Under the pieces are notes generated by a model. It searched no databases, was not told the DNA's origin, and saw only the letters and a program-made list of their open reading frames with translations. 64,000 nt of DNA. It comes from Desulfosoma sp. Its GTDB lineage: Bacteria > Desulfobacterota > Syntrophobacteria > Syntrophobacterales > DSM-9756. Below are positions 1 to 64,000 of this stretch, piece after piece (position 1 is the first letter of the stretch; every line of letters starts with the position of its first letter). Position numbers and translations under genes: made by a program. Where the stretch lies: NCBI GenBank assembly GCA_037481835.1, contig JBBFKW010000001.1:171503-235502 (forward strand), in the 5' to 3' direction.

Positions 1-1
1 C

Positions 2-376
2 AGCTCCTTCGATGCCGTAATGATCGCCTACGGCATCCGAAACATGCCCGACACAGCCCAGGCGTTCCGGGAATTGCGCCGCGTCCTTCGCCCCGGAGGT
101 CACGTGCTCGTGTTGGAATTCTGCCTGCCTCCCCATCCTCTTCTCAGGAGGCCGTATCTCTTCTACTTTGAAAAAGTTCTGCCGCGCCTCGGCGGCTGGG
201 TGTCCCGAGACGGGGAAGCCTACCGGTATCTGCCGGCTTCCGTCGGCGCCTTCATCCGTCCGGAAGCCATGAGCGCCTTCGGCGCCGCGGAAGGCTTCGC
301 CACGCAATGTATTCGGCTCCTCACGGGAGGCATCACCTATTACTGGATAGGCCGCTGCACCAAGGATCGACGATGA
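2..376 (+). CDS. ubiE: UbiE/MenG demethylmenaquinone methyltransferase, C-terminal part (5' truncated by window edge)
   Basis: Frame open from base 2: SSFDAVMIAYGIRN...ELRRVLRPGG..LEF...AYRYLPASV matches UbiE/MenG motifs; stop overlaps next start (ATGA). Confidence 0.85.
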   Translation, partial: SSFDAVMIAYGIRNMPDTAQAFRELRRVLRPGGHVLVLEFCLPPHPLLRRPYLFYFEKVLPRLGGWVSRDGEAYRYLPASVGAFIRPEAMSAFGAAEGFATQCIRLLTGGITYYWIGRCTKDRR

Positions 377-2214
377 AAACGGCTTATAAGAATCTACGGG
401 ATTTCGTCCGCACTCTGGAACAACACGGGGAACTGCTGCGCATCAAGGCGCCGGTGTCCCGGGACTTGGAAATCACCGAAATTACGGACATCATGTGCAA
501 GAGCCCGGGCGGCGGCAAGGCCCTTTTGTTCGAACAGGTCGTGGGATCGCCTTTTCCTGTCCTGACCAACGCCTTCGGCAGCGAAAGGCGCATGTGCATG
601 GCCTTGGGTGTCCGCCACCTGGATGAGTTGGCGGCCCGCGTGCGCCGGTTCATCGAAGTGGAACCCCCCAAGTCTTTGGCCCACGCCGTTCGGTTGCTGC
701 CCCTCGGGCTGGATCTCCTCCGGTTCATCCCCCGGAAGACCCGCACGGCGCCATGCCAAGAGGTCATCTTGCGCGGGGCCGACGTGGATCTGAACCTCCT
801 TCCCGTCCTCAAATGCTGGCCGAAGGACGGCGGGCCCTTCGTGACTTTGCCCGTGGTCATCACCCAGAGCCTCAAAACGGGAAAGCGCAACGCCGGGATG
901 TACCGGCTTCAGGTCTATGACGCCAAAACCACCGGGATGCACTGGCACATCCATAAGGACGGTTCCCATTACTTCCAGGAATATCGGGCCGCCGGGAAAG
1001 CCATGCCCGTGGCCGTGGCCATCGGCACCGATCCCGCCACGACCTATGCCGCCACGGCACCCCTTCCCCGCGGGGTCGACGAAATGATCCTCTCCGGATT
1101 CATCCGGCGGGCTCCCGTGCCCCTGACCCGCGCCGTGACCGTGCCTTTGGATGTGCCCGCCGAAGCGGAGTTCGTCCTGGAAGGCTATGTGGACCCCGAG
1201 GAACTGCGGCTGGAAGGTCCTTTCGGAGACCACACGGGATACTATTCGCTCACGGACACCTACCCCGTCTTTCACCTGACGGCGCTCACCCACCGCAAGA
1301 ACCCCATCTACCCGGCCACCATCGTGGGACGCCCCCCCATGGAAGACTGCTACTTGGCCAAGGCCACGGAGCGGCTTTTCCTGCCATTGCTGCAGGCGGT
1401 TCTTCCGGAAATCAAGGATTATTGGCTCCCTTGGGAAGGCGTGTTTCACAACATCACCGTCGTCGCCTTGCACAAAGAATACCCGGGGCACGCCCGAAAG
1501 GTCATGAGCGCCCTCTGGGGTCAAGGGCAAATGAGCTTCTGTAAAGCGCTCGTCATGGTGGACGCCGCTGCGGATCTCAGCCGGCCACGCTCCGTTCTGG
1601 AGACGGTGCTGAACACCGTGGATCTGGAACGGGACCTCTACATCACGGAAGGAGTTTTGGACGTCCTGGACCACAGCGCGCCGGAACCTCTCTTCGGCGG
1701 CAAGGTGGGGCTGGACGCCACGGCGCGGCTCGCCTCGGAAAGCCCGAGGCCGCAGCGGCCCCAAGTCTCGGCATGGCCGAACGACGCAACAATCTTGCGT
1801 CATGTGCAAAACGTGAGCAATCGGTTCACCGGATGCCGCCGCCTGGACCTGAACGTTTCCAACCCCGTGCTCCTCCTGAACGTGGTCAAGGACGGCACGA
1901 TGTCCGCCCGATCCCTGGCCCCGGCGCTGTTGGACGCCGAACCGCTGCGCCCTTTCACCGTCTTTGCCCTCTATGATCAAGACATCGCCCTCGGGGACGG
2001 GTCGTTGGTCTTGTGGAAACTGTTCAACAACGTGGATCCCCTTCGGGATATCGTCCGATCGGGAGGGCGGGTCGTGGTGGACGCCACGAAAAAAGGGCCG
2101 GAAGACGGTCATCTCCGGCCATGGCCCGATGACATCGCCATGGATCCCGAGGTGGCGGCCCGGGTTCGGCGCCGAGCCCGAGAGCTCGGCATCGAAGCGT
2201 ATTTGGAAAGCTGA
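373..2214 (+). CDS. UbiD-family menaquinone biosynthesis decarboxylase (MqnL-like, futalosine pathway)
   Basis: KCWPKDGGPFVTLP, RNAGMYR, EGPFGDHTGYY, GRPPMED motifs; ATG at 373 overlaps the ubiE stop. Confidence 0.88.
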   Translation: MKTAYKNLRDFVRTLEQHGELLRIKAPVSRDLEITEITDIMCKSPGGGKALLFEQVVGSPFPVLTNAFGSERRMCMALGVRHLDELAARVRRFIEVEPPKSLAHAVRLLPLGLDLLRFIPRKTRTAPCQEVILRGADVDLNLLPVLKCWPKDGGPFVTLPVVITQSLKTGKRNAGMYRLQVYDAKTTGMHWHIHKDGSHYFQEYRAAGKAMPVAVAIGTDPATTYAATAPLPRGVDEMILSGFIRRAPVPLTRAVTVPLDVPAEAEFVLEGYVDPEELRLEGPFGDHTGYYSLTDTYPVFHLTALTHRKNPIYPATIVGRPPMEDCYLAKATERLFLPLLQAVLPEIKDYWLPWEGVFHNITVVALHKEYPGHARKVMSALWGQGQMSFCKALVMVDAAADLSRPRSVLETVLNTVDLERDLYITEGVLDVLDHSAPEPLFGGKVGLDATARLASESPRPQRPQVSAWPNDATILRHVQNVSNRFTGCRRLDLNVSNPVLLLNVVKDGTMSARSLAPALLDAEPLRPFTVFALYDQDIALGDGSLVLWKLFNNVDPLRDIVRSGGRVVVDATKKGPEDGHLRPWPDDIAMDPEVAARVRRRARELGIEAYLES

Positions 2215-2222
2215 GCGGGAAT

Positions 2223-3173
2223 CTACCGTTCCAGGAGTTGGCTGGCCCAGACGGGGTTTTCGATCTTTTTGTTTTCCAGGTGCATGACGGCGTAAATGAT
2301 GCTGTTATAAGGCACGGGCACGCCGCATTCCTTGCCCAGGCGCACGACCATGCCGTTTAAGGCTTCGATTTCCGTCTTGCGGTGCCATTCCAGATCGCGC
2401 AGCATGGAACACTTAAACCGGCGATTGTAGGAACGGGCCAAAGCCATGGCCTCTTCCACCGCGTTTTCGGGAAGCCCGATGCCGCACTTCTTGGAAAGTT
2501 CCAGCACTTCCTTCATGGTGCCTTCCAGCACCTCCCGGGTTTCCGGGCAGTCCAGGATGAGGCCCAACGGGGCCCTGCCCAGAGTGCTCACCCCGTGCAC
2601 GCCGCAGATGAAGAGGAATTTGGCCCACAGGACTTGCTGGATGTTCTCGGACACCTCGGCGTCGATGCCGGCGTTTCGGAAGGCCTGGTAAATCCTTTCC
2701 ACTCGTTCGGATCGTTCCCCTTTGAGTTCCCCGAAGATGATCTTGCCGGGTTTGCCCGTGTGGGCAATGACGCCCGGTGATGCGATAGTCGATTCGATAA
2801 AGACGGTGCCGGCGAGGATCTTTTCTTCCCCGAAATGGCGGGCGAGTTTTTCGGCGTTGTCGATCCCGTTCTGAAGGGTCAGGATCACCGTGTCGGCTTC
2901 CACCATGGGTTCGGCAAACCGGGCGGCCTTTTCGGTATCATGAGACTTGACGCAAAAGAGGAGCAGATCCACCGGGCCGATCTCTTCGGGCTCGGATGTG
3001 GCGTGGATGCGCACCCGAAAATTTTCGTTGTTGGTCACCACCTCCAGGCCTTCTTCCTGTAAAGCCTCCAGGTGCTTTCCTCGAGCCACGAAATGAATGT
3101 CCATCCCGGCGCGCGCAAGAAACCCTCCGAAGTATCCTCCAACGCCTCCCGTTCCCATGACCCCGATCTTCAT
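2223..3173 (-). CDS. panE: 2-dehydropantoate 2-reductase (ketopantoate reductase)
   Basis: MKIGVMGTGGVGG Rossmann motif, CVKSHD, TLQNG, WAKF, SMLRD, EIEALNG; AAGGAG RBS before ATG 3173. Confidence 0.88.
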   Translation of the reverse strand: MKIGVMGTGGVGGYFGGFLARAGMDIHFVARGKHLEALQEEGLEVVTNNENFRVRIHATSEPEEIGPVDLLLFCVKSHDTEKAARFAEPMVEADTVILTLQNGIDNAEKLARHFGEEKILAGTVFIESTIASPGVIAHTGKPGKIIFGELKGERSERVERIYQAFRNAGIDAEVSENIQQVLWAKFLFICGVHGVSTLGRAPLGLILDCPETREVLEGTMKEVLELSKKCGIGLPENAVEEAMALARSYNRRFKCSMLRDLEWHRKTEIEALNGMVVRLGKECGVPVPYNSIIYAVMHLENKKIENPVWASQLLER

Positions 3174-3593
3174 TGACCGCTCCTTGTCGCTCCCGACCTT
3201 GCCGTCTCCCGAATCGCCCCGAGGGTGCCCCTTCGCGGACACCGAAAAACCGCTCTTCCAAGCCCAATCCGCGTATATATAGCGCCTCACCCAAGAGTCG
3301 TCAAACCTTTGGAAACACGCATCTTGCCGGCCCTCCCCACGACCCTCTCCTCTCTCCCCTTGTTCCTATTCATCCCTTCCTCTTGCTCCCATGGCTCTCT
3401 CGGGCATCTCCGTTCTCGTTTCTGTTGAGCGCCCAGAACCCTCCATCTCCTTTGCGCTCTCAACTTTCCATAGCCTTTGACAAAGCCGCCGAAACCCTTC
3501 ACTATACCGGCCGAATTCCTTATGGAAACTCATCCTTAAGGTCCGGAGCCGCCTCACGGCCCCCGAAAAACCCGCGTGGGAGATTGCGGCGTG

Positions 3594-5909
3594 ATGAAAA
3601 ACGTCTTCGACAATGTCCTGCAAGCCATCGGCAACACTCCCCTGGTGCGCATCAACCGCCTTAACCCCAATCCTCGAACGACCATCTACGCCAAGCTGGA
3701 ATGCAAGAACCCCGGCGGGTCCATCAAGGACCGCACGGCCCTGTTCATGATCGAGGCGGCCGAACGCAGCGGGGAGCTCACGCCGGACAAGACGATCATC
3801 GAGGCCACCAGCGGCAACACGGGCATCGGCCTCGCCGTGGTGGCCGCCGTCAAAGGGTACCGGCTCATCTTGGCCATGCCCGAAACCGCCAGCATGGAAC
3901 GCCAAAAGATCCTCAGGGCCCTCGGCGCCGAACTCCTCCTCACCCCCGGCGCCTTGGGCACGGACGGCGCCATCGAAGAAGTCTACCGGATGGTGAGGGA
4001 GCATCCGGACAAGTACTTCCTGGCGGATCAGTTCAACAATCCGGCCAATCCCGAGGCCCATTATCGAGGCACAGGCCCGGAAATCTACGAACAGACCGAA
4101 GGGCGCGTCAACGTGGTGGTGACCACCCTGGGCACAAGCGGCACGGCCATGGGCATCCTCCAAGCCATGAAGGAACGCAACCCCGCCATTGAAGTGGTGG
4201 CTGTGGAACCCTATCCGGGCCATAAGATCCAGGGCCTCAAAAATATGAAGGAATCTTACGTCCCCGGCATTTTTGACCGGCACAAGCTGGATCGCATCGT
4301 GCACGTCAAGGACGAAGACGCCTTCGAAATGGCCCGCCGGCTGGCTCGAGAAGAAGGGCTCTTTGTGGGCATGAGTTCCGGGGCGTGCATGGCGGCGGCC
4401 GTGGAAATCGCCAAGGAACGCCAAGACGGCCTGATCGTGGCCGTCCTTCCCGACGGCGGGGACCGCTACCTCAGCACCAACCTTTTCACCACCATGCTGG
4501 AGCCGGATTTTCGATTCTTCGACTTTCTGAGACGGGACAAAGTGGACTTCAAACCCGTCATGGAAGGGAAAATCCGCATTGCCGTCACCGGCCCTCCCTT
4601 GGACTCCTGCCTGTCGTTGGAAACCGCCCGGCGCCTTCTCCTCGCTGACATCCTCACCCGGTTCGTTCGATCCAAAGGGTTCCGCGTGGAAACGGCCGTC
4701 CTTCTTCCCGACCTGGACAGCCGATCCATCCAATGCGCCGCCGAAAGAGGCGCCCCTCTGGAACACTACGTGCACGAACGCTCGGCCGTCTTCGCCACGC
4801 AACTGGAAAAACTGGGCATGGCCGCCCAGCTTGTCATGACCAAAACGTCCGAACATACCGAAGCCGTCGTCTCCCTCGTCCGTTCGCTCCTCAAAAAAGG
4901 CGCCGCCTACGAAAAGCTCCGGTCGGTGTACTTCAGCGTGGCCCAGGCGGAGGATTACGGCCGTCTTTCCCGCATCGACCCCAAGAAAATCCGGCCCGGT
5001 TCTTCGGTGGACCTGAGCGCTTATGAAAAATTGAACCCGCGCGACTTTGCGCTGCTCAAACGAGCCACCCTGGCTGAACTCAAGCGCGGCGACTACGTCA
5101 AAACGGAATGGGGCAACGTGGTGCCCACCTGGCATATCGCGGCGGCGGCCATGGTCATGGACCGGTTCGGATTCCCTCTGGATCTGTGCGTCAGCGGCGT
5201 GGATTTTCTCTTCCCCCACCTGGAAAACGTCCACGCCATCGCGTGGGCCCTTGCGGGAAAGCCCTACGCGAACATCTGGCTTCTCACTGAAAGGATTCAA
5301 CAAGCGGACGACGGGGAGAGTCCCGAAACGGCGAAGGGGCTGACCCTGGAAGATCTCTACACCCAGGGCATGACGCCGGCAGAAATCCGGTTTTGGCTCA
5401 TCGCCTCGCACTACCGCAAACCCATGAGGGTTTCCGCCCAAAGCCTGCGCAGTGCCGCCCAAGGGCTCAAGAGGATCCGAGAATTCATCAGCCGGGTGCA
5501 TCATAGCCCCACCGAGGAACACATCGCCGACGGCGTGGAAGAAGAGGTTTTCTCCCTGGAACGGGGCTTCTTCGACGCCTTGGCCGATGATCTCAACACC
5601 CCCAAGGCCCTGGCGGCGCTTTTCGACTTCGTCCGAAAGATGAATCTTCGCATGGAACGCGGCCCCCTCACCCCCAGGGCCAAAGACGCGGTGCTCAAAG
5701 CCTTACAAAGCGTGGATCGGATTTTGGGCCTTTTCGAACGGGATCTTCGGGCTTTATCGCCCGACGAAAAGGCGCTCATCGACCAGCGGGAAGCGGCTCG
5801 AGCCGCCAAGGACTGGGCCCGAGCCGACGCCTTGCGAGACGAACTGAGGCGCCTGGGGATCGTCGTTCGAGACACCCCTCACGGCCCCCTATGGGAACGG
5901 GTTTCGTGA
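3594..5909 (+). CDS. Cysteine synthase (CysK/CysM) fused to a degenerate cysteinyl-tRNA synthetase-like module
   Basis: N-half has NPGGSIKDR, ATSGNTG, GTSGT, GMSSGA and PDGGDRYLS; C-half is collinear with CysRS (DFALLK, WHI, FPH, SHYRKP, DDLNTP, ADALRDEL) but lacks HIGH and KMSKS. Confidence 0.88.
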   Translation: MKNVFDNVLQAIGNTPLVRINRLNPNPRTTIYAKLECKNPGGSIKDRTALFMIEAAERSGELTPDKTIIEATSGNTGIGLAVVAAVKGYRLILAMPETASMERQKILRALGAELLLTPGALGTDGAIEEVYRMVREHPDKYFLADQFNNPANPEAHYRGTGPEIYEQTEGRVNVVVTTLGTSGTAMGILQAMKERNPAIEVVAVEPYPGHKIQGLKNMKESYVPGIFDRHKLDRIVHVKDEDAFEMARRLAREEGLFVGMSSGACMAAAVEIAKERQDGLIVAVLPDGGDRYLSTNLFTTMLEPDFRFFDFLRRDKVDFKPVMEGKIRIAVTGPPLDSCLSLETARRLLLADILTRFVRSKGFRVETAVLLPDLDSRSIQCAAERGAPLEHYVHERSAVFATQLEKLGMAAQLVMTKTSEHTEAVVSLVRSLLKKGAAYEKLRSVYFSVAQAEDYGRLSRIDPKKIRPGSSVDLSAYEKLNPRDFALLKRATLAELKRGDYVKTEWGNVVPTWHIAAAAMVMDRFGFPLDLCVSGVDFLFPHLENVHAIAWALAGKPYANIWLLTERIQQADDGESPETAKGLTLEDLYTQGMTPAEIRFWLIASHYRKPMRVSAQSLRSAAQGLKRIREFISRVHHSPTEEHIADGVEEEVFSLERGFFDALADDLNTPKALAALFDFVRKMNLRMERGPLTPRAKDAVLKALQSVDRILGLFERDLRALSPDEKALIDQREAARAAKDWARADALRDELRRLGIVVRDTPHGPLWERVS

Positions 5910-5992
5910 TCGCCGCTTCGGGAGCATGAAACATGCCGACTTTCCTCTAAAGGCAGTTTCACGGCTTCGGCGACGAAGGCCGCACATGCTCG

Positions 5993-7066
5993 TCATGGGG
6001 GCGATGGGACCGTGCCGTTGACACCCAGGATACTTCGCACCAGGCCCTCTTCGCCGGGTGCCAAAGGATAGGCGGCTTCTTCGCCGGCCGTGTTTCGAAA
6101 CACCACGCGATCCCGGTCCAAGCGAACCACAGCCGAAGCCGTCAACGGCACCTTGCCCAGTCCACCGGGAAGATCCACCACAACCTGAGGGATGGCCAGA
6201 CCGGAGATGCGGTTCCGCAAGGCGGCCACGAGGGAAGGCCCGGCCGTTATGGGGGTTCGAAAATGGGCCGTGCCGTGCATGAGGTCCATCTGGAGCAGGT
6301 AATAGGGGCGGATCCTGAGAGTGAGGAGTTCCATGAAGAGTTCAGCGAGCACCGTTGCGTCGTCGTTGACGGCCTTGAGGAGCACCGTTTGGCTTCCCAG
6401 GGGAATGCCGGCGTCGGCAAGGTTTCGGGCTGCCTCGCGGCTCTCGGGAGAAATTTCCTGAGGATGGTTGACGTGGATGTTCATGTAAAGGGGGTGGAAG
6501 GCTGCAAGGCGCCGTGCCAGATCGCGGCTTACCCGCGCCGGATCGGCAAAGGGCACTCGGGTGCCGATACGGATGAGGCGCACATGAGGGATTTCCCGCA
6601 CCTTGGCGCACACGCTCTCCAAAAAATCGAGAGAAAGCATCAAGGGGTCGCCCCCGGACAGGATGACGTCTCGAACCGCCGGGGTCTTGCGGATGTAGTC
6701 CAGAGCTTCGCGAACGAGCTCGTCCGTCAAGGGCACCGGGCGGGTCCAGCGTCGTTTGCGGGTGCAGAAACGGCAATGGACGGCACAGGCGTCCGTAAGG
6801 ATCCACAAGACGCGGTCGGGGTAGCGGTGGACCAGGTTGGGCACGGGGGATCGGCTTTCTTCCCCCAAGGGATCCCTCAGGCCCACGCGATCGTCGGCAT
6901 CCAGTTCCCTGGGATCGGGAACCACCTGGCGCCACAGGGGATCGCCCGGAGAGGCGATGAGGTCGGCAAAATGCCGGCTCAGCACAAAAGGGTACACTCC
7001 ATGGACCGCCTCCATGGGCTCGAAGGGCACTCGCCACCGAGCTGCAAACCGTTCCAAAGACATCAC
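5993..7066 (-). CDS. KamA-family radical SAM aminomutase (lysine/glutamate 2,3-aminomutase-like)
   Basis: HRYPDRVL, CAVHCRFC, ILSGGDPL, RIGTR, SQTVLLKAVND, DLPGGLGKVP. Confidence 0.85.
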   Translation of the reverse strand: MMSLERFAARWRVPFEPMEAVHGVYPFVLSRHFADLIASPGDPLWRQVVPDPRELDADDRVGLRDPLGEESRSPVPNLVHRYPDRVLWILTDACAVHCRFCTRKRRWTRPVPLTDELVREALDYIRKTPAVRDVILSGGDPLMLSLDFLESVCAKVREIPHVRLIRIGTRVPFADPARVSRDLARRLAAFHPLYMNIHVNHPQEISPESREAARNLADAGIPLGSQTVLLKAVNDDATVLAELFMELLTLRIRPYYLLQMDLMHGTAHFRTPITAGPSLVAALRNRISGLAIPQVVVDLPGGLGKVPLTASAVVRLDRDRVVFRNTAGEEAAYPLAPGEEGLVRSILGVNGTVPSPP

Positions 7067-7237
7067 GGCCTGTTCCTTCTCCCCTGGGTCGTTTCAAATA
7101 GGCCTTGGAAAGGTCGAGCCCCTCGCCTTTTAAGGCTCGACTTTCATCCATCTTCGTCACAACCCGGCGTGTGTCGTGATAAGGATCCGGGGGAGCGCAA
7201 CGACCCCCAACACCACTGATCCTTCCGAGGAGCCGCA

Positions 7238-8485
7238 GTGCTTCCGTCCTGGTTTCGCGTTTACGGTCGGCGCCATGTCTTGGGCCTCCTGGGCTTGGGC
7301 TTTTCCTCCGGCCTTCCCCTGGCGCTCACGGGAAGCACCCTCCAAGCCTGGATGAGCTCCGAAAAGGTGGATATCCGCCTCATCGGACTTTTTTCCCTCG
7401 TGGGACTTCCCTACACGCTCAAAGTGGCCTGGGCTCCCCTCATGGATCGCTTCCCAGCCCCCTGGCTGGGCAGGCGTCGGGGCTGGATCCTTACCACCCA
7501 GATCCTCCTGAGTGCAAGCTTCGTGATTCTGGGATCCCTCACACCTTCAGGCCACCTGCAGTTCATGGCCGTACTGGCTTTGCTCACCGCCTTCTTGAGT
7601 GCCAGCCAGGACATCGTCATCGACGCCTACCGTGCGGAAGTGCTTCCGGACGCAGATAAGGGAGCAGGTGCGGCCGTGAGCGTTGTCGGTTATCGCTTGG
7701 CCATGCTCACATCAGGGGCTATGGCCCTTATTCTCTCCGACCATGTGCCGTGGCGAGCCGTCTACACGGCCATGGGACTGATCATGGCGGCATGCGCCCT
7801 ATGGACGTTTGCTTGCCCCGAACCGACGGGCTTGGAGCCATCCCCGCCCCGCCCCAGGACCCTCCAGGAAGCCGTGTGGGCACCGTTTGTCGATTACTTT
7901 GCCCGGCCCGGAGCCGTGGCCATGCTGGCTTTCATCATGGTGTTCAAACTTAGTGATGCTTTGGCGGGAGCTCTGACCACGCCTTTCTTGCTGGATTTGG
8001 GGTTTACGCGAACGGATGTGGGCACGGTGAACAAAGCTTTCGGGCTGGGGAGCACCATTGCGGGCACTTTGGCAGGGGGCGCGATCGTCAATCGTCTTGG
8101 GATCGCCCGATCCCTGTGGGTTTCGGCCTTCCTCCAGGCTTTTTCCAACCTGGCCTTTGCGGGACTGGCCACGGCGGGCTGTCATTACCCTTTCATGGTC
8201 GGCGCGGTGGCCGTGGAAAATCTCTGCGGCGGCGTGGGGACGGCGGCCTTTCTGGCCTTTCTCATGAGCCTGTGCAACCGCCGCTACACCGCCACCCAAT
8301 ACGCGCTCCTTTCCAGCTTCATGGCCGTCTCGCGGGTTGTTGTCGGAGCTCCCACGGGATATTTGGCAGCGGCACTGGGTTGGCCGTGGTTCTACGTTGT
8401 AAGCGTTTTCGGGGCCGTTCCCGGCATCCTGCTTCTGCCCCGCTTCGCCCCTTGGCACCACACCACAGCCGGTCACAATGGGTAG
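7238..8485 (+). CDS. ampG: AmpG-family muropeptide MFS transporter
   Basis: LGFSSGLP, LPYTLKVAWAPLMD, GRRRGW, SASQDIVIDAYR, YTATQYALLSS. Confidence 0.88.
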   Translation: MLPSWFRVYGRRHVLGLLGLGFSSGLPLALTGSTLQAWMSSEKVDIRLIGLFSLVGLPYTLKVAWAPLMDRFPAPWLGRRRGWILTTQILLSASFVILGSLTPSGHLQFMAVLALLTAFLSASQDIVIDAYRAEVLPDADKGAGAAVSVVGYRLAMLTSGAMALILSDHVPWRAVYTAMGLIMAACALWTFACPEPTGLEPSPPRPRTLQEAVWAPFVDYFARPGAVAMLAFIMVFKLSDALAGALTTPFLLDLGFTRTDVGTVNKAFGLGSTIAGTLAGGAIVNRLGIARSLWVSAFLQAFSNLAFAGLATAGCHYPFMVGAVAVENLCGGVGTAAFLAFLMSLCNRRYTATQYALLSSFMAVSRVVVGAPTGYLAAALGWPWFYVVSVFGAVPGILLLPRFAPWHHTTAGHNG

Positions 8486-8582
8486 GCACTGATCGGCCCC
8501 TGCGGGTTACACGTTGGAATGCGGAGGCCATGCTCCGGGTTTCGAACGGCAGGAAAATGGCAGGAACAAACCGATGCGTCGA

Positions 8583-8837
8583 TCACGGGAGAAGGCTTCG
8601 AAACTCGTCCAGGCTTCGGACCCGCAGCGCTTGCCTGTGCAGTTCCTTGAGGTGCCGCCGGGATTCCACCCCCATGATCCGCTCTTCCACATCCCTCGGA
8701 ACCAACGTGAACCGCTCCGACAAGGCCTCCAGGACCATCTCGCGGGCTTCCGCCAGCATGCCCTCTTGGAGACCATGCCGCAGCCCCTCGTCGTAGCCTT
8801 CTTTCTTGATGAGTTCGTAACCCGCAGACTCCATCAT
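8583..8837 (-). CDS. Putative in-frame intragenic small protein (84 aa, Rpn antitoxin-like), copy C
   Basis: AAGGAGG followed by 6 nt and ATGATG, in frame inside the Rpn gene. Confidence 0.55.
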   Translation of the reverse strand: MMESAGYELIKKEGYDEGLRHGLQEGMLAEAREMVLEALSERFTLVPRDVEERIMGVESRRHLKELHRQALRVRSLDEFRSLLP

Positions 8838-9458
8838 GATATCCCTCCTTCGGCTCAAAAGCCGCCGGGGCAGCTCCTTGGAAACCAGACCCGACAAAAG
8901 CGCCATGCCGGTGAGCAAATCAGCCTTCTCCCCGCGCTCCAGCCTCGCCTCGCTCAACACTCGCTCCGCCTCGTCAAAAACCTCCACCCCTCCCTTCATC
9001 AGCCCCACAAACGGCAAAAGGCACGGATCGCCCAAACCCATGACCTCCCGAGCGTCCAAAGCCCCCACCGAAATCACCCGAAACGCATACCGCAGCCCGC
9101 CGTCCTCAAAAACTTCCTCCACAGCCCCACTCGGCGTCAGCAACAACACGGCCGGAAGCACCGAAAGGCCCGTCTTCATCCGATACCGAGCATCATATTC
9201 CAAAAGCCGAAGCGCCACATCCGGCACCCACCGGCTCTGCACCTCCAAAAGCACCACAAAAGTGCGCCCGTCCGCCGTGCGCACCCGCACCGGAAAATCA
9301 CTCCGCCTCAACGAGGCCGTCTCCTGGGGCAACTCCAAAATCTCCGACTCCTCCACCCGAAGCCCCAGAAAATACTCCAGCGCCGCCTTCCGGCACCGGC
9401 TCAAAATCACCTTCACCGCCGCATCGTAACTTCCCATGAGGCCTTGCTCAATGCTCAT
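8583..9458 (-). CDS. Rpn/YhgA-like PD-(D/E)XK nuclease family protein, copy C
   Basis: RRSD...LLEVQS (D..ExQ) motif, RLLEY, helical EG..EG C-terminal tail; start overlaps the stop of copy B (ATGA). Confidence 0.75.
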   Translation of the reverse strand: MSIEQGLMGSYDAAVKVILSRCRKAALEYFLGLRVEESEILELPQETASLRRSDFPVRVRTADGRTFVVLLEVQSRWVPDVALRLLEYDARYRMKTGLSVLPAVLLLTPSGAVEEVFEDGGLRYAFRVISVGALDAREVMGLGDPCLLPFVGLMKGGVEVFDEAERVLSEARLERGEKADLLTGMALLSGLVSKELPRRLLSRRRDIMMESAGYELIKKEGYDEGLRHGLQEGMLAEAREMVLEALSERFTLVPRDVEERIMGVESRRHLKELHRQALRVRSLDEFRSLLP

Positions 9459-9697
9459 CCCAATAAGTCTCGAAATTCCTCCAGGCTTCGAACCCGCAGC
9501 GCTTGCCTGTGCAGTTCCTTGAGGTGCCGGCGGGATTCCACTTCCATGATCCGCTCTTCCACATCCCGCGGAACCAACGTGAACCGCTCCGACAAGGCCT
9601 CCAGCACCATCTCGCGGGCTTCCGCCAACATGCCATGCCGCAGCCCCTCGTCGTAGCCTTCTTTCTTGATGAGTTCGTAACCCGCAGACTCCATCAT
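9455..9697 (-). CDS. Putative in-frame intragenic small protein (80 aa, Rpn antitoxin-like), copy B
   Basis: AAGGAGG followed by 6 nt and ATGATG, in frame inside the Rpn gene. Confidence 0.55.
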   Translation of the reverse strand: MMESAGYELIKKEGYDEGLRHGMLAEAREMVLEALSERFTLVPRDVEERIMEVESRRHLKELHRQALRVRSLEEFRDLLG

Positions 9698-10318
9698 GAT
9701 ATCCCTCCTTCGGCTCAAAAGCCGCCGGGGCAGCTCCTTGGAAACCAGACCCGACAAAAGCGCCATGCCGGTGAGCAAATCAGCCTTCTCCCCGCGCTCC
9801 AGCCTCGCCTCGCTCAACACTCGCTCCGCCTCGTCAAAAACCTCCACCCCTCCCTTCATCAGCCCCACAAACGGCAAAAGGCACGGATCGCCCAAACCCA
9901 TGACCTCCCGAGCGTCCAAAGCCCCCACCGAAATCACCCGAAACGCATACCGCAGCCCGCCGTCCTCAAAAACTTCCTCCACAGCCCCACTCGGCGTCAG
10001 CAACAACACGGCCGGAAGCACCGAAAGGCCCGTCTTCATCCGATACCGAGCATCATATTCCAAAAGCCGAAGCGCCACATCCGGCACCCACCGGCTCTGC
10101 ACCTCCAAAAGCACCACAAAAGTGCGCCCGTCCGCCGTGCGCACCCGCACCGGAAAATCACTCCGCCTCAACGAGGCCGTCTCCTGGGGCAACTCCAAAA
10201 TCTCCGACTCCTCCACCCGAAGCCCCAGAAAATACTCCAGCGCCGCCTTCCGGCACCGGCTCAAAATCACCTTCACCGCCGCATCGTAGCTTCCCATGAG
10301 CCCTTGCTCGATTCTCAT
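9455..10318 (-). CDS. Rpn/YhgA-like PD-(D/E)XK nuclease family protein, copy B
   Basis: Near-identical to its neighbours; ATGA overlap with copy A. Confidence 0.75.
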   Translation of the reverse strand: MRIEQGLMGSYDAAVKVILSRCRKAALEYFLGLRVEESEILELPQETASLRRSDFPVRVRTADGRTFVVLLEVQSRWVPDVALRLLEYDARYRMKTGLSVLPAVLLLTPSGAVEEVFEDGGLRYAFRVISVGALDAREVMGLGDPCLLPFVGLMKGGVEVFDEAERVLSEARLERGEKADLLTGMALLSGLVSKELPRRLLSRRRDIMMESAGYELIKKEGYDEGLRHGMLAEAREMVLEALSERFTLVPRDVEERIMEVESRRHLKELHRQALRVRSLEEFRDLLG

Positions 10319-10557
10319 CCCAATAAGTCTCGAAATTCCTCCAGGCTTCGGACCCGCAGAGCATGCCTGAGAAGTTCCTTAAGGTGCCGGCGGGATTCCA
10401 CTTCCATGATCCGCTCTTCCACATCCCGCGGAACCAACGTGAACCGCTCCGACAAGGCCTCCAGCACCATCTCGCGGGCTTCCGCCAACATGCCATGCCG
10501 CAGCCCCTCGTCGTAGCCTTCTTTCTTGATGAGTTCGTAACCCGCAGACTCCATCAT
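10315..10557 (-). CDS. Putative in-frame intragenic small protein (80 aa, Rpn antitoxin-like), copy A
   Basis: AAGGAGG (10570-10564) followed by 6 nt and ATGATG, in frame inside the Rpn gene. Confidence 0.55.
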   Translation of the reverse strand: MMESAGYELIKKEGYDEGLRHGMLAEAREMVLEALSERFTLVPRDVEERIMEVESRRHLKELLRHALRVRSLEEFRDLLG

Positions 10558-11157
10558 GATATCCCTCCTTCGGCTCAAAAGCCGCCGGGGCAGCTCCTTG
10601 GAAACCAGACCCGACAAAAGCGCCATGCCGGTGAGCAAATCAGCCTTCTCCCCGCGCTCCAGCCTCGCCTCGCTCAACACTCGCTCCGCCTCGTCAAAAA
10701 CCTCCACCCCTCCCTTCATCAGCCCCACAAACGGCAAAAGGCACGGATCGCCCAAACCCATGACCTCCCGAGCGTCCAAAGCCCCCACCGAAATCACCCG
10801 AAACGCATACCGCAGCCCGCCGTCCTCAAAAACTTCCTCCACAGCCCCACTCGGCGTCAGCAACAACACGGCCGGAAGCACCGAAAGGCCCGTCTTCATC
10901 CGATACCGAGCATCATATTCCAAAAGCCGAAGCGCCACATCCGGCACCCACCGGCTCTGCACCTCCAAAAGCACCACAAAAGTGCGCCCGTCCGCCGTGC
11001 GCACCCGCACCGGAAAATCACTCCGCCTCAACGAGGCCGTCTCCTGGGGCAACTCCAAAATCTCCGACTCCTCCACCCGAAGCCCCAGAAAATACTCCAG
11101 CGCCGCCTTCCGGCACCGGCTCAAAATCACCTTCACCGCCGCATCGTAGCTTGCCAT
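10315..11157 (-). CDS. Rpn/YhgA-like PD-(D/E)XK nuclease family protein, copy A
   Basis: MASYDAAVK start with GGAG RBS; same motifs as copies B and C. Confidence 0.75.
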   Translation of the reverse strand: MASYDAAVKVILSRCRKAALEYFLGLRVEESEILELPQETASLRRSDFPVRVRTADGRTFVVLLEVQSRWVPDVALRLLEYDARYRMKTGLSVLPAVLLLTPSGAVEEVFEDGGLRYAFRVISVGALDAREVMGLGDPCLLPFVGLMKGGVEVFDEAERVLSEARLERGEKADLLTGMALLSGLVSKELPRRLLSRRRDIMMESAGYELIKKEGYDEGLRHGMLAEAREMVLEALSERFTLVPRDVEERIMEVESRRHLKELLRHALRVRSLEEFRDLLG

Positions 11158-11330
11158 GATATTCTCCGAAGTCCGCTCAATTTTATTTCTGTGTATCATA
11201 CCGACAGCGGGGAACAAATACGAAGAACGGCTGCGAGGATGTGTCAAGACTCTTGCCGCTTTAGGACCAGCTCCCGGCCGGGAAGCTGGAATCCCAAGGA
11301 GCCGGAGGGAGGCCCGCTTGGGCGAGTTCA

Positions 11331-11362
11331 GTTGGGGTTCGCTTCGCTCACCCCAACCTACG
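11331..11362 (-). repeat. GTAG-type REP-like palindrome, copy 1
   Basis: Minus strand reads CGTAGGTTGGGGTGAGCGAAGCGAACCCCAAC; second copy at 34075. Confidence 0.7.
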
Positions 11363-11418
11363 AATTTACTGCAGGATTCCCAAAAGCGAGATGGTGGTTC
11401 AAGCCGGCTTGCGACCGT

Positions 11419-11862
11419 TTATAGGCTGAGGAGGGTGAGGCCGCTGGCGGGGTCTTTTTTCCGGGCGGCCGTGCTTCCCAGGATCTCCAGGAGGATCACT
11501 TCCCCCACCAGCCATACCGTGACGCCAGCCCGGGTGCAGCCCACGGAAGCGCCCCCTTCACGACCCAAAGCGCCGTGCATGTGGAGCACGGGATTTCCCT
11601 GCTCGTCGGGAAACACGGTGCCCACAGCCAGAATCTCTTGAATTCCCGTAAGGGTGTGGACCAACGGGATGATCTCCGTGCCGCGTCCCGCTTCAGGGCC
11701 GACGACAATGCGGCTGCCGTCGTCAACCCCACCTAAAAGGATGGCCATGGCCCGCGACACCCCCTTTTCCCGGGCAAAGTTTTCGATCACGTCCGGAATG
11801 CGCTCCCCTTCTTCCAGCCGCAACACAAACACGCGACCGATCCGCCCTTCATCGTAACGCAT
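11419..11862 (-). CDS. PPC/DUF296 domain protein
   Basis: VFVLRLEEGE, GTVFPDEQGNPVLHMHGALGR, VGEVIL; GGAGG RBS. Confidence 0.8.
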   Translation of the reverse strand: MRYDEGRIGRVFVLRLEEGERIPDVIENFAREKGVSRAMAILLGGVDDGSRIVVGPEAGRGTEIIPLVHTLTGIQEILAVGTVFPDEQGNPVLHMHGALGREGGASVGCTRAGVTVWLVGEVILLEILGSTAARKKDPASGLTLLSL

Positions 11863-11932
11863 CCTCACCTCCCTGTCGCTTTCCGCCCAGCTCAGTTTAA
11901 GAATTTTCCTCGTGGAACCCTATTCCGCGCCG

Positions 11933-13066
11933 TTAACACAGAAGATGTCGGTTGGCCAGGCGCACCCGCCGCAATCCGGCCCGCTGGGCCGCATCCAGGC
12001 ACGCTTCTGCCTCCTGCCGCGATGTGGTGGGAAAATCGTTCAGCACAAATTGCGGGGCAAAGCCCAATAGGGCATAGGGGATATCCGGATTGAGTTCCGC
12101 TATGAATCGCGCGATGCGCGACACTTCTTCTTCGCCCACATAGCCCGGCACAAGGAGCGTGCTGGCGATGAGCAATGGCGGATCGGGCCTCATGGAAAAA
12201 TATTGGGCCAGCTGCGCGAAGTTTTCCAGAACCTGGCGATTGTCCGTGCCGCATAGGGCCCGGTGGATATGCGGGTCCCAGGCCTTGAGATCCACCTTGA
12301 CACACCCGCCGGATTCCAAGGACAGCTGGACCATGGGGCGGAGCCAGCTGGGATGCATGCTCCCGTTGGTTTCCCAGCACACACGCAGCACGCCCCCCGA
12401 CCGGTTCTTCATCGCCTCCCGGGAAAAGCGCAGCGCAAAGGGCAACTGCGGCACGGGATCTCCGCCGAAAAAGCAAATGCAGGAAGTTCGATCCGTCACC
12501 GCGGGGAGCATCTCATCCACGGTCAGCCAGGGTTTTTCGTGCGCCGGCGTGCGCTTGAACGTCCAGTTCTGGCAATAGAGGCAGTTGAAATTGCACGCTT
12601 CGAAAAAGACCGCCAGGTTGTACCAACCCACTTCCGGGCCTTTGGTCATGCTGTATCTCGGATAGCCGACGCCCGTGCCGCCCGCGCACACCCAGTCGGC
12701 GACACAATTGGTGGGGATGGGATCGTGGTAGTAAGAGACCAGGGCGCGAAGCCGCCCGTCGAGACGCAAACTTTCCATATCCCCGGTGCGAATGCCGCAA
12801 TAGCCCGGTTCCCCGGCTTCCATGCGACACCGATGATGGCACAAGCTGCATTCCGCCCCGATCCGGGCCTTTGGGGCTTTCTCGGGCAAGAGAAAACGGG
12901 TCCGGGATTTTCGGTGCACCGCGTCCACCAAAGGTTCGGCACGGCCCCACTCATGGACCAGGCATCGAGCGCACACGCCGATTCCCGATCCTAGGCCGTC
13001 GATTTCGGCGCCGCAGACACCGCAGCGAAACCCTCGCCCTCTCCCGGTCAGCCAATGAAGCCCCAC
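11933..13066 (-). CDS. Radical SAM protein (AmmeMemoRadiSam / PflA-activase-like)
   Basis: CNFNCLYCQNW, FFGGDP, WETNG, KVDLKA; extra N-terminal CxxC pairs. Confidence 0.8.
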   Translation of the reverse strand: MGLHWLTGRGRGFRCGVCGAEIDGLGSGIGVCARCLVHEWGRAEPLVDAVHRKSRTRFLLPEKAPKARIGAECSLCHHRCRMEAGEPGYCGIRTGDMESLRLDGRLRALVSYYHDPIPTNCVADWVCAGGTGVGYPRYSMTKGPEVGWYNLAVFFEACNFNCLYCQNWTFKRTPAHEKPWLTVDEMLPAVTDRTSCICFFGGDPVPQLPFALRFSREAMKNRSGGVLRVCWETNGSMHPSWLRPMVQLSLESGGCVKVDLKAWDPHIHRALCGTDNRQVLENFAQLAQYFSMRPDPPLLIASTLLVPGYVGEEEVSRIARFIAELNPDIPYALLGFAPQFVLNDFPTTSRQEAEACLDAAQRAGLRRVRLANRHLLC

Positions 13067-13172
13067 GGCCCCTCCCTCATCCCTCGATGTTACGCGGTCT
13101 TTTTTGGGAGTCTAGCCCATGAGGGAAAACACCGACAAGCCCGCTCCAGCCTTTTGTGCCCTGCACACGGCT

Positions 13173-14273
13173 TCAGCAGATCCGGGGCAGAGGTTCCCCG
13201 CGCAGCATATCCACAATGCGGTGCCCGCCGATACGCGTCTTCAGCACGACGCGGCCGGGATCATCGGGGATCACTTCCCCGATGAGGGCCGCTTCCCGCC
13301 CCAGGGGATGTCCCCGCATGACCTCCAACGCCCTATCCGTGTCTTCCCGGGGAAGCACCACCAGAACCTTGCCCTCGTTGGCCATGTAGAGCGGCTCCAG
13401 TCCCAGGATTTCGCACGCCCCCGCCACATCGGGTCGGATCGGCAGGTTTTCTTCGAAAAGCCGAATGCCCACCCGCGACTGGCGCGCGATTTCGTTGAGG
13501 GTCGTCGCCACGCCGCCTCGAGTGGGATCGCGGAACACATGGATGCGGGGACACGCCTCCAGAAGCGCCGCCGTCAGAGTATGGAGCGGTGCGGAATCGC
13601 TTCGGATGTCCCCTCCCATGGAAAGCCCTTCGCGCGTGCACAAAACGGCTGTGCCATGGTCGCCGATGGTTCCGTTGATCAGCACCGCATCGCCGGGTCT
13701 CGCATTTTGCCCGCCCACCGAAACGCCAGGAGGAACGATCCCCACGCCCGCCATATTGATGAAGATCTTGTCCGCCTTCCCCCGAGGAACCACTTTGGTG
13801 TCCCCAGCCACGACGGCCACATCGGCCTCACGGGCCGCTTCGGCCATAGAGCGGACGATGATTCCCAAAAGCGCCATCTCCAACCCTTCTTCCAGGATGA
13901 AGCCGGCCGTGAGGTACAAAGGCCGGGCGCCGCTCATGGCCAGGTCATTGATCGTCCCATGCACGGCCAGAGACCCGATGTCGCCACCGGGGAAAATCAG
14001 GGGATCCACCACGTAAGAATCGGTGGTGAGCGCCAGGCGCGGCCCGGGAAGATCCATAACGGCGCTGTCGTTCATGGCTTCGAGAAATGGGTTCTGAAAA
14101 AGCGGCGCAAACACTTGATGGATGAGTTCATGAGTCGCCCGCCCTCCGCTGCCGTGATCCAACAGCACCTTTGTTTCCTTCACGTGTTCGACCCTTTCCG
14201 TGCCTTTGCGGTCCGCTTGTTCGCTTCCCCCCGTGAGCCCCATGGGATTGGGATTCGCTTCAGCGGCCGTCAT
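13173..14273 (-). CDS. hypE: Hydrogenase maturation protein HypE (true start may be GTG 14183)
   Basis: HGSGG, TTDSYVVDPLIFPGGDIG, GDTKVV, RDPTRGG, C-terminal PRIC. Confidence 0.95.
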   Translation of the reverse strand: MTAAEANPNPMGLTGGSEQADRKGTERVEHVKETKVLLDHGSGGRATHELIHQVFAPLFQNPFLEAMNDSAVMDLPGPRLALTTDSYVVDPLIFPGGDIGSLAVHGTINDLAMSGARPLYLTAGFILEEGLEMALLGIIVRSMAEAAREADVAVVAGDTKVVPRGKADKIFINMAGVGIVPPGVSVGGQNARPGDAVLINGTIGDHGTAVLCTREGLSMGGDIRSDSAPLHTLTAALLEACPRIHVFRDPTRGGVATTLNEIARQSRVGIRLFEENLPIRPDVAGACEILGLEPLYMANEGKVLVVLPREDTDRALEVMRGHPLGREAALIGEVIPDDPGRVVLKTRIGGHRIVDMLRGEPLPRIC

Positions 14274-14703
14274 GCAAGGTTTTACGCGGCAAGGCTTCCT
14301 GCTGCCCTCTTTTCATCAGGTAATAAGCAATGGCCAACCCCAAGGTGATGGCCGCCAACCCGATGATGCTCAAAGGAGTCTCTTTCTTGATGTCGAGGAT
14401 GATGATTTTACGGGCTACGGCGATGATGGCCACATTGAGAACCACCTCGAAGTGAGGCTGCTGCGGCGTGGCATACGTCTTGATCACGGTTTCTAAAAGC
14501 TCCAGGCCGATGAGCACGAGCAGAAACTGGCTGAAAAGTTCGAGGAGTTCGTCCACACTGAGCAGGAAATACGGCGGTGAGGAAAAGTCCACCCACAGCA
14601 GCCATGCAAGGTCCACGATGGTTGCCGTCAAGACAACGGCCATCATGACCATGAGCACCTGAAGGGCGATCCCTTCGAATCTTTGAATGATTCTGCTCAG
14701 CAT
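14260..14703 (-). CDS. PsiE-family (phosphate-starvation-inducible) membrane protein
   Basis: Four hydrophobic segments, LIGLELLETV, AIIAVARKIIILD. Confidence 0.75.
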   Translation of the reverse strand: MLSRIIQRFEGIALQVLMVMMAVVLTATIVDLAWLLWVDFSSPPYFLLSVDELLELFSQFLLVLIGLELLETVIKTYATPQQPHFEVVLNVAIIAVARKIIILDIKKETPLSIIGLAAITLGLAIAYYLMKRGQQEALPRKTLHDGR

Positions 14704-14721
14704 GGGGGCCTTTCGGAATCT

Positions 14722-15849
14722 CTAGTATTTCTCCTCAATGTCCAGGTCGGGGCCATCGTAATGGTATTTGAAGTACGCGCCGCAGGTTCCTTCACTGGAA
14801 ACCATACACGGTCCTTTGGGACTTTGCGGGGTGCAGACCTTTCGAAACAGCGGACACCCCGTCGGACGCAGTGCCCCTCGGAGCACATCGCCGCAGCGGC
14901 ATGCCGGATCTTCCCGAACGCTGAGGCTCGGCACCGAAAACCGCTTGGCGGCGTCGAAACGGGCCCACTCGTCCCGAATCGCCAAGCCCGATCCGGCAAT
15001 GAGCCCCAAACCCCGCCAGACGGCGTCGGCCGGCTGAAACACCCGGGCCATGAGCTCCTGCGCGGCGGGGTTGCCGTCCCACGTGACTCCGCGCCGATAT
15101 TGAATTTCGACGCGGGCCTCGCGGGAGGCGCGCTGTTGGGCAAGCATGAGCAGCCCCTGCAGAATGTCCAGGGGTTCAAATCCCGTGACCACGCACGGCA
15201 TGTGATAGCGGTGCGCCACAGTCTCATAGGCTTTGGCGCCGATGACCGTGGTCACATGGCCGGGACACAGAAACCCGTCCAGATGGAGCTCCCCCGATGA
15301 CAGAAGTGCCTCCATAGCAGGGGGAAGAACCTTATGGACACAAAAAACCGAAAAATTATCGAGGCCCAACCGATTTGCCAAGGTGATCGCCGCAGCCACT
15401 GTGGGGGCGGTGGTTTCAAAGCCGATGCCGATGAAGACCACATGGCGATCGGGATGTTCCCGAGCCAGATCCACGGCGTCGGTGGCGCTGTAAACCATGC
15501 GTACATCGGCCCCTCGAGCCCTTTCCTCCGCCAACGACGTGCGTGAGCCCGGAACGCGGAGCAAATCGCCGAAGGTGGCCGTCACGACCCCGGGCTGCGA
15601 GGCAAACCAGACGGCTTTGTCGATATCTTCCGTGGCGGTCACACACACGGGACATCCGGGGCCGCTCACGAGCTCCACCGTAGATGGCAGAAGGGGGCGC
15701 AGGCCCGAGCGAAAGACGGCTACCGTGTGCGTTCCGCAAATTTCCATAAACCGCATGGGCCCCAGGCCGGCGCAGCGCTTCTTGAGCTGCGCGAGAAGCT
15801 GTCGCGCCAATGCGCCGTCCCGATATTCGTCGACGTATTTCAAGGCCAT
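14722..15849 (-). CDS. hypD: Hydrogenase maturation protein HypD
   Basis: MEICGTHT, GPGCPVC, GFETT, PGHV, GPCMVSSEGTC. Confidence 0.97.
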   Translation of the reverse strand: MALKYVDEYRDGALARQLLAQLKKRCAGLGPMRFMEICGTHTVAVFRSGLRPLLPSTVELVSGPGCPVCVTATEDIDKAVWFASQPGVVTATFGDLLRVPGSRTSLAEERARGADVRMVYSATDAVDLAREHPDRHVVFIGIGFETTAPTVAAAITLANRLGLDNFSVFCVHKVLPPAMEALLSSGELHLDGFLCPGHVTTVIGAKAYETVAHRYHMPCVVTGFEPLDILQGLLMLAQQRASREARVEIQYRRGVTWDGNPAAQELMARVFQPADAVWRGLGLIAGSGLAIRDEWARFDAAKRFSVPSLSVREDPACRCGDVLRGALRPTGCPLFRKVCTPQSPKGPCMVSSEGTCGAYFKYHYDGPDLDIEEKY

Positions 15850-15944
15850 CCATTCCCCCGTTCGTGATCTTTAAAGACCGGCATCGCACCCGATAGGAAT
15901 CGTCCGCGGGCGTCCGGATCCCCCCGGCCACGGTCCCGCGGCAT

Positions 15945-18374
15945 TCAAAGGGCGGAGCCGATCCCCTCGAGGACGCATCGGCCGACGTAGGCTTGCCCCA
16001 AGGAAATGCACGCATCGTTCGGCGGCACCTTTTCGTGGGTCAAAACGGTCCATCCCGCGTTTTTCAATAGGCTCACGAGAGCCGTGCTCACATAGATATT
16101 CTGAAACACCCCTCCGCTCAAAGCCACGGTCCGGAGGCCCGTTTCCTCCCTCAGTCTGTCCAAGAGGCGCCCCACCGCTTGGATGATGCCGTTATGAAAG
16201 CGGCACGCCGCAATTCCGGGAAGGCAGCCCCGCATGAGATCGTCGGCCGCCTCGGCCACCAAGGATCGGCTGTCCACCACCCAAAGGTCCCCGTCTTTGG
16301 CAAATTCGGCACCGTAAGCGCCCCGGTCTTGGCGTATGGATTGCTCCAATTCGATGGCGGCTTGGCCTTCGTAATGGATCCGATCCCGAAGCCCACACAG
16401 AGAAGCCATAACATCAAAAAGTCGTCCGCACGAGGAGGTCTGCGGCGTATGGATTCCTCGGGAAAGCATTTCGAGCACCCCGCGGCGCTCCCTTTCAGGC
16501 CAGCGGCTTGTAAAGCAGCCGTAGCGTTCTTCCACCCGCTCCCCCGCAAGCAGCCACAGGGCGGCCAAGGCCGTGCGCCACGGTTCCTTGACAGCCCGGT
16601 CCCCTCCGGGCAGGGGCACATGGGAAAATCGCCCCAGCCGGCGGCACACCGCCCCGTCCACATAGAGAAATTCGCCACCCCAGACGGTCCCATCGCCTCC
16701 ATAACCCGTGCCATCCAAGGCCACGCCCAGAATCGGGCCGTCCACCTGCCTTTCGGCCGCTACCGAAGCGATGTGGGCGTGGTGGTGCTGCACTCCGATC
16801 CGGTACATGGAAGAACCCCCGCCGGGAATGTCGATGTCCCTTCCGCTCTCGTCCCCCTCCCGCTCGGGAAGCGGCTCCGCATGGGCCTCAGCCCACTGGG
16901 TGCTGAGATAGTCGGGATGAAGGTCATGGACAATCAAGGTGGGCCGGACGTCCAAGATTCTTTGGAGGTGCTCGATGGTTTTTTCAAACGCGCGCAGGGT
17001 CTCCATGTTTTCCAGATCGCCGATGTGCTGGCTGACAAAGGCGTCCCGGCCCCGGGTGAGGCACACGGTGTTTTTGAGTTCGGCGCCTGTTCCTAGAACC
17101 ACGGAGCCCGCACGAGCGAGTCGCACCGGCACAGGGACGTAACCCCTGGCGCGACGTACGGGCATGACCCCGCCGGGCAGGATACGGGTCACGGAATCAT
17201 CGCAGCGGATGTAGATGTCGCGGTTGTGCATGAGGAAAAAATCGGCGATGCCGGAAAGGCGGTCCCGCGCTTCCTCGTTTTCCGTAACGATGGGTTCATC
17301 GCTTCGGTTGCCGCTGGTCATCACGAGGGCAGGATAGGCGCAGTCTTGAAAAAGCAGCACATGGAGCGGCGTATAGGGAAGAAAAACCCCAAGAAAGGCG
17401 TTCCGAGGAGCAACGGAGGGCGCTATGGGCGAAACCGACGGGGGAAGTCGGCTTCGTTTTCGGAGCAGGACGATGGGCCGTTCCTTCGAAAGGATGAGGC
17501 CCTCTTCTTCAGGGCTCGCATGGCATACGGCCCTCACCGCTTCCATGTCTCGAAACATGACGGCGAAAGGCTTTTCTTCCCGAATCTTTCGACGCCGCAA
17601 CCGAGAAACCGCGTCCTCGTCCGTCGCCAAAGCGGCCAAATGAAACCCGCCGAGCCCCTTCACGGCGACAATGCGGCCCTCGTGCAGACACCGGACCGCT
17701 TCCCGCACGGCATCGTCCCGCTCGGCAAGGATCCGGCCTCGAGCGTCTTCCAACCACACGCGGGGCCCGCATGCGGGGCAGGCGTTGGGTTGGGCATGGA
17801 AACGCCGGTTCGTCGGGTCTTCGTATTCGGCCCGGCACTCCGCGCACATGGGAAAACAAGCCATGGTCGTCTTGTTTCGATCATAAGGGATGTCTCGGAT
17901 GATGGTGTAGCGAGGCCCGCAGTTGGTGCAGTTGATGAAAGGATAACGATAGCGCCTGTCTTCGGGATCCAGGAGTTCCCGCATGCAGTCGGCACAGACG
18001 GCCGTATCCGGCGAGATGAGTGCCGTCCGGTGATGTGAGGCATCGCTTGGGATGATGCGAAAACCCGAAAGGCCTTGGCAGGGTTTGTCGAAAACCGCAA
18101 TGGAACTGATGCGGGCCAGGGGCGGAGCTTCACGGCGCAGGGTTTCCAGAAAGCCTTCCACCGCCCCGGAGGGTCCTTCCAGCTCCATTTCCACGCCCGT
18201 GGCGTCGTTTCGCACCCAGCCGTTCAGACCCCATCGGCAAGCCGCCTGATAGACGAAAGGGCGAAAGCCCACCCCTTGGACAATTCCTTCCACGCGGATC
18301 CCAACGCGCCGAAGAGCCGCCCCTAGGAAAGGCCTTTGTGCTCCCGAATTCGGGCTTCCAGCCACGCCGTCCAT
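15945..18374 (-). CDS. hypF: Carbamoyltransferase HypF
   Basis: VQGVGFRPF acylphosphatase-like domain, Zn fingers (CTNCGPR, CPACGP), KGLGGFH, HDLHP, QHHHAH, SGGVFQN, PPND. Confidence 0.97.
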   Translation of the reverse strand: MDGVAGSPNSGAQRPFLGAALRRVGIRVEGIVQGVGFRPFVYQAACRWGLNGWVRNDATGVEMELEGPSGAVEGFLETLRREAPPLARISSIAVFDKPCQGLSGFRIIPSDASHHRTALISPDTAVCADCMRELLDPEDRRYRYPFINCTNCGPRYTIIRDIPYDRNKTTMACFPMCAECRAEYEDPTNRRFHAQPNACPACGPRVWLEDARGRILAERDDAVREAVRCLHEGRIVAVKGLGGFHLAALATDEDAVSRLRRRKIREEKPFAVMFRDMEAVRAVCHASPEEEGLILSKERPIVLLRKRSRLPPSVSPIAPSVAPRNAFLGVFLPYTPLHVLLFQDCAYPALVMTSGNRSDEPIVTENEEARDRLSGIADFFLMHNRDIYIRCDDSVTRILPGGVMPVRRARGYVPVPVRLARAGSVVLGTGAELKNTVCLTRGRDAFVSQHIGDLENMETLRAFEKTIEHLQRILDVRPTLIVHDLHPDYLSTQWAEAHAEPLPEREGDESGRDIDIPGGGSSMYRIGVQHHHAHIASVAAERQVDGPILGVALDGTGYGGDGTVWGGEFLYVDGAVCRRLGRFSHVPLPGGDRAVKEPWRTALAALWLLAGERVEERYGCFTSRWPERERRGVLEMLSRGIHTPQTSSCGRLFDVMASLCGLRDRIHYEGQAAIELEQSIRQDRGAYGAEFAKDGDLWVVDSRSLVAEAADDLMRGCLPGIAACRFHNGIIQAVGRLLDRLREETGLRTVALSGGVFQNIYVSTALVSLLKNAGWTVLTHEKVPPNDACISLGQAYVGRCVLEGIGSAL

Positions 18375-18994
18375 GCCTCCAGCCCTTCCCCAGTGCGACA
18401 GGAAATATTGAAAATCTTTTGGGTGGGATTGAGGTGCCTCGCCCGTTCGTGGATGGCATTGACATCGCAGTCCACGTAAGGCAGAAGGTCCACCTTGTTG
18501 ACGAGGAGCACCGACGAGATCTGAAACATGAGGGGGTACTTCAGGGGTTTGTCGTCCCCTTCGGCGACGCTGAGGATCATCACCTTCTCGTGCTCGCCCA
18601 GGTTGAACTCGGCCGGACAGACCAGGTTCCCCACATTTTCAATGACGAGCACGTCCACCGGATCCAGGTCCAAGTTTTCCATGGCCGTGCGGATCATGTT
18701 GCCGTCCAGGTGGCAGGCTCCGTCCGTGTTGATCTGGACCGCCTGTACGCCTTTTCGCTGCAACCTTTCGGCATCGTAGGACGACTGGATGTCCCCCTCA
18801 ATGACGGCCATGGTGTACCGGCCCCGGAGGGCTTCCGCCGTCCGCTCCAGCACGGACGTCTTCCCGGCTCCGGGCGAACTCATGAGGTTGAGGACCAAGA
18901 TCTTTTTTTCGTCGAAAAGCTTTCGGTTTTCCCGCGCCAGCCGCTCGTTGACTTCCAAGATGTTTCGGATCACGGGAACCTTGATCTCCGTCAT
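18323..18994 (-). CDS. hypB: Hydrogenase nickel incorporation GTPase HypB
   Basis: SSPGAGKT, GACHLD, ENVGNLVCPA, EGDDKPLKYP. Confidence 0.97.
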   Translation of the reverse strand: MTEIKVPVIRNILEVNERLARENRKLFDEKKILVLNLMSSPGAGKTSVLERTAEALRGRYTMAVIEGDIQSSYDAERLQRKGVQAVQINTDGACHLDGNMIRTAMENLDLDPVDVLVIENVGNLVCPAEFNLGEHEKVMILSVAEGDDKPLKYPLMFQISSVLLVNKVDLLPYVDCDVNAIHERARHLNPTQKIFNISCRTGEGLEAWTAWLEARIREHKGLS

Positions 18995-18998
18995 TTTG

Positions 18999-19364
18999 TC
19001 ACGCTCCGTCGTCTTTTCCTCGCCCTTCGATGGACATGACCGTCATTTCGCGGCCGCTAATGAGCGAAAGACCCGACACCACGGGGCCGCATTGAGGGCA
19101 CACGTCCATGCGGTCCTCCATTTCAAAAAGTTCCCCGCACAGGGGACACCGCAGGACTACGGGAACCGTTTCGATATCCAGCACGGCCTTTTCCGCCGGG
19201 GTTCCCTGAGCCACCACTTGAAAGCAAAAGGTCAAGGCGTCCGGGACCACGGCCGCCAGGGCCCCCACTTGCACGGCGATGCGGTCCACGGTGGCAATGC
19301 CGTGCCGACGGCATTCGTCAAGGACAATGTCCAAAACACTTTGGGCGATGGCCATTTCGTGCAC
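18999..19364 (-). CDS. hypA: Hydrogenase maturation nickel metallochaperone HypA
   Basis: MHE N-terminus (GTG start), CPLC...CPQC, SGRE. Confidence 0.95.
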   Translation of the reverse strand: MHEMAIAQSVLDIVLDECRRHGIATVDRIAVQVGALAAVVPDALTFCFQVVAQGTPAEKAVLDIETVPVVLRCPLCGELFEMEDRMDVCPQCGPVVSGLSLISGREMTVMSIEGRGKDDGA

Positions 19365-19435
19365 GGGGGTCTCTCTTCACGATTGTGCTGCCAAGGTCCA
19401 CGCCTATCGGCGCCTTTTCGCAAGGCATAGCGCAC

Positions 19436-19464
19436 TTAACACAGCGCCGAAACCGGGTCAAGTT
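19436..19464 (-). promoter_or_regulatory. Putative sigma70 promoter of the hyp operon
   Basis: Minus strand TTGACC-17 nt-TAAGTG. Confidence 0.4.
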
Positions 19465-19591
19465 CGGCCCCGAAGAGCCGCCCTCCGGCGGCTTTTGTTT
19501 CGTCCCGTTCCGTGGTAAGCTCCGAGCGCTTTTTTCGGTGCCGAGCCCAATGCCCAAGGCCGATTTTGCCCCCGCTTCGAGGCGCACGCCT

Positions 19592-20569
19592 ATGGAAGAT
19601 CGAGCGCAACGCACTCGTTTGAAATCCATCAGCCTGTCCTTTGCCGTGGGCGTTTTCCTATTGGCCTTCAAATTCTATATCTATCACATCACGCGCTCGG
19701 CCGCGGTGCTTTCCGACGCTTTGGAATCCATCGTCAACGTCATCGCCAGCGCGTTCGCTCTGTGGAGCATTTACCTCGCTGCCAAGCCTCCCGATCCGGA
19801 ACATCCCTATGGCCACGGGAAAGTGGAATATTTCTCCGCGGGTTTCGAAGGCGCCTTGATCGTCGTGGCCGCTTTGGGCATCTTTTGGAGCGCCTGGAAG
19901 CAAATCCGCCAACCGCACCCCCTGCCCAATCTGGATTTGGGCCTGTGGCTCGTCCTCGCCACCAGCGCCGTCAACGGCGCCCTCGGGCTTTTCCTCATCA
20001 CGGTCGGCCGACGCACGCGATCCTTGCCGTTGGTCGCCGACGGCAAACACATCATGACCGATTGTCTGTCGTCTCTTGCCGTGGTGGTGGGACTCATCCT
20101 GGTCAAGCTCAGCGGCTGGTACTGGGTGGACGGCGCCGTGGCGGCGCTCGTCGGAGGGCAGATCCTCTTTTCCGGACGATCCCTCCTCAAGGAATCCTTC
20201 GCCGGCCTCATGGACGCCTCAGACCCCCAGCTCCTCGAGGAGATCTCCCAGCTGCTCAGCCGCAACCGAAAAAATCTCTGGATCGACATCCACAGACTGC
20301 GGGCGTGGCGTTCGGGACGGCACATCTACGTGGATTTTCACTTGATTCTTCCGCGCTTTCTGCCCCTCGTGGAAGCCCACAGGGAAGTGACCGAGTTGGA
20401 AAACCTGTTTCGCGTCCATTTCAAAGGCGCCGCCGAAGTATTCGTCCACATCGATCCCTGCCAGGATCCCAATTGCCCCATCTGCAGCATCCCCCAGTGC
20501 GCGTCCCGCAGCCATCCCAAGTCCCAATCCACCTTTTGGAATCACGGCCATTTGACCACAAGAGACTAA
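19592..20569 (+). CDS. Cation diffusion facilitator (FieF-like) metal transporter
   Basis: SDALES, HPYGHGKVEY, ADGKHIMTD, H.LR.WRSG, VHIDP; Cys-rich tail. Confidence 0.9.
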   Translation: MEDRAQRTRLKSISLSFAVGVFLLAFKFYIYHITRSAAVLSDALESIVNVIASAFALWSIYLAAKPPDPEHPYGHGKVEYFSAGFEGALIVVAALGIFWSAWKQIRQPHPLPNLDLGLWLVLATSAVNGALGLFLITVGRRTRSLPLVADGKHIMTDCLSSLAVVVGLILVKLSGWYWVDGAVAALVGGQILFSGRSLLKESFAGLMDASDPQLLEEISQLLSRNRKNLWIDIHRLRAWRSGRHIYVDFHLILPRFLPLVEAHREVTELENLFRVHFKGAAEVFVHIDPCQDPNCPICSIPQCASRSHPKSQSTFWNHGHLTTRD

Positions 20570-20635
20570 AAAACCCCGAGGGCCCAAGGCCCCGCGGGGC
20601 TGAATCTCCGGGGGGTTAGGATGCCGAGGACTTTC

Positions 20636-21586
20636 CTAGAGCGAAGGAAGGATGGATTCGAGGATGTCTCCCGCCTTGAGTCCGTAGGTTTTGGCGAAAT
20701 CGGCGGCCCCCACCTTCCCGGCCTCTTTGCTCTGGACCCTTTTTACCAGAATCCTCCCGAGTCCCGCCTGCACCGTGAATCCATCATCGCCCACCTCCAG
20801 CACCTCGCCCGGCCTGTGCGTGGGCTTTTCCCACGGATCCTCGCCCATAGGAGCGGCTTCCAAAATTGTCACATTTTTCCCCTGCCACCGCGTGCTGGCG
20901 CCAGGCACGGGCGAAGCCCCCCGAACCAGATTGTGAACGGTCCACGCCGTCTGCCTCCAGTCGATGCCGGCATGCTCCGGTTTGAGGGCCGGCTGGAAGG
21001 ATGCCAGGCGGGGGTCTTGAGGAATCCGCGGCGCCTTGCCTTCGCGGATGAGGCGTACGGCTTCGGGGACGAGCTTGACGCCCAGCGGGTAAAGTTTGTT
21101 GAAGTAGAGGCTGGCCGTGGTGTCCTCCGGCGCGATGGGGACGGCTTCCTGCAAAACGATATCGCCCGTATCCACGCCGTCGTCGATGTAGTGGATCGTT
21201 ACGCCCGTTTCCCGCTCCCCGTTGATAAGGGCCCACGCGATGGCGCTGCCGCCCCGATACTTGGGAAGCAACGACGGATGATAGTTGATGCCGCCGTGAG
21301 TGGCCGCCTCAATGACATCCTTGCCCATATATTGAGTGACAAAGACCAGGACGAAAAGATCCGGCTTTTTGTCCTTGACCCATTCTAAAACCTCAGGCCC
21401 TTTGAGCGTGCGCGGCTGGATCAGGGGTAAGCCCCGCTCCACGGCCAATTCCTTAAAAGGATTGGGCTTCTTCGCACCGGGAACATCCGGTATGGTGACA
21501 GTTCCCACCACGTTCTCTCCGCGATCCAGCAAAGCCTGCAAGCAATCGCGCCCAAAAGGCGCCTGTCCAATGACGATCAGTCGCAT
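20636..21586 (-). CDS. Formyltransferase family protein (10-formyl-THF hydrolase-domain-like; Fmt paralog)
   Basis: MRLIVIGQAPFG, NYHPSLLPKYRG, DDGVDTGD; GGGAGG RBS. Confidence 0.8.
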   Translation of the reverse strand: MRLIVIGQAPFGRDCLQALLDRGENVVGTVTIPDVPGAKKPNPFKELAVERGLPLIQPRTLKGPEVLEWVKDKKPDLFVLVFVTQYMGKDVIEAATHGGINYHPSLLPKYRGGSAIAWALINGERETGVTIHYIDDGVDTGDIVLQEAVPIAPEDTTASLYFNKLYPLGVKLVPEAVRLIREGKAPRIPQDPRLASFQPALKPEHAGIDWRQTAWTVHNLVRGASPVPGASTRWQGKNVTILEAAPMGEDPWEKPTHRPGEVLEVGDDGFTVQAGLGRILVKRVQSKEAGKVGAADFAKTYGLKAGDILESILPSL

Positions 21587-21966
21587 AATGTCCCTCCCGC
21601 CCACTATTTTTGGTGAAGATCGCTCATGTGACACTGTGCCTGTGACGGCCGCAGGGATCGGTGCACTTCGCCGCTCTCGTCGAAGGAGGGACGCCTCGGG
21701 AATTGGAAGGGAAGTGGCAATCGAAAAAGTCTTGAGGGCGCGGAACAGCAGGGGCACGGAAGGGCACACCGGCGGAGAACGGACCGTCACTGGGTTGTGT
21801 AAAACCTTATCAATCCGTTCGGACCCCTGCAAGAAAAATGAGGCCGCATCAGGCACCCCGCCGGGACATACCAAAACGAGTGACCGAAAAGCCGGGAATG
21901 GTTAAAGAAGTTCATGAAAAAACCGATAGCTTCAAACGACTCACAGCCTCAGGAGGTCTCGTTCTC

Positions 21967-23082
21967 ATGGACTTTCATGCCGATGACCAAGACGCTCACG
22001 TTCGTTTGGAGGCGGCCGAAGGCATGCTGCATATTCGGCTGGACCGGCAGGAAGCCTTGAACAGCCTGTCTCTTCCCATGGTGCGGCGGCTGGCCACCGT
22101 CCTGGAAGCCGCTCGAGGCGAGGAGGGGGTGCGCCTTGTCGTGATCACGGGAAGCGGCCCGAAAGCGTTTTGTGCCGGAGGCGACATCAAAAAGGTCGCG
22201 CTTCTTGTGCGCCAAGGAGACCGGGCGGAGGCGGAAGCCTTTTTCCGAGAGGAATACGCCCTGGATTTTTCCATTCACCGCTTTCCCAAGCCCGTCGTCG
22301 TCATCGCTCACGGCGTGACCATGGGCGGAGGGCTTGGGCTGGCAGCGGGGGCCGACGTGGTGGTCGCCACGGAAACGACCCATATGGCCATGCCGGAAAC
22401 CCGGATCGGTTTTTTCCCCGATGTGGGAGCCACGGCCTGGCTTTATGACAAATGTCCCCCGGGCTATCCCGAGTACCTGGCGCTCACGGGAGACGACGTC
22501 CTTGGGGCTCATGCGGTGCGATTGGGTTTGGCCACCCACTTTGTTGAAACTTCCCGGGTCCCAAATCTCGTCCAAGCGTTGATTGATGCGGCCCCAAAGC
22601 TTCCTCGAAAACGCCATGAAGCGGCACGCCGGCTCCATCAAATCGTTTCGCCTTTTCAAACGGAGGCCCCCCTTCCCCACGATCCGGAAATGGATGCCTG
22701 GGTGGCAACCTATTTTGACGGGGTTTCCTCCGTGCCGAAACTGCTGGAAGAGCTTTCCCAATGTCAGGTGCAGAGCCGCCTGTGCGATGGGGTATTTCGG
22801 CGCCTTTCCGAAAGGTCTCCCACGGCCGTTGCGCTCACACTGGCCTTGTTGAAACGTCAGCGGGGCCGCCCACTGGAAGAGGTTTTTGCTTTGGATGCCC
22901 GGGCCGCCTGCTGGATGATCGGCCATCATGACTTTTGGGAAGGGGTTCGCGCGCGCCTCATCGACAAAGACAACCAACCCCGGTGGAATCCGGCCCGTTT
23001 CGATCAGGCCGTCTCCTTCGGGGAGCTGGAGCCGTTCCTGCGGGATGAGGGTGAAAAAGGCCGAGCGGACGGAAAAAGTTAG
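21967..23082 (+). CDS. 3-hydroxyisobutyryl-CoA hydrolase-like enoyl-CoA hydratase/isomerase
   Basis: AFCAGGD, TMGGGLGL, AMPETRIGFFPDVG, DFWEGVRARLIDKD; AGGAGG RBS. Confidence 0.85.
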   Translation: MDFHADDQDAHVRLEAAEGMLHIRLDRQEALNSLSLPMVRRLATVLEAARGEEGVRLVVITGSGPKAFCAGGDIKKVALLVRQGDRAEAEAFFREEYALDFSIHRFPKPVVVIAHGVTMGGGLGLAAGADVVVATETTHMAMPETRIGFFPDVGATAWLYDKCPPGYPEYLALTGDDVLGAHAVRLGLATHFVETSRVPNLVQALIDAAPKLPRKRHEAARRLHQIVSPFQTEAPLPHDPEMDAWVATYFDGVSSVPKLLEELSQCQVQSRLCDGVFRRLSERSPTAVALTLALLKRQRGRPLEEVFALDARAACWMIGHHDFWEGVRARLIDKDNQPRWNPARFDQAVSFGELEPFLRDEGEKGRADGKS

Positions 23083-23204
23083 GGGTAACGAGGTCATCGG
23101 CGGGATTAAAAAAAAATCGCGGTCGCGACACTCCATCCCCCATTGCGCCACGGCGGGAAGACGAAGGGCGGCAAAGGGGGACCGGCGCGGGGAACCCCGT
23201 TAGG

Positions 23205-24170
23205 TTAGCCTGCCTTGAGGAAAGCCTTCTGGCGGGCCATTTCGGCGATGACGTCCGGCAGGGTTTTAAAAGGGCGGTCGAACCAAGTCTTGAGAAACGT
23301 GTTGTCGGCCACCAATTCCGGAGGGTCCCCAGGTCGTTTGGGCTTTTCCACAACCGACACCTTCGTGCCCAGGCTCCGCTCCACGGCCGCCACCACCTCC
23401 CGCACCGACACGCCCGCTCCCCGACCGACGTTGGACACCAAACGCTCCCGACTCTCCAGCGCTTCCAAAGCCGCCACATGGGCCTCGGCCAAGTCGAGCA
23501 CGTACACGTAATCCCTGACCGCCGTCCCATCCGGCGTTTCATGGTCCGTCCCGAAAAGGAAGAAAGGCTCCCCCGTAAGGGCGGCCCGCATGAGGTTCGG
23601 CAGCACGTGGGTTTCCGGTTCGTGGCGTTCGTAGATTTCTCCGTCCGGGTCGTTTCCCACCACGTTGAAGTAGCGCAGCACGGCCAGCCGGATGCCGGCG
23701 GCAGGGGCCACCGTCTCCAAGATCTGCTCGCCCTGCCATTTGGAAAGGCCGTAGGGGTTGGTAGGTTCCTTGGGGTGATCTTCCGTGATGGGACAGGTTT
23801 TCGCCGTGCCGTAAACGGCGGCCGAACTGGAAAACACCAAACGGCCGACGCCGGCTCTGGCCATGGCGCGAACCAACGCGATGGTGCCGCGCACATTGTG
23901 GTCGAAATATTCGGCCGGGTTTCGAACCGATTCCTCCACAAGGGCCAAGGCGGCGAAATGGATGACGGCATCGATCCTAAAGGCTCTAAGGGCCTGGTAC
24001 AGGGCTTGTTCGTCGCGGATGTCCCCATACACGAAGGGGCCGTAACGCACCCAGTCCACCCAGCCGCGACTGAGGTTGTCAAAGACGATGGGCGTGTGTC
24101 CGTACTTTCGAACTGTTTTGGCCGTATGAGACCCGATGTAACCAGCCCCGCCGGTGACCAGAATGTTCAT
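23205..24170 (-). CDS. galE: UDP-glucose 4-epimerase
   Basis: TGGAGYIGSH, FSSSAAVYG, YGLSK, LRYFN, DGTAVRDY. Confidence 0.92.
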   Translation of the reverse strand: MNILVTGGAGYIGSHTAKTVRKYGHTPIVFDNLSRGWVDWVRYGPFVYGDIRDEQALYQALRAFRIDAVIHFAALALVEESVRNPAEYFDHNVRGTIALVRAMARAGVGRLVFSSSAAVYGTAKTCPITEDHPKEPTNPYGLSKWQGEQILETVAPAAGIRLAVLRYFNVVGNDPDGEIYERHEPETHVLPNLMRAALTGEPFFLFGTDHETPDGTAVRDYVYVLDLAEAHVAALEALESRERLVSNVGRGAGVSVREVVAAVERSLGTKVSVVEKPKRPGDPPELVADNTFLKTWFDRPFKTLPDVIAEMARQKAFLKAG

Positions 24171-24799
24171 GACGAAAGCCCCTTTTCCGGTCCTGCCAGG
24201 CCCCGAGCTTCATGGAGCGCCATGATTTCGTCCCGAAGGACCAAGGCATCCACGGTGTCTACTTCTTCCAGGATATTTTCCCGGCCGTTCATTTCCTGGC
24301 GATCCACCAGGACCACGGCCCGCACGACCCGGAGGCCCGCGGCTTTGCAGGCGCGGATGGCTTGGATTGTCGAGCCTCCCGTCGTGATCACATCATCGAC
24401 GACGACCACCCGATCCCCTTCGCGAAGGTTTCCCTCGATACGCGCGGGAATTCCGTGCTCCTTCTGCGCCTTGCGCACCACGAAGGCTTGGATGGGATTT
24501 CCCTGGATCCAAGACGTGTAGGAAACGGCGTTGGCGATGGGGTCCGCCCCCAGGGTGAGCCCCCCGATGCCTTGGACATCCAGGTCCTTGATCCGGTCGA
24601 AGATGAGGTGGCCGATGAGGACCATGCCTTCGGGGTCCAGGGTGACGCGCTTGCAGTTGAAGTAAAAGCGGCTCATGGCCCCGGAGACGAGCTTGAACAC
24701 GGGGGTGTCGGATACTTGGAAGGCTTTTTCGAGGATCTTTTCCTGGAGCCTCCGGCGCATCGCGTCCGCATCAGCCCAGGGAAAGGCGGCATGCTCCAT
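24167..24799 (-). CDS. pyrE: Orotate phosphoribosyltransferase
   Basis: FKLVSG, GGLTLGADP, VRKAQKEHG, VVVDDVITTGGS. Confidence 0.93.
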   Translation of the reverse strand: MEHAAFPWADADAMRRRLQEKILEKAFQVSDTPVFKLVSGAMSRFYFNCKRVTLDPEGMVLIGHLIFDRIKDLDVQGIGGLTLGADPIANAVSYTSWIQGNPIQAFVVRKAQKEHGIPARIEGNLREGDRVVVVDDVITTGGSTIQAIRACKAAGLRVVRAVVLVDRQEMNGRENILEEVDTVDALVLRDEIMALHEARGLAGPEKGLSS

Positions 24800-24808
24800 G
24801 ATCGCCCC

Positions 24809-25969
24809 CTATGCGTGCTCTTTGACCTTTCTTACGGCTCTCTCGATGGCCGCCGCCGCATGGTCGATGTCTTCGTCTCGGGTAAAACGACCCACGGACA
24901 AGCGGATCGTGCCCTTGGCTGCATCCATGGGAACGCCCATGGCTTCCAGAACGTGGGATACCCGCACCTGGTCGCTGTGGCAGGCGGCTCCCGCCGATGC
25001 CGCAACCTCGGGCATGGCTTGGAGCACGGCGTCGGCCGTCGTCCCGGGAAAGGACACGCTCAGCGTGTTGGGAAGCCGTTGATCCGGATGGCCGTTCACG
25101 AGGGCTTCGGGGAAAGAAGCCACGAGGCGCCCTTCCAACCGGTCCCGCAAAGCCCGCATCCGTAGCATTTCTTCGGGCAGTTCTTTCATGGCCAGGGCGG
25201 CAGCCATCCCTAAGCCGACGATTTCCAGCACGTTTTCCGTCCCGGGCCGAAGGCCCCGCTCCTGGCCCGCCCCATACAAAACTCTTTGCATGGGCGTGCC
25301 CCGGCGCACGTAAAGGGCTCCCACTCCCTTAGGGGCATAGAGTTTGTGCCCGGCCACGGTTAAAAGGTCCACGCCCAGCTCGGCGACGTCCACCGGCACT
25401 TTGCCCACACTCTGGGCGGCATCCGTATGGACCAGGATGCCTCGATTCCGGGCCTCCTGGGCAATCCTTTTCACGGGCTGGAGCGTCCCCACCTCATTAT
25501 TGGAATGCATGAGGCTGACCAGGATCGTGTCGGATCGGAAGGCGGCGATCATCTCCTCGGCATCCACCATTCCGTAACGGTCCACGCCCACAAAGGTGAC
25601 GTCGAAGCCTTCTTCCATCAGGGCCAGGCACGGCTCCACCACGGCCGGATGTTCGATGCGGCTCGTCACGATGTGGCGCCCTCGGGACGCCACAGCCCGG
25701 GCCACACCGCACAGGGCCATGTTGTTGGATTCCGTCCCCCCGCTGGTAAAAACGATGTCGTCGCTTTGGGCGTTCAAGAGCGCAGCCAGACGAGCTCGCG
25801 CTTCTTCCATCATGGCCTTGGCTTGTCGGCCGTAAGCGTGACTGCTGGAGGGGTTCCCGAAGACCGTTTCCCAGCAGGGCCGCATGGCTTCCGCGACCCG
25901 AGGATCGATAGGCGTTGTGGCGTTGTAGTCGAGGTAGATCGGATAACGATCCTCCATGACCGTCCTCAC
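24809..25969 (-). CDS. Group I cysteine desulfurase (IscS/NifS-like)
   Basis: YLDYNATTP, FTSGGTE, HTDAAQ, GHKLYAPKG, SAGAACHS. Confidence 0.9.
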   Translation of the reverse strand: MRTVMEDRYPIYLDYNATTPIDPRVAEAMRPCWETVFGNPSSSHAYGRQAKAMMEEARARLAALLNAQSDDIVFTSGGTESNNMALCGVARAVASRGRHIVTSRIEHPAVVEPCLALMEEGFDVTFVGVDRYGMVDAEEMIAAFRSDTILVSLMHSNNEVGTLQPVKRIAQEARNRGILVHTDAAQSVGKVPVDVAELGVDLLTVAGHKLYAPKGVGALYVRRGTPMQRVLYGAGQERGLRPGTENVLEIVGLGMAAALAMKELPEEMLRMRALRDRLEGRLVASFPEALVNGHPDQRLPNTLSVSFPGTTADAVLQAMPEVAASAGAACHSDQVRVSHVLEAMGVPMDAAKGTIRLSVGRFTRDEDIDHAAAAIERAVRKVKEHA

Positions 25970-25973
25970 GACT

Positions 25974-26216
25974 CTAGGCTTTAAGCACCCCTTGACGCTC
26001 CAGATCTTTCCACTCGCGCCGAGTCAGCGTCCGGAACTGGGCGCTTCGGCATTGAGGGCATCCCATGTAGCGGCCGTCGCTGGACTGACGCCACAGGGTA
26101 TAGAGCAGACCCGGCAGAAACAGGCAACACCACAAGGCGATTTCCTTGGAGCGCGATCCTTTCTGCAGCGAGGCGGCATCGCCGATGTAATCACATGAGG
26201 CACACTTGATTTTCAT
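25974..26216 (-). CDS. Small Zn-ribbon membrane-associated protein (80 aa)
   Basis: CASC and CPQC flank a hydrophobic segment; AGGAG RBS. Confidence 0.65.
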   Translation of the reverse strand: MKIKCASCDYIGDAASLQKGSRSKEIALWCCLFLPGLLYTLWRQSSDGRYMGCPQCRSAQFRTLTRREWKDLERQGVLKA

Positions 26217-26338
26217 GAAATCTCCTTTCTTCTTGGAATTGGCCCTCCTTTATAAATCCTGCGGGTTGTGATATCAACCGCGTGATCGAAGGGTTGGCTA
26301 AAAAAATCGTCCCCAATTGGATCTTGAGGGATAAAACC

Positions 26339-26758
26339 GTGAAATCCGTCATCGTAAAGATCAGCGTGGTCTTTGCCGGAGGGGCCCTGGGCGCTGTGAT
26401 CAATTCGTGGGTGTCGTACGCCTTGGGACAGGCGGGCATTCCGCAGAAATTGGGCGTGGCCATCGCCCCCGTGTGGAGCAAAGCCTTTTTGTACCCGCGC
26501 ATCGTGTGGGGAGGCCTATGGGGCTTCCTCTTCCTTCTTCCCGCGTTGCGGGGTGGGTTTCTTGTGGGGGTGTTCAGCCGGGGGATCCTTTTCAGCCTGG
26601 GACCGACTGCCGCCCAGCTGCTCTATTTTTTCCCCTTTGTTCTTAAAAAGGGATGGTTCGGCCTGTCCTTGGGGGAACTCACGCCCCTTTTCGTCTTTGC
26701 CTACAATGCCATCTGGGGGTTGTGCTCCGCGTGGTGGGTCTGGACGGCAGAAAAATAA
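26339..26758 (+). CDS. Hypothetical membrane protein
   Basis: About four TM segments, YPRIVWGGLWG; GAGGG RBS before GTG. Confidence 0.65.
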   Translation: MKSVIVKISVVFAGGALGAVINSWVSYALGQAGIPQKLGVAIAPVWSKAFLYPRIVWGGLWGFLFLLPALRGGFLVGVFSRGILFSLGPTAAQLLYFFPFVLKKGWFGLSLGELTPLFVFAYNAIWGLCSAWWVWTAEK

Positions 26759-26842
26759 CGGGGGGCCTTTAGGCTTTCTTGACCTCGAGGGGGAGCGCAC
26801 GGTATTTTCTCGCTAACATTTCCGGTCAAGGAACAGGAACCC

Positions 26843-27451
26843 ATGTCCAACGACGCCTTGGAAGGGCTTTCGGCGAGCTTGGAAGATTACTTGGAGGTCA
26901 TTTTCCATTTGGAAAACGCCCACCAAGCCGCCCGAGCCAAGGACATCGCCGATCAGATGAGCGTGCAGAGGGCTTCCGTCACGGGAGCCTTGAGGGCGCT
27001 GGCCGGCCGGGGGCTCATCAACTACAGCCCCTACAGCTACGTCACGCTCACGCCGCAAGGGCGCCACGTGGCGCAGCAGATCATCCGACGCCACCAAATC
27101 CTCAAAGATTTTTTCACCACGGCCCTTCGGCTGGAACCGGATCAGGCGGAAGCCAACGCGTGCCGCATCGAGCACGCCATCGGCCCCGTGGCTTTCGAGC
27201 GACTTGTCCAATTTCTCGAATTCATCAAAACATGCCCGCGGGCGGGAGCCGACTGGTTGCAAGCCTTCGCCGCCTACTGCCAAAGATCGGAAAACGAACC
27301 TGATTGTCCCGCATGCGTGGCAAGATGCCTGCAAAAGCTCGAAAGAGAAACAAACCCCGCCGAGGAGAAGCCTCCACGAACTCGTGAACCCGGTCCCGAA
27401 AGGAGAACCCATGAAGAAGATGTGGATCCAGTTGAAGCCGGATTGCGATGA
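26843..27451 (+). CDS. DtxR/MntR-family metal-dependent transcriptional regulator
   Basis: SLEDYLEVI, HTH region, LTPQG, RRHQIL, ACRIEH. Confidence 0.88.
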   Translation: MSNDALEGLSASLEDYLEVIFHLENAHQAARAKDIADQMSVQRASVTGALRALAGRGLINYSPYSYVTLTPQGRHVAQQIIRRHQILKDFFTTALRLEPDQAEANACRIEHAIGPVAFERLVQFLEFIKTCPRAGADWLQAFAAYCQRSENEPDCPACVARCLQKLERETNPAEEKPPRTREPGPERRTHEEDVDPVEAGLR

Positions 27452-27629
27452 AAAGAGGGTCCTTCGAGATCTGGAAGAAATCGGCCGCATCGAAAAGGAC
27501 GCCGCCAGCCCCGGAAGGATCATCCTCACCTTTCACAACCAGTCCGAAGCCGGCATCAAGATGAGCTGCTTCAAGCTCCAGGAAGATTTCATCCATTTCT
27601 TTCAAGACTTCGACATGGTCCACTCTTAG
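27411..27629 (+). CDS. Hypothetical protein (72 aa)
   Basis: AGGAG RBS before ATG 27411 (MKKMWIQLKP...), host-like codon usage. Confidence 0.6.
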   Translation: MKKMWIQLKPDCDEKRVLRDLEEIGRIEKDAASPGRIILTFHNQSEAGIKMSCFKLQEDFIHFFQDFDMVHS

Positions 27630-27784
27630 AACAGCTCCGTTTCTCATCCCCGTGCGCCGCCCCGGGCTCTGGGCGCAAGCCGTTTCCGAAAGAGGCAGGG
27701 AAGCCCCGCCGAGGCCCTGGGGAAAGGGTGCGCCCTGCGGCGCCTCCATCGCCCTTTTACCTACCGACCCCCACCGATCTTTTC

Positions 27785-27813
27785 TTGACAAGGATTCAGG
27801 ATAACACTATGTT
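27785..27813 (+). promoter_or_regulatory. Sigma70 promoter of the hrcA operon
   Basis: TTGACA-17 nt-TATGTT immediately before CIRCE. Confidence 0.7.
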
Positions 27814-27816
27814 CCA

Positions 27817-27843
27817 TTAGCACTCCATTGCAGGGAGTGCTAA
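27817..27843. promoter_or_regulatory. CIRCE operator (HrcA binding site)
   Basis: Exact TTAGCACTC-N9-GAGTGCTAA upstream of hrcA. Confidence 0.97.
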
Positions 27844-27863
27844 TCGCAGGCGGGATGCGAAGG

Positions 27864-28934
27864 ATGAAGCTCAGCGAAAGAAACCAAAAAGTCCTGGAAG
27901 CCGTGGTGTCGGGATACATCCGAAGCGGAGAACCCGTGGGGTCTCGCACGGTATCCAAGCACTACGGCCTGAATGTGAGTTCGGCCACGATCCGAAACAT
28001 AATGGCGGATTTGGAAGACATGGGGCTCTTGCAGCAACCCCACACTTCCGCCGGCCGCATCCCGACGGACAAGGGCCTTCGGCTGTACTTGGATTCCATC
28101 CTGAAGATCCGCGAACTGGAGAAACGCCAGCAGGCGCTCATTCGCAAAGCGTTCGCATCGGGACGGGTGGACATCGAGGAACTCCTGCGGCGGACCAGCC
28201 AGGTGCTCTCGCGCTTCTGCCGCCAGGCGGGCATCGTGCTCTGGCCGAGGCTCAGCGCCACCCGCTTCAAGCATATCGAATTTGTGCGGCTTCGAGCGCA
28301 TCAGATCCTGGTCATTTTGATCACGGCCTCGGGTCTGGTCCAACACACCCTTGTGGAATGGGACGAGGACATTCCCCAAGACAGCCTGGACAAGTATTCG
28401 CGATACCTCAACGAAATCCTTCAAGACATTCCGCTGAGCCAAGTGAAAGACCGCATCCTCAAGGAAATGGAGGGGGAAAAGGCGCTCTTCGACCAGCTTT
28501 TCACCCGTGCCCTGGAGCTCAGTCGGCGGGCCTTACAGGATGCCTTGGAAAATACGGATGTGCACATTGAAGGGCACAAGCATCTGCTGAGCAATCCGGA
28601 ATTCGCCGACGTGGAGAGGATGCGGCGCATCCTGGAAGCCTTCGAAGACAAATCGCGGATTGTCCGACTGCTGGATCGCGCCCTGGATCCGACAAGGCAG
28701 GTGCAAATCATCTTGGGGACGGAGAGCGACATCAGCGAACTGCACGAGATGAGCGTGGTGTCGTCCCCTTACGGACGCGGTGAAACGATCCTCGGCGTTT
28801 TGGGCGTCATCGGGCCGACCCGCATGGACTATTCGCACATTATTCCCGTGGTGACCTTTACCGCATCCCTGCTGAGCCAATTTCTCGAGGAGCCGGAAGA
28901 GGTCTCGTCCCCGCAAAAAACCAATCCTTCGTAA
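27864..28934 (+). CDS. hrcA: Heat-inducible transcription repressor HrcA
   Basis: EPVGS, SSATIRN, QPHTSAGRIPT, GVIGPTRMDY. Confidence 0.97.
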   Translation: MKLSERNQKVLEAVVSGYIRSGEPVGSRTVSKHYGLNVSSATIRNIMADLEDMGLLQQPHTSAGRIPTDKGLRLYLDSILKIRELEKRQQALIRKAFASGRVDIEELLRRTSQVLSRFCRQAGIVLWPRLSATRFKHIEFVRLRAHQILVILITASGLVQHTLVEWDEDIPQDSLDKYSRYLNEILQDIPLSQVKDRILKEMEGEKALFDQLFTRALELSRRALQDALENTDVHIEGHKHLLSNPEFADVERMRRILEAFEDKSRIVRLLDRALDPTRQVQIILGTESDISELHEMSVVSSPYGRGETILGVLGVIGPTRMDYSHIIPVVTFTASLLSQFLEEPEEVSSPQKTNPS

Positions 28935-29035
28935 AAATCATGGGCATTATGGAACCGTCGGGTGCTGACAAGCGCCGTGGTAATGATTAAGGAGATCGTG
29001 GGCTGTTACGGCGCGCACAGGGAGGTTGTGGTTTT

Positions 29036-29647
29036 ATGAGCGAAGAGAAAAAACCGGGTTCCCCCCAAGAACCCACGGTGAGTTTGGAAGAAGCGGATAC
29101 GCCGTCGGCCGAGGCGCCGTCGGCCGAGGAAACGCCGGCCGGCGATGATCTCGCGACCTTACTGGAACAAAAAGAAGCAGAGATTCAATCCCTGAAAGAT
29201 AAGCTTCTGCGCCAGGCGGCGGATATGGAAAACACCCGGAAGCGACTGGAACGGGACCGGGCCGAAGCCATCGCCTATGCCAACGAAAGCCTGATCCGGG
29301 AGCTCTTGGCCGTGGTGGACAATCTGGAACGAGCCATCCAGCATGCGGAACAAGACACGGACAAGCACACGCTGCTGGAAGGGGTCAAGATGACCCACAA
29401 GCATTTCTTGGACACCCTGGCCCGCTTCGGCTGCAGGCCTTTTGAATCCCAGGGCAAGGACTTCGACCCGTGTTTTCATGAAGCGATTCTCCAACAGGAA
29501 TCGGACGAGCACCCGTCCAACACGGTGATCCAGGAGTTCCAGAAGGGCTACACGCTTCACGACCGGCTCCTCAGACCGGCTCTGGTGGCCGTGAGCAAAG
29601 GGACACGGACGGCAACGTGTTCCCATGAATCGGAACGTCCCGCCTGA
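29036..29647 (+). CDS. grpE: Nucleotide exchange factor GrpE
   Basis: ADMENTRKR, DNLERA, FDPCFHEA, KGYTLHDRLLRPA. Confidence 0.96.
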   Translation: MSEEKKPGSPQEPTVSLEEADTPSAEAPSAEETPAGDDLATLLEQKEAEIQSLKDKLLRQAADMENTRKRLERDRAEAIAYANESLIRELLAVVDNLERAIQHAEQDTDKHTLLEGVKMTHKHFLDTLARFGCRPFESQGKDFDPCFHEAILQQESDEHPSNTVIQEFQKGYTLHDRLLRPALVAVSKGTRTATCSHESERPA

Positions 29648-29751
29648 GACCGCAGGGCGGCGGCACTCGACGGGTATGACACGAAAAGGGCATGGCATTC
29701 ATCCAAGCACGAGACAATTTTTATCGATCGTCCTTCAAGGAGGCTTAAGAA

Positions 29752-31659
29752 ATGGCGAAAATCATCGGGATTGATCTGGGCACAACCAACTCCGTTGTGG
29801 CCGTCATGGAAGGCAAAGAACCCAAAGTCCTCACCAATTCAGAAGGCGGGCGCACCACGCCGTCCATGGTGGCGTTCACCGACAGCGGCGAGCGCCTCGT
29901 AGGCCAGGTGGCCAAACGTCAAGCCATCACGAATCCGGAAAACACCGTCTTTGCGGTCAAACGCCTCATCGGTCGCAAGTTCCGCTCCAAGGAAGTCCAG
30001 CGCGACCTGGAAATCCTTCCGTATAAGATCGTGGAGGCGGCCAACGGGGACGCCCATATCCTCATCCGGGGCCGACAATACAGTCCTACGGAAATTTCCG
30101 CCTTCATACTCATGAAGATGAAGCAGACCGCCGAAGACTATCTGGGAGAAAAGGTGACCGATGCGGTCATCACCGTTCCCGCTTATTTCAACGACAGCCA
30201 GAGGCAGGCCACCAAGGACGCCGGGAAAATCGCCGGCTTAAACGTCCTTCGCATCATTAACGAACCGACGGCGGCGGCCCTGGCTTACGGCTTGGACAAG
30301 AAGAAAGACGAAAAGATCGCTGTCTTCGATTTGGGCGGGGGCACGTACGATATTTCCATCCTGGAAATCGGCGACGGGGTCTTCGAAGTCAAGGCCACCA
30401 ACGGAGACACCCACCTGGGCGGCGAAGACTTCGATCAGCGCATCATCGACTGGCTGGCGGACGAGTTCAGGAAAGACCAGGGCATCGACCTGCGCAACGA
30501 CAAGATGGCCCTCCAGCGCTTGAAGGAAGCCGCCGAAAAGGCCAAAATCGAACTGTCGTCCACCACGGAAACGGACATCAATCTCCCCTTCATCACGGCC
30601 GACGCCACCGGGCCCAAACATTTGACCATGAAGCTCACGCGAGCCAAGCTTGAGGCCTTGACCGAGGACCTCATCGAAAAGCTCGTGCCGCCCATGCGCC
30701 AGGCGCTCCAGGACGCGGGGCTCACGGCGGCGGACATCCACGAAGTCATCCTCGTCGGCGGCATGACCCGCATGCCGCGCGTGCAACAAAAGGTGCGCGA
30801 GTTCTTCGGAAAAGAACCCCACAAAGGCGTCAACCCGGACGAAGTGGTGGCCGTGGGTGCCGCCATCCAAGGGGCGGTGCTTTCCGGGGAAGTCAAAGAC
30901 GTTCTGTTGCTGGACGTCACGCCCCTGTCTTTGGGCATCGAAACCCTGGGCGGCGTCATGACCAAGCTCATTGAACGCAACACCACCATTCCGACGCGCA
31001 AGAGCCAGATCTTCTCCACCGCCACGGACAACCAGACGGCCGTCTCCATCCATGTGTTGCAAGGGGAACGGCCCATGGCCGCGGACAACAAGACCTTGGG
31101 CCGTTTCGACCTCGTGGGGATCCCGCCGGCACCCCGCGGTGTGCCGCAGATTGAAGTGACCTTCGACATCGACGCCAACGGCATCGTGCACGTGTCGGCC
31201 AAAGACTTGGCCACCGGAAAAGAACAGTCCATCCAGATTACCGCATCCAGCGGCCTGTCCCAGGAAGAGATCGAAAAGCTGGTCAAGGAAGCCGAGATGC
31301 ACGCCGAAGAAGACAAGCGGCGCCGCGAACTGGTGGACACCCGAAACCAGGCCGACGCGCTCATCTACAGCACCGAAAAGACGCTCAAGGACTTGGGCGA
31401 CAAGGTGGATGCGGCCACTCGGAGCCGGATCGACGCCCAGATTGAAAAGCTCCGTAAGGCCATGGAAGGCGACGACAAGCGCGCCATCGAAAAGGAAATG
31501 GAACAGCTCACCCAAGTTTCCCACAAGCTGGCCGAAGAAATGTACAAGAGGACGGCCGAACAACAGGCCCAAGCGGGGGCGGCCGGCGCAGGCGCTTCGG
31601 GGGCTAAGAAAGACGACGACGTGGTGGACGCGGATTTCGAAGAGGTCAAAGACAAGTAG
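29752..31659 (+). CDS. dnaK: Chaperone DnaK
   Basis: [35 protein letters not shown]. Confidence 0.99.
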
Positions 31660-31723
31660 GAAAGACGACGGCCGAGCCCGGAAACACTTGCGGGCGAAGC
31701 CGTATTTTGGTAGGGGAGTGCGA

Positions 31724-31758
31724 CACAAGGGGCACGTGGAATCCACGTGCCCCTTGTG
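31724..31758. repeat. Perfect 17-bp inverted repeat downstream of dnaK
   Basis: CACAAGGGGCACGTGGA-A-TCCACGTGCCCCTTGTG. Confidence 0.8.
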
Positions 31759-31841
31759 CCATAGAAGATCCATAACCGACGGTCACCCCGCGGGGCGGTC
31801 CGCCGAGAAGCCCACGGTCTTTCCAACTGTAAAGGGACGGT

Positions 31842-33764
31842 ATGATTCCCCGAAGCGTACTGCGTCTTTTCACCTTGTTGATCCTGTGCACGTCTGTTCC
31901 GCTGGGTTGCGCCCCTCGGCAGCAGGTGCGCGTCATCATTCCCGAAAGCGTCTTTCACGAGCCGCCGCCTCCGGAGGCCCAAGCTCTGTGGAAACAAGCC
32001 GTTGCTTTACGCGAAGCCGGTCGCTTGGATGACGCTTTGGCGGTCTTCCAGCGCATCGCCAACTTCTTCCCTTCCAACGCCATCGCCCCGGCGGCCTTAA
32101 CCGCCCAAGGCGATATTTGGCTTCAGGCGCAAAACCCCAACGCCGCCCGAAAGGCCTATGAAGCGGCGCTCAAGGAGTTTCCCCAATGGCGCGAGGCCGT
32201 CACGGCGCGCATCGGCTTGCTCTCCGCGCGATGGATGGACGGCGAAAACCGGAAAAAACTTATCGAAGAGGCCCAATCCTTGTGGGACGCGACGGGGCCG
32301 CAACCTGCCTGGCGTCAAAGGCTCATTCGTCTTCTCGTGGGTCTGAACAGGGATTCGGGCAATTTGGATGCCGCCCTGTCGTGGATCGACAAGGGTTATG
32401 CCGCCCAACCGGGGCCCGAAGACCAAAAGCTCCTGGACCACGAAGCCTTCTCCCTTGCGCTGACCCTGGACGGGCCCTCCGTGGATCGGGCGCTCCAGGC
32501 TTCCACGTCCCAACGCTTGGTCCCGTTCTTGCTCTACCGGCAGATCCAGCTCAGGCCCCCTCAAGGACGACGCGACGCGCTGCTCAAATTGATGTCCCAG
32601 TACCCGCAGCATCCCGTGACGCGAAAGATCGAGGAAGAGCTTCGCGGCGTGATGGTGCCTTCAGGACCGGCCGACCCCAACCGCTTGGGATGCATGGTTC
32701 CCCTGAGTGGGCCGCACGCCCCTCACGGCCGCCGAGTGGTCAAAGGAGTGGCTCTTGCCTTAAGGCACTGGGAGAAAATGTATCGCGGCTCACCTGCCCG
32801 CCTCGTCTTGGCGGACACCCAAGCCAACCCGGATGTCACCGTCAACGCCTTGAACCATCTGGTGAATGACGAGCAAGTCCTGGCCGTGCTCGGGCCCTTG
32901 AGCCCCCGAAGCGCCGAGGCGATCATGCCTCTGGCCAACGAACATGGCATCCCGGTGATCAGCCTGACGGAAAAACGCCAGGTGAGCTCCCAAACCCCTT
33001 TCCTCCTCCACGCCTTCTTGGACCACCAGGACATGATCGGAACCCTGCTCACCTATTGCCGAAACGTTCTCGGGTATAAGAATTTCGGCATCCTCTATCC
33101 CGAAGAACCCTACGGGAAAGCCTTGAGGGAGATTTTCATCAAGAAAGTCCAGGAAACGGGAGGCACGCTTGTCGCCGATGTGCCCTACGCCTCAGGGATG
33201 ACCGACTTCAAAGGACCGATCCAGGCTCTCGCCCAACATGCCCCCAAGGACTCGGGATCCCCCGGGTCGGAGTCGTCTCTTGATGCGCTCTTCATCCCGG
33301 ATTCGGCCGAAACCATCGCCCTCATCGCCCCTCAGCTGCCTTATTACAACGTGGTCGGAGTGACCCTGCTGGGGACGAACCTGTGGGAAGAAAAATCGCT
33401 GCTCTCCGCGGGAGGCGTCTACCTGGAAGGGGCTCTTTTCCCTTCCGCTTTTCATCGGGACCCGTCCGGCATAACCGATCCGGTTCAGGAGGCGTTTCTC
33501 AAAGATTATCGCGAAACCTACGGGGAAGAACCCGACTTCCTGGCGGCTCAGGCTTACAGCGCCGCCTTGCTCGTTCTGAGCGCCCGGGAACAGCTCCTCA
33601 AGGAAGGCCAACCGGATCGGCTGCGCCTTCGCCAATGGCTCCTTCGGCTGGACCTCCCGAACGGTCCCTTGGGTCCCATGCGCTTTGCCCCCGACGGCCA
33701 CATGGAACGCACTTACCCGATCCTGCAGATCACGGGAGGATCCTTGGTCCGCGTCGACCGGTAG
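31842..33764 (+). CDS. LpoA/LppC-like lipoprotein (TPR repeats plus type-1 periplasmic binding fold)
   Basis: Signal peptide with LGC lipobox-like site, TPR-like N-terminus, VPLSG...VLGPL, DALFIPD, QLPYY..VTLLGTNLW. Confidence 0.75.
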   Translation: MIPRSVLRLFTLLILCTSVPLGCAPRQQVRVIIPESVFHEPPPPEAQALWKQAVALREAGRLDDALAVFQRIANFFPSNAIAPAALTAQGDIWLQAQNPNAARKAYEAALKEFPQWREAVTARIGLLSARWMDGENRKKLIEEAQSLWDATGPQPAWRQRLIRLLVGLNRDSGNLDAALSWIDKGYAAQPGPEDQKLLDHEAFSLALTLDGPSVDRALQASTSQRLVPFLLYRQIQLRPPQGRRDALLKLMSQYPQHPVTRKIEEELRGVMVPSGPADPNRLGCMVPLSGPHAPHGRRVVKGVALALRHWEKMYRGSPARLVLADTQANPDVTVNALNHLVNDEQVLAVLGPLSPRSAEAIMPLANEHGIPVISLTEKRQVSSQTPFLLHAFLDHQDMIGTLLTYCRNVLGYKNFGILYPEEPYGKALREIFIKKVQETGGTLVADVPYASGMTDFKGPIQALAQHAPKDSGSPGSESSLDALFIPDSAETIALIAPQLPYYNVVGVTLLGTNLWEEKSLLSAGGVYLEGALFPSAFHRDPSGITDPVQEAFLKDYRETYGEEPDFLAAQAYSAALLVLSAREQLLKEGQPDRLRLRQWLLRLDLPNGPLGPMRFAPDGHMERTYPILQITGGSLVRVDR

Positions 33765-34074
33765 GGGAAGGCGTGGGGTTTTGCCCTCGCCGCACCACAG
33801 CGGATCCCCCCGCCAGAACCTGACAGTCGGACACACGGAACGCCGCGTATCGCAGCACTTCTTCAATGCGGTTTATCGCACAAACACCTCCGTGGGGTTG
33901 CGAGGCTCATTCTGACGAACGGGAAGGACCTCGCTCCAGGAGCGTGGCCGATCATAAAAAATGGCGATTTTTTCCTGGGAACGCAGGCCTCCGGGCCGCT
34001 TGTGGGGTGGGCGAGACGCCCGAGTGCCCGGGAAAAAGCCATTCTCGGATGGCCGGAAAAATTCTTACGAAATC

Positions 34075-34106
34075 CGTAGGTTGGGGTGAGCCCAGCGAAC
34101 CCCAAC
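34075..34106 (+). repeat. GTAG-type REP-like palindrome, copy 2
   Basis: CGTAGGTTGGGGTGAGCCCAGCGAACCCCAAC; two differences from the 11331 copy, both in the loop. Confidence 0.7.
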
Positions 34107-34399
34107 AAAAATCCCACACGCACACACACAGACCCCGTGGCGGACACGCCAACCCCATAGCAAAAATGGCGACTCCACGGCGGCAGGCTCAGCCCCATTT
34201 CGCAGGAGCGGACCCCACCGCGGACGCGCCGCCCCGCACGTGCTTGCGCTCAGTCCATCGCAGGCACGGCGATCCCATGGTGGAAATGGCGCACACATAC
34301 CGGCGGGAGCGCTTCCTGCCTGTGGCGCCTCGTCCTGGATGTGCCCCGCGCGGCTCCATGGTGAACCGCGCGGGCGGGGAAGCCCCAAGCCTTTCCGTT

Positions 34400-35464
34400 T
34401 CAGTGGCCCGTATCCGTTACGCCGGCTTCGGCGAAGGTTTTGATGTCCCGAAGCACCCGTGCGGCGGCTTCCACCAGATGCATGGCCAAAGCCGCCCCCG
34501 TTCCTTCCCCCAGCCTCATGGACAAATCCAACAAAGGCGGAAGCCCCAGCAGCTCGATCATGGTCCCGTGGCCCACTTCCTGGCTGCGATGGGACACAAA
34601 GAGGTAATCCTTGGCGCGAGGAGCCAGGCGGCACGCAATGAGCGCTCCGGCCGTGGCGATAAAGCCGTCGCAAATGACCGGGACGCGCACGGCCGCCGCC
34701 CCCAGGACCGCCCCGGCCAGGCCAGCGATTTCATACCCCCCTACTTTTGCGAGCACGTCCACAGGGTCGCGAGGATCGGGCCGGTTGACGGCCAGGGCAG
34801 CCTCGACGGCTCTCACCTTCCGCGCCCACGCGGCATCGTCAATACCCGTTCCCCGGCCTGTGAGTTCCGCGGCGGGTTTTCCGCTGAAGGCCGCCACGAT
34901 GGCCGTTGAGGGCGTGGTGTTGGCAATGCCCATGTCCCCCGTGCCGATGAGCCGATACCCTTCCAGGGTGACGGCGTCCATGACCAGCCGGGCCCCCTCC
35001 ACCATCCCCCGGACGGCGTCCTGGCGGTCCATGGCCGGGCCCTTGGCGATGTTACGCGTCCCTTTGCCGATTTTCCGGCGCACCACGGCCCAGTCTTCCG
35101 GAAGATCCGATGCAACGCCGAAATCCGCCACGCGGACGGCCGCCCCTTCATGATCGGCCAAAACATTGATGGAGGCCCAGCCTTTCAAGAAGCTGTATAC
35201 CATCTGAGCGGTCACTTCCTGCGGATAGGCGCTCACCCCTTCTTCCGCCACGCCGTGGTCTCCGGCCATGGTGAAAATGATTTTCTTGGACACATCGGGG
35301 GCTAGGCTCCGTGTGATGGCACCCAAACGGGCCGCCATGTCTTCAAGGCGTCCGAGGGAACCCCGGGGTCGAATCTGAGAGCGCAGCCGCTCCCACGCCC
35401 GGGCTTCCCACAGAGCATCCGCCGGCTCTATGGCCTCAACCACGCTTTTCAGAACCTTTTCCAT
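34400..35464 (-). CDS. cobT: Nicotinate-nucleotide--dimethylbenzimidazole phosphoribosyltransferase
   Basis: GSLGRLE, AGDHGV, GDMGIANTT, TGRGTG, DGFI, MRLGEGTGA; GGAGG RBS. Confidence 0.95.
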   Translation of the reverse strand: MEKVLKSVVEAIEPADALWEARAWERLRSQIRPRGSLGRLEDMAARLGAITRSLAPDVSKKIIFTMAGDHGVAEEGVSAYPQEVTAQMVYSFLKGWASINVLADHEGAAVRVADFGVASDLPEDWAVVRRKIGKGTRNIAKGPAMDRQDAVRGMVEGARLVMDAVTLEGYRLIGTGDMGIANTTPSTAIVAAFSGKPAAELTGRGTGIDDAAWARKVRAVEAALAVNRPDPRDPVDVLAKVGGYEIAGLAGAVLGAAAVRVPVICDGFIATAGALIACRLAPRAKDYLFVSHRSQEVGHGTMIELLGLPPLLDLSMRLGEGTGAALAMHLVEAAARVLRDIKTFAEAGVTDTGH

Positions 35465-35497
35465 GATCGTCACCTCCTCATATTTCTCAGAGCCAAT

Positions 35498-35532
35498 AAA
35501 AAAGCCTTCGAGGCCCCACGACCTCGAAGGCT
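35498..35532 (-). terminator. Intrinsic terminator (riboswitch expression platform)
   Basis: AGCCTTCGAGG/CCTCGAAGGCT stem followed by T6 on the minus strand, between the aptamer and cobT. Confidence 0.8.
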
Positions 35533-35571
35533 TACCCGAAGGCACAGGTAAACGATCGGTCTGATCTTTAT

Positions 35572-35747
35572 CCGGATGGCAGGTCTTCTGACTCGCGGAT
35601 CACCTTACTGTCCGGCCCTTCCCGCACCCCTGGGAGAGAGTGCAGTGGATCTGCCGGATTTCATCCCCGCTCACAGCGCCGGCCCAGCGTGGCGGCTTTT
35701 CACCGCCTTCCCTATTCTCCCGCACAAGTGCGCGGGCACCATTCCGG
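35572..35747 (-). ncRNA. Cobalamin riboswitch
   Basis: Minus strand GGTGCCC...AATAGGGAAGGCGGTGAAAAGCCGCC...CTGTG...CCACTG...GGGAAGG...GAGTCAGAAGACCTGCC (B12 box) upstream of cobT. Confidence 0.93.
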
Positions 35748-35994
35748 ACATTCGGACGGCGCTCTTTCGCCGTCCTTAAAAGCGCTCACCTTCCTTCGAA
35801 AGACTCCTTAATCTCCTTTCCGCTCCTTTTCCCACCTTCACCAACCCAACCCCGTCCGGGAACGCCCATTCTCAGGGAAAGTTCCAAGGCCTTTTACCCT
35901 TTCTTTCCGTCGGAGGCGAAAACGCACGGGCACGGCGATGAACACCCTGTCAGGGAAAGCAGATGGGCAAAGACCTTCGAAAGGGCCTGGGGGC

Positions 35995-36270
35995 TCAGGC
36001 TTTCTTGGACGTCCGGCGCAAGAGCTTCAACGCTTTTTTCGTTTCCATGACCGGGACGATTTCCGCCACTCCCAGATCCGTCCACTGGAACACAGCCGCC
36101 GCCAAATGCGCTTCGTCTTCCGCCTCAAAGAGGCGAAACACCCGATGCCCCGTCACATCAAACCATTCCCCCTTCATGGCTGTGCCGGGCACTTCGGGGA
36201 GCTGTTCGGTGCGCTGGATCACGCGGTCGCGATCTTCCGGGGCATAACTGAAAATGGCCATGAACAGCAT
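35995..36270 (-). CDS. DUF3303-like small protein
   Basis: MLFMAIFSY...GEWFDVTG..VFRLFEA...W.DL...EIVPV; GGAGG RBS. Confidence 0.65.
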   Translation of the reverse strand: MLFMAIFSYAPEDRDRVIQRTEQLPEVPGTAMKGEWFDVTGHRVFRLFEAEDEAHLAAAVFQWTDLGVAEIVPVMETKKALKLLRRTSKKA

Positions 36271-36370
36271 CGTGTCGCCTCCCTCTGTGAGCGCTTGCAT
36301 CGTTATGGTTTTCGCGAAGTATAGCCCAACAGGTTCTCGCTCTGTCAAGGTCCGTTTTGCCTGAAAAGCC

Positions 36371-36400
36371 TTGACGCCTTCCGAAGGGTCTCACTATAAT
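36371..36400 (+). promoter_or_regulatory. Sigma70 promoter of the cytochrome c3 gene
   Basis: TTGACG-18 nt-TATAAT. Confidence 0.7.
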
Positions 36401-36405
36401 CGGGG

Positions 36406-36423
36406 GCGTGAAGAGAATCACAA
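36406..36423. promoter_or_regulatory. Putative Rex operator
   Basis: GCGTGAAGAGAATCACAA versus consensus TTGTGAA-N4-TTCACAA, at the predicted transcription start. Confidence 0.45.
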
Positions 36424-36455
36424 GTTGAACCCTAGGTCGGAGAGGAGGTGACACG

Positions 36456-36905
36456 GTGAAACGAAGGAACTGGATTGTCCCGTCGGTTTTTGTCGCGGTC
36501 GCTCTGTTCGTGGGAACCCTCATCGCCGTCGCGGCGGACGCCCCTGACGTGATTACGATGAATTCCACCCTGTGGCCGCAACACACCAAGGCCAACGTGC
36601 AGTTTACGCACAAGAAGCACGCGGAGGATTACAAGATCGCGTGCGCCGACTGCCATCACAAGTACGAAGGGGGCAAGAACGTCTGGAAACAAGGCGATCC
36701 CGTCCAGAAGTGTCAGGCATGCCACAACGAGCCGACCATCGAGGGCGAGAAGAAGCTGCCCCCTGAGCAGCAAAAGCTCAATCTCAAGCTGGCCATGCAC
36801 ACCAACTGCCAGGAATGCCACAAGAAGCTGAAAGCCCAGAACCCCCAGAGCGCTGCCCCCACCACCTGCGTGCAGTGCCATCCGAAGAAGGAAGGCCAGG
36901 GCTGA
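36456..36905 (+). CDS. Tetraheme cytochrome c3 (class III), periplasmic
   Basis: Signal peptide; four CxxCH motifs (CADCH, CQACH, CQECH, CVQCH); F.H..H distal ligand motif. Confidence 0.93.
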   Translation: MKRRNWIVPSVFVAVALFVGTLIAVAADAPDVITMNSTLWPQHTKANVQFTHKKHAEDYKIACADCHHKYEGGKNVWKQGDPVQKCQACHNEPTIEGEKKLPPEQQKLNLKLAMHTNCQECHKKLKAQNPQSAAPTTCVQCHPKKEGQG

Positions 36906-36923
36906 AAGGGATCTTTCTGATGC

Positions 36924-36958
36924 AAAAAAACCCAGGAGAGAATCTCCTGGGTTTTTTT
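36924..36958. terminator. Bidirectional intrinsic terminator
   Basis: A7-CCCAGGAGA-GAA-TCTCCTGGG-T7 between the convergent c3 and ferredoxin genes. Confidence 0.9.
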
Positions 36959-36998
36959 GTGCGTTCGCGCCTGCTTGTGTTTGCTACGGAATGGAACT

Positions 36999-37184
36999 CT
37001 AGACCTCTTCCACCGTGATCGCGTCGCTTTCGCACACTTCCACGCAGCTTTCACAGCCGAGGCATTCATCCTCATTGACGGGCTCGGCCTTGCCGTCCAC
37101 CAGTTCGTAGACGTCCACCGGGCACACATCCACACATTCGCCGTCGCCGGTGCATTTGTTCTTGTCCACCGTCACCTTAAACAT
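36999..37184 (-). CDS. Dicluster ferredoxin (61 aa)
   Basis: CTGDGECVDVCP and CLGCESCVEVC motifs; AGGAGG RBS. Confidence 0.92.
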   Translation of the reverse strand: MFKVTVDKNKCTGDGECVDVCPVDVYELVDGKAEPVNEDECLGCESCVEVCESDAITVEEV

Positions 37185-37470
37185 TGCTCTTCTTCCTCCT
37201 CATGTGATCATTTGGACTCCGGGTGGCAGGCCGATGACCCGCCTTTGCCGTTCGCCTTGTGCCGTCAAGGCGTTTACTGGCAGGTCGAGGCAAAGTCAAG
37301 AAAAAAGGCGCCGTCTCTTCCGCCTTTTCCCCAGATGGGGAGTTCGTGATTCTTTTCTCATGGCCCCCGCCGAAAAAGGCCTGCCGTCCGTCCCTCAAGG
37401 TCCTTATGGCGCGCTTCGCGCGACCAACCCTGGGAGGAGGGGTACCCCTCCCGGGGTTGGCTTCGTCCGC

Positions 37471-37788
37471 TTAGACGCACCCCGTCGGTTTCGGCAGGCC
37501 CGCCATCTTACACGCACCCTTGCCCGGTCCGCTCGGGAACAGCTCGTAGATGTATTTGAGCTTATAGCCGGTCACCTTGGTGAGGATCCGGACCATGGGA
37601 GCGATCCCGTGCTTGCGATAGTAATCCTGAAGCACATGGATGATTTTCCAGTGTTCCTCCGTGAGTTCCTGGATCCCTTCGGACTCTTTGACATACTCCA
37701 CCCACTCGGGGCACCAGTTGTCAAAGCTGTCGATGAACCCATCTTCGTCGAGGTTGAACACCTTGCCCTTGTATTCGACCTGTGCCAT
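37471..37788 (-). CDS. dsrC: Sulfite reductase partner / sulfur relay protein DsrC
   Basis: LDEDGF, ELFPSGPGKGACKMAGLPKPTGCV with both C-terminal cysteines. Confidence 0.96.
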   Translation of the reverse strand: MAQVEYKGKVFNLDEDGFIDSFDNWCPEWVEYVKESEGIQELTEEHWKIIHVLQDYYRKHGIAPMVRILTKVTGYKLKYIYELFPSGPGKGACKMAGLPKPTGCV

Positions 37789-37830
37789 GGAAACATCCTC
37801 CTTTTGTTTTTAATCTTCCGTAGACGATCG

Positions 37831-39288
37831 TCATACGGGGCTCTGTCCCAGAGGCAGCGAGGCGGCGAATCCGTCGGCGAGCATCGCCGAGTCCCTCGTG
37901 GACCGGTATCGCCGGGCGGCCTCAACCATTCCCGTCGCCCAGGATGGGCAACCCACGGCATGAAGGTGTGTGTAGGTCGCCAATACATTCTTATAGCACA
38001 CTCCGTCCCAGCCTTCCAAGACCCCGAATCCCTTTTGCACGCGAAAAGCGCATTCCACCCCTTCATCCGCATCGACGATTCGCGAATAATGGAATTCGTG
38101 TCCCTTGATCACGATCCCGGCAGGAAAGAAGGGGGTCGCCTTGACGGCTTCCAAAAGCGTGTAGCCGTGCCCCTGCGGCTTTCGCCCCATGGCGATGAAG
38201 AAGGGAAGCACCCCTACCATGGGGAAAACCCCGTCCGCGGACCGGATCCCTCGGCTGAGGTACATCAACCCTCCGCATTCCGCATAGACGGGAAGCCCCT
38301 CGTGCACGGCTTCACGAACCGAGGCCCTCAAGGTCTCGTTCAAGGCCAGCTGGGACATGTGCGTCTCGGGAAACCCTCCACCAATGTAGAGGGCATCGAT
38401 CTCAGGAAGAAAGGCCGTCGACAGGCTGTCGATGAAGACCAGCTCCGCTCCGGCCTCCTGAAGAGCTTCCAGATTTTCCGGATAGTAGAACTGAAACACG
38501 CGATCTCGAAACACGCCGATGCGGACCGGACATTGCAAACCGTCCAGGCCGCCCTCTTCAGGCGTTCCATCCGCCGGCCGAACCAGCGGCTCGGCTTCCT
38601 CCGCGAGGCGCACCACGGTGTCCACATCCATGCGGCGCATGATCTGATCCGCCAAAGTATCCAGCGTCTCTTGAAGGCACGCGTGTTCCTCCACCGGGAC
38701 CAGCCCCATGTGTCGTTCCGGGAACACGATTCCGAGATCTTTGGGCAGGACGCCCAAAACGGGAAGTCCGCACGCTTTACGGATGGATTCCGTGAGGACC
38801 CGTTCATGGCGCGCCCCGGCCACCCGGTTCAAGACCACGCCGCAGAGATGCACGTCGGGGTCCAGGGTTTGGCATCCCAACACCATGGCCGCCGCGGTCC
38901 GAGTCACCTTGGTGGCGTCCAAAACGAGGATCACCGGTGCCTTGAGGAGCTTGGCCAGTTCCGCCGACGAGCAGCTGCCCTGCGCATCCATGCCGTCATA
39001 GAGGCCCCGGTTTCCTTCGATGAGCGCCAGATCCGCCCCACGGCTCCGATCCCCAAAGGACCGCAGGAGCTTTTCGGGCGTCATGAGGTAGGGGTCCAGA
39101 TTGTAGCAGGGAAAGGATGAGGCGCACCGCAGCCATCCCGCGTCGATGTAGTCGGGCCCTTTTTTGAAGGGGACGACCCGCAGGCCCTTGAGGCGGTGCA
39201 AGGCGGCGGCAAGGCCGGTGGAAACCAGCGTCTTGCCGGCTCCCCCCCGCAGGGCTGCGATCATCAGGCGAGGTGTGCGGTGCCTCAT
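37831..39288 (-). CDS. dsrN: DsrN (CbiA/CobB-like siroheme amidase)
   Basis: GGAGKT, FKKGPDYID, EGNRGLYDG, YAECGG, GHEFHYS; lies between dsrB and dsrC. Confidence 0.85.
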   Translation of the reverse strand: MRHRTPRLMIAALRGGAGKTLVSTGLAAALHRLKGLRVVPFKKGPDYIDAGWLRCASSFPCYNLDPYLMTPEKLLRSFGDRSRGADLALIEGNRGLYDGMDAQGSCSSAELAKLLKAPVILVLDATKVTRTAAAMVLGCQTLDPDVHLCGVVLNRVAGARHERVLTESIRKACGLPVLGVLPKDLGIVFPERHMGLVPVEEHACLQETLDTLADQIMRRMDVDTVVRLAEEAEPLVRPADGTPEEGGLDGLQCPVRIGVFRDRVFQFYYPENLEALQEAGAELVFIDSLSTAFLPEIDALYIGGGFPETHMSQLALNETLRASVREAVHEGLPVYAECGGLMYLSRGIRSADGVFPMVGVLPFFIAMGRKPQGHGYTLLEAVKATPFFPAGIVIKGHEFHYSRIVDADEGVECAFRVQKGFGVLEGWDGVCYKNVLATYTHLHAVGCPSWATGMVEAARRYRSTRDSAMLADGFAASLPLGQSPV

Positions 39289-39348
39289 ATCGGATCACCG
39301 AAGGCAAGGCCGACCCCCCAAGAGGGGGGCCGGCTGCCGTGATGGTTC

Positions 39349-40449
39349 CTAGAACTTGAACTGCGTTGTGGTCCGCCACGTGGTCATGGCCAACCGGTAG
39401 TCGTCGATATGCTCGTGACGGAACTCAATACCCGTCTTTTCGAAGAACTTTTCCCAACCGATGCGATCGATCCATTCGCCGATGCGCTCATAGCGTTTGG
39501 CATCAGAGGCATAGGTTTCGAGCATCTTCTTAATGGTCTGGACCGTTGTCGGCCAGCGCGGCGGTTCGTTGGGGATGTAAGGCACGGCGAGCTTGGAGAA
39601 CTTGGGCGGAACGCGGGAGTTGGACACCTTCCCGCCGACCCACAGGGCGATGCCGTCGCCTTCCCCGTCCGCCAGAGGCAGAGCCGGGCACATGGTGTAG
39701 CAGTTGCCGCAGAACATGCAGCGGTTTTCGTTGATCTCGACGCTCTTGTAATCGCCCACCTTCTTCGGCTTGATGGCCGCCGTCGGGCACGCGGCGATGA
39801 CCAAGGGAATTTCGCACACGTTCTGGACGCGTTCATGCTCGATGATGGGCGGTTTGCGGTGCACGCCCAGAATGGCGATATCCGAGCAGTGCACGGCGCC
39901 GCACATGTTCAGGCAGCAGGCCAAGGAAATGCGCACCTGGGCCGGCAGCTTGTGGGAACCGAAATACTCGAAAAGCTCGTCCATGACGGCTTTGACGATC
40001 CCCGAAGCGTCAATGGCCGGCGTGTGGCAATGGACCCAGCCCTGCGTGTGGACGATGTTCGTCACACTGGCGCCTGTGCCGCCGATGGGGAACCAATTGC
40101 CGCGGCTCTTGAGATCGTCCATGAGCGGTTTCAGTTTGGACTTGTCGTCCACGAGGAACTCGATGTTGTTCCGAGTGGTCCATCGCACGTAGCCGCCGCA
40201 GTGCTTGTCAGCGATGTCGCAGATTTCGCGGATGAGGTCCACAGAAAGAAGCCGGGCGGCGCCCACGCGCACCGTGTAGACTTCGGCGCCCGTTTCGGAG
40301 ACATGCACCAACACGCCGGGTTCCAAGATTTCATGGTATTTCCACTTGCCGTAGTTTTCCTTGATAACCGGCGGGAAGAACTTGTCGTACTTGGGAGGTC
40401 CGATATCGGTGATGCGATCTTTCATAATGTCATTGGGATCGAATGGCAT
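39349..40449 (-). CDS. dsrB: Dissimilatory sulfite reductase beta subunit
   Basis: [46 protein letters not shown]. Confidence 0.98.
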
Positions 40450-40460
40450 GGTGTCACCTC

Positions 40461-41735
40461 CTATGCATGATGCCGTTCACGGTAAGACTTGGCATCCCGC
40501 TCCCAACCGCCGGGAACGTCCGCCGGATCGTAGAAAATGTACGGGTTGTAGCGCGGCGTGTTGATCATGCGCGGATCGGGTTGGATTTCCACGGCTTTCA
40601 GAAATTCGCGCAGGCCCAGGCGTTGGATGAGTTCACCCAACCGCTCGCGGTTCTTGCCGTTTTCCATCCACCAATCCCACATCTTTTCCACGAATTCATG
40701 GAACTCTTCGTAAGGCGGTTCCATCTTCATAAACGGGATGATGACGCTGGAAAGCTGCGCGCCTTCCAGGATCGGGGCCTTGGCGCCCACGAGGATGGTG
40801 GCGCCCACATCGGTTCCGGGCCGCAAGGCGCGCGGCATGACGTTGATGCAATGCATGCAGCGGGTGCAGTCTTCGTCCCAAATCTTGAGGTTCTTGCCGT
40901 CCCATTCCATGCAGCGCGTCGGGCACAGGTCGAGAACTTCCTTTTGGATGTCCAGTTTGCGCTTTTCGAACCCGTGGGACCCGCCGTTGGGCACCAATTC
41001 GCCGCCCACATAGGCGCGCACGGCTTCCTGGTCGATGCGGATCTTGTCCCGCCAGGTCCCGATGATGGAGCAGTCGGCACGGGCGATGGCAGCCACGCAG
41101 TCGTTGGGGCAGCCCGATGCCTTGAACTTGAACTTGTACGGGAACATGGGGCGATGGAGTTCGTCTTGGTACTTGATGGTGATGTCGTAAATGATGTCCT
41201 GGGTGTCCAGGCAGGACCATTCACAGCGCGCCCGCCCCACACAGCCTTCCGGGGTCCTCATGTTGGATCCCGAGCCGCCCAGGTCCATGCCCAGTTCATG
41301 GGTGAGCCTATAGAAAATGGGTTCCAGCTGATCGGTGGTGGTCCCCAAGAGGATGCAGTCGCCCGTGGAGCCGTGCATGTTGGTCAAGCCGCTGCCGTGC
41401 TCTTCCCAGATGTCGCACAGCTTCCTCAAGACTTCCGTGCTGTAGAACTTGCTCGCCGGCTGGTTCACGCGCATGGTGTGGAAATGGGCCACGTTGGGGA
41501 AAAGGTCCGGCCGGTCGCAGTAACGGCCGATGACACCGCCGCCGTAACCGAAAACACCGACGATGCCGCCGTGCTTCCAGTGGCCTTCCTTGTGCTCATA
41601 GGACATTTCCAAGAGCCCCAGAAGATCTTCGCACATGGGTTTCCTGGCCGCGATTCGCTTGATGTCCGTCACGAAGCTCGGCCATGGACCCTTTTCCAGT
41701 TCGTCGAGCATCGGGGTCGCATGCTTCAAAGCCAT
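40461..41735 (-). CDS. dsrA: Dissimilatory sulfite reductase alpha subunit
   Basis: [60 protein letters not shown] before ATG 41735. Confidence 0.98.
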
Positions 41736-41870
41736 CCTTCTACCTCCTTGAGAGAATGAAAAAACCCGCTCACACACTTTGGCGCCCCCAACCCGATCCG
41801 ACCCCGGCGGCCCTGTGCTTTCCGCCGCCTGCGAAAGCCGAACCCGCCGGCGCGGGGCACCCCCAAAGGC

Positions 41871-42107
41871 CTATTTCATCTTTTCCTCTTCCGCCGCCAC
41901 GTCGTCCACTCCCGGCAGCATGTAAAGGGTCGTGCTGCCGCTGGACCAGTACTTGACCTTGCCTTCCTCCACGAGCTCGTTGATCACCTTCTTGGCTTCC
42001 CGCATCTTGAGTTCGGGGACGGCCTTGCACAGGTCGTTGAAGTAAAGCTTGGTTTTCTTTTGGCTTTTCATGTACTCTAAAATCTTCGCTTTGGCCTCTT
42101 CACTCAT
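41871..42107 (-). CDS. dsrD: DsrD
   Basis: KTKLYFND, REAKKVINELV, YWSSGSTTLY. Confidence 0.92.
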   Translation of the reverse strand: MSEEAKAKILEYMKSQKKTKLYFNDLCKAVPELKMREAKKVINELVEEGKVKYWSSGSTTLYMLPGVDDVAAEEEKMK

Positions 42108-42197
42108 GGGTCCTCTCCTTTATGGATGAAAAACACGCACATCGGGGGCCCCCGTGCGCCCCCGCCGATTCTTTCGTCGCGAGACGTGCAAATGAGA

Positions 42198-42215
42198 AAG
42201 TGAACTTATTCACTC
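42198..42215. promoter_or_regulatory. Putative Rex operator of the dsr operon
   Basis: AAGTGAA-CTTA-TTCACTC with palindromic core GTGAA-N4-TTCAC, just downstream of the predicted promoter. Confidence 0.6.
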
Positions 42216-42228
42216 GCAGCCCGACCCC

Positions 42229-42258
42229 TCTATAAACTTGGGTTTCAAGCTTTGTCAA
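42229..42258 (-). promoter_or_regulatory. Sigma70 promoter of the dsrDABNC cluster
   Basis: Minus strand TTGACA-18 nt-TATAGA. Confidence 0.6.
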
Positions 42259-42438
42259 CAAAAAACCCGGCCGACGGCCCCGCCCCTTTGGAAGGCCTTG
42301 CCGCCCACGCCTTGACAGACCCCCCGGGCCTTGTTAGGTTCCCTGCGCTCGGCCGGTCGGTGGATCGCAAGCCCAAGAAGCCTTCGGCCGGGGCCGGTTC
42401 GATCCGGTTTTTCACTCCCAGACGACACGAGGACGGCC

Positions 42439-43083
42439 ATGTCAGAAACCACTCAGGACGCCAAACAACTCCAATCGGACCTCAACCAATATATCCGCTA
42501 CCTTCGAGAACGCCTCTTCTTTGAACCGGATTCCCCAGTGTTTCACTACAACCTGGGCCTCGCCTACGCCCGAAAAGGGCTTCGAGCCGAAGCCATCGCC
42601 GAATTCCGCCAGGCCATCGCCTGCGACCCGTCCATGGCCCAGGCCTATGTGAACCTGGGGGGGCTTTACTTTCAGGAAGGCGATCTGGACCGATGCATCG
42701 AAGCCAACCTCAAGGCTGTGGCCTTGGACCCCAATCTCGCCATGGCCTACAGCAACCTGGGTTTCGCCTACCTGCAGAAAGGAAACCCCGACGAGGCCAT
42801 CCCGGCGTGCCGAAAAGCGGTGGCGTTGATGCCGAACCTTTTGCAGGCCCACAACAATTTGGCCGTCGCCCACATTCAAAGGGGTGAATGGCGGGAAAGC
42901 GTGGCCGCATCCCTCAAGGTTTTGGAACTCAAGGCGGATTTCGCCCCGGCCCACTTCAACCTGTACGTGGCTTACCAGGCACTGGGCGATGCCGAAAAGG
43001 CCGCCCATCATTTCGCTCGGGCAAAAGCCCTGGGATACCCCGTTGACGAGGAAGAAATCCCGGCGCCACAGCGTGAGCCGTAA
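42439..43083 (+). CDS. TPR repeat protein
   Basis: Repeated YNLG/VNLG/SNLG/NNLA TPR units; GAGGA RBS. Confidence 0.85.
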   Translation: MSETTQDAKQLQSDLNQYIRYLRERLFFEPDSPVFHYNLGLAYARKGLRAEAIAEFRQAIACDPSMAQAYVNLGGLYFQEGDLDRCIEANLKAVALDPNLAMAYSNLGFAYLQKGNPDEAIPACRKAVALMPNLLQAHNNLAVAHIQRGEWRESVAASLKVLELKADFAPAHFNLYVAYQALGDAEKAAHHFARAKALGYPVDEEEIPAPQREP

Positions 43084-43287
43084 CGTCAAGAAGGACGGCG
43101 CCAAAAAGCCGCCAATGGGTTTCAACCGGCTTGAAAAGATGCCTCAGCCGCGATTCCAACGGCCGGCACACCCGTTCCTTGGGAAAGGGACCGCGCATGA
43201 CAAATTCTTTCGCGGTTTCGGAGGCGCCCCATGGACGGCCGGAATGGGCAAGGGGCGAATTTGGGGCAAGACAGAGGAGTCCACACC

Positions 43288-43791
43288 GTGACGATGGGAA
43301 CCGAAACGCCCATGGAAGTGCTCAAAGACCGGTTTGTCGTTTTGGAATACACCGTGACCTTGGAAGACGGGTCGGTGGTTTTGGGGGGAGCCCAACCTGC
43401 AGCCCTGAATTTCGCCGTCGGATACGGGCAGATCCTTCCGGCCTTGGAAGCGCGCCTTCTCGGGCACAGGGAAGGGGAAACACTCCGGTTCGTCATTCCC
43501 GCCGAGGAAGCCTTCGGTTCCTACGAACCCCGCCAGGTGAAGCGCCGTTCCTTTGAGGAGTTTCCTCAGGGGCGCACGCTTCAGCCGGGCAAATGGGTCG
43601 TGGCTTCCAACGATCGCACGGGAGCCCAGTATACCTATTACGTTCAGTCCAAGGATGAGGACGGCGTAGTTTTGGACTTCAACCACCCTTTGGCCGGAAA
43701 AGACCTCCACTATCGCGTGAGCATCGTCAAAGTGCGCGATCTTTTCCCCGAGGAATTGGCGGAATTGCGTCCGTGCAGGACGGAGTCCTGA
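43288..43791 (+). CDS. FKBP-type peptidyl-prolyl isomerase (SlyD-like, no His-rich tail)
   Basis: GYGQILPALE, PAEEAFG, DFNHPLAGKDL. Confidence 0.85.
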   Translation: MTMGTETPMEVLKDRFVVLEYTVTLEDGSVVLGGAQPAALNFAVGYGQILPALEARLLGHREGETLRFVIPAEEAFGSYEPRQVKRRSFEEFPQGRTLQPGKWVVASNDRTGAQYTYYVQSKDEDGVVLDFNHPLAGKDLHYRVSIVKVRDLFPEELAELRPCRTES

Positions 43792-43798
43792 GCGCCCC

Positions 43799-44134
43799 TC
43801 ATCGGTCGTCTGACCGCGTGCGTTCGAACCAACAGCAAAAAGCCGACACCGCCAGGGCCCTGGGATCGTGCCGCAGGAGCCCTCGGCACAAATCCAGAAG
43901 CTCCTTGTGGTGGCTTTTCAGCCGTTCGTCCTGCCCCTCGGCTTGGTAGAATTCGGCGAGAATCATGGCCGCCTGCACGGCCGTGCCGCTTCGGATCTGT
44001 TCCCGAGGGTCCTTGGGTTCCTGGAAAGGGTCCCAATTTTCGTAGCCCAGCTTCAGGATACGCTTTTGGCCGCGCGGGGACATCTGTTCGAAGATGGCTC
44101 GCTTGCGGCGTTCGTACTCTTCACGATCTTCCAT
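43799..44134 (-). CDS. Hypothetical protein (111 aa)
   Basis: MEDREEYERRKRAIFEQMSPR..KLGYENWDPFQEPKDP; follows ahbAB after a short gap; GGAG RBS. Confidence 0.65.
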   Translation of the reverse strand: MEDREEYERRKRAIFEQMSPRGQKRILKLGYENWDPFQEPKDPREQIRSGTAVQAAMILAEFYQAEGQDERLKSHHKELLDLCRGLLRHDPRALAVSAFCCWFERTRSDDR

Positions 44135-44148
44135 AGGCCGTGCTCCCG

Positions 44149-45141
44149 TTACGTGTCCTCCCAAAAGAGCTTGAGCCGGATTTTTTTGAATTCCCGTGTA
44201 CTGAAAAGGATGCGGTAATCCGGAAGTCCCACGGCTGCGGCGAGCCTTTCGGCGATCTGTTCGCATTCCGAGACGCTCCTGCCGTGGATCATGGCATAAA
44301 GGTTAAAAGGCCACTGGGGATGGGCCGGCCTCTGATAACAGTGGCTCACTTCCGGAAAAGCCGCCAAGGCCGCACCGGCGGCGTCGATGCCCGAAAGGTC
44401 GCACCGCCAGACGACCATGCCGTTGGCGCCGAACCCGACCCTGCGGTGGTTGAGCACCGCGGCGAAGCGGCGAATCCAGCTGCGGGCGAGCCATCGGTCG
44501 ATGACGGCCAGAAGTTCTTCGGCGCGCATCCCCAGCACGTCGGCCCAGCTGTGGAAAGGTTGCGGCACCAAGGGCAGGTCCTCTTGGAGACACCGGACCA
44601 GTTTCACGGTGCGCTCCGAAACCTGGAATCGCTCCGTCGAATTCAGGGGCGCTTCGGGAGCGTCCGCTGCACCGGGCTCACTTTCCGAATCCTCCAAGAC
44701 ATCCAGGACCACCGCCAGTTTGTATTTTTTCACCGCCGGGAGGATGAGGGTCGGCCATCCGCCCGCCTTTCGGGCCAGCTGGTCCACGACGGTTTCAAGA
44801 TCCCGGCCGGGAGGCACCGCAATGGTAAACCATAGATTAAATGGGGCCGGGCGAAGATAGTTGTGGCTCACCCCGGGATAAGCGTTGACGGCTTCGGCGG
44901 CCTGTTCCACGCGGGGTTCCGGCACGGCCATGGCGACCAGGCTGCTGTGATAGCCCAGGGCACTGGTGTTGAAAATGGCGCTGATTTGGCGCACCAGCCG
45001 CAAGCCTTTCAGGCTTTCGATGCGCGCCAGGACATCCCTTTCCGTGAGTCCGAGCCTTTCTCCCAACACCGCATAGGGCCGCTCCCCGATGGGGAAAGCC
45101 CGTTGGATCTGATCCAAGAGCCGCCGATCGATGGTATCCAA
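44149..45141 (-). CDS. ahbAB: Fused siroheme decarboxylase AhbA-AhbB (Lrp/AsnC-like)
   Basis: Two tandem units: FPIGERPY..VRQISAIF..GVSHNYLR..NLWFT and QEDLPLVPQPF..IRRFAAVLNH..ANGM..VSHCYQR..YAMIHG..REFKK; TTG start inferred. Confidence 0.85.
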   Translation of the reverse strand: MDTIDRRLLDQIQRAFPIGERPYAVLGERLGLTERDVLARIESLKGLRLVRQISAIFNTSALGYHSSLVAMAVPEPRVEQAAEAVNAYPGVSHNYLRPAPFNLWFTIAVPPGRDLETVVDQLARKAGGWPTLILPAVKKYKLAVVLDVLEDSESEPGAADAPEAPLNSTERFQVSERTVKLVRCLQEDLPLVPQPFHSWADVLGMRAEELLAVIDRWLARSWIRRFAAVLNHRRVGFGANGMVVWRCDLSGIDAAGAALAAFPEVSHCYQRPAHPQWPFNLYAMIHGRSVSECEQIAERLAAAVGLPDYRILFSTREFKKIRLKLFWEDT

Positions 45142-45258
45142 AGAATCCCCTTCCCGCACCGAAACCCTTCGGGTCAAAAGTCGCTTGGGTATCCGCTCCC
45201 TGCCATGATAAACATTTTCGCCGATGGACGCCAAAACCTTTCACCGCCGGAGAGCCCC

Positions 45259-46719
45259 ATGTCCTTGAAAATCCTTTTCTGCGCTTCGGAAGCCACGCCC
45301 TTTGCCAAGACGGGCGGTCTGGCCGACGTGGCCGGATCCCTGCCCGAGGCTCTCACCGCCTTGGGCTGCGATGTTCGGCTCCTCATGCCCCTTTACCCCT
45401 CCGTGGACAGAGGGGAAGACGCCCTGAAGATTCTCGCCGAATGGATCCCCATTCCCGTGGGCATCCAGACGTATCATGTGCACTTTTGGCAGTGGCTGCG
45501 CCCGTCGTCCTATCTGGTTTATTTTATGGAAAAGGACGAATTCTTCCACCGGCCCAACCTCTATGTCCATCCCGTGCGTGGAGACTACGAGGACAACGCC
45601 CAGCGCTTCATCACCTTCTCCCGGGCCGTCTCCGCCCTTTGCAAGCACCTGGACTGGATTCCGGACGTTTTGCACCTTCACGACTGGCAGACGGCGTGCG
45701 CCGCCGCTTACCAGCACTTTCTGTGGCGCTACGATCCGGCTTTTTCCCGCGTGCGAACTCTGTTGACCATCCACAACCTCGCCCATCAGGGTTTGTTCCC
45801 GGAATCCTATTTCTCCCTCACGGGTCTTCCCTCGGAAGCTTATACCATCGACGGCATGGAGTTTTACGGCCAGTGCAACTTCCTCAAGGCGGGCATCGCC
45901 TACAGCCACCGCATTTCCACGGTGAGCCCTCGGTATGCCAAGGAGATCCTCGAACCCAAGCAGGGTTTCGGTTTGGACGGGATTCTACGGCGTCGGCAGG
46001 ATGACCTGGTGGGCATCCTGAACGGCATCGACGCCGATCGATGGGATCCCTCCCGGGACACCCTGATCCCGGCGCCGTTCGATGCCGATCGGTTGGAGGG
46101 CAAGAGGGCGTGCAAAGACCATGTGATGCAGGAGCTGAATTTTCCCCAGGCCGTAAAAGACGATCCCCTGTGCGTCGTCGTCAGCCGTTTGGTGCATCAA
46201 AAAGGGATCGACCTCATCTTGGATGCTCTGGACGACATGATGGATCTTTCCGTCTGCCTTGCCGTTTTGGGAACCGGCGATCCTCATCTGGAGAAACTGC
46301 TGGGACAGGCCCAGTCGCGCCATCCGGAGCGCCTCCGGGTGGTTGTTGCCTTCGACGAAGGCTTGGCCCATCGGTTGGAAGCCGGCGGCGACCTCTTCCT
46401 CATGCCGTCCCGTTACGAACCATGCGGCCTGAATCAGATGTACAGCATGCGCTACGGCACCATTCCCATCGTGGCCGCTACGGGCGGTCTGGACGATTCC
46501 GTCGTGGATGCCGTCCAAAACCCTCACACGGGCACCGGCTTCAAGTTCTATGAACACTCTCGGGAGGCTTTCCTTGGGGCCTTGAAAGCGGCTCTGGAGG
46601 CCTACAGGGACGCCGGCCGGTGGCGCGATATGCAGCGCAGGGCCATGAGCGAGGATTTCAGCTGGCGCCGCGCCGCCCGATCCTACCTGACCCTCTATGA
46701 AGACATGCTGTCCCGATAG
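45259..46719 (+). CDS. glgA: Glycogen synthase
   Basis: ASEATPFAKTGGLADV, HDWQT, TIHNL, PSRYEPCGLNQ. Confidence 0.95.
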   Translation: MSLKILFCASEATPFAKTGGLADVAGSLPEALTALGCDVRLLMPLYPSVDRGEDALKILAEWIPIPVGIQTYHVHFWQWLRPSSYLVYFMEKDEFFHRPNLYVHPVRGDYEDNAQRFITFSRAVSALCKHLDWIPDVLHLHDWQTACAAAYQHFLWRYDPAFSRVRTLLTIHNLAHQGLFPESYFSLTGLPSEAYTIDGMEFYGQCNFLKAGIAYSHRISTVSPRYAKEILEPKQGFGLDGILRRRQDDLVGILNGIDADRWDPSRDTLIPAPFDADRLEGKRACKDHVMQELNFPQAVKDDPLCVVVSRLVHQKGIDLILDALDDMMDLSVCLAVLGTGDPHLEKLLGQAQSRHPERLRVVVAFDEGLAHRLEAGGDLFLMPSRYEPCGLNQMYSMRYGTIPIVAATGGLDDSVVDAVQNPHTGTGFKFYEHSREAFLGALKAALEAYRDAGRWRDMQRRAMSEDFSWRRAARSYLTLYEDMLSR

Positions 46720-46754
46720 CGGGGGCCCCTCGTAAAGACAAAGGAGACGACCGA

Positions 46755-47825
46755 ATGAACGACCTGAACGTGTATGAGAAACTCGCGCGACATCTCGACC
46801 GCCTTCCCGCAGGATTTCCCCGCACTGAGTCCGGCGTGGAACTCAAGATTTTGCAAAAACTTTTTACTCCCGAAGAGGCTCGACTGGCCGTGTTGCTTAC
46901 CCTGAAGCCGGAACCCGTCCAAAGCGTCGCCGAACGTGCCGGCACACCTGCCGACGAGCTGGCCCCCAAGCTGGAAGAGATGGCCCGAAAAGGGCTCATC
47001 TTTCGCCTCCGCAAAGGCAACGAGGCTCGCTACATGGCGGCCCAGTTCGTCATCGGCATCTGGGAATATCACGTCAACGCCCTAGACGAGGAACTCATCG
47101 CTCTCGTCAACGAATACATCCCGGTGTTCTTCGAAAAGAGCATGGCCCTCAAGACCCCGCAGCTGAGAACCATCCCTCTGCCCCGTTCCATCACGCCGGA
47201 ACAGAGCGTCATGCCATACGAAGAAGCACGGCGCATCATCGCCGAGCAGGACAAAATCGTGGTCGCCCCGTGCATCTGCCGCAAGGAGCATGCCATGGTG
47301 GGCAAGGGCTGTGAGCGCCCCTTGGAAACCTGCCTCGTTTTCGGCAGCGGCGCCCGATACTACGAAGACAACGGCCTGGGGCGCCCCATCGACCAGGACG
47401 AGGCGCTCAAGATCTTGCAGATGGCTGAAGAACACGCCCTGGTCCTTCAACCCTCCAACGCCCAAAAGGTCATGAACATCTGCCTGTGCTGCGGCTGCTG
47501 CTGCCAGATTCTGAAAAACCTCAAACGCCTCCCCAGGCCCGCCGATTTCGTCGTGAGCAATTTCTTCGCCCGAGTCCGGCAGGACGATTGCATCGGATGC
47601 GAAACATGCGTGGAACGCTGCCAGATGGAGGCTATCACCATGGTGGATGGGACGGCCCACGTGGCTCAGGAGCGCTGCATCGGCTGCGGGGTGTGCGTGC
47701 CTACCTGTCCCGAAGACGCCATCGCTTTGGAACCCAAGCCGGAAGAACAGAAAAAGACACCGCCCGCTCACCCCTTCGACCTTTACAAGATCATGGCCAT
47801 GCAGCGCATGGCGGCCGGCGGGTAA
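46755..47825 (+). CDS. 4Fe-4S dicluster protein with N-terminal winged-helix-like region
   Basis: CICR, CLCCGCCC, CIGCETCVERC, CIGCGVCVPTCP. Confidence 0.8.
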   Translation: MNDLNVYEKLARHLDRLPAGFPRTESGVELKILQKLFTPEEARLAVLLTLKPEPVQSVAERAGTPADELAPKLEEMARKGLIFRLRKGNEARYMAAQFVIGIWEYHVNALDEELIALVNEYIPVFFEKSMALKTPQLRTIPLPRSITPEQSVMPYEEARRIIAEQDKIVVAPCICRKEHAMVGKGCERPLETCLVFGSGARYYEDNGLGRPIDQDEALKILQMAEEHALVLQPSNAQKVMNICLCCGCCCQILKNLKRLPRPADFVVSNFFARVRQDDCIGCETCVERCQMEAITMVDGTAHVAQERCIGCGVCVPTCPEDAIALEPKPEEQKKTPPAHPFDLYKIMAMQRMAAGG

Positions 47826-47846
47826 AAGAGGGCGATTTTCGGAGGA

Positions 47847-48608
47847 TCACAACGGGTAGACGTTTCCCGATTCCAGGATTCTCCAGCCGCTTCGGGTTTC
47901 GCCGAGGAGGAGGTTGATCTGCCAGCCCACCTTGCAATGGTCGGTGATGATCTTGGGCACTTTGACTTCCAGAAGGCCGGTATCCAAAGTCAGGCCGGAA
48001 AGGATGAGCACTCCCGGGCGGATCTCTTCAACGACAAAGTAGTCGTCCAGCTCTTCGTCCCAGGTGCGGGGCGGGTGGGTTTGGGCGAAATCGTAAAGCA
48101 GCCGGGCGAGGCGTTCCGCAGCGGGGAGTTCCCGGGACGCCTCCCCGGCCAGATCCATGGCCTTGCGGGCCTCTTCCTTGGGGGCATAGCCCTTGGCCAC
48201 GAGCCACTTCATGAGCGCCTTGGTGACTGTGCCGGCGGCTCGAAGGAGGGATTCGGAAGCCATCACCTTCCGGATCATAAAATAGGTCAGGAACGTGGAC
48301 ACGCCGGAAGGGATCTTGTCCGGACCGAAGATGGCGCAGAAGGTCTGGTCTTTGTAATCGACCAGGCGGCGGTACAATGTATTTTCTCCGGCGGTGGGCA
48401 GTTCCTGGTAGCCGTACAGGTTCAAGGAGGTGTGCAGGAGTGAAATGACCTCCTCGTAACGGCGGACGGTCTGCGGTTTCCACCGCGCTTTTTGTTCAGC
48501 GAGAAATTCGGCGAAGATGTCCTCAATGTTGGGCTTCGCCACCGTAGGAAAAGAAATGATGTTGCCCTTGGCTTGTGCTTCGTTTTTCATCGACACCCCG
48601 TAACCCAC
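47847..48608 (-). CDS. Hypothetical protein (253 aa)
   Basis: Long ORF filling the gap between called genes; no catalytic motif recognised. Confidence 0.6.
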   Translation of the reverse strand: MGYGVSMKNEAQAKGNIISFPTVAKPNIEDIFAEFLAEQKARWKPQTVRRYEEVISLLHTSLNLYGYQELPTAGENTLYRRLVDYKDQTFCAIFGPDKIPSGVSTFLTYFMIRKVMASESLLRAAGTVTKALMKWLVAKGYAPKEEARKAMDLAGEASRELPAAERLARLLYDFAQTHPPRTWDEELDDYFVVEEIRPGVLILSGLTLDTGLLEVKVPKIITDHCKVGWQINLLLGETRSGWRILESGNVYPL

Positions 48609-48644
48609 TCGTGAAATGACCGCCTTTCCCTGAAGGCTAGCCGC

Positions 48645-48974
48645 TTATACCTTCCTTCCGCAATAAGGGCAATATGCAAAAGAGGGATCCAACACTTTGT
48701 CACACGAAGGACACCGAAATTCCACGAATTTGGGTGTTGCCTGCGGGGAAGGGGATCCTCGCAGGGCCTCTTCCGGCGAGGCCACAGAGCCGCACCGATC
48801 GCAGATGAGCACCGGGTCGCCCTTTTTGACTGGAAAGAGCGGGATGAAGAACAGGCTGAGGTAATGGTCGATGCGTTTCAAGCGCGCTCGGGCCAACCCG
48901 CAGGCCGGGCACAGCCGCGGGGTTTCATCCAGCGTCTTGATCTTGGGCTGGATCCCTCCAATGAAAAAGAACAC
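48645..48974 (-). CDS. Zinc-ribbon domain protein
   Basis: MFFFIGG, CPACG, LFFIPLFP, CDRCG, CPSC..CPYCG. Confidence 0.75.
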   Translation of the reverse strand: MFFFIGGIQPKIKTLDETPRLCPACGLARARLKRIDHYLSLFFIPLFPVKKGDPVLICDRCGSVASPEEALRGSPSPQATPKFVEFRCPSCDKVLDPSFAYCPYCGRKV

Positions 48975-48998
48975 GCTCCCTCGTCCTCCGCGCCGATC

Positions 48999-50045
48999 CT
49001 AGACGTTGAACCGAAAATGGATGATATCGCCGTCCTTGACGGGGTAGTCCCGCCCTTCCAACCGGACCCATCCTTGTTTTCGGGCCGCCGCATAATCTCC
49101 GGCCTTCTTGAGATCTTCGTAGGCCACCACTTCGGCCCGAATGAAACCCTTTTTCATGTCGGAATGGATCACTCCGGCGGCTTCCACGGCGGGAAGGCCT
49201 TCCGGGATGGTCCAGGCTTTGACTTCATCGTCGCCGACCGTGAAAAACGTCCCCAATCCCAAGAGGCGAAAAGATCGCCGGATGACGCGCGCCATGGCCG
49301 ATTCGTCGATGCCGTAGTCCTGCCGGAAGACGGCCGCGTCGGCTTCGCTGAGCTGCGCCATTTCCATTTCGAGCCGCCCCCGGATGACCATGACGTCCTC
49401 GGATTCTTGAAAATCTTCGGGCACGGCGGGGTCGTCATCGTCGTTGTTTAGCAAAACGAGCACGGGCTTTGCCGAAAGGAAGGTGTATCCTTTGAGTTCC
49501 GGCGCCGCCGCAAGGTTTGGATCGGTCCGCAAGGGCTTTTCTTCGTTGAGCAACGCGGCGCACCGCTGGAGAAGTTCCAGTTCCGCAGCCGCCGTTTTAC
49601 GTCCCTTTTTCTGTTCCGCCTCCATCCGTTCCAGGCGCTTTTCCACCGTGGCCAGATCCGCCAGGATGAATTCTTCCTCCAATTCGCGCACATCCCGAGC
49701 GGGTCGAGGCGGGCCGAGGACGGGGTCTGGAAAGTTTCGGACCACCATGAGAAAAGCTTCCACGGGCCGCATGTGGGTGAGCAGCAGCGCCATGTAGTCC
49801 TTTTTCTTTTCCGCGACTCCGGCAATCCCTTGAAGATCCGTGTAGGTGACCTGGGCGGGGGTCTTCTTCCGAGGGTTGTAGAGGGCTGTGAGCCAGTCCA
49901 GGCGTGGGTCGGGAACGGGAACCACGCCCAAGACCGGCACGACCTGCCCGGACACGGCGGGCGCTTCCCCGGTGCGTTGGGTCAGAGCGTTAAAGACAGT
50001 GGTTTTGCCCGATCTGCCAAGGCCCACAATGCCCAATTTCATCAA
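48999..50045 (-). CDS. ychF: YchF-family ATPase (divergent G-motifs, DUF933/TGS C-terminus)
   Basis: GRSGKTT, VPDPRLD, FFTVG.DEVKAW, AAGVIHSD..KGFIRAEV, EGRDYPVKDGDI.HFRFNV. Confidence 0.85.
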   Translation of the reverse strand: MMKLGIVGLGRSGKTTVFNALTQRTGEAPAVSGQVVPVLGVVPVPDPRLDWLTALYNPRKKTPAQVTYTDLQGIAGVAEKKKDYMALLLTHMRPVEAFLMVVRNFPDPVLGPPRPARDVRELEEEFILADLATVEKRLERMEAEQKKGRKTAAAELELLQRCAALLNEEKPLRTDPNLAAAPELKGYTFLSAKPVLVLLNNDDDDPAVPEDFQESEDVMVIRGRLEMEMAQLSEADAAVFRQDYGIDESAMARVIRRSFRLLGLGTFFTVGDDEVKAWTIPEGLPAVEAAGVIHSDMKKGFIRAEVVAYEDLKKAGDYAAARKQGWVRLEGRDYPVKDGDIIHFRFNV

Positions 50046-50096
50046 CCCGCTCCCTCGGTCTTGCCCCTTTTGGCGCTCCCTTGCATAATTGTTTTT

Positions 50097-51653
50097 ATGG
50101 AGAGCCGCCTTTCATTCATACACCTTTCGCCAGCGTTGAGCAATGCGCTGCTGGATGCCGCCGCGGCGCTGGAAGTGGGCGCCGCAGGGGACGGCCCCGA
50201 GCGCCATCGGCGCCTTTCCTCCCTGTTTCGGGCTCTGGGGGGCGCGCCGGAGCATAGGCCGGAAGCTCCAAGCCGCAAGCCCCCGACGGACGCAGAGCTT
50301 CCCCTGCCAAGGATGGCCGAAAAAGCAGCGGCGCTCGCCCACACATGGAAGAAGATGGGCATGGCGGTCGCGGCCTGCCGGTTCCCCGCCGGCCATCCTC
50401 TGGAAATGTGTCCCAAGTTCGTGTTTGCCTTGGGATCCCCTCCCGCCCCTCGTTTCATCCTGTCTGCAGCCTTCAATTCCCGCAAAGGAAAACTCACGCG
50501 ACGGGCCGATCCTTGGGTCCGTGCCCTTCGACGCGTTTTCACCCAGACGGGTCAAGAGCCCGTAGCGTGGGTCGGAAGCTTCAAAACAGCGCTTTACGAC
50601 CTGGTCACATGCTGGGCTCATCTCCATGGAAAGCCGACCGTCGTCATCGGCCTTCCATCGCCGAGCCGGTCGGCGTGGGACGAGTTTCGGGCTTTCTTCC
50701 CCGACCTTCAGCCCCATTGGTTCTTTTCCTGCCTGCCCGGACGGGCCGCATGCCCTCCCAAGCAAAACCTGCTGTGTCGGGACCGCCTGGTCGCCGCCGC
50801 AGCAGACCGGCTTTATGTGATCGAAATCCGCCGGGGAGGAAACCTCATGGACGTCCTTTCAAAAGAACTGGCCTCGCGGCCCCGACTCTTCTGGGTTTTT
50901 CCCGCTCGTGCCGGAGCGCCGGAGACGGAAGGAAACGCCGCCATTGAAGAAACCTTTCCACGGCTTGCTCGGATATGGTCCGTCGGACCTGGGGAGCACG
51001 ATCGGCCCTGCGAAAGGCCCTACGGGAGTTCCCGGCCCGAAAGGGGCGCAGTTCTCGGAATGCCGCCTCTTGAAGACCCTTTTCTTTTTCACTACACGCG
51101 CTCGTGCCCCGGCCCATGGCCGGGGCAGGCGCGTTGTGACTGGGCGGACGATCTCTTTCAAGGCCATCCGTGGGCCGATCATACGGCCTTGGATACCTTG
51201 TGGCGGATCCTCTCCGAACGGCGCCTTCGCGCGAGCGGCCGTCTCATTCGAGGGGGCATTCCCGTGGTGTCGTGGACCCCGGTTCCGCCGCAGGACCTCA
51301 CCCGCCTCATCCGATGGAATCCCGCCTTGATCCGGTGGACCTTCGAACCGTACGGCATCGCCGTGAAGCGAAGGGTCCTGAAAAATCTGGGGGCTCGGCC
51401 TGTCATTTACATCCGGGAGGAGGACTTTCCCAAAATCCCCCAACGGGAGCGCTTCCGGTTTCAGCTCCACGAGGTCGGGAAACCGACCTGGAAACGGGAA
51501 AGGGAATGGCGTCTTGCGGGAGACCTCGACTTGGACGCTCTGGACGGGAATGATTGGTGGGCCTTTGTGCCGACGCCCGACGAAGTGTGCCGGCTTCAAA
51601 ACCACGTGCATCGGCAGTGCCGCATCATTTCCCTGCAGGCAGATCCCTTTTAA
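50097..51653 (+). CDS. Hypothetical fusion: DprA/SLOG-like N-domain plus ART-fold (AbiGi-like) C-domain
   Basis: RDRLVAAAADRLYVIEIRRGGN...GNAAI resembles DprA; HYT..IL..VSWT..YGIAV..GARPVIY..EREWR resembles ART-fold proteins. Confidence 0.6.
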   Translation: MESRLSFIHLSPALSNALLDAAAALEVGAAGDGPERHRRLSSLFRALGGAPEHRPEAPSRKPPTDAELPLPRMAEKAAALAHTWKKMGMAVAACRFPAGHPLEMCPKFVFALGSPPAPRFILSAAFNSRKGKLTRRADPWVRALRRVFTQTGQEPVAWVGSFKTALYDLVTCWAHLHGKPTVVIGLPSPSRSAWDEFRAFFPDLQPHWFFSCLPGRAACPPKQNLLCRDRLVAAAADRLYVIEIRRGGNLMDVLSKELASRPRLFWVFPARAGAPETEGNAAIEETFPRLARIWSVGPGEHDRPCERPYGSSRPERGAVLGMPPLEDPFLFHYTRSCPGPWPGQARCDWADDLFQGHPWADHTALDTLWRILSERRLRASGRLIRGGIPVVSWTPVPPQDLTRLIRWNPALIRWTFEPYGIAVKRRVLKNLGARPVIYIREEDFPKIPQRERFRFQLHEVGKPTWKREREWRLAGDLDLDALDGNDWWAFVPTPDEVCRLQNHVHRQCRIISLQADPF

Positions 51654-51707
51654 CAGAGTGGACCCACACTCTGGAAATGAGCCTCCCGCGGGGCAGGGTC
51701 AGGACGC

Positions 51708-52814
<1,107 letters not shown>

Positions 52815-52845
52815 TCACCATCCGTGCTGCCTGTGGAACAAGCGC

Positions 52846-53115
52846 TTAGCTCGTCTGCGCCGCCACAGGATAGACGCTGACCTTCTGGCGCTGCTTGTCC
52901 TTGTATTCGAAGGCCACGACCCCGTCGATCAGGGCGAACAGCGTGTAATCCTTGCCCATCCCCACATTCTTTCCGGGGTGGAACTTGGTGCCCAGCTGGC
53001 GCACCAGGATGTTGCCGGCTCGCACGAACTGGCCGCCGAACCGCTTCACCCCTCGCCTTTGCCCGGCGCTGTCCCGACCATTCCTGGAACTTCCGCCCGC
53101 TTTCTTGTGTGCCAT
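52846..53115 (-). CDS. rpmA: 50S ribosomal protein L27
   Basis: [16 protein letters not shown]. Confidence 0.98.
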
Positions 53116-53118
53116 GGT

Positions 53119-53493
53119 CTATGCCTCCTCATCCCGCGCAGTGTCGTCTCGGGAGACGGCATGCTCCGACGTCTGCGGTGCACGGTCCTCGATGCCCTCG
53201 ATCTTCACAGCCGTGTAGGCTTGTCGATGTCCCTGCTTTTTGCGGGAATCCTTGCGCCGCTTGTATTTGAAAATGACGATCTTGTCGCCCCGGCCCTGCT
53301 CCACAATCCGGGCGCGCACCACCTTGTCGGCGACGAGGGGCCGCCCCACGCGGATGTCCTCGCCGTCGGCCACAAGGAGCACGCGATCCAAAAGGATCTC
53401 ATCCCCGGCTTCCCCCGGCAGTTTTTCCAGCTTGAGCAATGCTCCGGGCTCGGCTTTATACTGTTTGCCCCCACATTCCACGATCGCGTACAT
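53119..53493 (-). CDS. rplU: 50S ribosomal protein L21
   Basis: [13 protein letters not shown]...KYKRRK..KKQGHRQ; GGAGG RBS. Confidence 0.97.
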
Positions 53494-53601
53494 CGGTTTG
53501 TCCTCCGCCCCTGTGCACATTCACGCACCCCGACGCCCCGTGTGATCCAGACAAAAAAAGCGGCCCGCGGCCGCTCGGCGACAGGCGCATGGGGTGTTCC
53601 G

Positions 53602-53727
53602 TCATCTTCGAGCGTCAGTGCCTTTCCGGGTGAGCATCTCCTGAAACTCTTTCAACTTCTCACAGCTCTCCAGGCACTTGTTCTTGTCCTGATCCTTTTT
53701 GTCACAATCCAGACAAGGGCTTCGCAT
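53602..53727 (-). CDS. Small four-Cys protein (41 aa), absent from the ORF track
   Basis: MRSPCLDCDKKDQDKNKCLESCEKLKEFQEMLTRKGTDARR*, GGAG RBS 5 nt upstream. Confidence 0.55.
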   Translation of the reverse strand: MRSPCLDCDKKDQDKNKCLESCEKLKEFQEMLTRKGTDARR

Positions 53728-53770
53728 CGTCACTCCATGCGGGCTCCTTCCAGAAGCGACGTAACGGGGT

Positions 53771-53800
53771 CTTATAAATGGGCGTCCCGGGCTCTGTCAA
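53771..53800 (-). promoter_or_regulatory. Sigma70 promoter for the small ORF and rplU-rpmA
   Basis: Minus strand TTGACA-18 nt-TATAAG. Confidence 0.6.
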
Positions 53801-53935
53801 GGCTTTTCCCACGGAAACGGGCCCTCCACACGGGCCTTCACAAACGGCGGCGATTGGCTTAAAGAGGCTCTGGAACTTTCGAGCCCGCGGGACGGGCCGC
53901 CTTCCAATCCGACTGAGGAAAAAGGACAGACGATC

Positions 53936-55282
53936 ATGAGCGACCATCAAGCTTCGGAACGCGTCTTTTATCGAAATTTACGAAAATCGTATCCCGTCGT
54001 CGACCGCGGCGAGGGGATTTTCATTTGGGATAGGGACGGCCGCCGTTACATCGACGGTTCGGGCGGCGCCTGCGTGGTGAGCATCGGCCATGGGGTGCCG
54101 GAAATCCTTGAGGCCATGCAGGCCCAAGCGCGCCGGATCTGCTTTGCCCACAGCAGCCATTTTACCAGCGAAGCCGCTTTGGAATGCGCCGATCTCTTGA
54201 CCCGGATGGCTCCCGACCCTTCGCTCAACCGCGTCTATTTCCTTTCGGGCGGATCGGAAGCGGTGGAGACGGCCGTAAAGGTCGTCCGGCAGTACTGGCG
54301 GGAAGTGGGCAAACCCGACAAGTACAAGGTCATCAGCCGCTGGACGAGCTTCCACGGAAACACGACAGGCGCCCTGGCCCTTGGGGGCCACACCGGCCGC
54401 CGGCGCCATTACCTCCCTCTGTTTCTCCATACACCCCATATCGAACCGGCCTATTGTTACCGGTGCCCCTTCGGGCATAAACCCGAATCGTGCCGGCTGG
54501 AATGCGCCGACCAATTGGAACGGACCATCAAGTACGAAGGGCCGGATGCCGTGGCGGCTTTTATCGCCGAACCCGTCGTGGGCGCCACCGCGGGCGCCCT
54601 GGTGCCGAAAGACGGTTATTGGCAGCGGATCCGAGAGATCTGCGACGCCTACGACGTGAAACTCATCGCCGATGAGGTCATGACGGGTGTGGGCCGAACG
54701 GGCCAGAATTTCGCCTTGGACCATTGGGGCGTCGTCCCCGATGTCATCGTCACGGCAAAAGGACTGAGCTCCGGCTATACGCCTCTCGGCGCGGTCATCG
54801 TCAAGGAAGAAATCCACGAGGCCATCCGCCGAGGAACCGGGGCGTTCGTCCACGGCCACACCTACTGCCAAAACCCCCTGTCGGTGGCCATCGGCGCCGC
54901 CGTCTTGCGATACATTGAAAAACATCAGCTCGTGGAGCGATCCGCCCGCATGGGCCGCCTCCTCCTGGAGAGCCTCCAGAGCCTTCGAAAACATGCCGCT
55001 GTCGGCGATGTACGGGGTATCGGGCTTTTCGCCGGAATCGAACTGGTCAAAGACAAGGAGACCAAGGAAACCTTCCCGCCGTCGCTCAAGGTGAACGCCC
55101 GGGTCGCCCAGGAAGCCTTCCAAAGAGGGCTCATCACCTATCCGGGATCCGGCGGGGCCGACGGGATCAACGGAGACCACATCCTGCTGGCGCCACCGTT
55201 TATCATCGACGAAGGGGGCATCGCGGAAATCACCCGCATCCTGGACGACGCCCTTCAAGCGGTGTCGTCCCAGGGGCTTTGA
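53936..55282 (+). CDS. Class III PLP-dependent aminotransferase
   Basis: SGGSEAVE, SFHGNT, AFIAEPVVG, DEVMTGVGRTG, AKGLSSGY, HGHTY. Confidence 0.9.
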   Translation: MSDHQASERVFYRNLRKSYPVVDRGEGIFIWDRDGRRYIDGSGGACVVSIGHGVPEILEAMQAQARRICFAHSSHFTSEAALECADLLTRMAPDPSLNRVYFLSGGSEAVETAVKVVRQYWREVGKPDKYKVISRWTSFHGNTTGALALGGHTGRRRHYLPLFLHTPHIEPAYCYRCPFGHKPESCRLECADQLERTIKYEGPDAVAAFIAEPVVGATAGALVPKDGYWQRIREICDAYDVKLIADEVMTGVGRTGQNFALDHWGVVPDVIVTAKGLSSGYTPLGAVIVKEEIHEAIRRGTGAFVHGHTYCQNPLSVAIGAAVLRYIEKHQLVERSARMGRLLLESLQSLRKHAAVGDVRGIGLFAGIELVKDKETKETFPPSLKVNARVAQEAFQRGLITYPGSGGADGINGDHILLAPPFIIDEGGIAEITRILDDALQAVSSQGL

Positions 55283-55288
55283 AGCCCA

Positions 55289-55969
55289 TCAGACCCTGTG
55301 GAATTCGAAGCCGGGCAGGGTCAGCCGCTTTTCCAGACCCTTCAGGACCCCAGTGGCGACGGTGACGAAAAGAAGGTAGACGAACCCGACGGCGGCAAAC
55401 ACCTCGGTGTACTTGAAGGTGGACGAGGCGACGATTTTTCCTTCGCCTGTCAGTTCGATGCAGGTCACCATGTAGGCCAAGGAAGAGTATTTGATCAGAT
55501 AGATCCATTCGTTGCCGCATCCGGGCAGAGCGCGCCGCACCGCCTGGGGCAGGATAATGTGCACCAGGGTTTGCAGGCGGCTCATCCCGATGGCCTGGGC
55601 CGCCAGGATCTGCCCTCGCTTGATGGAAAGGAGCGCCCCCCGGATGTATTCAGAATGATACGCCCCGCTGCACAGCGTAAACCCGAGGACCGCCGCTTCG
55701 TAGGGGGTGAGGTAGACGCCCAGGCGGGGCATGCCGAAGTACCAAATGTAGAGCTGCACTAAGAGCGGAAATCCGCGAAAGACGGCCACATAGGCGTCCG
55801 CGGCCCAGCGCAGCAGGGAAAACCCGTAGACGCGGCACGATCCCGCCAGCACCCCGCAGACAAACCCCAGCACGGCCGACGGGATGATGAGCCGCAACGA
55901 GACGGCGGCGCCTCGCAAGAGAGCCGGGGCCAGATCCCCGTAGAGGAAGAGCAGCTCGTCCGAGATCAC
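55289..55969 (-). CDS. Polar amino acid ABC transporter permease
   Basis: FRGFPLLVQL, SEYIRGA..GQ.LAAQAIGMS, LIKYSSL. Confidence 0.9.
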   Translation of the reverse strand: MISDELLFLYGDLAPALLRGAAVSLRLIIPSAVLGFVCGVLAGSCRVYGFSLLRWAADAYVAVFRGFPLLVQLYIWYFGMPRLGVYLTPYEAAVLGFTLCSGAYHSEYIRGALLSIKRGQILAAQAIGMSRLQTLVHIILPQAVRRALPGCGNEWIYLIKYSSLAYMVTCIELTGEGKIVASSTFKYTEVFAAVGFVYLLFVTVATGVLKGLEKRLTLPGFEFHRV

Positions 55970-56718
55970 GGCCGCCCGCCCAATTCGCCGATCTTGGCAC
56001 AGAATTCACGCGTCCGAGCGCATCGGGCTTCGTCCAGGATGATGTCCGGGGGCCCCTGTTCCACGATCCGGCCGTCCTCCATGAAAATCATCTCATGGGC
56101 CAGAGCCCGGGCGAAGCCGATCTGATGGGTGGCCATGATCATGGTCATGCCGGATGCCCCCAGTTCCCGGATCACGGCATGGACCTCCCCGATGAGTTCG
56201 GGATCCAGAGCCGATGTGGGTTCATCCAGGAGCATGACCTTGGGATCCAAGGCCAGAGCCCGGGCGATGGAGACCCTCTGTTTTTGGCCTCCGGAAAGCT
56301 CCGCGGGATACTTGCCCGCATGATCCGCCAAACCCACGCGCTCCAGTTCGGCCATGGCCCGGCGGCGGGCCGCTTTCTTGTCCATCTTTTTGACCCGAAC
56401 GAGGCCGATTTCCACATTCCCCAAAGCCGTGAGGTGGTCGAAGAGGTTGAATTCCTGGAAGATCATGCCCACCTGCTGACGATAGGCGCACAAATCCCTC
56501 TTGCGGCTCGGGTCGATGCGCCGGCCTTCGAGGAAGATGTCCCCGCTGTCGGGAGAGACGAGAAAGTTGATCATCTGGAGCAAGGTGCTCTTGCCCGCTC
56601 CCGACGGCCCGATAAGCACCTTGATTTCACCACGCCGCACCGACAAGGAAACCCCTTTGACGATTTCCTTGTTCCCGTAGTGCTTACGGATCTCCTGCAC
56701 CTGAAGGATCGTATCCAT
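55966..56718 (-). CDS. Polar amino acid ABC transporter ATP-binding protein
   Basis: GPSGAGKST, LSGGQKQRV, LLDEPTSALDPE. Confidence 0.93.
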   Translation of the reverse strand: MDTILQVQEIRKHYGNKEIVKGVSLSVRRGEIKVLIGPSGAGKSTLLQMINFLVSPDSGDIFLEGRRIDPSRKRDLCAYRQQVGMIFQEFNLFDHLTALGNVEIGLVRVKKMDKKAARRRAMAELERVGLADHAGKYPAELSGGQKQRVSIARALALDPKVMLLDEPTSALDPELIGEVHAVIRELGASGMTMIMATHQIGFARALAHEMIFMEDGRIVEQGPPDIILDEARCARTREFCAKIGELGGRP

Positions 56719-56739
56719 GCTCTCGATGTGAACGGCTCC

Positions 56740-57402
56740 TTACGCGTAGCCCTTGATGCGGACCTTCTTGTGCACCAGTCCCAAAAGACGGGTCCCGGCG
56801 AACGTGAGAACCATGAAGAGAAGGCCCGCGCTGATATAGATGGGCAGATGTTGGTAGGTCCGCGACGCCACGTGGTGGGCGCGGGCCATGATTTCCGCCA
56901 CGCCCAGGGCGTAGGTTACGGCGGAATCCTTGAGCAGGATCGCGTACTCGTTGGACCACCCCGGAATGGCCAGCCGCAGGGCCTGCGGCAGAACGATGAG
57001 CACGATGGCTTGAGCGTCGCTCATCCCTACAGCGCGCGCCGCCTTCATTTGCCCCGCCGGGACGGACAGGATGGCCCCCCGCAGAATCTGGGACTGGTAG
57101 GCGCCGCTGATGCAGCCCAAAACAATCACGGCCACCGTGAACGCGGAAAGGTCCAGTCCGAGGAAGGGGAAAATGCCGAAATAGAAAAGAAATAAAAGGA
57201 CCAACAAAGGCACTCCCCGGAAAAACCACACATAAAGGCCGATGAACCGCCGAAGCCACCTGGGGCCGTAAACCGCCCCCACCGCCAAAGGCAAACCGAT
57301 GCTCAGGCCCAAAGCCAAAGCCCCGGAGACCACCACAAGGGTGATCCAGGTGCCTTTCAGCAGATAGGGCAGCCCCTCTTTGAGGACGGGCAGAAAGTCC
57401 AT
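56740..57402 (-). CDS. Polar amino acid ABC transporter permease
   Basis: FRGVPLLV, GQMKAARAVGMS, LPQALR, LLKDSA. Confidence 0.9.
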   Translation of the reverse strand: MDFLPVLKEGLPYLLKGTWITLVVVSGALALGLSIGLPLAVGAVYGPRWLRRFIGLYVWFFRGVPLLVLLFLFYFGIFPFLGLDLSAFTVAVIVLGCISGAYQSQILRGAILSVPAGQMKAARAVGMSDAQAIVLIVLPQALRLAIPGWSNEYAILLKDSAVTYALGVAEIMARAHHVASRTYQHLPIYISAGLLFMVLTFAGTRLLGLVHKKVRIKGYA

Positions 57403-57827
57403 CGTCGCCGACCCCTCCGAAGATCATCGATCCCCGACCGTATCCCGAGTCCTTCTTGGAAAGGAGCCGGGTTTGAAGCGGTTACAGATAACAAAAGGCT
57501 CAAGATCGTTCAAGAAAAATGGCGAGATCCGCCGATGGGCTTCGCGCGCCGTTGAGTGGGCGAGATCGCCAGGGCCGACGTTTGGTCTCTCTTAACAGGG
57601 TTGCGCCCCATCGTCTTTTTTGATAACCAGGGAGGCAGTCCTCAAGAGGCCTGTTGGGTGTGCGGATTTTCCTCGGGGTTTTCTCTTTTTCGCCCGATGC
57701 GCCGCGGACCGGTGGCTGCCGCCATTGGCCCGAACGGGCATGGGCCCAAGATGAAGGATGCAGGAACGCAAGAAGGGCAGTGCGGCTTCACCGTAAACGG
57801 TCACCTTAAAAGAGCAGGAGGATAGAC

Positions 57828-58817
57828 ATGAAGCGTGCCGGAATGTTTCTCGCCCTTGTTTTCTTGATGGGAACGTTCTTTACCGCCATGAGCCCCGTTT
57901 CGTCACAGGCCAAAACGGTTTTCGTCACCATCGGCACAGGCGGCATCACGGGCGTCTACTACCCCACGGGGGGCGCCATCTGCAAGATGATCAACGACAA
58001 GCGGGACCAGTATGGCATCCGGTGCACCGTGGAAGCGACGGGGGGATCGGTTTTCAACATCAACGCCGTCCTGGCCGGGGATCTGGAGTTCGGCATCGCC
58101 CAGTCGGACCGCCAGTATCAGGCGGTCAAGGGAGAAGCGGAATGGAAGGACAAAGGTCCCCAGAAGGATCTTCGGGCCGTCTTCAGTCTGCATCCTGAAG
58201 CGGTGACGTTGGTAGCTGCGGAAGATGCGGGGATCAAGACCGTTGCCGATCTCAAAGGAAAACGCGTCAACATCGGCAACCCCGGATCAGGCCAGCTGCA
58301 AAATTCCATCGACGTTCTGGAAGCCTTCGGCATCAGTTGGGAAAAGGACATCAAAGCGGAACAGGCCAAAGCGGCGGAAGCCCCCGGGCTGCTTCAAGAC
58401 GGGCGCATCGACGCCTTTTTCTATACCGTCGGCCACCCCAGCGGCGCCATTAAGGAAGCCACGGCGGGACACCGCAAGGTTCGCTTTGTGCCCATTGAGG
58501 GAGCGCCCGTGGATGCGCTGATCAAGAAATACCCCTACTATGCCAAGGCCGTGATTCCCATCGCCATGTACGAAGGAGCCGCCAACAAGGAAAACGTGCC
58601 CACGGTCGGCGTCAAGGCCACGTTCGTCACCTCCTCCAAAACCCCGGACGATGTGGTCTATGCCATTGTTAAGGAAATCTTCGACAACCTAGACACCTTC
58701 AAGACTCTGCACCCGGCTTATGAGGTCCTGACCCCTTCCAGTATGCTGGAAGGGCTTTCCGCTCCGTTCCATCCCGGTGCGGAGAAATACTTCAAGGAAA
58801 AAGGGTTGCTGAAATAG
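57828..58817 (+). CDS. TAXI-family TRAP solute receptor
   Basis: Signal peptide, TIGTGGITGVYY, GGSVFNI, GIAQSD, GNPGSG, PFHPGA. Confidence 0.92.
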   Translation: MKRAGMFLALVFLMGTFFTAMSPVSSQAKTVFVTIGTGGITGVYYPTGGAICKMINDKRDQYGIRCTVEATGGSVFNINAVLAGDLEFGIAQSDRQYQAVKGEAEWKDKGPQKDLRAVFSLHPEAVTLVAAEDAGIKTVADLKGKRVNIGNPGSGQLQNSIDVLEAFGISWEKDIKAEQAKAAEAPGLLQDGRIDAFFYTVGHPSGAIKEATAGHRKVRFVPIEGAPVDALIKKYPYYAKAVIPIAMYEGAANKENVPTVGVKATFVTSSKTPDDVVYAIVKEIFDNLDTFKTLHPAYEVLTPSSMLEGLSAPFHPGAEKYFKEKGLLK

Positions 58818-58926
58818 GGTGCCATCTCGAGGCGGCGGGATCCGCCCCGCCGCCTCCCCTGCACCTCAACCCGATCCCCAACGTCCGCCTCAGAGGACAC
58901 CGCCCATTTCTCTTAGAGGGAGGCCC

Positions 58927-61002
58927 ATGACCCCCGATCCCAAGGACAAAGACGCCGGTCTCGAATTGGCGCACAAACTGGCCCAGGAAGAGACCGGAGG
59001 GACTCGAGCCACCCGGGGTTTTTCCAAATACGTCGTTGCCACCGTCGGTGTGGCCTGGTCCCTTTTCCAGCTTTCCATCGCCAGTTGGCTCATTCTCGAT
59101 TCCTGGTATGTCCGAGCCATCCACCTTGCCTTTGCCATCTTCATCGTCTACATCAGCTTTCCCATGTTTCGCAAACCGCGGTTGGGAATCTCCTTCTGGG
59201 CCGCCACCGACCGTGTTCCCATCATGGACTGGATTCTCGCCCCCCTTGCGGCCTTTGCGGCTCTCTACGTCATCATCGATTACCAGGGCATTATCATGCG
59301 CTATGGGGCGCCCATCCCTCGGGACATCGTTATGGGCTTCCTGCTCCTCGTGCTCCTTCTGGAAGCCGCCCGGCGGACCATCGGACCCGCCCTGTCCGTG
59401 ATCGCCTTGGTTTTTACGCTCTACGCCTTCTACGGCCCGTACATGCCGGATTTCCTCGCCTTCAAGGGCGTGTCCCTGAACCGGTTCGTGGGCCAGATGA
59501 CCATGTCCACGGAAGGCATCTACGGGATCCCTCTGGATGTGTCGGCAACCATTGTTTTTCTGTTCGTGCTTTTCGGGTCCATGCTGGAAAAGGCGGGGGC
59601 GGGGCATTTTTTTATCCAATTGGCCTTGAGCCTTTTGGGAGGGTATAAGGGCGGTCCTGCCAAAGCGGCCATCTTGAGCAGCGGGCTTACGGGCTTGGTT
59701 TCCGGATCCAGCATCGCCAACGTGGTCACCACAGGCACCTTTACCATCCCGCTCATGAAACGCGTGGGCTACCCTCCCACCAAGGCGGCGGCCATCGAAG
59801 TGGCGGCCAGCACGGACGGCCAGCTGGCGCCGCCCATCATGGGCGCCGCGGCCTTCATCATCGCTGAGTATGTGAGCGTCCCCTACATCGCCGTGGTGAA
59901 AGCGGCGGCGATCCCGGCCTTCGCCTCCTACGCGGCGCTCCTTTTCATTTCCCACATCGAGGCCTCCAAGCTGGGCTTGAAAGGGCTGCCTCGGGAGGAA
60001 CTTCCGCCGTTCTTCAAGACCTTTCTGAGCGGATTGCAATACCTGGTTCCTCTGGTCATGCTGCTCTACGAGCTCGTGGTCCTTCGGCATACCCCTCAAT
60101 CCTCCGCCTTTAACGCCATTTGGGTCCTGGCTCTGCTCATGATTGCGCAGCCGTGCGTTCGCGCCCTCAAGGCCGGGGAACCGATCTTACCGGCGTTGAA
60201 AAAGGGTTTTACGGACATCCTGGCCGCTTTCGCTTCCGGAGCCCGAAACATGGTCAGTGTGGCCATGGCCACGGCGGCGGCGGGCGTGATCGTCGGCGTG
60301 GTGGCCATGGGTTTGGGAGGCTTGGTCAATCAGATCGTAGATGCCTTGGCCGGTGGAAACATTTATTTGCTCCTCGTCATCACGGCCATAGCCAGCCTCA
60401 TTATCGGCATGGGCCTGCCCACGACGGCCACCTACATCGTTATGGCATCGCTTACCGCTCCCGCCATCGTCACCGTGGGAGGCGCTTACGGCTTTGAAGT
60501 TCCGCTCATGGCGGCCCATCTGTTTTGTTTCTTTTTCGGCATTCTGGCGGACGACACACCCCCCGTGGGTCTCGCGGCTTACGCCGCCTCCGCCATCGCT
60601 CGCTCGGATCCCATCCGGACGGGCTTTCAAGGTTTCATGTATGACATCCGCACGGCCATCTTGCCGTTCATGTTCATCTTCAACCACGATCTCATCCTTC
60701 ACGGCGTGAACAGCTGGACCCAAGGGCTGCTCATTTTCGCCATGGCGTGTTTCGGCAATTTCGCTTTCGCCGCCGCCACCCAAGGATGGCTCATCACCCG
60801 AAACCGCCTCTATGAAATCCCGTTGCTGCTCGCCGTGACCCTCACCCTTATGCGCCCCGAGCTCATCGCCTCTTGGTGCGGCGTTTCCTACGAAAACCGC
60901 TATTGGATGTACGGGCTCGGAATGGGCCTTTTCGCCGTCATTTACCTTTTGCAGAGGCTCCGCCTCCCGAAGGGCGTGTCCCGGGACGCAGCCCAGAACT
61001 GA
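58927..61002 (+). CDS. TRAP transporter 4TM/12TM fused permease
   Basis: EGIYGIP, GGPAKAA, SGSSIANV, ASTDGQLAPPIMGAAAF, GMGLPTT, DDTPPV; GGGAGG RBS. Confidence 0.92.
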   Translation: MTPDPKDKDAGLELAHKLAQEETGGTRATRGFSKYVVATVGVAWSLFQLSIASWLILDSWYVRAIHLAFAIFIVYISFPMFRKPRLGISFWAATDRVPIMDWILAPLAAFAALYVIIDYQGIIMRYGAPIPRDIVMGFLLLVLLLEAARRTIGPALSVIALVFTLYAFYGPYMPDFLAFKGVSLNRFVGQMTMSTEGIYGIPLDVSATIVFLFVLFGSMLEKAGAGHFFIQLALSLLGGYKGGPAKAAILSSGLTGLVSGSSIANVVTTGTFTIPLMKRVGYPPTKAAAIEVAASTDGQLAPPIMGAAAFIIAEYVSVPYIAVVKAAAIPAFASYAALLFISHIEASKLGLKGLPREELPPFFKTFLSGLQYLVPLVMLLYELVVLRHTPQSSAFNAIWVLALLMIAQPCVRALKAGEPILPALKKGFTDILAAFASGARNMVSVAMATAAAGVIVGVVAMGLGGLVNQIVDALAGGNIYLLLVITAIASLIIGMGLPTTATYIVMASLTAPAIVTVGGAYGFEVPLMAAHLFCFFFGILADDTPPVGLAAYAASAIARSDPIRTGFQGFMYDIRTAILPFMFIFNHDLILHGVNSWTQGLLIFAMACFGNFAFAAATQGWLITRNRLYEIPLLLAVTLTLMRPELIASWCGVSYENRYWMYGLGMGLFAVIYLLQRLRLPKGVSRDAAQN

Positions 61003-61020
61003 AGGGGAGAACGCTTTCCC

Positions 61021-61869
61021 ATGGAAAAACTGATCATCACGGTGGCCTTGACCGGCAATGTCCCCACCAAGGACATGAATCCCTTCGTTCCCATGACGGC
61101 CGAGGAAATCGCCCAGGATGTGCGCCGGTGCGCTGATGCGGGAGCCGTGCTTTTCCATGTGCACGCCAGGGACGAAAATCGACGGCCCACGTTGGATCTC
61201 GCCCGTTATAAAGAAAACGTCCGCCGTATCAAGGAAATCGCCCCGGAAGTGATCATCCAGCTTTCAACGGGGGCTCGGGCCGGCAAGGACTGGGAAGCCC
61301 GGGCCAATCCCGTGAGGCTTCTGCCGGAGATGGCCTCCTTTACCACGGGCTCAAACAACCTGCCGGGGATCGTGTATGAAAATTCGCCCCAATTCATCGA
61401 GTTCCTGGCCGGGGTGTTCAAGGAAACGGGTGTCAAACCGGAAATCGAGGTGTTTGAAACGGGCATGATCAACAACGCCCTGCATCTCCAGCGCAAGGGC
61501 CTCATCGCTCCGCCGCTCCATTTCGACTTCGTCTTGGGCGCCCCGGGTTCCATGCCCGGATCGGTCAAGAACCTGCTGTTCCTCTCCGAAAGCATCCCAG
61601 CGGGCTCCACCTGGAGTGTGGCCGGGATCGGCAAGATGGAAATCCCGTTGGCCACCGCCGCCATCGTCATGGGGGGGCACGTGCGCGTCGGTCTGGAAGA
61701 CAATCTGTTTTTGCCCGACGGATCCCCGGCCTCCAACCCCAAGCTCGTGGAAAAGGTCGTGAGGATCGCCCGGGAAACAGGCCGAGACATCGCCTCCCCG
61801 GATGAAGCCCGTCGCATCCTGTCCCTGGATCCGGCCCGAAAGGACCTCATCCTCACCATGCTGGACTGA
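61021..61869 (+). CDS. kce: Beta-keto acid cleavage enzyme (Kce/BKACE, DUF849)
   Basis: KLIITVALTG, HVHARD, QLSTG, KPEIEVFETG, GGHVRVGLEDN. Confidence 0.85.
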   Translation: MEKLIITVALTGNVPTKDMNPFVPMTAEEIAQDVRRCADAGAVLFHVHARDENRRPTLDLARYKENVRRIKEIAPEVIIQLSTGARAGKDWEARANPVRLLPEMASFTTGSNNLPGIVYENSPQFIEFLAGVFKETGVKPEIEVFETGMINNALHLQRKGLIAPPLHFDFVLGAPGSMPGSVKNLLFLSESIPAGSTWSVAGIGKMEIPLATAAIVMGGHVRVGLEDNLFLPDGSPASNPKLVEKVVRIARETGRDIASPDEARRILSLDPARKDLILTMLD

Positions 61870-61875
61870 TCGGCC

Positions 61876-63453
61876 ATGTCGTTTTGGCATCGCCGCCAAG
61901 CCATGGGGTGGGCCGCCGCCCTTCTCGGAGCAAGCGTCCTTCTGTCCCGGTTCATGGGCCTCTTCCGAGACAAGGTCATTTCCTATTATTTCGGGGCGAC
62001 GGAAGAATCGGACGTCTATTTCGCCGCCTTCGTCATCCCGGACTTCATCAATTACCTCCTTGCCGGGGCTTATTTTTCCATCACGCTCATCCCCCTCCTG
62101 AGCGAAAAGTTTCAAAAGGACGAGGAAGACGCCTGGCGCTTCTTTTCCGCCGTTCTTTTTTGGACCGCTGTCACCAGCACGGCACTGACGGCGGCCGTCA
62201 TGATCTGGGCGAGCCCGCTGTCCCGTTGGGCGGCGCCAGGCCTGAGCGCCCAGGCGGCGACACGCTTGGCCTACTTTCTTCGCATCATCGCTCCGGCCCA
62301 GATTTTCTTCCTCCTGGGATCGTGTTGCAGTGCCGTGCTCTATCTGAGAAAGCAGTTCCAGGCCCCGGCCCTGAGCCCCCTCGTTTACAACGCGTTCATC
62401 ATCGCCTTGGGCATCCTGATGCGCCGATCCGGCATGGCGGGGTTTTGCTGGGGTGTTCTGGCGGGGGCCTTCTTGGGGAACTTTTTGCTGCCCTTGACCG
62501 CCGTGCGCTACGGGGGCGACTTTCGGTGGCGATGGGTCCTGTGGCACCCGTCGCTCAAAAAATTCCTGCTCCTGGCGCTGCCGCTCATGGTGGGCCAGTC
62601 CGTCGTGGTCCTGGACGAACAGCTCGTGCGCATTTTCGGGTCTCTGGCAGCCGTCGGCGCCATCAGCTGGCTCAATTACGCGCGGCGCATCATGCTCGTT
62701 CCCGTCGGCGTGGTGGCTCAGGCCGCCGGGACGGCCTCCTACCCCTTCCTGGCCGAAGCTTACGCCTCTGGGGACAGTCGAAAGTTTTTCCAGACGCTGA
62801 ACACGGCTTTTCGAAACAGCGTGGCCGTTCTTATTCCTCTGTCCCTGTGGATGATCCTGGCCGCCGAACCCATCATCGTCCTCATCTTCCAGCAAGGCCG
62901 TTTCAGCACCGCGGATACCGTTGAAACCGTGTGGGCCTTAAGGATTCTCCTGACCGTGGTTTTCTGTTGGGGGATTCAGCAGATCCTTGGGCGGGGCTAC
63001 TATGCTCGGCAGGACACCGTCACGCCGGCAGTAATCGGCACCTTGTGCACCGCTGCCGTCATCCCCATCTATTTCATCGCGGCCGCACGTTTCGGCGCCC
63101 GAGGGGTGGCCGGGGCGAGCGCCCTTTCCGTGGCGCTCTATACGACCGTGCTCAGCCTTTGGTGGCGCTTTCGTATGGGATCCCAGGCCTTCGAGGGCCT
63201 GGGCGCTACGGCGTTTAAGATCACCCTTATCAGCGCGGCCGCTTTGGTCCCCGGCGGCCTCGGCCTTTTCTTACCGACGTTACGGCCGCTGTCCAACCTC
63301 TACATCCACGCTTTCTGCCGGTCGGCCCTATCCGGCGCGCTTTTCGCCCTGGGCTTCGCCTTCTTGGGGCGACGATTCGCCGGCGACCTTCTGGATCCTC
63401 TCTTCAACCGATGGCCTCTTTCCAGGCCGCGCCGTCCCACAAGCCCACGATAG
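61876..63453 (+). CDS. murJ: Lipid II flippase MurJ (MviN)
   Basis: LSRFMGLFRD, AAFVIPD, LNYARRIMLVPVG, IFQQGRFS, YYARQDT.TP. Confidence 0.9.
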   Translation: MSFWHRRQAMGWAAALLGASVLLSRFMGLFRDKVISYYFGATEESDVYFAAFVIPDFINYLLAGAYFSITLIPLLSEKFQKDEEDAWRFFSAVLFWTAVTSTALTAAVMIWASPLSRWAAPGLSAQAATRLAYFLRIIAPAQIFFLLGSCCSAVLYLRKQFQAPALSPLVYNAFIIALGILMRRSGMAGFCWGVLAGAFLGNFLLPLTAVRYGGDFRWRWVLWHPSLKKFLLLALPLMVGQSVVVLDEQLVRIFGSLAAVGAISWLNYARRIMLVPVGVVAQAAGTASYPFLAEAYASGDSRKFFQTLNTAFRNSVAVLIPLSLWMILAAEPIIVLIFQQGRFSTADTVETVWALRILLTVVFCWGIQQILGRGYYARQDTVTPAVIGTLCTAAVIPIYFIAAARFGARGVAGASALSVALYTTVLSLWWRFRMGSQAFEGLGATAFKITLISAAALVPGGLGLFLPTLRPLSNLYIHAFCRSALSGALFALGFAFLGRRFAGDLLDPLFNRWPLSRPRRPTSPR

Positions 63454-64000
63454 TTCCCGATTGAGCGGGGTCGTACCCGCCCAGGGCCTCCACACGACGG
63501 CGGAACCGTTCCGAGACGATCACCTCAAGGAGCCGCCGGATTTTCGGATCTTCCCAGCAGTTCTCAGGAATGACCAGATCGTAGCGCTCCTCGCACACTG
63601 GCAAGAAATCCAATCCCAGGGCCTTGGCCGCCGCATAGATGGCCATTCCGCAGTCGGCGCTTCCGCTGAGCACATTCACTGCCACGGCCATGTGCGTGTA
63701 TTCTTCCCAGTCGTAGCCGTGGATGCCTTCGGGGGTGCGCCCAATCTTGGCCAGCTCGTAGTCCAGGAGGATGCGCGTCCCGGATCCCGCCTGTCGATTC
63801 ACGAAACGCACGTCGGGCCGGAACAGGTCCTCCACACCCCGAATCCCTTTCGGGTTTCCAGGCGCCACGACCAGGCCTTGGCGACGGCGCACGAGCTGCA
63901 CCAGGCGCACAGGAGTCCCTTGAAGGTAACGTTCCACGTAGGAACGGTTGTAATCGCCCGTTTCGGTATCCAAGAGGTGGGCGCCGGCGCAGTGGGCCTG
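63404..64000 (-). CDS. Molybdopterin biosynthesis protein MoeA with C-terminal PBP domain (partial, runs off the window)
   Basis: GAHLLD, RRQGLVV..GNPKGI, FVNRQAGSGTRILLD, YTHMAVA, ERYDLVI. Confidence 0.75.
   Translation of the reverse strand, partial: QAHCAGAHLLDTETGDYNRSYVERYLQGTPVRLVQLVRRRQGLVVAPGNPKGIRGVEDLFRPDVRFVNRQAGSGTRILLDYELAKIGRTPEGIHGYDWEEYTHMAVAVNVLSGSADCGMAIYAAAKALGLDFLPVCEERYDLVIPENCWEDPKIRRLLEVIVSERFRRRVEALGGYDPAQSGTIVGLWDGAAWKEAIG

Follow-up and report, generated by a model that had tools for sequence, protein, structure and literature searches.

A cysteine synthase fused to a predicted pseudo-cysteinyl-tRNA synthetase in Desulfosoma and its possible coupling to tRNA-Cys

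A single gene of Desulfosoma encodes a CysM-type cysteine synthase joined to a paralog of cysteinyl-tRNA synthetase (CysRS) which, to judge from its lost catalytic motifs, is a pseudo-synthetase and cannot function as a normal CysRS. The reading preferred here, with a probability of about 0.4, is that the predicted dead half is a non-catalytic tRNA-Cys-binding module, which would couple the cysteine synthase to tRNA-Cys status.

The gene, its upstream region and the cysteine synthase half

The window, i.e. the whole 64-kb stretch of DNA analysed, was described in the first-pass annotation as carrying a fusion of cysteine synthase and a CysRS-like chain at 3594..5909. The region proved to be a single ORF of 771 aa running from ATG 3594 to the stop at 5909 on the + strand, with all the quoted motifs present as written.

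3594..5909, + strand: whole CDS of the fusion protein (P0001), stop included; ORF reading, homologs share the MKNV start
3578..3583, + strand: GGGAGA, ribosome-binding-site-like, 10 nt before ATG 3594; direct sequence reading
3477..3482, + strand: TTGACA, -35-like hexamer of the gene's own putative promoter; alignment of 8 upstream regions
3500..3507, + strand: A/T-rich (C)TATA block, about 17-19 nt after TTGACA; same upstream alignment
2223..3290, - strand: PanE/ApbA (ketopantoate-reductase family) gene, divergently transcribed; Pfam ApbA and ApbA_C

An in-frame GTG is also present upstream, at 3576. Since MKNV is the N-terminus of all homologs, in the same place as ATG 3594, and GGGAGA precedes this ATG, 3594 is favoured as the start. 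The upstream alignment comprised the window and seven loci of the same class, and the columns TTTGACAA and ATA were invariant in all eight regions while the rest of the spacer was 37 % identical. TTGACA was absent from the output of the consensus scanner, so it is on conservation that the putative promoter rests. Rfam had no match in 2800-7400 at E ≤ 1, hence no riboswitch or T-box in this region. The 5' UTR considered as a mimic of the tRNA-Cys anticodon arm was rejected, GCA being absent from 3510-3593 as read by eye. By its sequence context, the fusion gene is solitary and stands behind a conserved putative promoter of its own, which, together with the lack of riboswitch or T-box, would allow control to act on the protein itself.

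The PanE/ApbA gene was found upstream of the fusion in 7/7 class loci and in 0/20 phylum-level loci; beside the fusion it is conserved only at class level, and it is at most a putative part of the system. No conserved partner gene was found in the 20 phylum loci, where the clusters consisted only of the fusion and its antisense shadow ORFs. The Desulfosoma genome is that of a sulfate reducer, in agreement with the sulfide-producing organism supposed earlier: dsrA shares the window with the fusion (40494-41708, - strand; 577 bits, above its cut-off).

The first half of the protein and its junction with the second comprise the following features.

3594..4493, + strand: CysM-type cysteine synthase domain, residues 1-300; PALP 6e-73, TIGR01136 383.6 bits
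3726-3728, + strand: PLP lysine K45, in the GGSIKDR motif
4470..4508, + strand: short inter-domain linker, residues 293-305, LSTNLFTTMLEPD; alignment of 115 homologs, AlphaFold

The hallmarks of CysK/CysM enzymes (PLP fold type II) are the Schiff-base lysine of SxKDR, the Asn loop TSGNTG and the Gly loop GTxGT. All were present in the fusion as GGSIKDR with K45, TSGNTG (72-77) and GTSGT (180-184), and K45, T72-G77, G180/T181/G183/T184 and S261 were invariant in 115 homologs. Pfam PALP covered residues 9-287, and the cut-off of NCBIfam cysKM (TIGR01136) was passed with 383.6 bits against 344.15, which bears out the view that the first ~300 residues are a complete CysK/CysM. The CysM active site of the fusion is, by these motifs, intact.

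The assignment to the CysM type comes from loop length. The synthase half was aligned without gaps to residues 186-292 of E. coli CysM (2bhs/2bht), and the 7-8-residue CysK loop of 2q3b and 1ve1 was missing. The scores for the CysM equivalogs (TIGR01138 / PRK11761) were 370.8 vs 394.2 and 353.6 vs 413, i.e. below the cut-offs, with the loop length being CysM-like. The PLP site and the short loop are common to the fusion, E. coli CysM (O-acetylserine sulfhydrylase B; 2BHS) and Salmonella 2JC3; the loop reads GIRRWPTE in E. coli CysM and GLKNMKES in the fusion, and CysM 2bhs_B is a structural match to the fusion with a target TM-score of 0.93. Unlike CysM, the fusion carries a 470-residue C-terminal pseudo-synthetase.

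The synthetase-like half

The CysRS-like part starts at about residue 303 (base 4500), where it had been placed in the first reading, at the end of a linker in which E303, P304 and D305 (EPD) are invariant among 115 homologs and F306/F308 nearly so.

4509..5456, + strand: CysRS-like part with Rossmann, CP and stem-contact regions, catalytic motifs missing, residues 306-621; tRNA-synt_1e 2e-42, 1u0b_B
4587..4634, + strand: remodelled 'C28...HIGH' segment, TGPPLDSCLSLETARR, residues 332-347; 117-homolog alignment
5130..5153, + strand: WHIAAAAM for WHIECSAM, residues 513-520, second zinc Cys lost; 117-homolog alignment
5211..5231, + strand: FPHLENV for FPHHENE, residues 540-546, zinc His kept and zinc Glu lost; 117-homolog alignment
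5310..5336, + strand: loop DGESPETAK at the KMSKS position, residues 573-581, motif absent; columns gapped and unconserved, pLDDT < 50
5568..5738, + strand: helical-bundle (DALR_2) domain, residues 659-715; PF09190 1.8e-11
5751..5879, + strand: CysRS anticodon-binding alpha/beta domain (CysS_C), residues 720-762; PF23493 2.4e-13

Pfam tRNA-synt_1e covered residues 319-621 (2e-42). In the AlphaFold model the CysRS-like fold had a pLDDT of 86.7, the top Foldseek match was 1u0b_B (E. coli CysRS with tRNA-Cys; E 1.1e-33), and the archaeal-type CysRS 8qhp_A was matched with a target TM-score of 0.89, so the C-terminal half is confidently predicted to have a CysRS fold. The inter-domain geometry carries no confidence in this model (pTM 0.67; pLDDT < 50 at linker residues 293-302), and for a predicted complex of the CysM half with the pseudo-CysRS half, run without controls, the scores were 0.18 and 0.14, the mark being 0.32.

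The full-length fold and the domain order are common to the fusion and to canonical class I CysRS (E. coli CysS 1U0B/1LI5; archaeal-type 8QHP), as are the anticodon signature and most CP invariants. The fusion has the archaeal-type insertion YEK..P.DF.LLKR.T..ELKRG, and so do the cysS genes located after cysM on archaeal / CPR contigs. Unlike canonical CysRS, the fusion is devoid of HIGH and KMSKS, keeps only the His of the four zinc ligands, is joined to CysM and coexists with a real cysS.

Class I synthetases need HIGH and KMSKS for adenylation. In the fusion the corresponding stretches read AVTGPPLD (330-337) and, at the HIGH position, SLET (341-344), and KMSKS is absent. The ligands of the zinc used for cysteine recognition in E. 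coli are C28, C209, H234 and E238; these positions are occupied by T, A, H and V in the fusion, three of the four ligands being lost, and the Thr equivalent to E. coli T68 is replaced by P372. The same losses were common to the 117 homologs aligned, as had been proposed for the single protein: the first zinc Cys position is T332 in 114/117, the second (A517) is A in 102/117 and C in none, with W and H of the motif kept, and the zinc Glu position (V546) is occupied by V, L, M or I. The HIGH positions lack His in the majority of the homologs. With the zinc ligands and the T68 equivalent gone in the whole clade, canonical zinc-thiolate recognition of cysteine is not possible.

The half had been called catalytically eroded. 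The loss of motifs stands, and the word eroded does not fit, as the replacements are themselves conserved: besides T332, L543 takes the place of the second H of FPHHENE in 116/117 homologs, F, P, H, E and N of this motif are invariant in 117/117, and RR346-347, next to the HIGH positions, is invariant in 117/117. The pocket thus appears remodelled rather than left to decay. The protein did not reach the cut-off of NCBIfam cysS (TIGR00435, EC 6.1.1.16; 235.2 bits vs 340) or that of MshC (TIGR03447; 107.2 bits vs 485.1).

The tRNA-binding regions were retained to a different degree. DDLNTP (665-670) and ADALRDEL...VVRD (743-760) are present in the fusion, and conservation was counted over the 119 columns conserved at ≥ 90 % in 10 canonical CysRS, with assumed domain borders. 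The pseudo-family kept 8/8 such columns in the anticodon domain, 20/24 in CP, 6/8 in the helical bundle, 25/62 in the Rossmann part and 5/17 in the stem-contact/KMSKS part. The anticodon-binding region, reported as retained in the first-pass annotation, is therefore the best-kept part. Its eight residues in the fusion, R732, R736, A744, D745, R748, G755, D760 and G764, correspond to E. coli R423, R427, A435, D436, R439, G446, D451 and G455. In the accessible part of a preprint on E. coli CysRS, R427 serves as the anticodon-domain end point and the domain lies ~70 Å from the active site. On the family conservation and this use of R427, the residues are putative anticodon-reading residues.

The dN/dS values spanned 0.03-0.19 overall. 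Between the window and locus L020 they were 0.034 for CysM, 0.084 for the pseudo-catalytic part and 0.055 for the helical and anticodon part; for three Desulfacinum pairs the respective values were 0.05-0.07, 0.11-0.14 and 0.13. The anticodon part gave 0.03-0.17, leaving aside one 52-codon comparison with almost no substitutions. The fusion is under purifying selection and decay is excluded: the motif loss is clade-wide, the anticodon columns are kept and the random decay against which the homologs were to be checked was not seen. The conserved columns indicate that the anticodon-domain signature is selectively retained, a conservation which could come from fold stability or from another ligand.

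Genome context and distribution

A separate canonical cysS, which was to be expected if the fused half is dead, was found on another contig (583 bits) with CGVTVYDLCHVGH, WHIECSAM, FPHHENE and KMSKS. No cysE above the cut-off was found in the source genome (best 46 bits vs 210.65), and no CysK/M besides the fusion. With no independent CysK/M copies, the fusion is the only cysteine synthase of this genome, and as cysE was not found either, it must carry the cell's cysteine synthesis. The serine donor is probably other than CysE-made O-acetylserine, and O-phosphoserine would be the obvious candidate. SepRS (TIGR00470) was not found in this 99.4%-complete genome (best 19.8 bits vs 380.65).

A second tRNA-Cys(GCA) of the genome is unusual in having a long variable arm; it is of selC* type and lies, like a second selB, on contig C21, the fusion being on contig C1. 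The long-arm tRNA was found full-length in 14/121 class genomes by BLAST with one 92-nt query, which divergent copies may escape, in comparison to 109 genomes with the fusion; the selC*-type tRNA-Cys as an obligate dedicated partner was rejected on these counts. According to the accessible part of Mukai et al. 2017 (PMC5389517), on selC*/selB* in Desulfobacterales, CysRS* is active, is encoded beside selB* and has no anticodon-binding domain. Extra CysRS paralogs thus occur in the same group of anaerobes, and the present genome likewise has its selC*-type tRNA-Cys and additional selB, but the fusion has the anticodon domain, is predicted to be dead and sits away from selB.

The fusion was present in 109/121 class genomes (E ≤ 1e-100) and in 121/301 phylum genomes, representing 78/200 genera; the family is ancient and retained. 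A second match was found in 89/121 class genomes. Seven class genomes, 85-97% complete, had only a match at the canonical cysS level, so the fusion is not indispensable. A cysE-like gene was present in 92/121 class genomes, most of them also with the fusion, and most relatives have the classical cysE-like/cysK pair. The fusion as a replacement of CysE feedback, for which an anticorrelation with cysE was expected, was rejected on these numbers.

In 27 fused forms, drawn from the phylum as well as metagenomes, the catalytic signatures ranged from intact (CCHETW / HIGN / KMSKS) to completely lost. RRADRGDG, the anticodon signature, was exact in 17/27 forms and differed at 1-2 positions in the other 10 (one missing), and its five charged residues were kept in 25/27, whatever the catalytic state. 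The zinc/cysteine pocket was kept in 12/27 forms, and in five (L114, L123, L124, L126, L130) CCHETW was intact with KMSKS lost. Fused forms with HLGN/KMSRS scored 440-457 bits, above the cysS cut-off, and are probably active by their motifs. A standalone cysS (566-602 bits) was nevertheless found in 5/5 genomes with near-intact fusions; as it is always present, catalysis by the fusion is dispensable.

At four loci of archaeal / CPR metagenome bins (L026, L028, L029, L030) cysM is directly followed by an intact archaeal-type cysS, and a Nanoarchaeota MAG encodes a 768-aa fusion (P0126) with CGPTVYDYAHIGN, WHLECSAM and KMSKS. These pairs and intact fusions share both modules, and their order, with the Desulfosoma fusion, but they keep all catalytic motifs and are, judged by them, presumably bifunctional, whereas the Desulfosoma protein lies at the opposite end of the series, fully degenerate. 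In the clades which keep the zinc pocket, cysteine sensing is as plausible as tRNA sensing, and the common function of the family may differ from that suggested by the Desulfosoma clade.

No published description of the fusion was found in the literature searched, which covered titles, abstracts and text passages, and the accessible parts of PMC8762117 and PMC11580382 do not mention it. What is new here is the graded series from intact to dead, the near-constant anticodon signature and the presence of a standalone cysS even beside near-intact fusions.

Possible roles of the synthetase-like half

According to the preferred reading, an active, PLP-dependent synthase of the CysM type would be permanently tethered to a CysRS paralog unable to activate cysteine or to charge tRNA. 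The pseudo-CysRS would dock tRNA-Cys via its anticodon-binding and acceptor-side (CP) domains, and cysteine synthesis would follow the supply of tRNA-Cys or its state; binding of uncharged tRNA-Cys, for instance, might tune the attached synthase. From the conserved residues, binding of tRNA-Cys by the dead half is rather probable, while its regulating or positioning the synthase is suggested tentatively. It is more doubtful that the protein is a bacterial in-cis sensor of tRNA charging, in which the anticodon and the state of the 3' end would be read, the latter in the remodelled pocket, and the synthase switched. If it were, the cognate tRNA would set amino-acid synthesis at the protein level, without riboswitch, T-box or RelA, and the series from intact through loss of the ATP site to loss of the zinc site would be a record of an enzyme becoming a receptor.

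HisZ and the HisRS-like domain of GCN2 would then be analogues of the fusion, which would act in cis and post-translationally. HisZ, a HisRS paralog, is the regulatory subunit of the ATP-phosphoribosyltransferase HisG; it is not known to carry an anticodon-binding domain, and it senses histidine. The likeness, by analogy and not homology, lies in the physical link between a dead synthetase paralog and an enzyme in the synthesis of its cognate amino acid. In the fusion, however, the anticodon domain is the best kept and the amino-acid pocket is destroyed, and HisZ is a separate subunit acting at the first step of its pathway, whereas the present protein is a fusion acting at the last. The dead HisRS-like domain of GCN2 binds uncharged tRNA and controls the attached enzyme in cis; such control is the working model for the fusion, with no homology implied, but GCN2 is eukaryotic, has a kinase output and is not known to be specific for a tRNA species. 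To our knowledge, there are very few cases of pseudo-synthetases that regulate metabolism (HisZ, the GCN2 domain and some eukaryotic paralogs).

The dead half could instead be a scaffold or a relic, CysM needing the CysRS body for folding, solubility, oligomers or protein docking, with neither tRNA binding nor regulation. This is unlikely, though several observations suit it: the zinc site has been refilled by small hydrophobics (AAA, L, V), as expected of a metal-free fold that is being stabilised, the 20 phylum loci held no conserved partner or operon, the modelled geometry between the halves is without confidence, and a few class genomes seemingly manage without the fusion. A pure scaffold leaves unexplained why the distal anticodon domain, so far from the active site according to the preprint, is the best conserved (8/8 columns; charged residues in 25/27 forms), and the low dN/dS of this domain does not fit it.

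That the old pocket still binds free cysteine, or some related thiol, and feeds back on CysM in the manner of HisZ is quite improbable for the Desulfosoma clade. The HisZ/HisG analogy and the five fused forms with CCHETW intact and KMSKS lost, the pattern of a non-adenylating binder, speak for it, as does the failure to find CysE, the usual point of cysteine feedback, in this genome. Against it, every zinc ligand but the His is replaced (T332, A517, V546), as is the equivalent of T68 (P372), and across the class the lack of cysE does not go with the presence of the fusion.

Very improbable is tRNA-dependent chemistry, in which the PLP site of CysM would turn Ser or O-phosphoserine carried on the 3' end of tRNA-Cys into Cys, by a route like that of SepCysS or SelA but with a fold-type-II enzyme. 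Presentation of a tRNA-bound substrate was already one variant of the first-pass reading, and it is the least likely one. The fusion being the sole cysteine synthase with cysE not found, the kept anticodon and CP domains and the second long-arm tRNA-Cys would agree with it, but SepRS was not found, a canonical CysRS is present, most relatives have the classical cysE-like/cysK pair, the long-arm tRNA is far rarer than the fusion and a route to Ser-tRNA-Cys is not evident. Finally, a working non-canonical CysRS or other ATP-dependent ligase is hardly credible: the database name and the probably active HLGN/KMSRS relatives speak for it, but HIGH, KMSKS and the zinc site, the first two required by class I synthetases, are all absent, the loop at the KMSKS position is unconserved and the cysS score is 235 bits vs 340.

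The fusion is widespread in a major phylum of sulfate reducers and syntrophs, and in lineages such as that of Desulfosoma it is the sole cysteine synthase. In databases it is labelled either 'cysteine--tRNA ligase' or plain 'cysteine synthase', and either name is misleading when pathways are reconstructed. The absence of cysE from this lineage raises the question of the serine donor of CysM. Intact, half-dead and dead fusions together are natural material on the change from enzyme to sensor. If the dead half binds tRNA-Cys, the protein would be a directly testable case in which a tRNA controls the enzyme producing its own amino acid, and the architecture suggests that cysteine synthesis and tRNA are linked in a way not yet studied.

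The fusion gene, its product and its surroundings

The fusion gene is one open frame of 771 codons at 3594-5909 (+) of the window. ATG 3594 is favoured as its start since close homologs all begin with MKNV and a GGGAGA sequence lies at 3578-3583. The first-pass annotation had described an intact cysteine synthase joined to a catalytically eroded cysteinyl-tRNA synthetase (CysRS), and every motif that it quoted was found in the translation, letter for letter. The N-terminal part scored 383.6 bits, above the cysK/M family cut-off of 344.15, and the C-terminal part 235.2 bits, well below the cysS cut-off of 340 (both NCBIfam).

Flanking genes of the fusion gene and Pfam domains of its product
2223-3290 (-): PanE/ApbA gene (ketopantoate-reductase family), divergent from the fusion gene
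5993-7066 (-): lysine-2,3-aminomutase-like radical SAM gene, on the other flank
residues 9-287: PLP-dependent enzyme domain
residues 319-621: class I CysRS catalytic domain
residues 659-715: DALR_2 helical domain
residues 720-762: CysRS anticodon-binding domain

The AlphaFold2 model of the protein, based on a 115-row alignment, had a mean pLDDT of 86.7 and a pTM of 0.67, with low confidence in the linker 293-302, in 470-481 and in the loop at the KMSKS position (573-581). The inter-domain linker is short and its E303-P304-D305 are invariant. The top Foldseek match of the model was 1u0b_B, E. coli CysRS with bound tRNA-Cys, followed by 8qhp_A and numerous CysK/CysM structures. The synthase half is of the CysM type, since residues 190-300 align without gaps to E. 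coli CysM (2bhs, 2bht) and the 7-8-residue CysK loop (2q3b, 1ve1) is missing.

Among the matches listed, the closest named relatives came from Desulfosoma and Desulfacinum. In databases the protein is named either 'cysteine synthase' or 'cysteine--tRNA ligase', the latter being wrong for the window's clade. No prior description of a CysM-CysRS fusion was found in the literature searched (main texts of freely accessible papers).

The PanE/ApbA neighbour was present at 7/7 loci of the class Syntrophobacteria and at 0/20 loci sampled across the phylum Desulfobacterota; the latter shared no neighbour besides the fusion itself. Upstream of the fusion gene, where conservation is otherwise poor, TTGACA (3477-3482) is invariant and a TATA block stands out too; the search for RNA elements there gave no Rfam match. 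Elsewhere in the window, 8583-11247 (-) holds three tandem copies of a unit of 860-872 bp, each with an ORF of 287-310 aa and with a 300-nt core 100 % identical between copies; two of the copies were scanned against Pfam, one at E <= 1e-5 and the second at E <= 0.01, and neither matched. Tandem Repeats Finder missed this repeat because its longest period is 500. A hydrogenase-maturation cluster at 13173-18374 (-) comprises HypD, HypF and an AIR-synthase-like gene, which is probably hypE.

Distribution and remodelling of the synthetase half

The pseudo-domain was matched at E <= 1e-100 in 109 of 121 sampled genomes of the class, in frames of approximately 770-890 aa, and partial or interrupted copies occurred in 3 further genomes. 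Seven genomes (completeness 85-97 %) gave a cysS-level match alone, and two, both incomplete, gave no match of either kind. Two or more matches were obtained in 89/121 genomes, the second being the canonical cysS (approximately 160-177 bits). In the phylum sample, 121/301 genomes and 78/200 genera had a match at E <= 1e-60, nearly always in a frame of at least 740 aa, and presence was all-or-none within most families. Cultivable carriers of the fusion include Syntrophobacter fumaroxidans, Desulforhabdus amnigena and Desulfovibrio ferrophilus. Two frames were longer than the usual 770-850 aa (G286:C12:121520-122914 in 1403 aa and G306:C318:30290-31681 in 1181 aa; genome, contig and positions); they may contain further fused domains or may merely be long stop-free stretches.

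A word-indexed search with residues 300-771 as the query returned at least 120 matches; PF00291 and PF01406 were both present, at a length of approximately 770-830 aa, in all but four of the 120 listed. The window's protein and 116 matches (the four shorter than 700 aa being excluded) were aligned with the canonical CysS of the same genome, and the counts refer to these 117 homologs. The first zinc Cys is replaced by Thr in 114/117 and the second by Ala in 102/117, Cys being found there in none. The HIGH positions read [TS][LIV][QE][ED] and are followed by two Arg residues invariant in 117/117. Within FPHHENE, FPH and EN are invariant, the second His is Leu in 116/117 and one of Val, Leu, Met and Ile stands in place of the zinc Glu. 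The KMSKS stretch is variable and gapped. The replacements are thus common to the homologs and the new residues are conserved. The earlier term 'eroded' does not fit, the replacement residues being themselves conserved: the synthetase pocket is remodelled rather than randomly decayed. Residues conserved specifically in this clade include T332, P334-P335, D337, R347, P372, S376, R377, T512 and L543.

The dN/dS ratios (Nei-Gojobori, three sub-regions per gene pair) between the window and locus L020, whose protein is 92 % identical, were 0.034 for the CysM half, 0.084 for the pseudo-catalytic part and 0.055 for the helical and anticodon part. Three Desulfacinum pairs gave 0.05-0.07, 0.11-0.14 and 0.13, respectively. 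A single outlier of 1.38, from a 52-codon sub-region of a near-identical pair with a handful of substitutions, was taken as noise.

Retention was assessed by comparing 115 pseudo-domains with 10 canonical CysRS sequences: E. coli CysS, the CysS of the window's genome, four archaeal-type CysS from split cysM-cysS loci, two standalone representatives and, from each of two fusions whose motifs are intact or nearly so, the C-terminal part. The canonical sequences have 119 columns with a conservation of 90 % or more, and 64 of these were kept, meaning that 80 % or more of the pseudo-family share the canonical residue. With domain borders taken over from the E. coli CysRS structure papers rather than computed, 25/62 columns were kept in the Rossmann fold, 20/24 in the CP domain, 5/17 in the stem-contact fold with KMSKS, 6/8 in the helical bundle and 8/8 in the anticodon alpha/beta domain. 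The last eight correspond to E. coli R423, R427, A435, D436, R439, G446, D451 and G455. R427 is the anticodon-domain end point of the allosteric path of E. coli CysRS, according to a preprint. Mukai et al. (PMC5389517) assign recognition of the first acceptor base pair of tRNA-Cys to the CP1 domain.

A graded series of fused and split forms

On contigs from metagenome bins recorded as Heimdallarchaeota, Patescibacteria, Saccharibacteria or Methanosarcinales (labels that may be unreliable), cysM is directly followed by an archaeal-type cysS that is a gene of its own and fully intact. At locus L026 the two genes are in the same frame with one stop codon between them.

Split cysM-cysS loci
L026: 5353-7656
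L028: 765-3126
L029: 3891-6211
L030: 2179-4459

An exhaustive HMMER search of a 50 %-representative library, combined with a motif alignment, revealed fusions in every catalytic state.

Fused forms from the protein library
P0126: 768 aa, Nanoarchaeota MAG, all motifs present
P0122: HLGN and KMSRS
P0123: without HIGH, KMSKS and one zinc Cys
P0124 (Desulfovibrio ferrophilus), P0127 and P0128: dead, in another manner than the window's clade

Twenty-seven fused forms were tabulated, namely the window's protein, 20 loci across the phylum and 6 representatives. Twelve of them have an intact zinc/cysteine signature (CCHETW) and seven have KMS[KR]S; five have kept the zinc signature and lost KMSKS, and four, the window's protein among them, have lost all catalytic signatures. 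An exact RRADRGDG anticodon signature is found in 17/27; in the remaining 10 it is altered at one or two positions (one missing), its five charged residues being kept in 25/27 with R-to-K in the two exceptions. Near-intact fusions scoring 440-457 bits, above the cysS cut-off, were accompanied by a standalone cysS of 566-602 bits in 5/5 genomes checked. In a 30-row maximum-likelihood tree, rooted at the midpoint only and with seven rows of deviant composition, the two dead clades are adjacent and split from the rest by a 98/94 branch, with the partly degenerate forms nearest to them.

We read this series, which is the new point of the present analysis, as that of a fused synthetase redundant from early on, which lost ATP handling first and the zinc site later and held the anticodon domain throughout.

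tRNA-Cys genes, proposed function and cysteine pathway

The assembly of the window's genome (3.63 Mb, 38 contigs, 99.4 % complete) contains the separate canonical cysS anticipated in the first-pass annotation, on contig C18 (583 bits), with CGVTVYDLCHVGH, WHIECSAM, FPHHENE and KMSKS. ARAGORN detected 46 tRNA genes, two of them for tRNA-Cys(GCA), the first being normal (75 nt). The second lies outside the window and close to a second selB (loci L087 and L134 cover both); the main selB is on contig C8 (411 bits).

Second tRNA-Cys and selB
C21:7235-7326 (-): tRNA-Cys(GCA), 92 nt, long variable arm, U73
C21:4149-6113 (-): second selB, 277.5 bits, with the 92-nt tRNA-Cys gene upstream

This pair matches the selC*/selB* arrangement which Mukai et al. 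(PMC5389517) describe for Syntrophobacterales and Desulfobacterales. By BLAST, the full-length 92-nt type occurred in 7/8 other genomes of the same family and in only 14/121 genomes of the class, and it was therefore ruled out as the general partner of the fusion.

Class I synthetases adenylate through HIGH and KMSKS, so the C-terminal half, having neither, cannot adenylate, and with the zinc site gone it is without canonical cysteine binding. Selection has held on to the anticodon domain and the acceptor-side CP domain in every state of the family. In the simplest reading, cysteine would be made by the CysM half, and the C-terminal half would still dock tRNA-Cys, the docking being of consequence to the attached synthase. 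Judged from the residues retained, binding of tRNA is probable (about 0.65); a sensor or coupling function, proposed on the same sequence comparison, is a tentative suggestion at somewhat less than even odds.

That the C-terminal half is a bare scaffold appears unlikely. A HisZ-like cysteine sensor is improbable in the window's clade, where the zinc site is gone, but would be more probable in clades that have kept it. Chemistry on aminoacyl-tRNA is less probable still, and residual ligase activity may practically be dismissed, HIGH and KMSKS being absent.

The fusion, with its putative tRNA-docking half, was the only cysK/M family match above the cut-off in its genome; the next two matches (79 and 71 bits) proved to be threonine dehydratases. 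Neither a serine acetyltransferase above the cysE cut-off (best 46 bits vs 210.65) nor SepRS (best 19.8 bits vs 380.65) was found in that genome. Dissimilatory reduction of sulfite or sulfate by the organism follows from dsrA (577 bits) at window 40494-41708 (-), which forms with a dsrB-like neighbour a pair spanning 39394-41708 (-).

Across the class, 92/121 genomes have a cysE-like gene (160-172 bits, below the 210.65 cut-off, with the profile covered, in ORFs of approximately 320-430 aa), which in many of them adjoins a standalone cysK (415-460 bits, ORFs of approximately 306-330 aa).

Examples of cysK and cysE-like gene side by side
genome G048, contig C1: 3508517-3509410 with 3509562-3510053
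genome G019, contig C39: 2757-3638 with 3729-4220

By hand count, at least two cysK/M matches were present in 81/92 genomes with the cysE-like gene vs 2/29 without it, a comparison given without a statistic since the genomes are kin. In most other families of the class both genes are present, side by side. The cysE-like gene occurred in 1/8 other genomes of the window's family and in 0/6 of a second family, f2, and neither it nor a standalone cysK was found in the window's genome, in 7/8 others of its family or in 6/6 of f2. The survey thus indicates that the fusion is retained both beside the classical pair and, as in the window's genome, alone.
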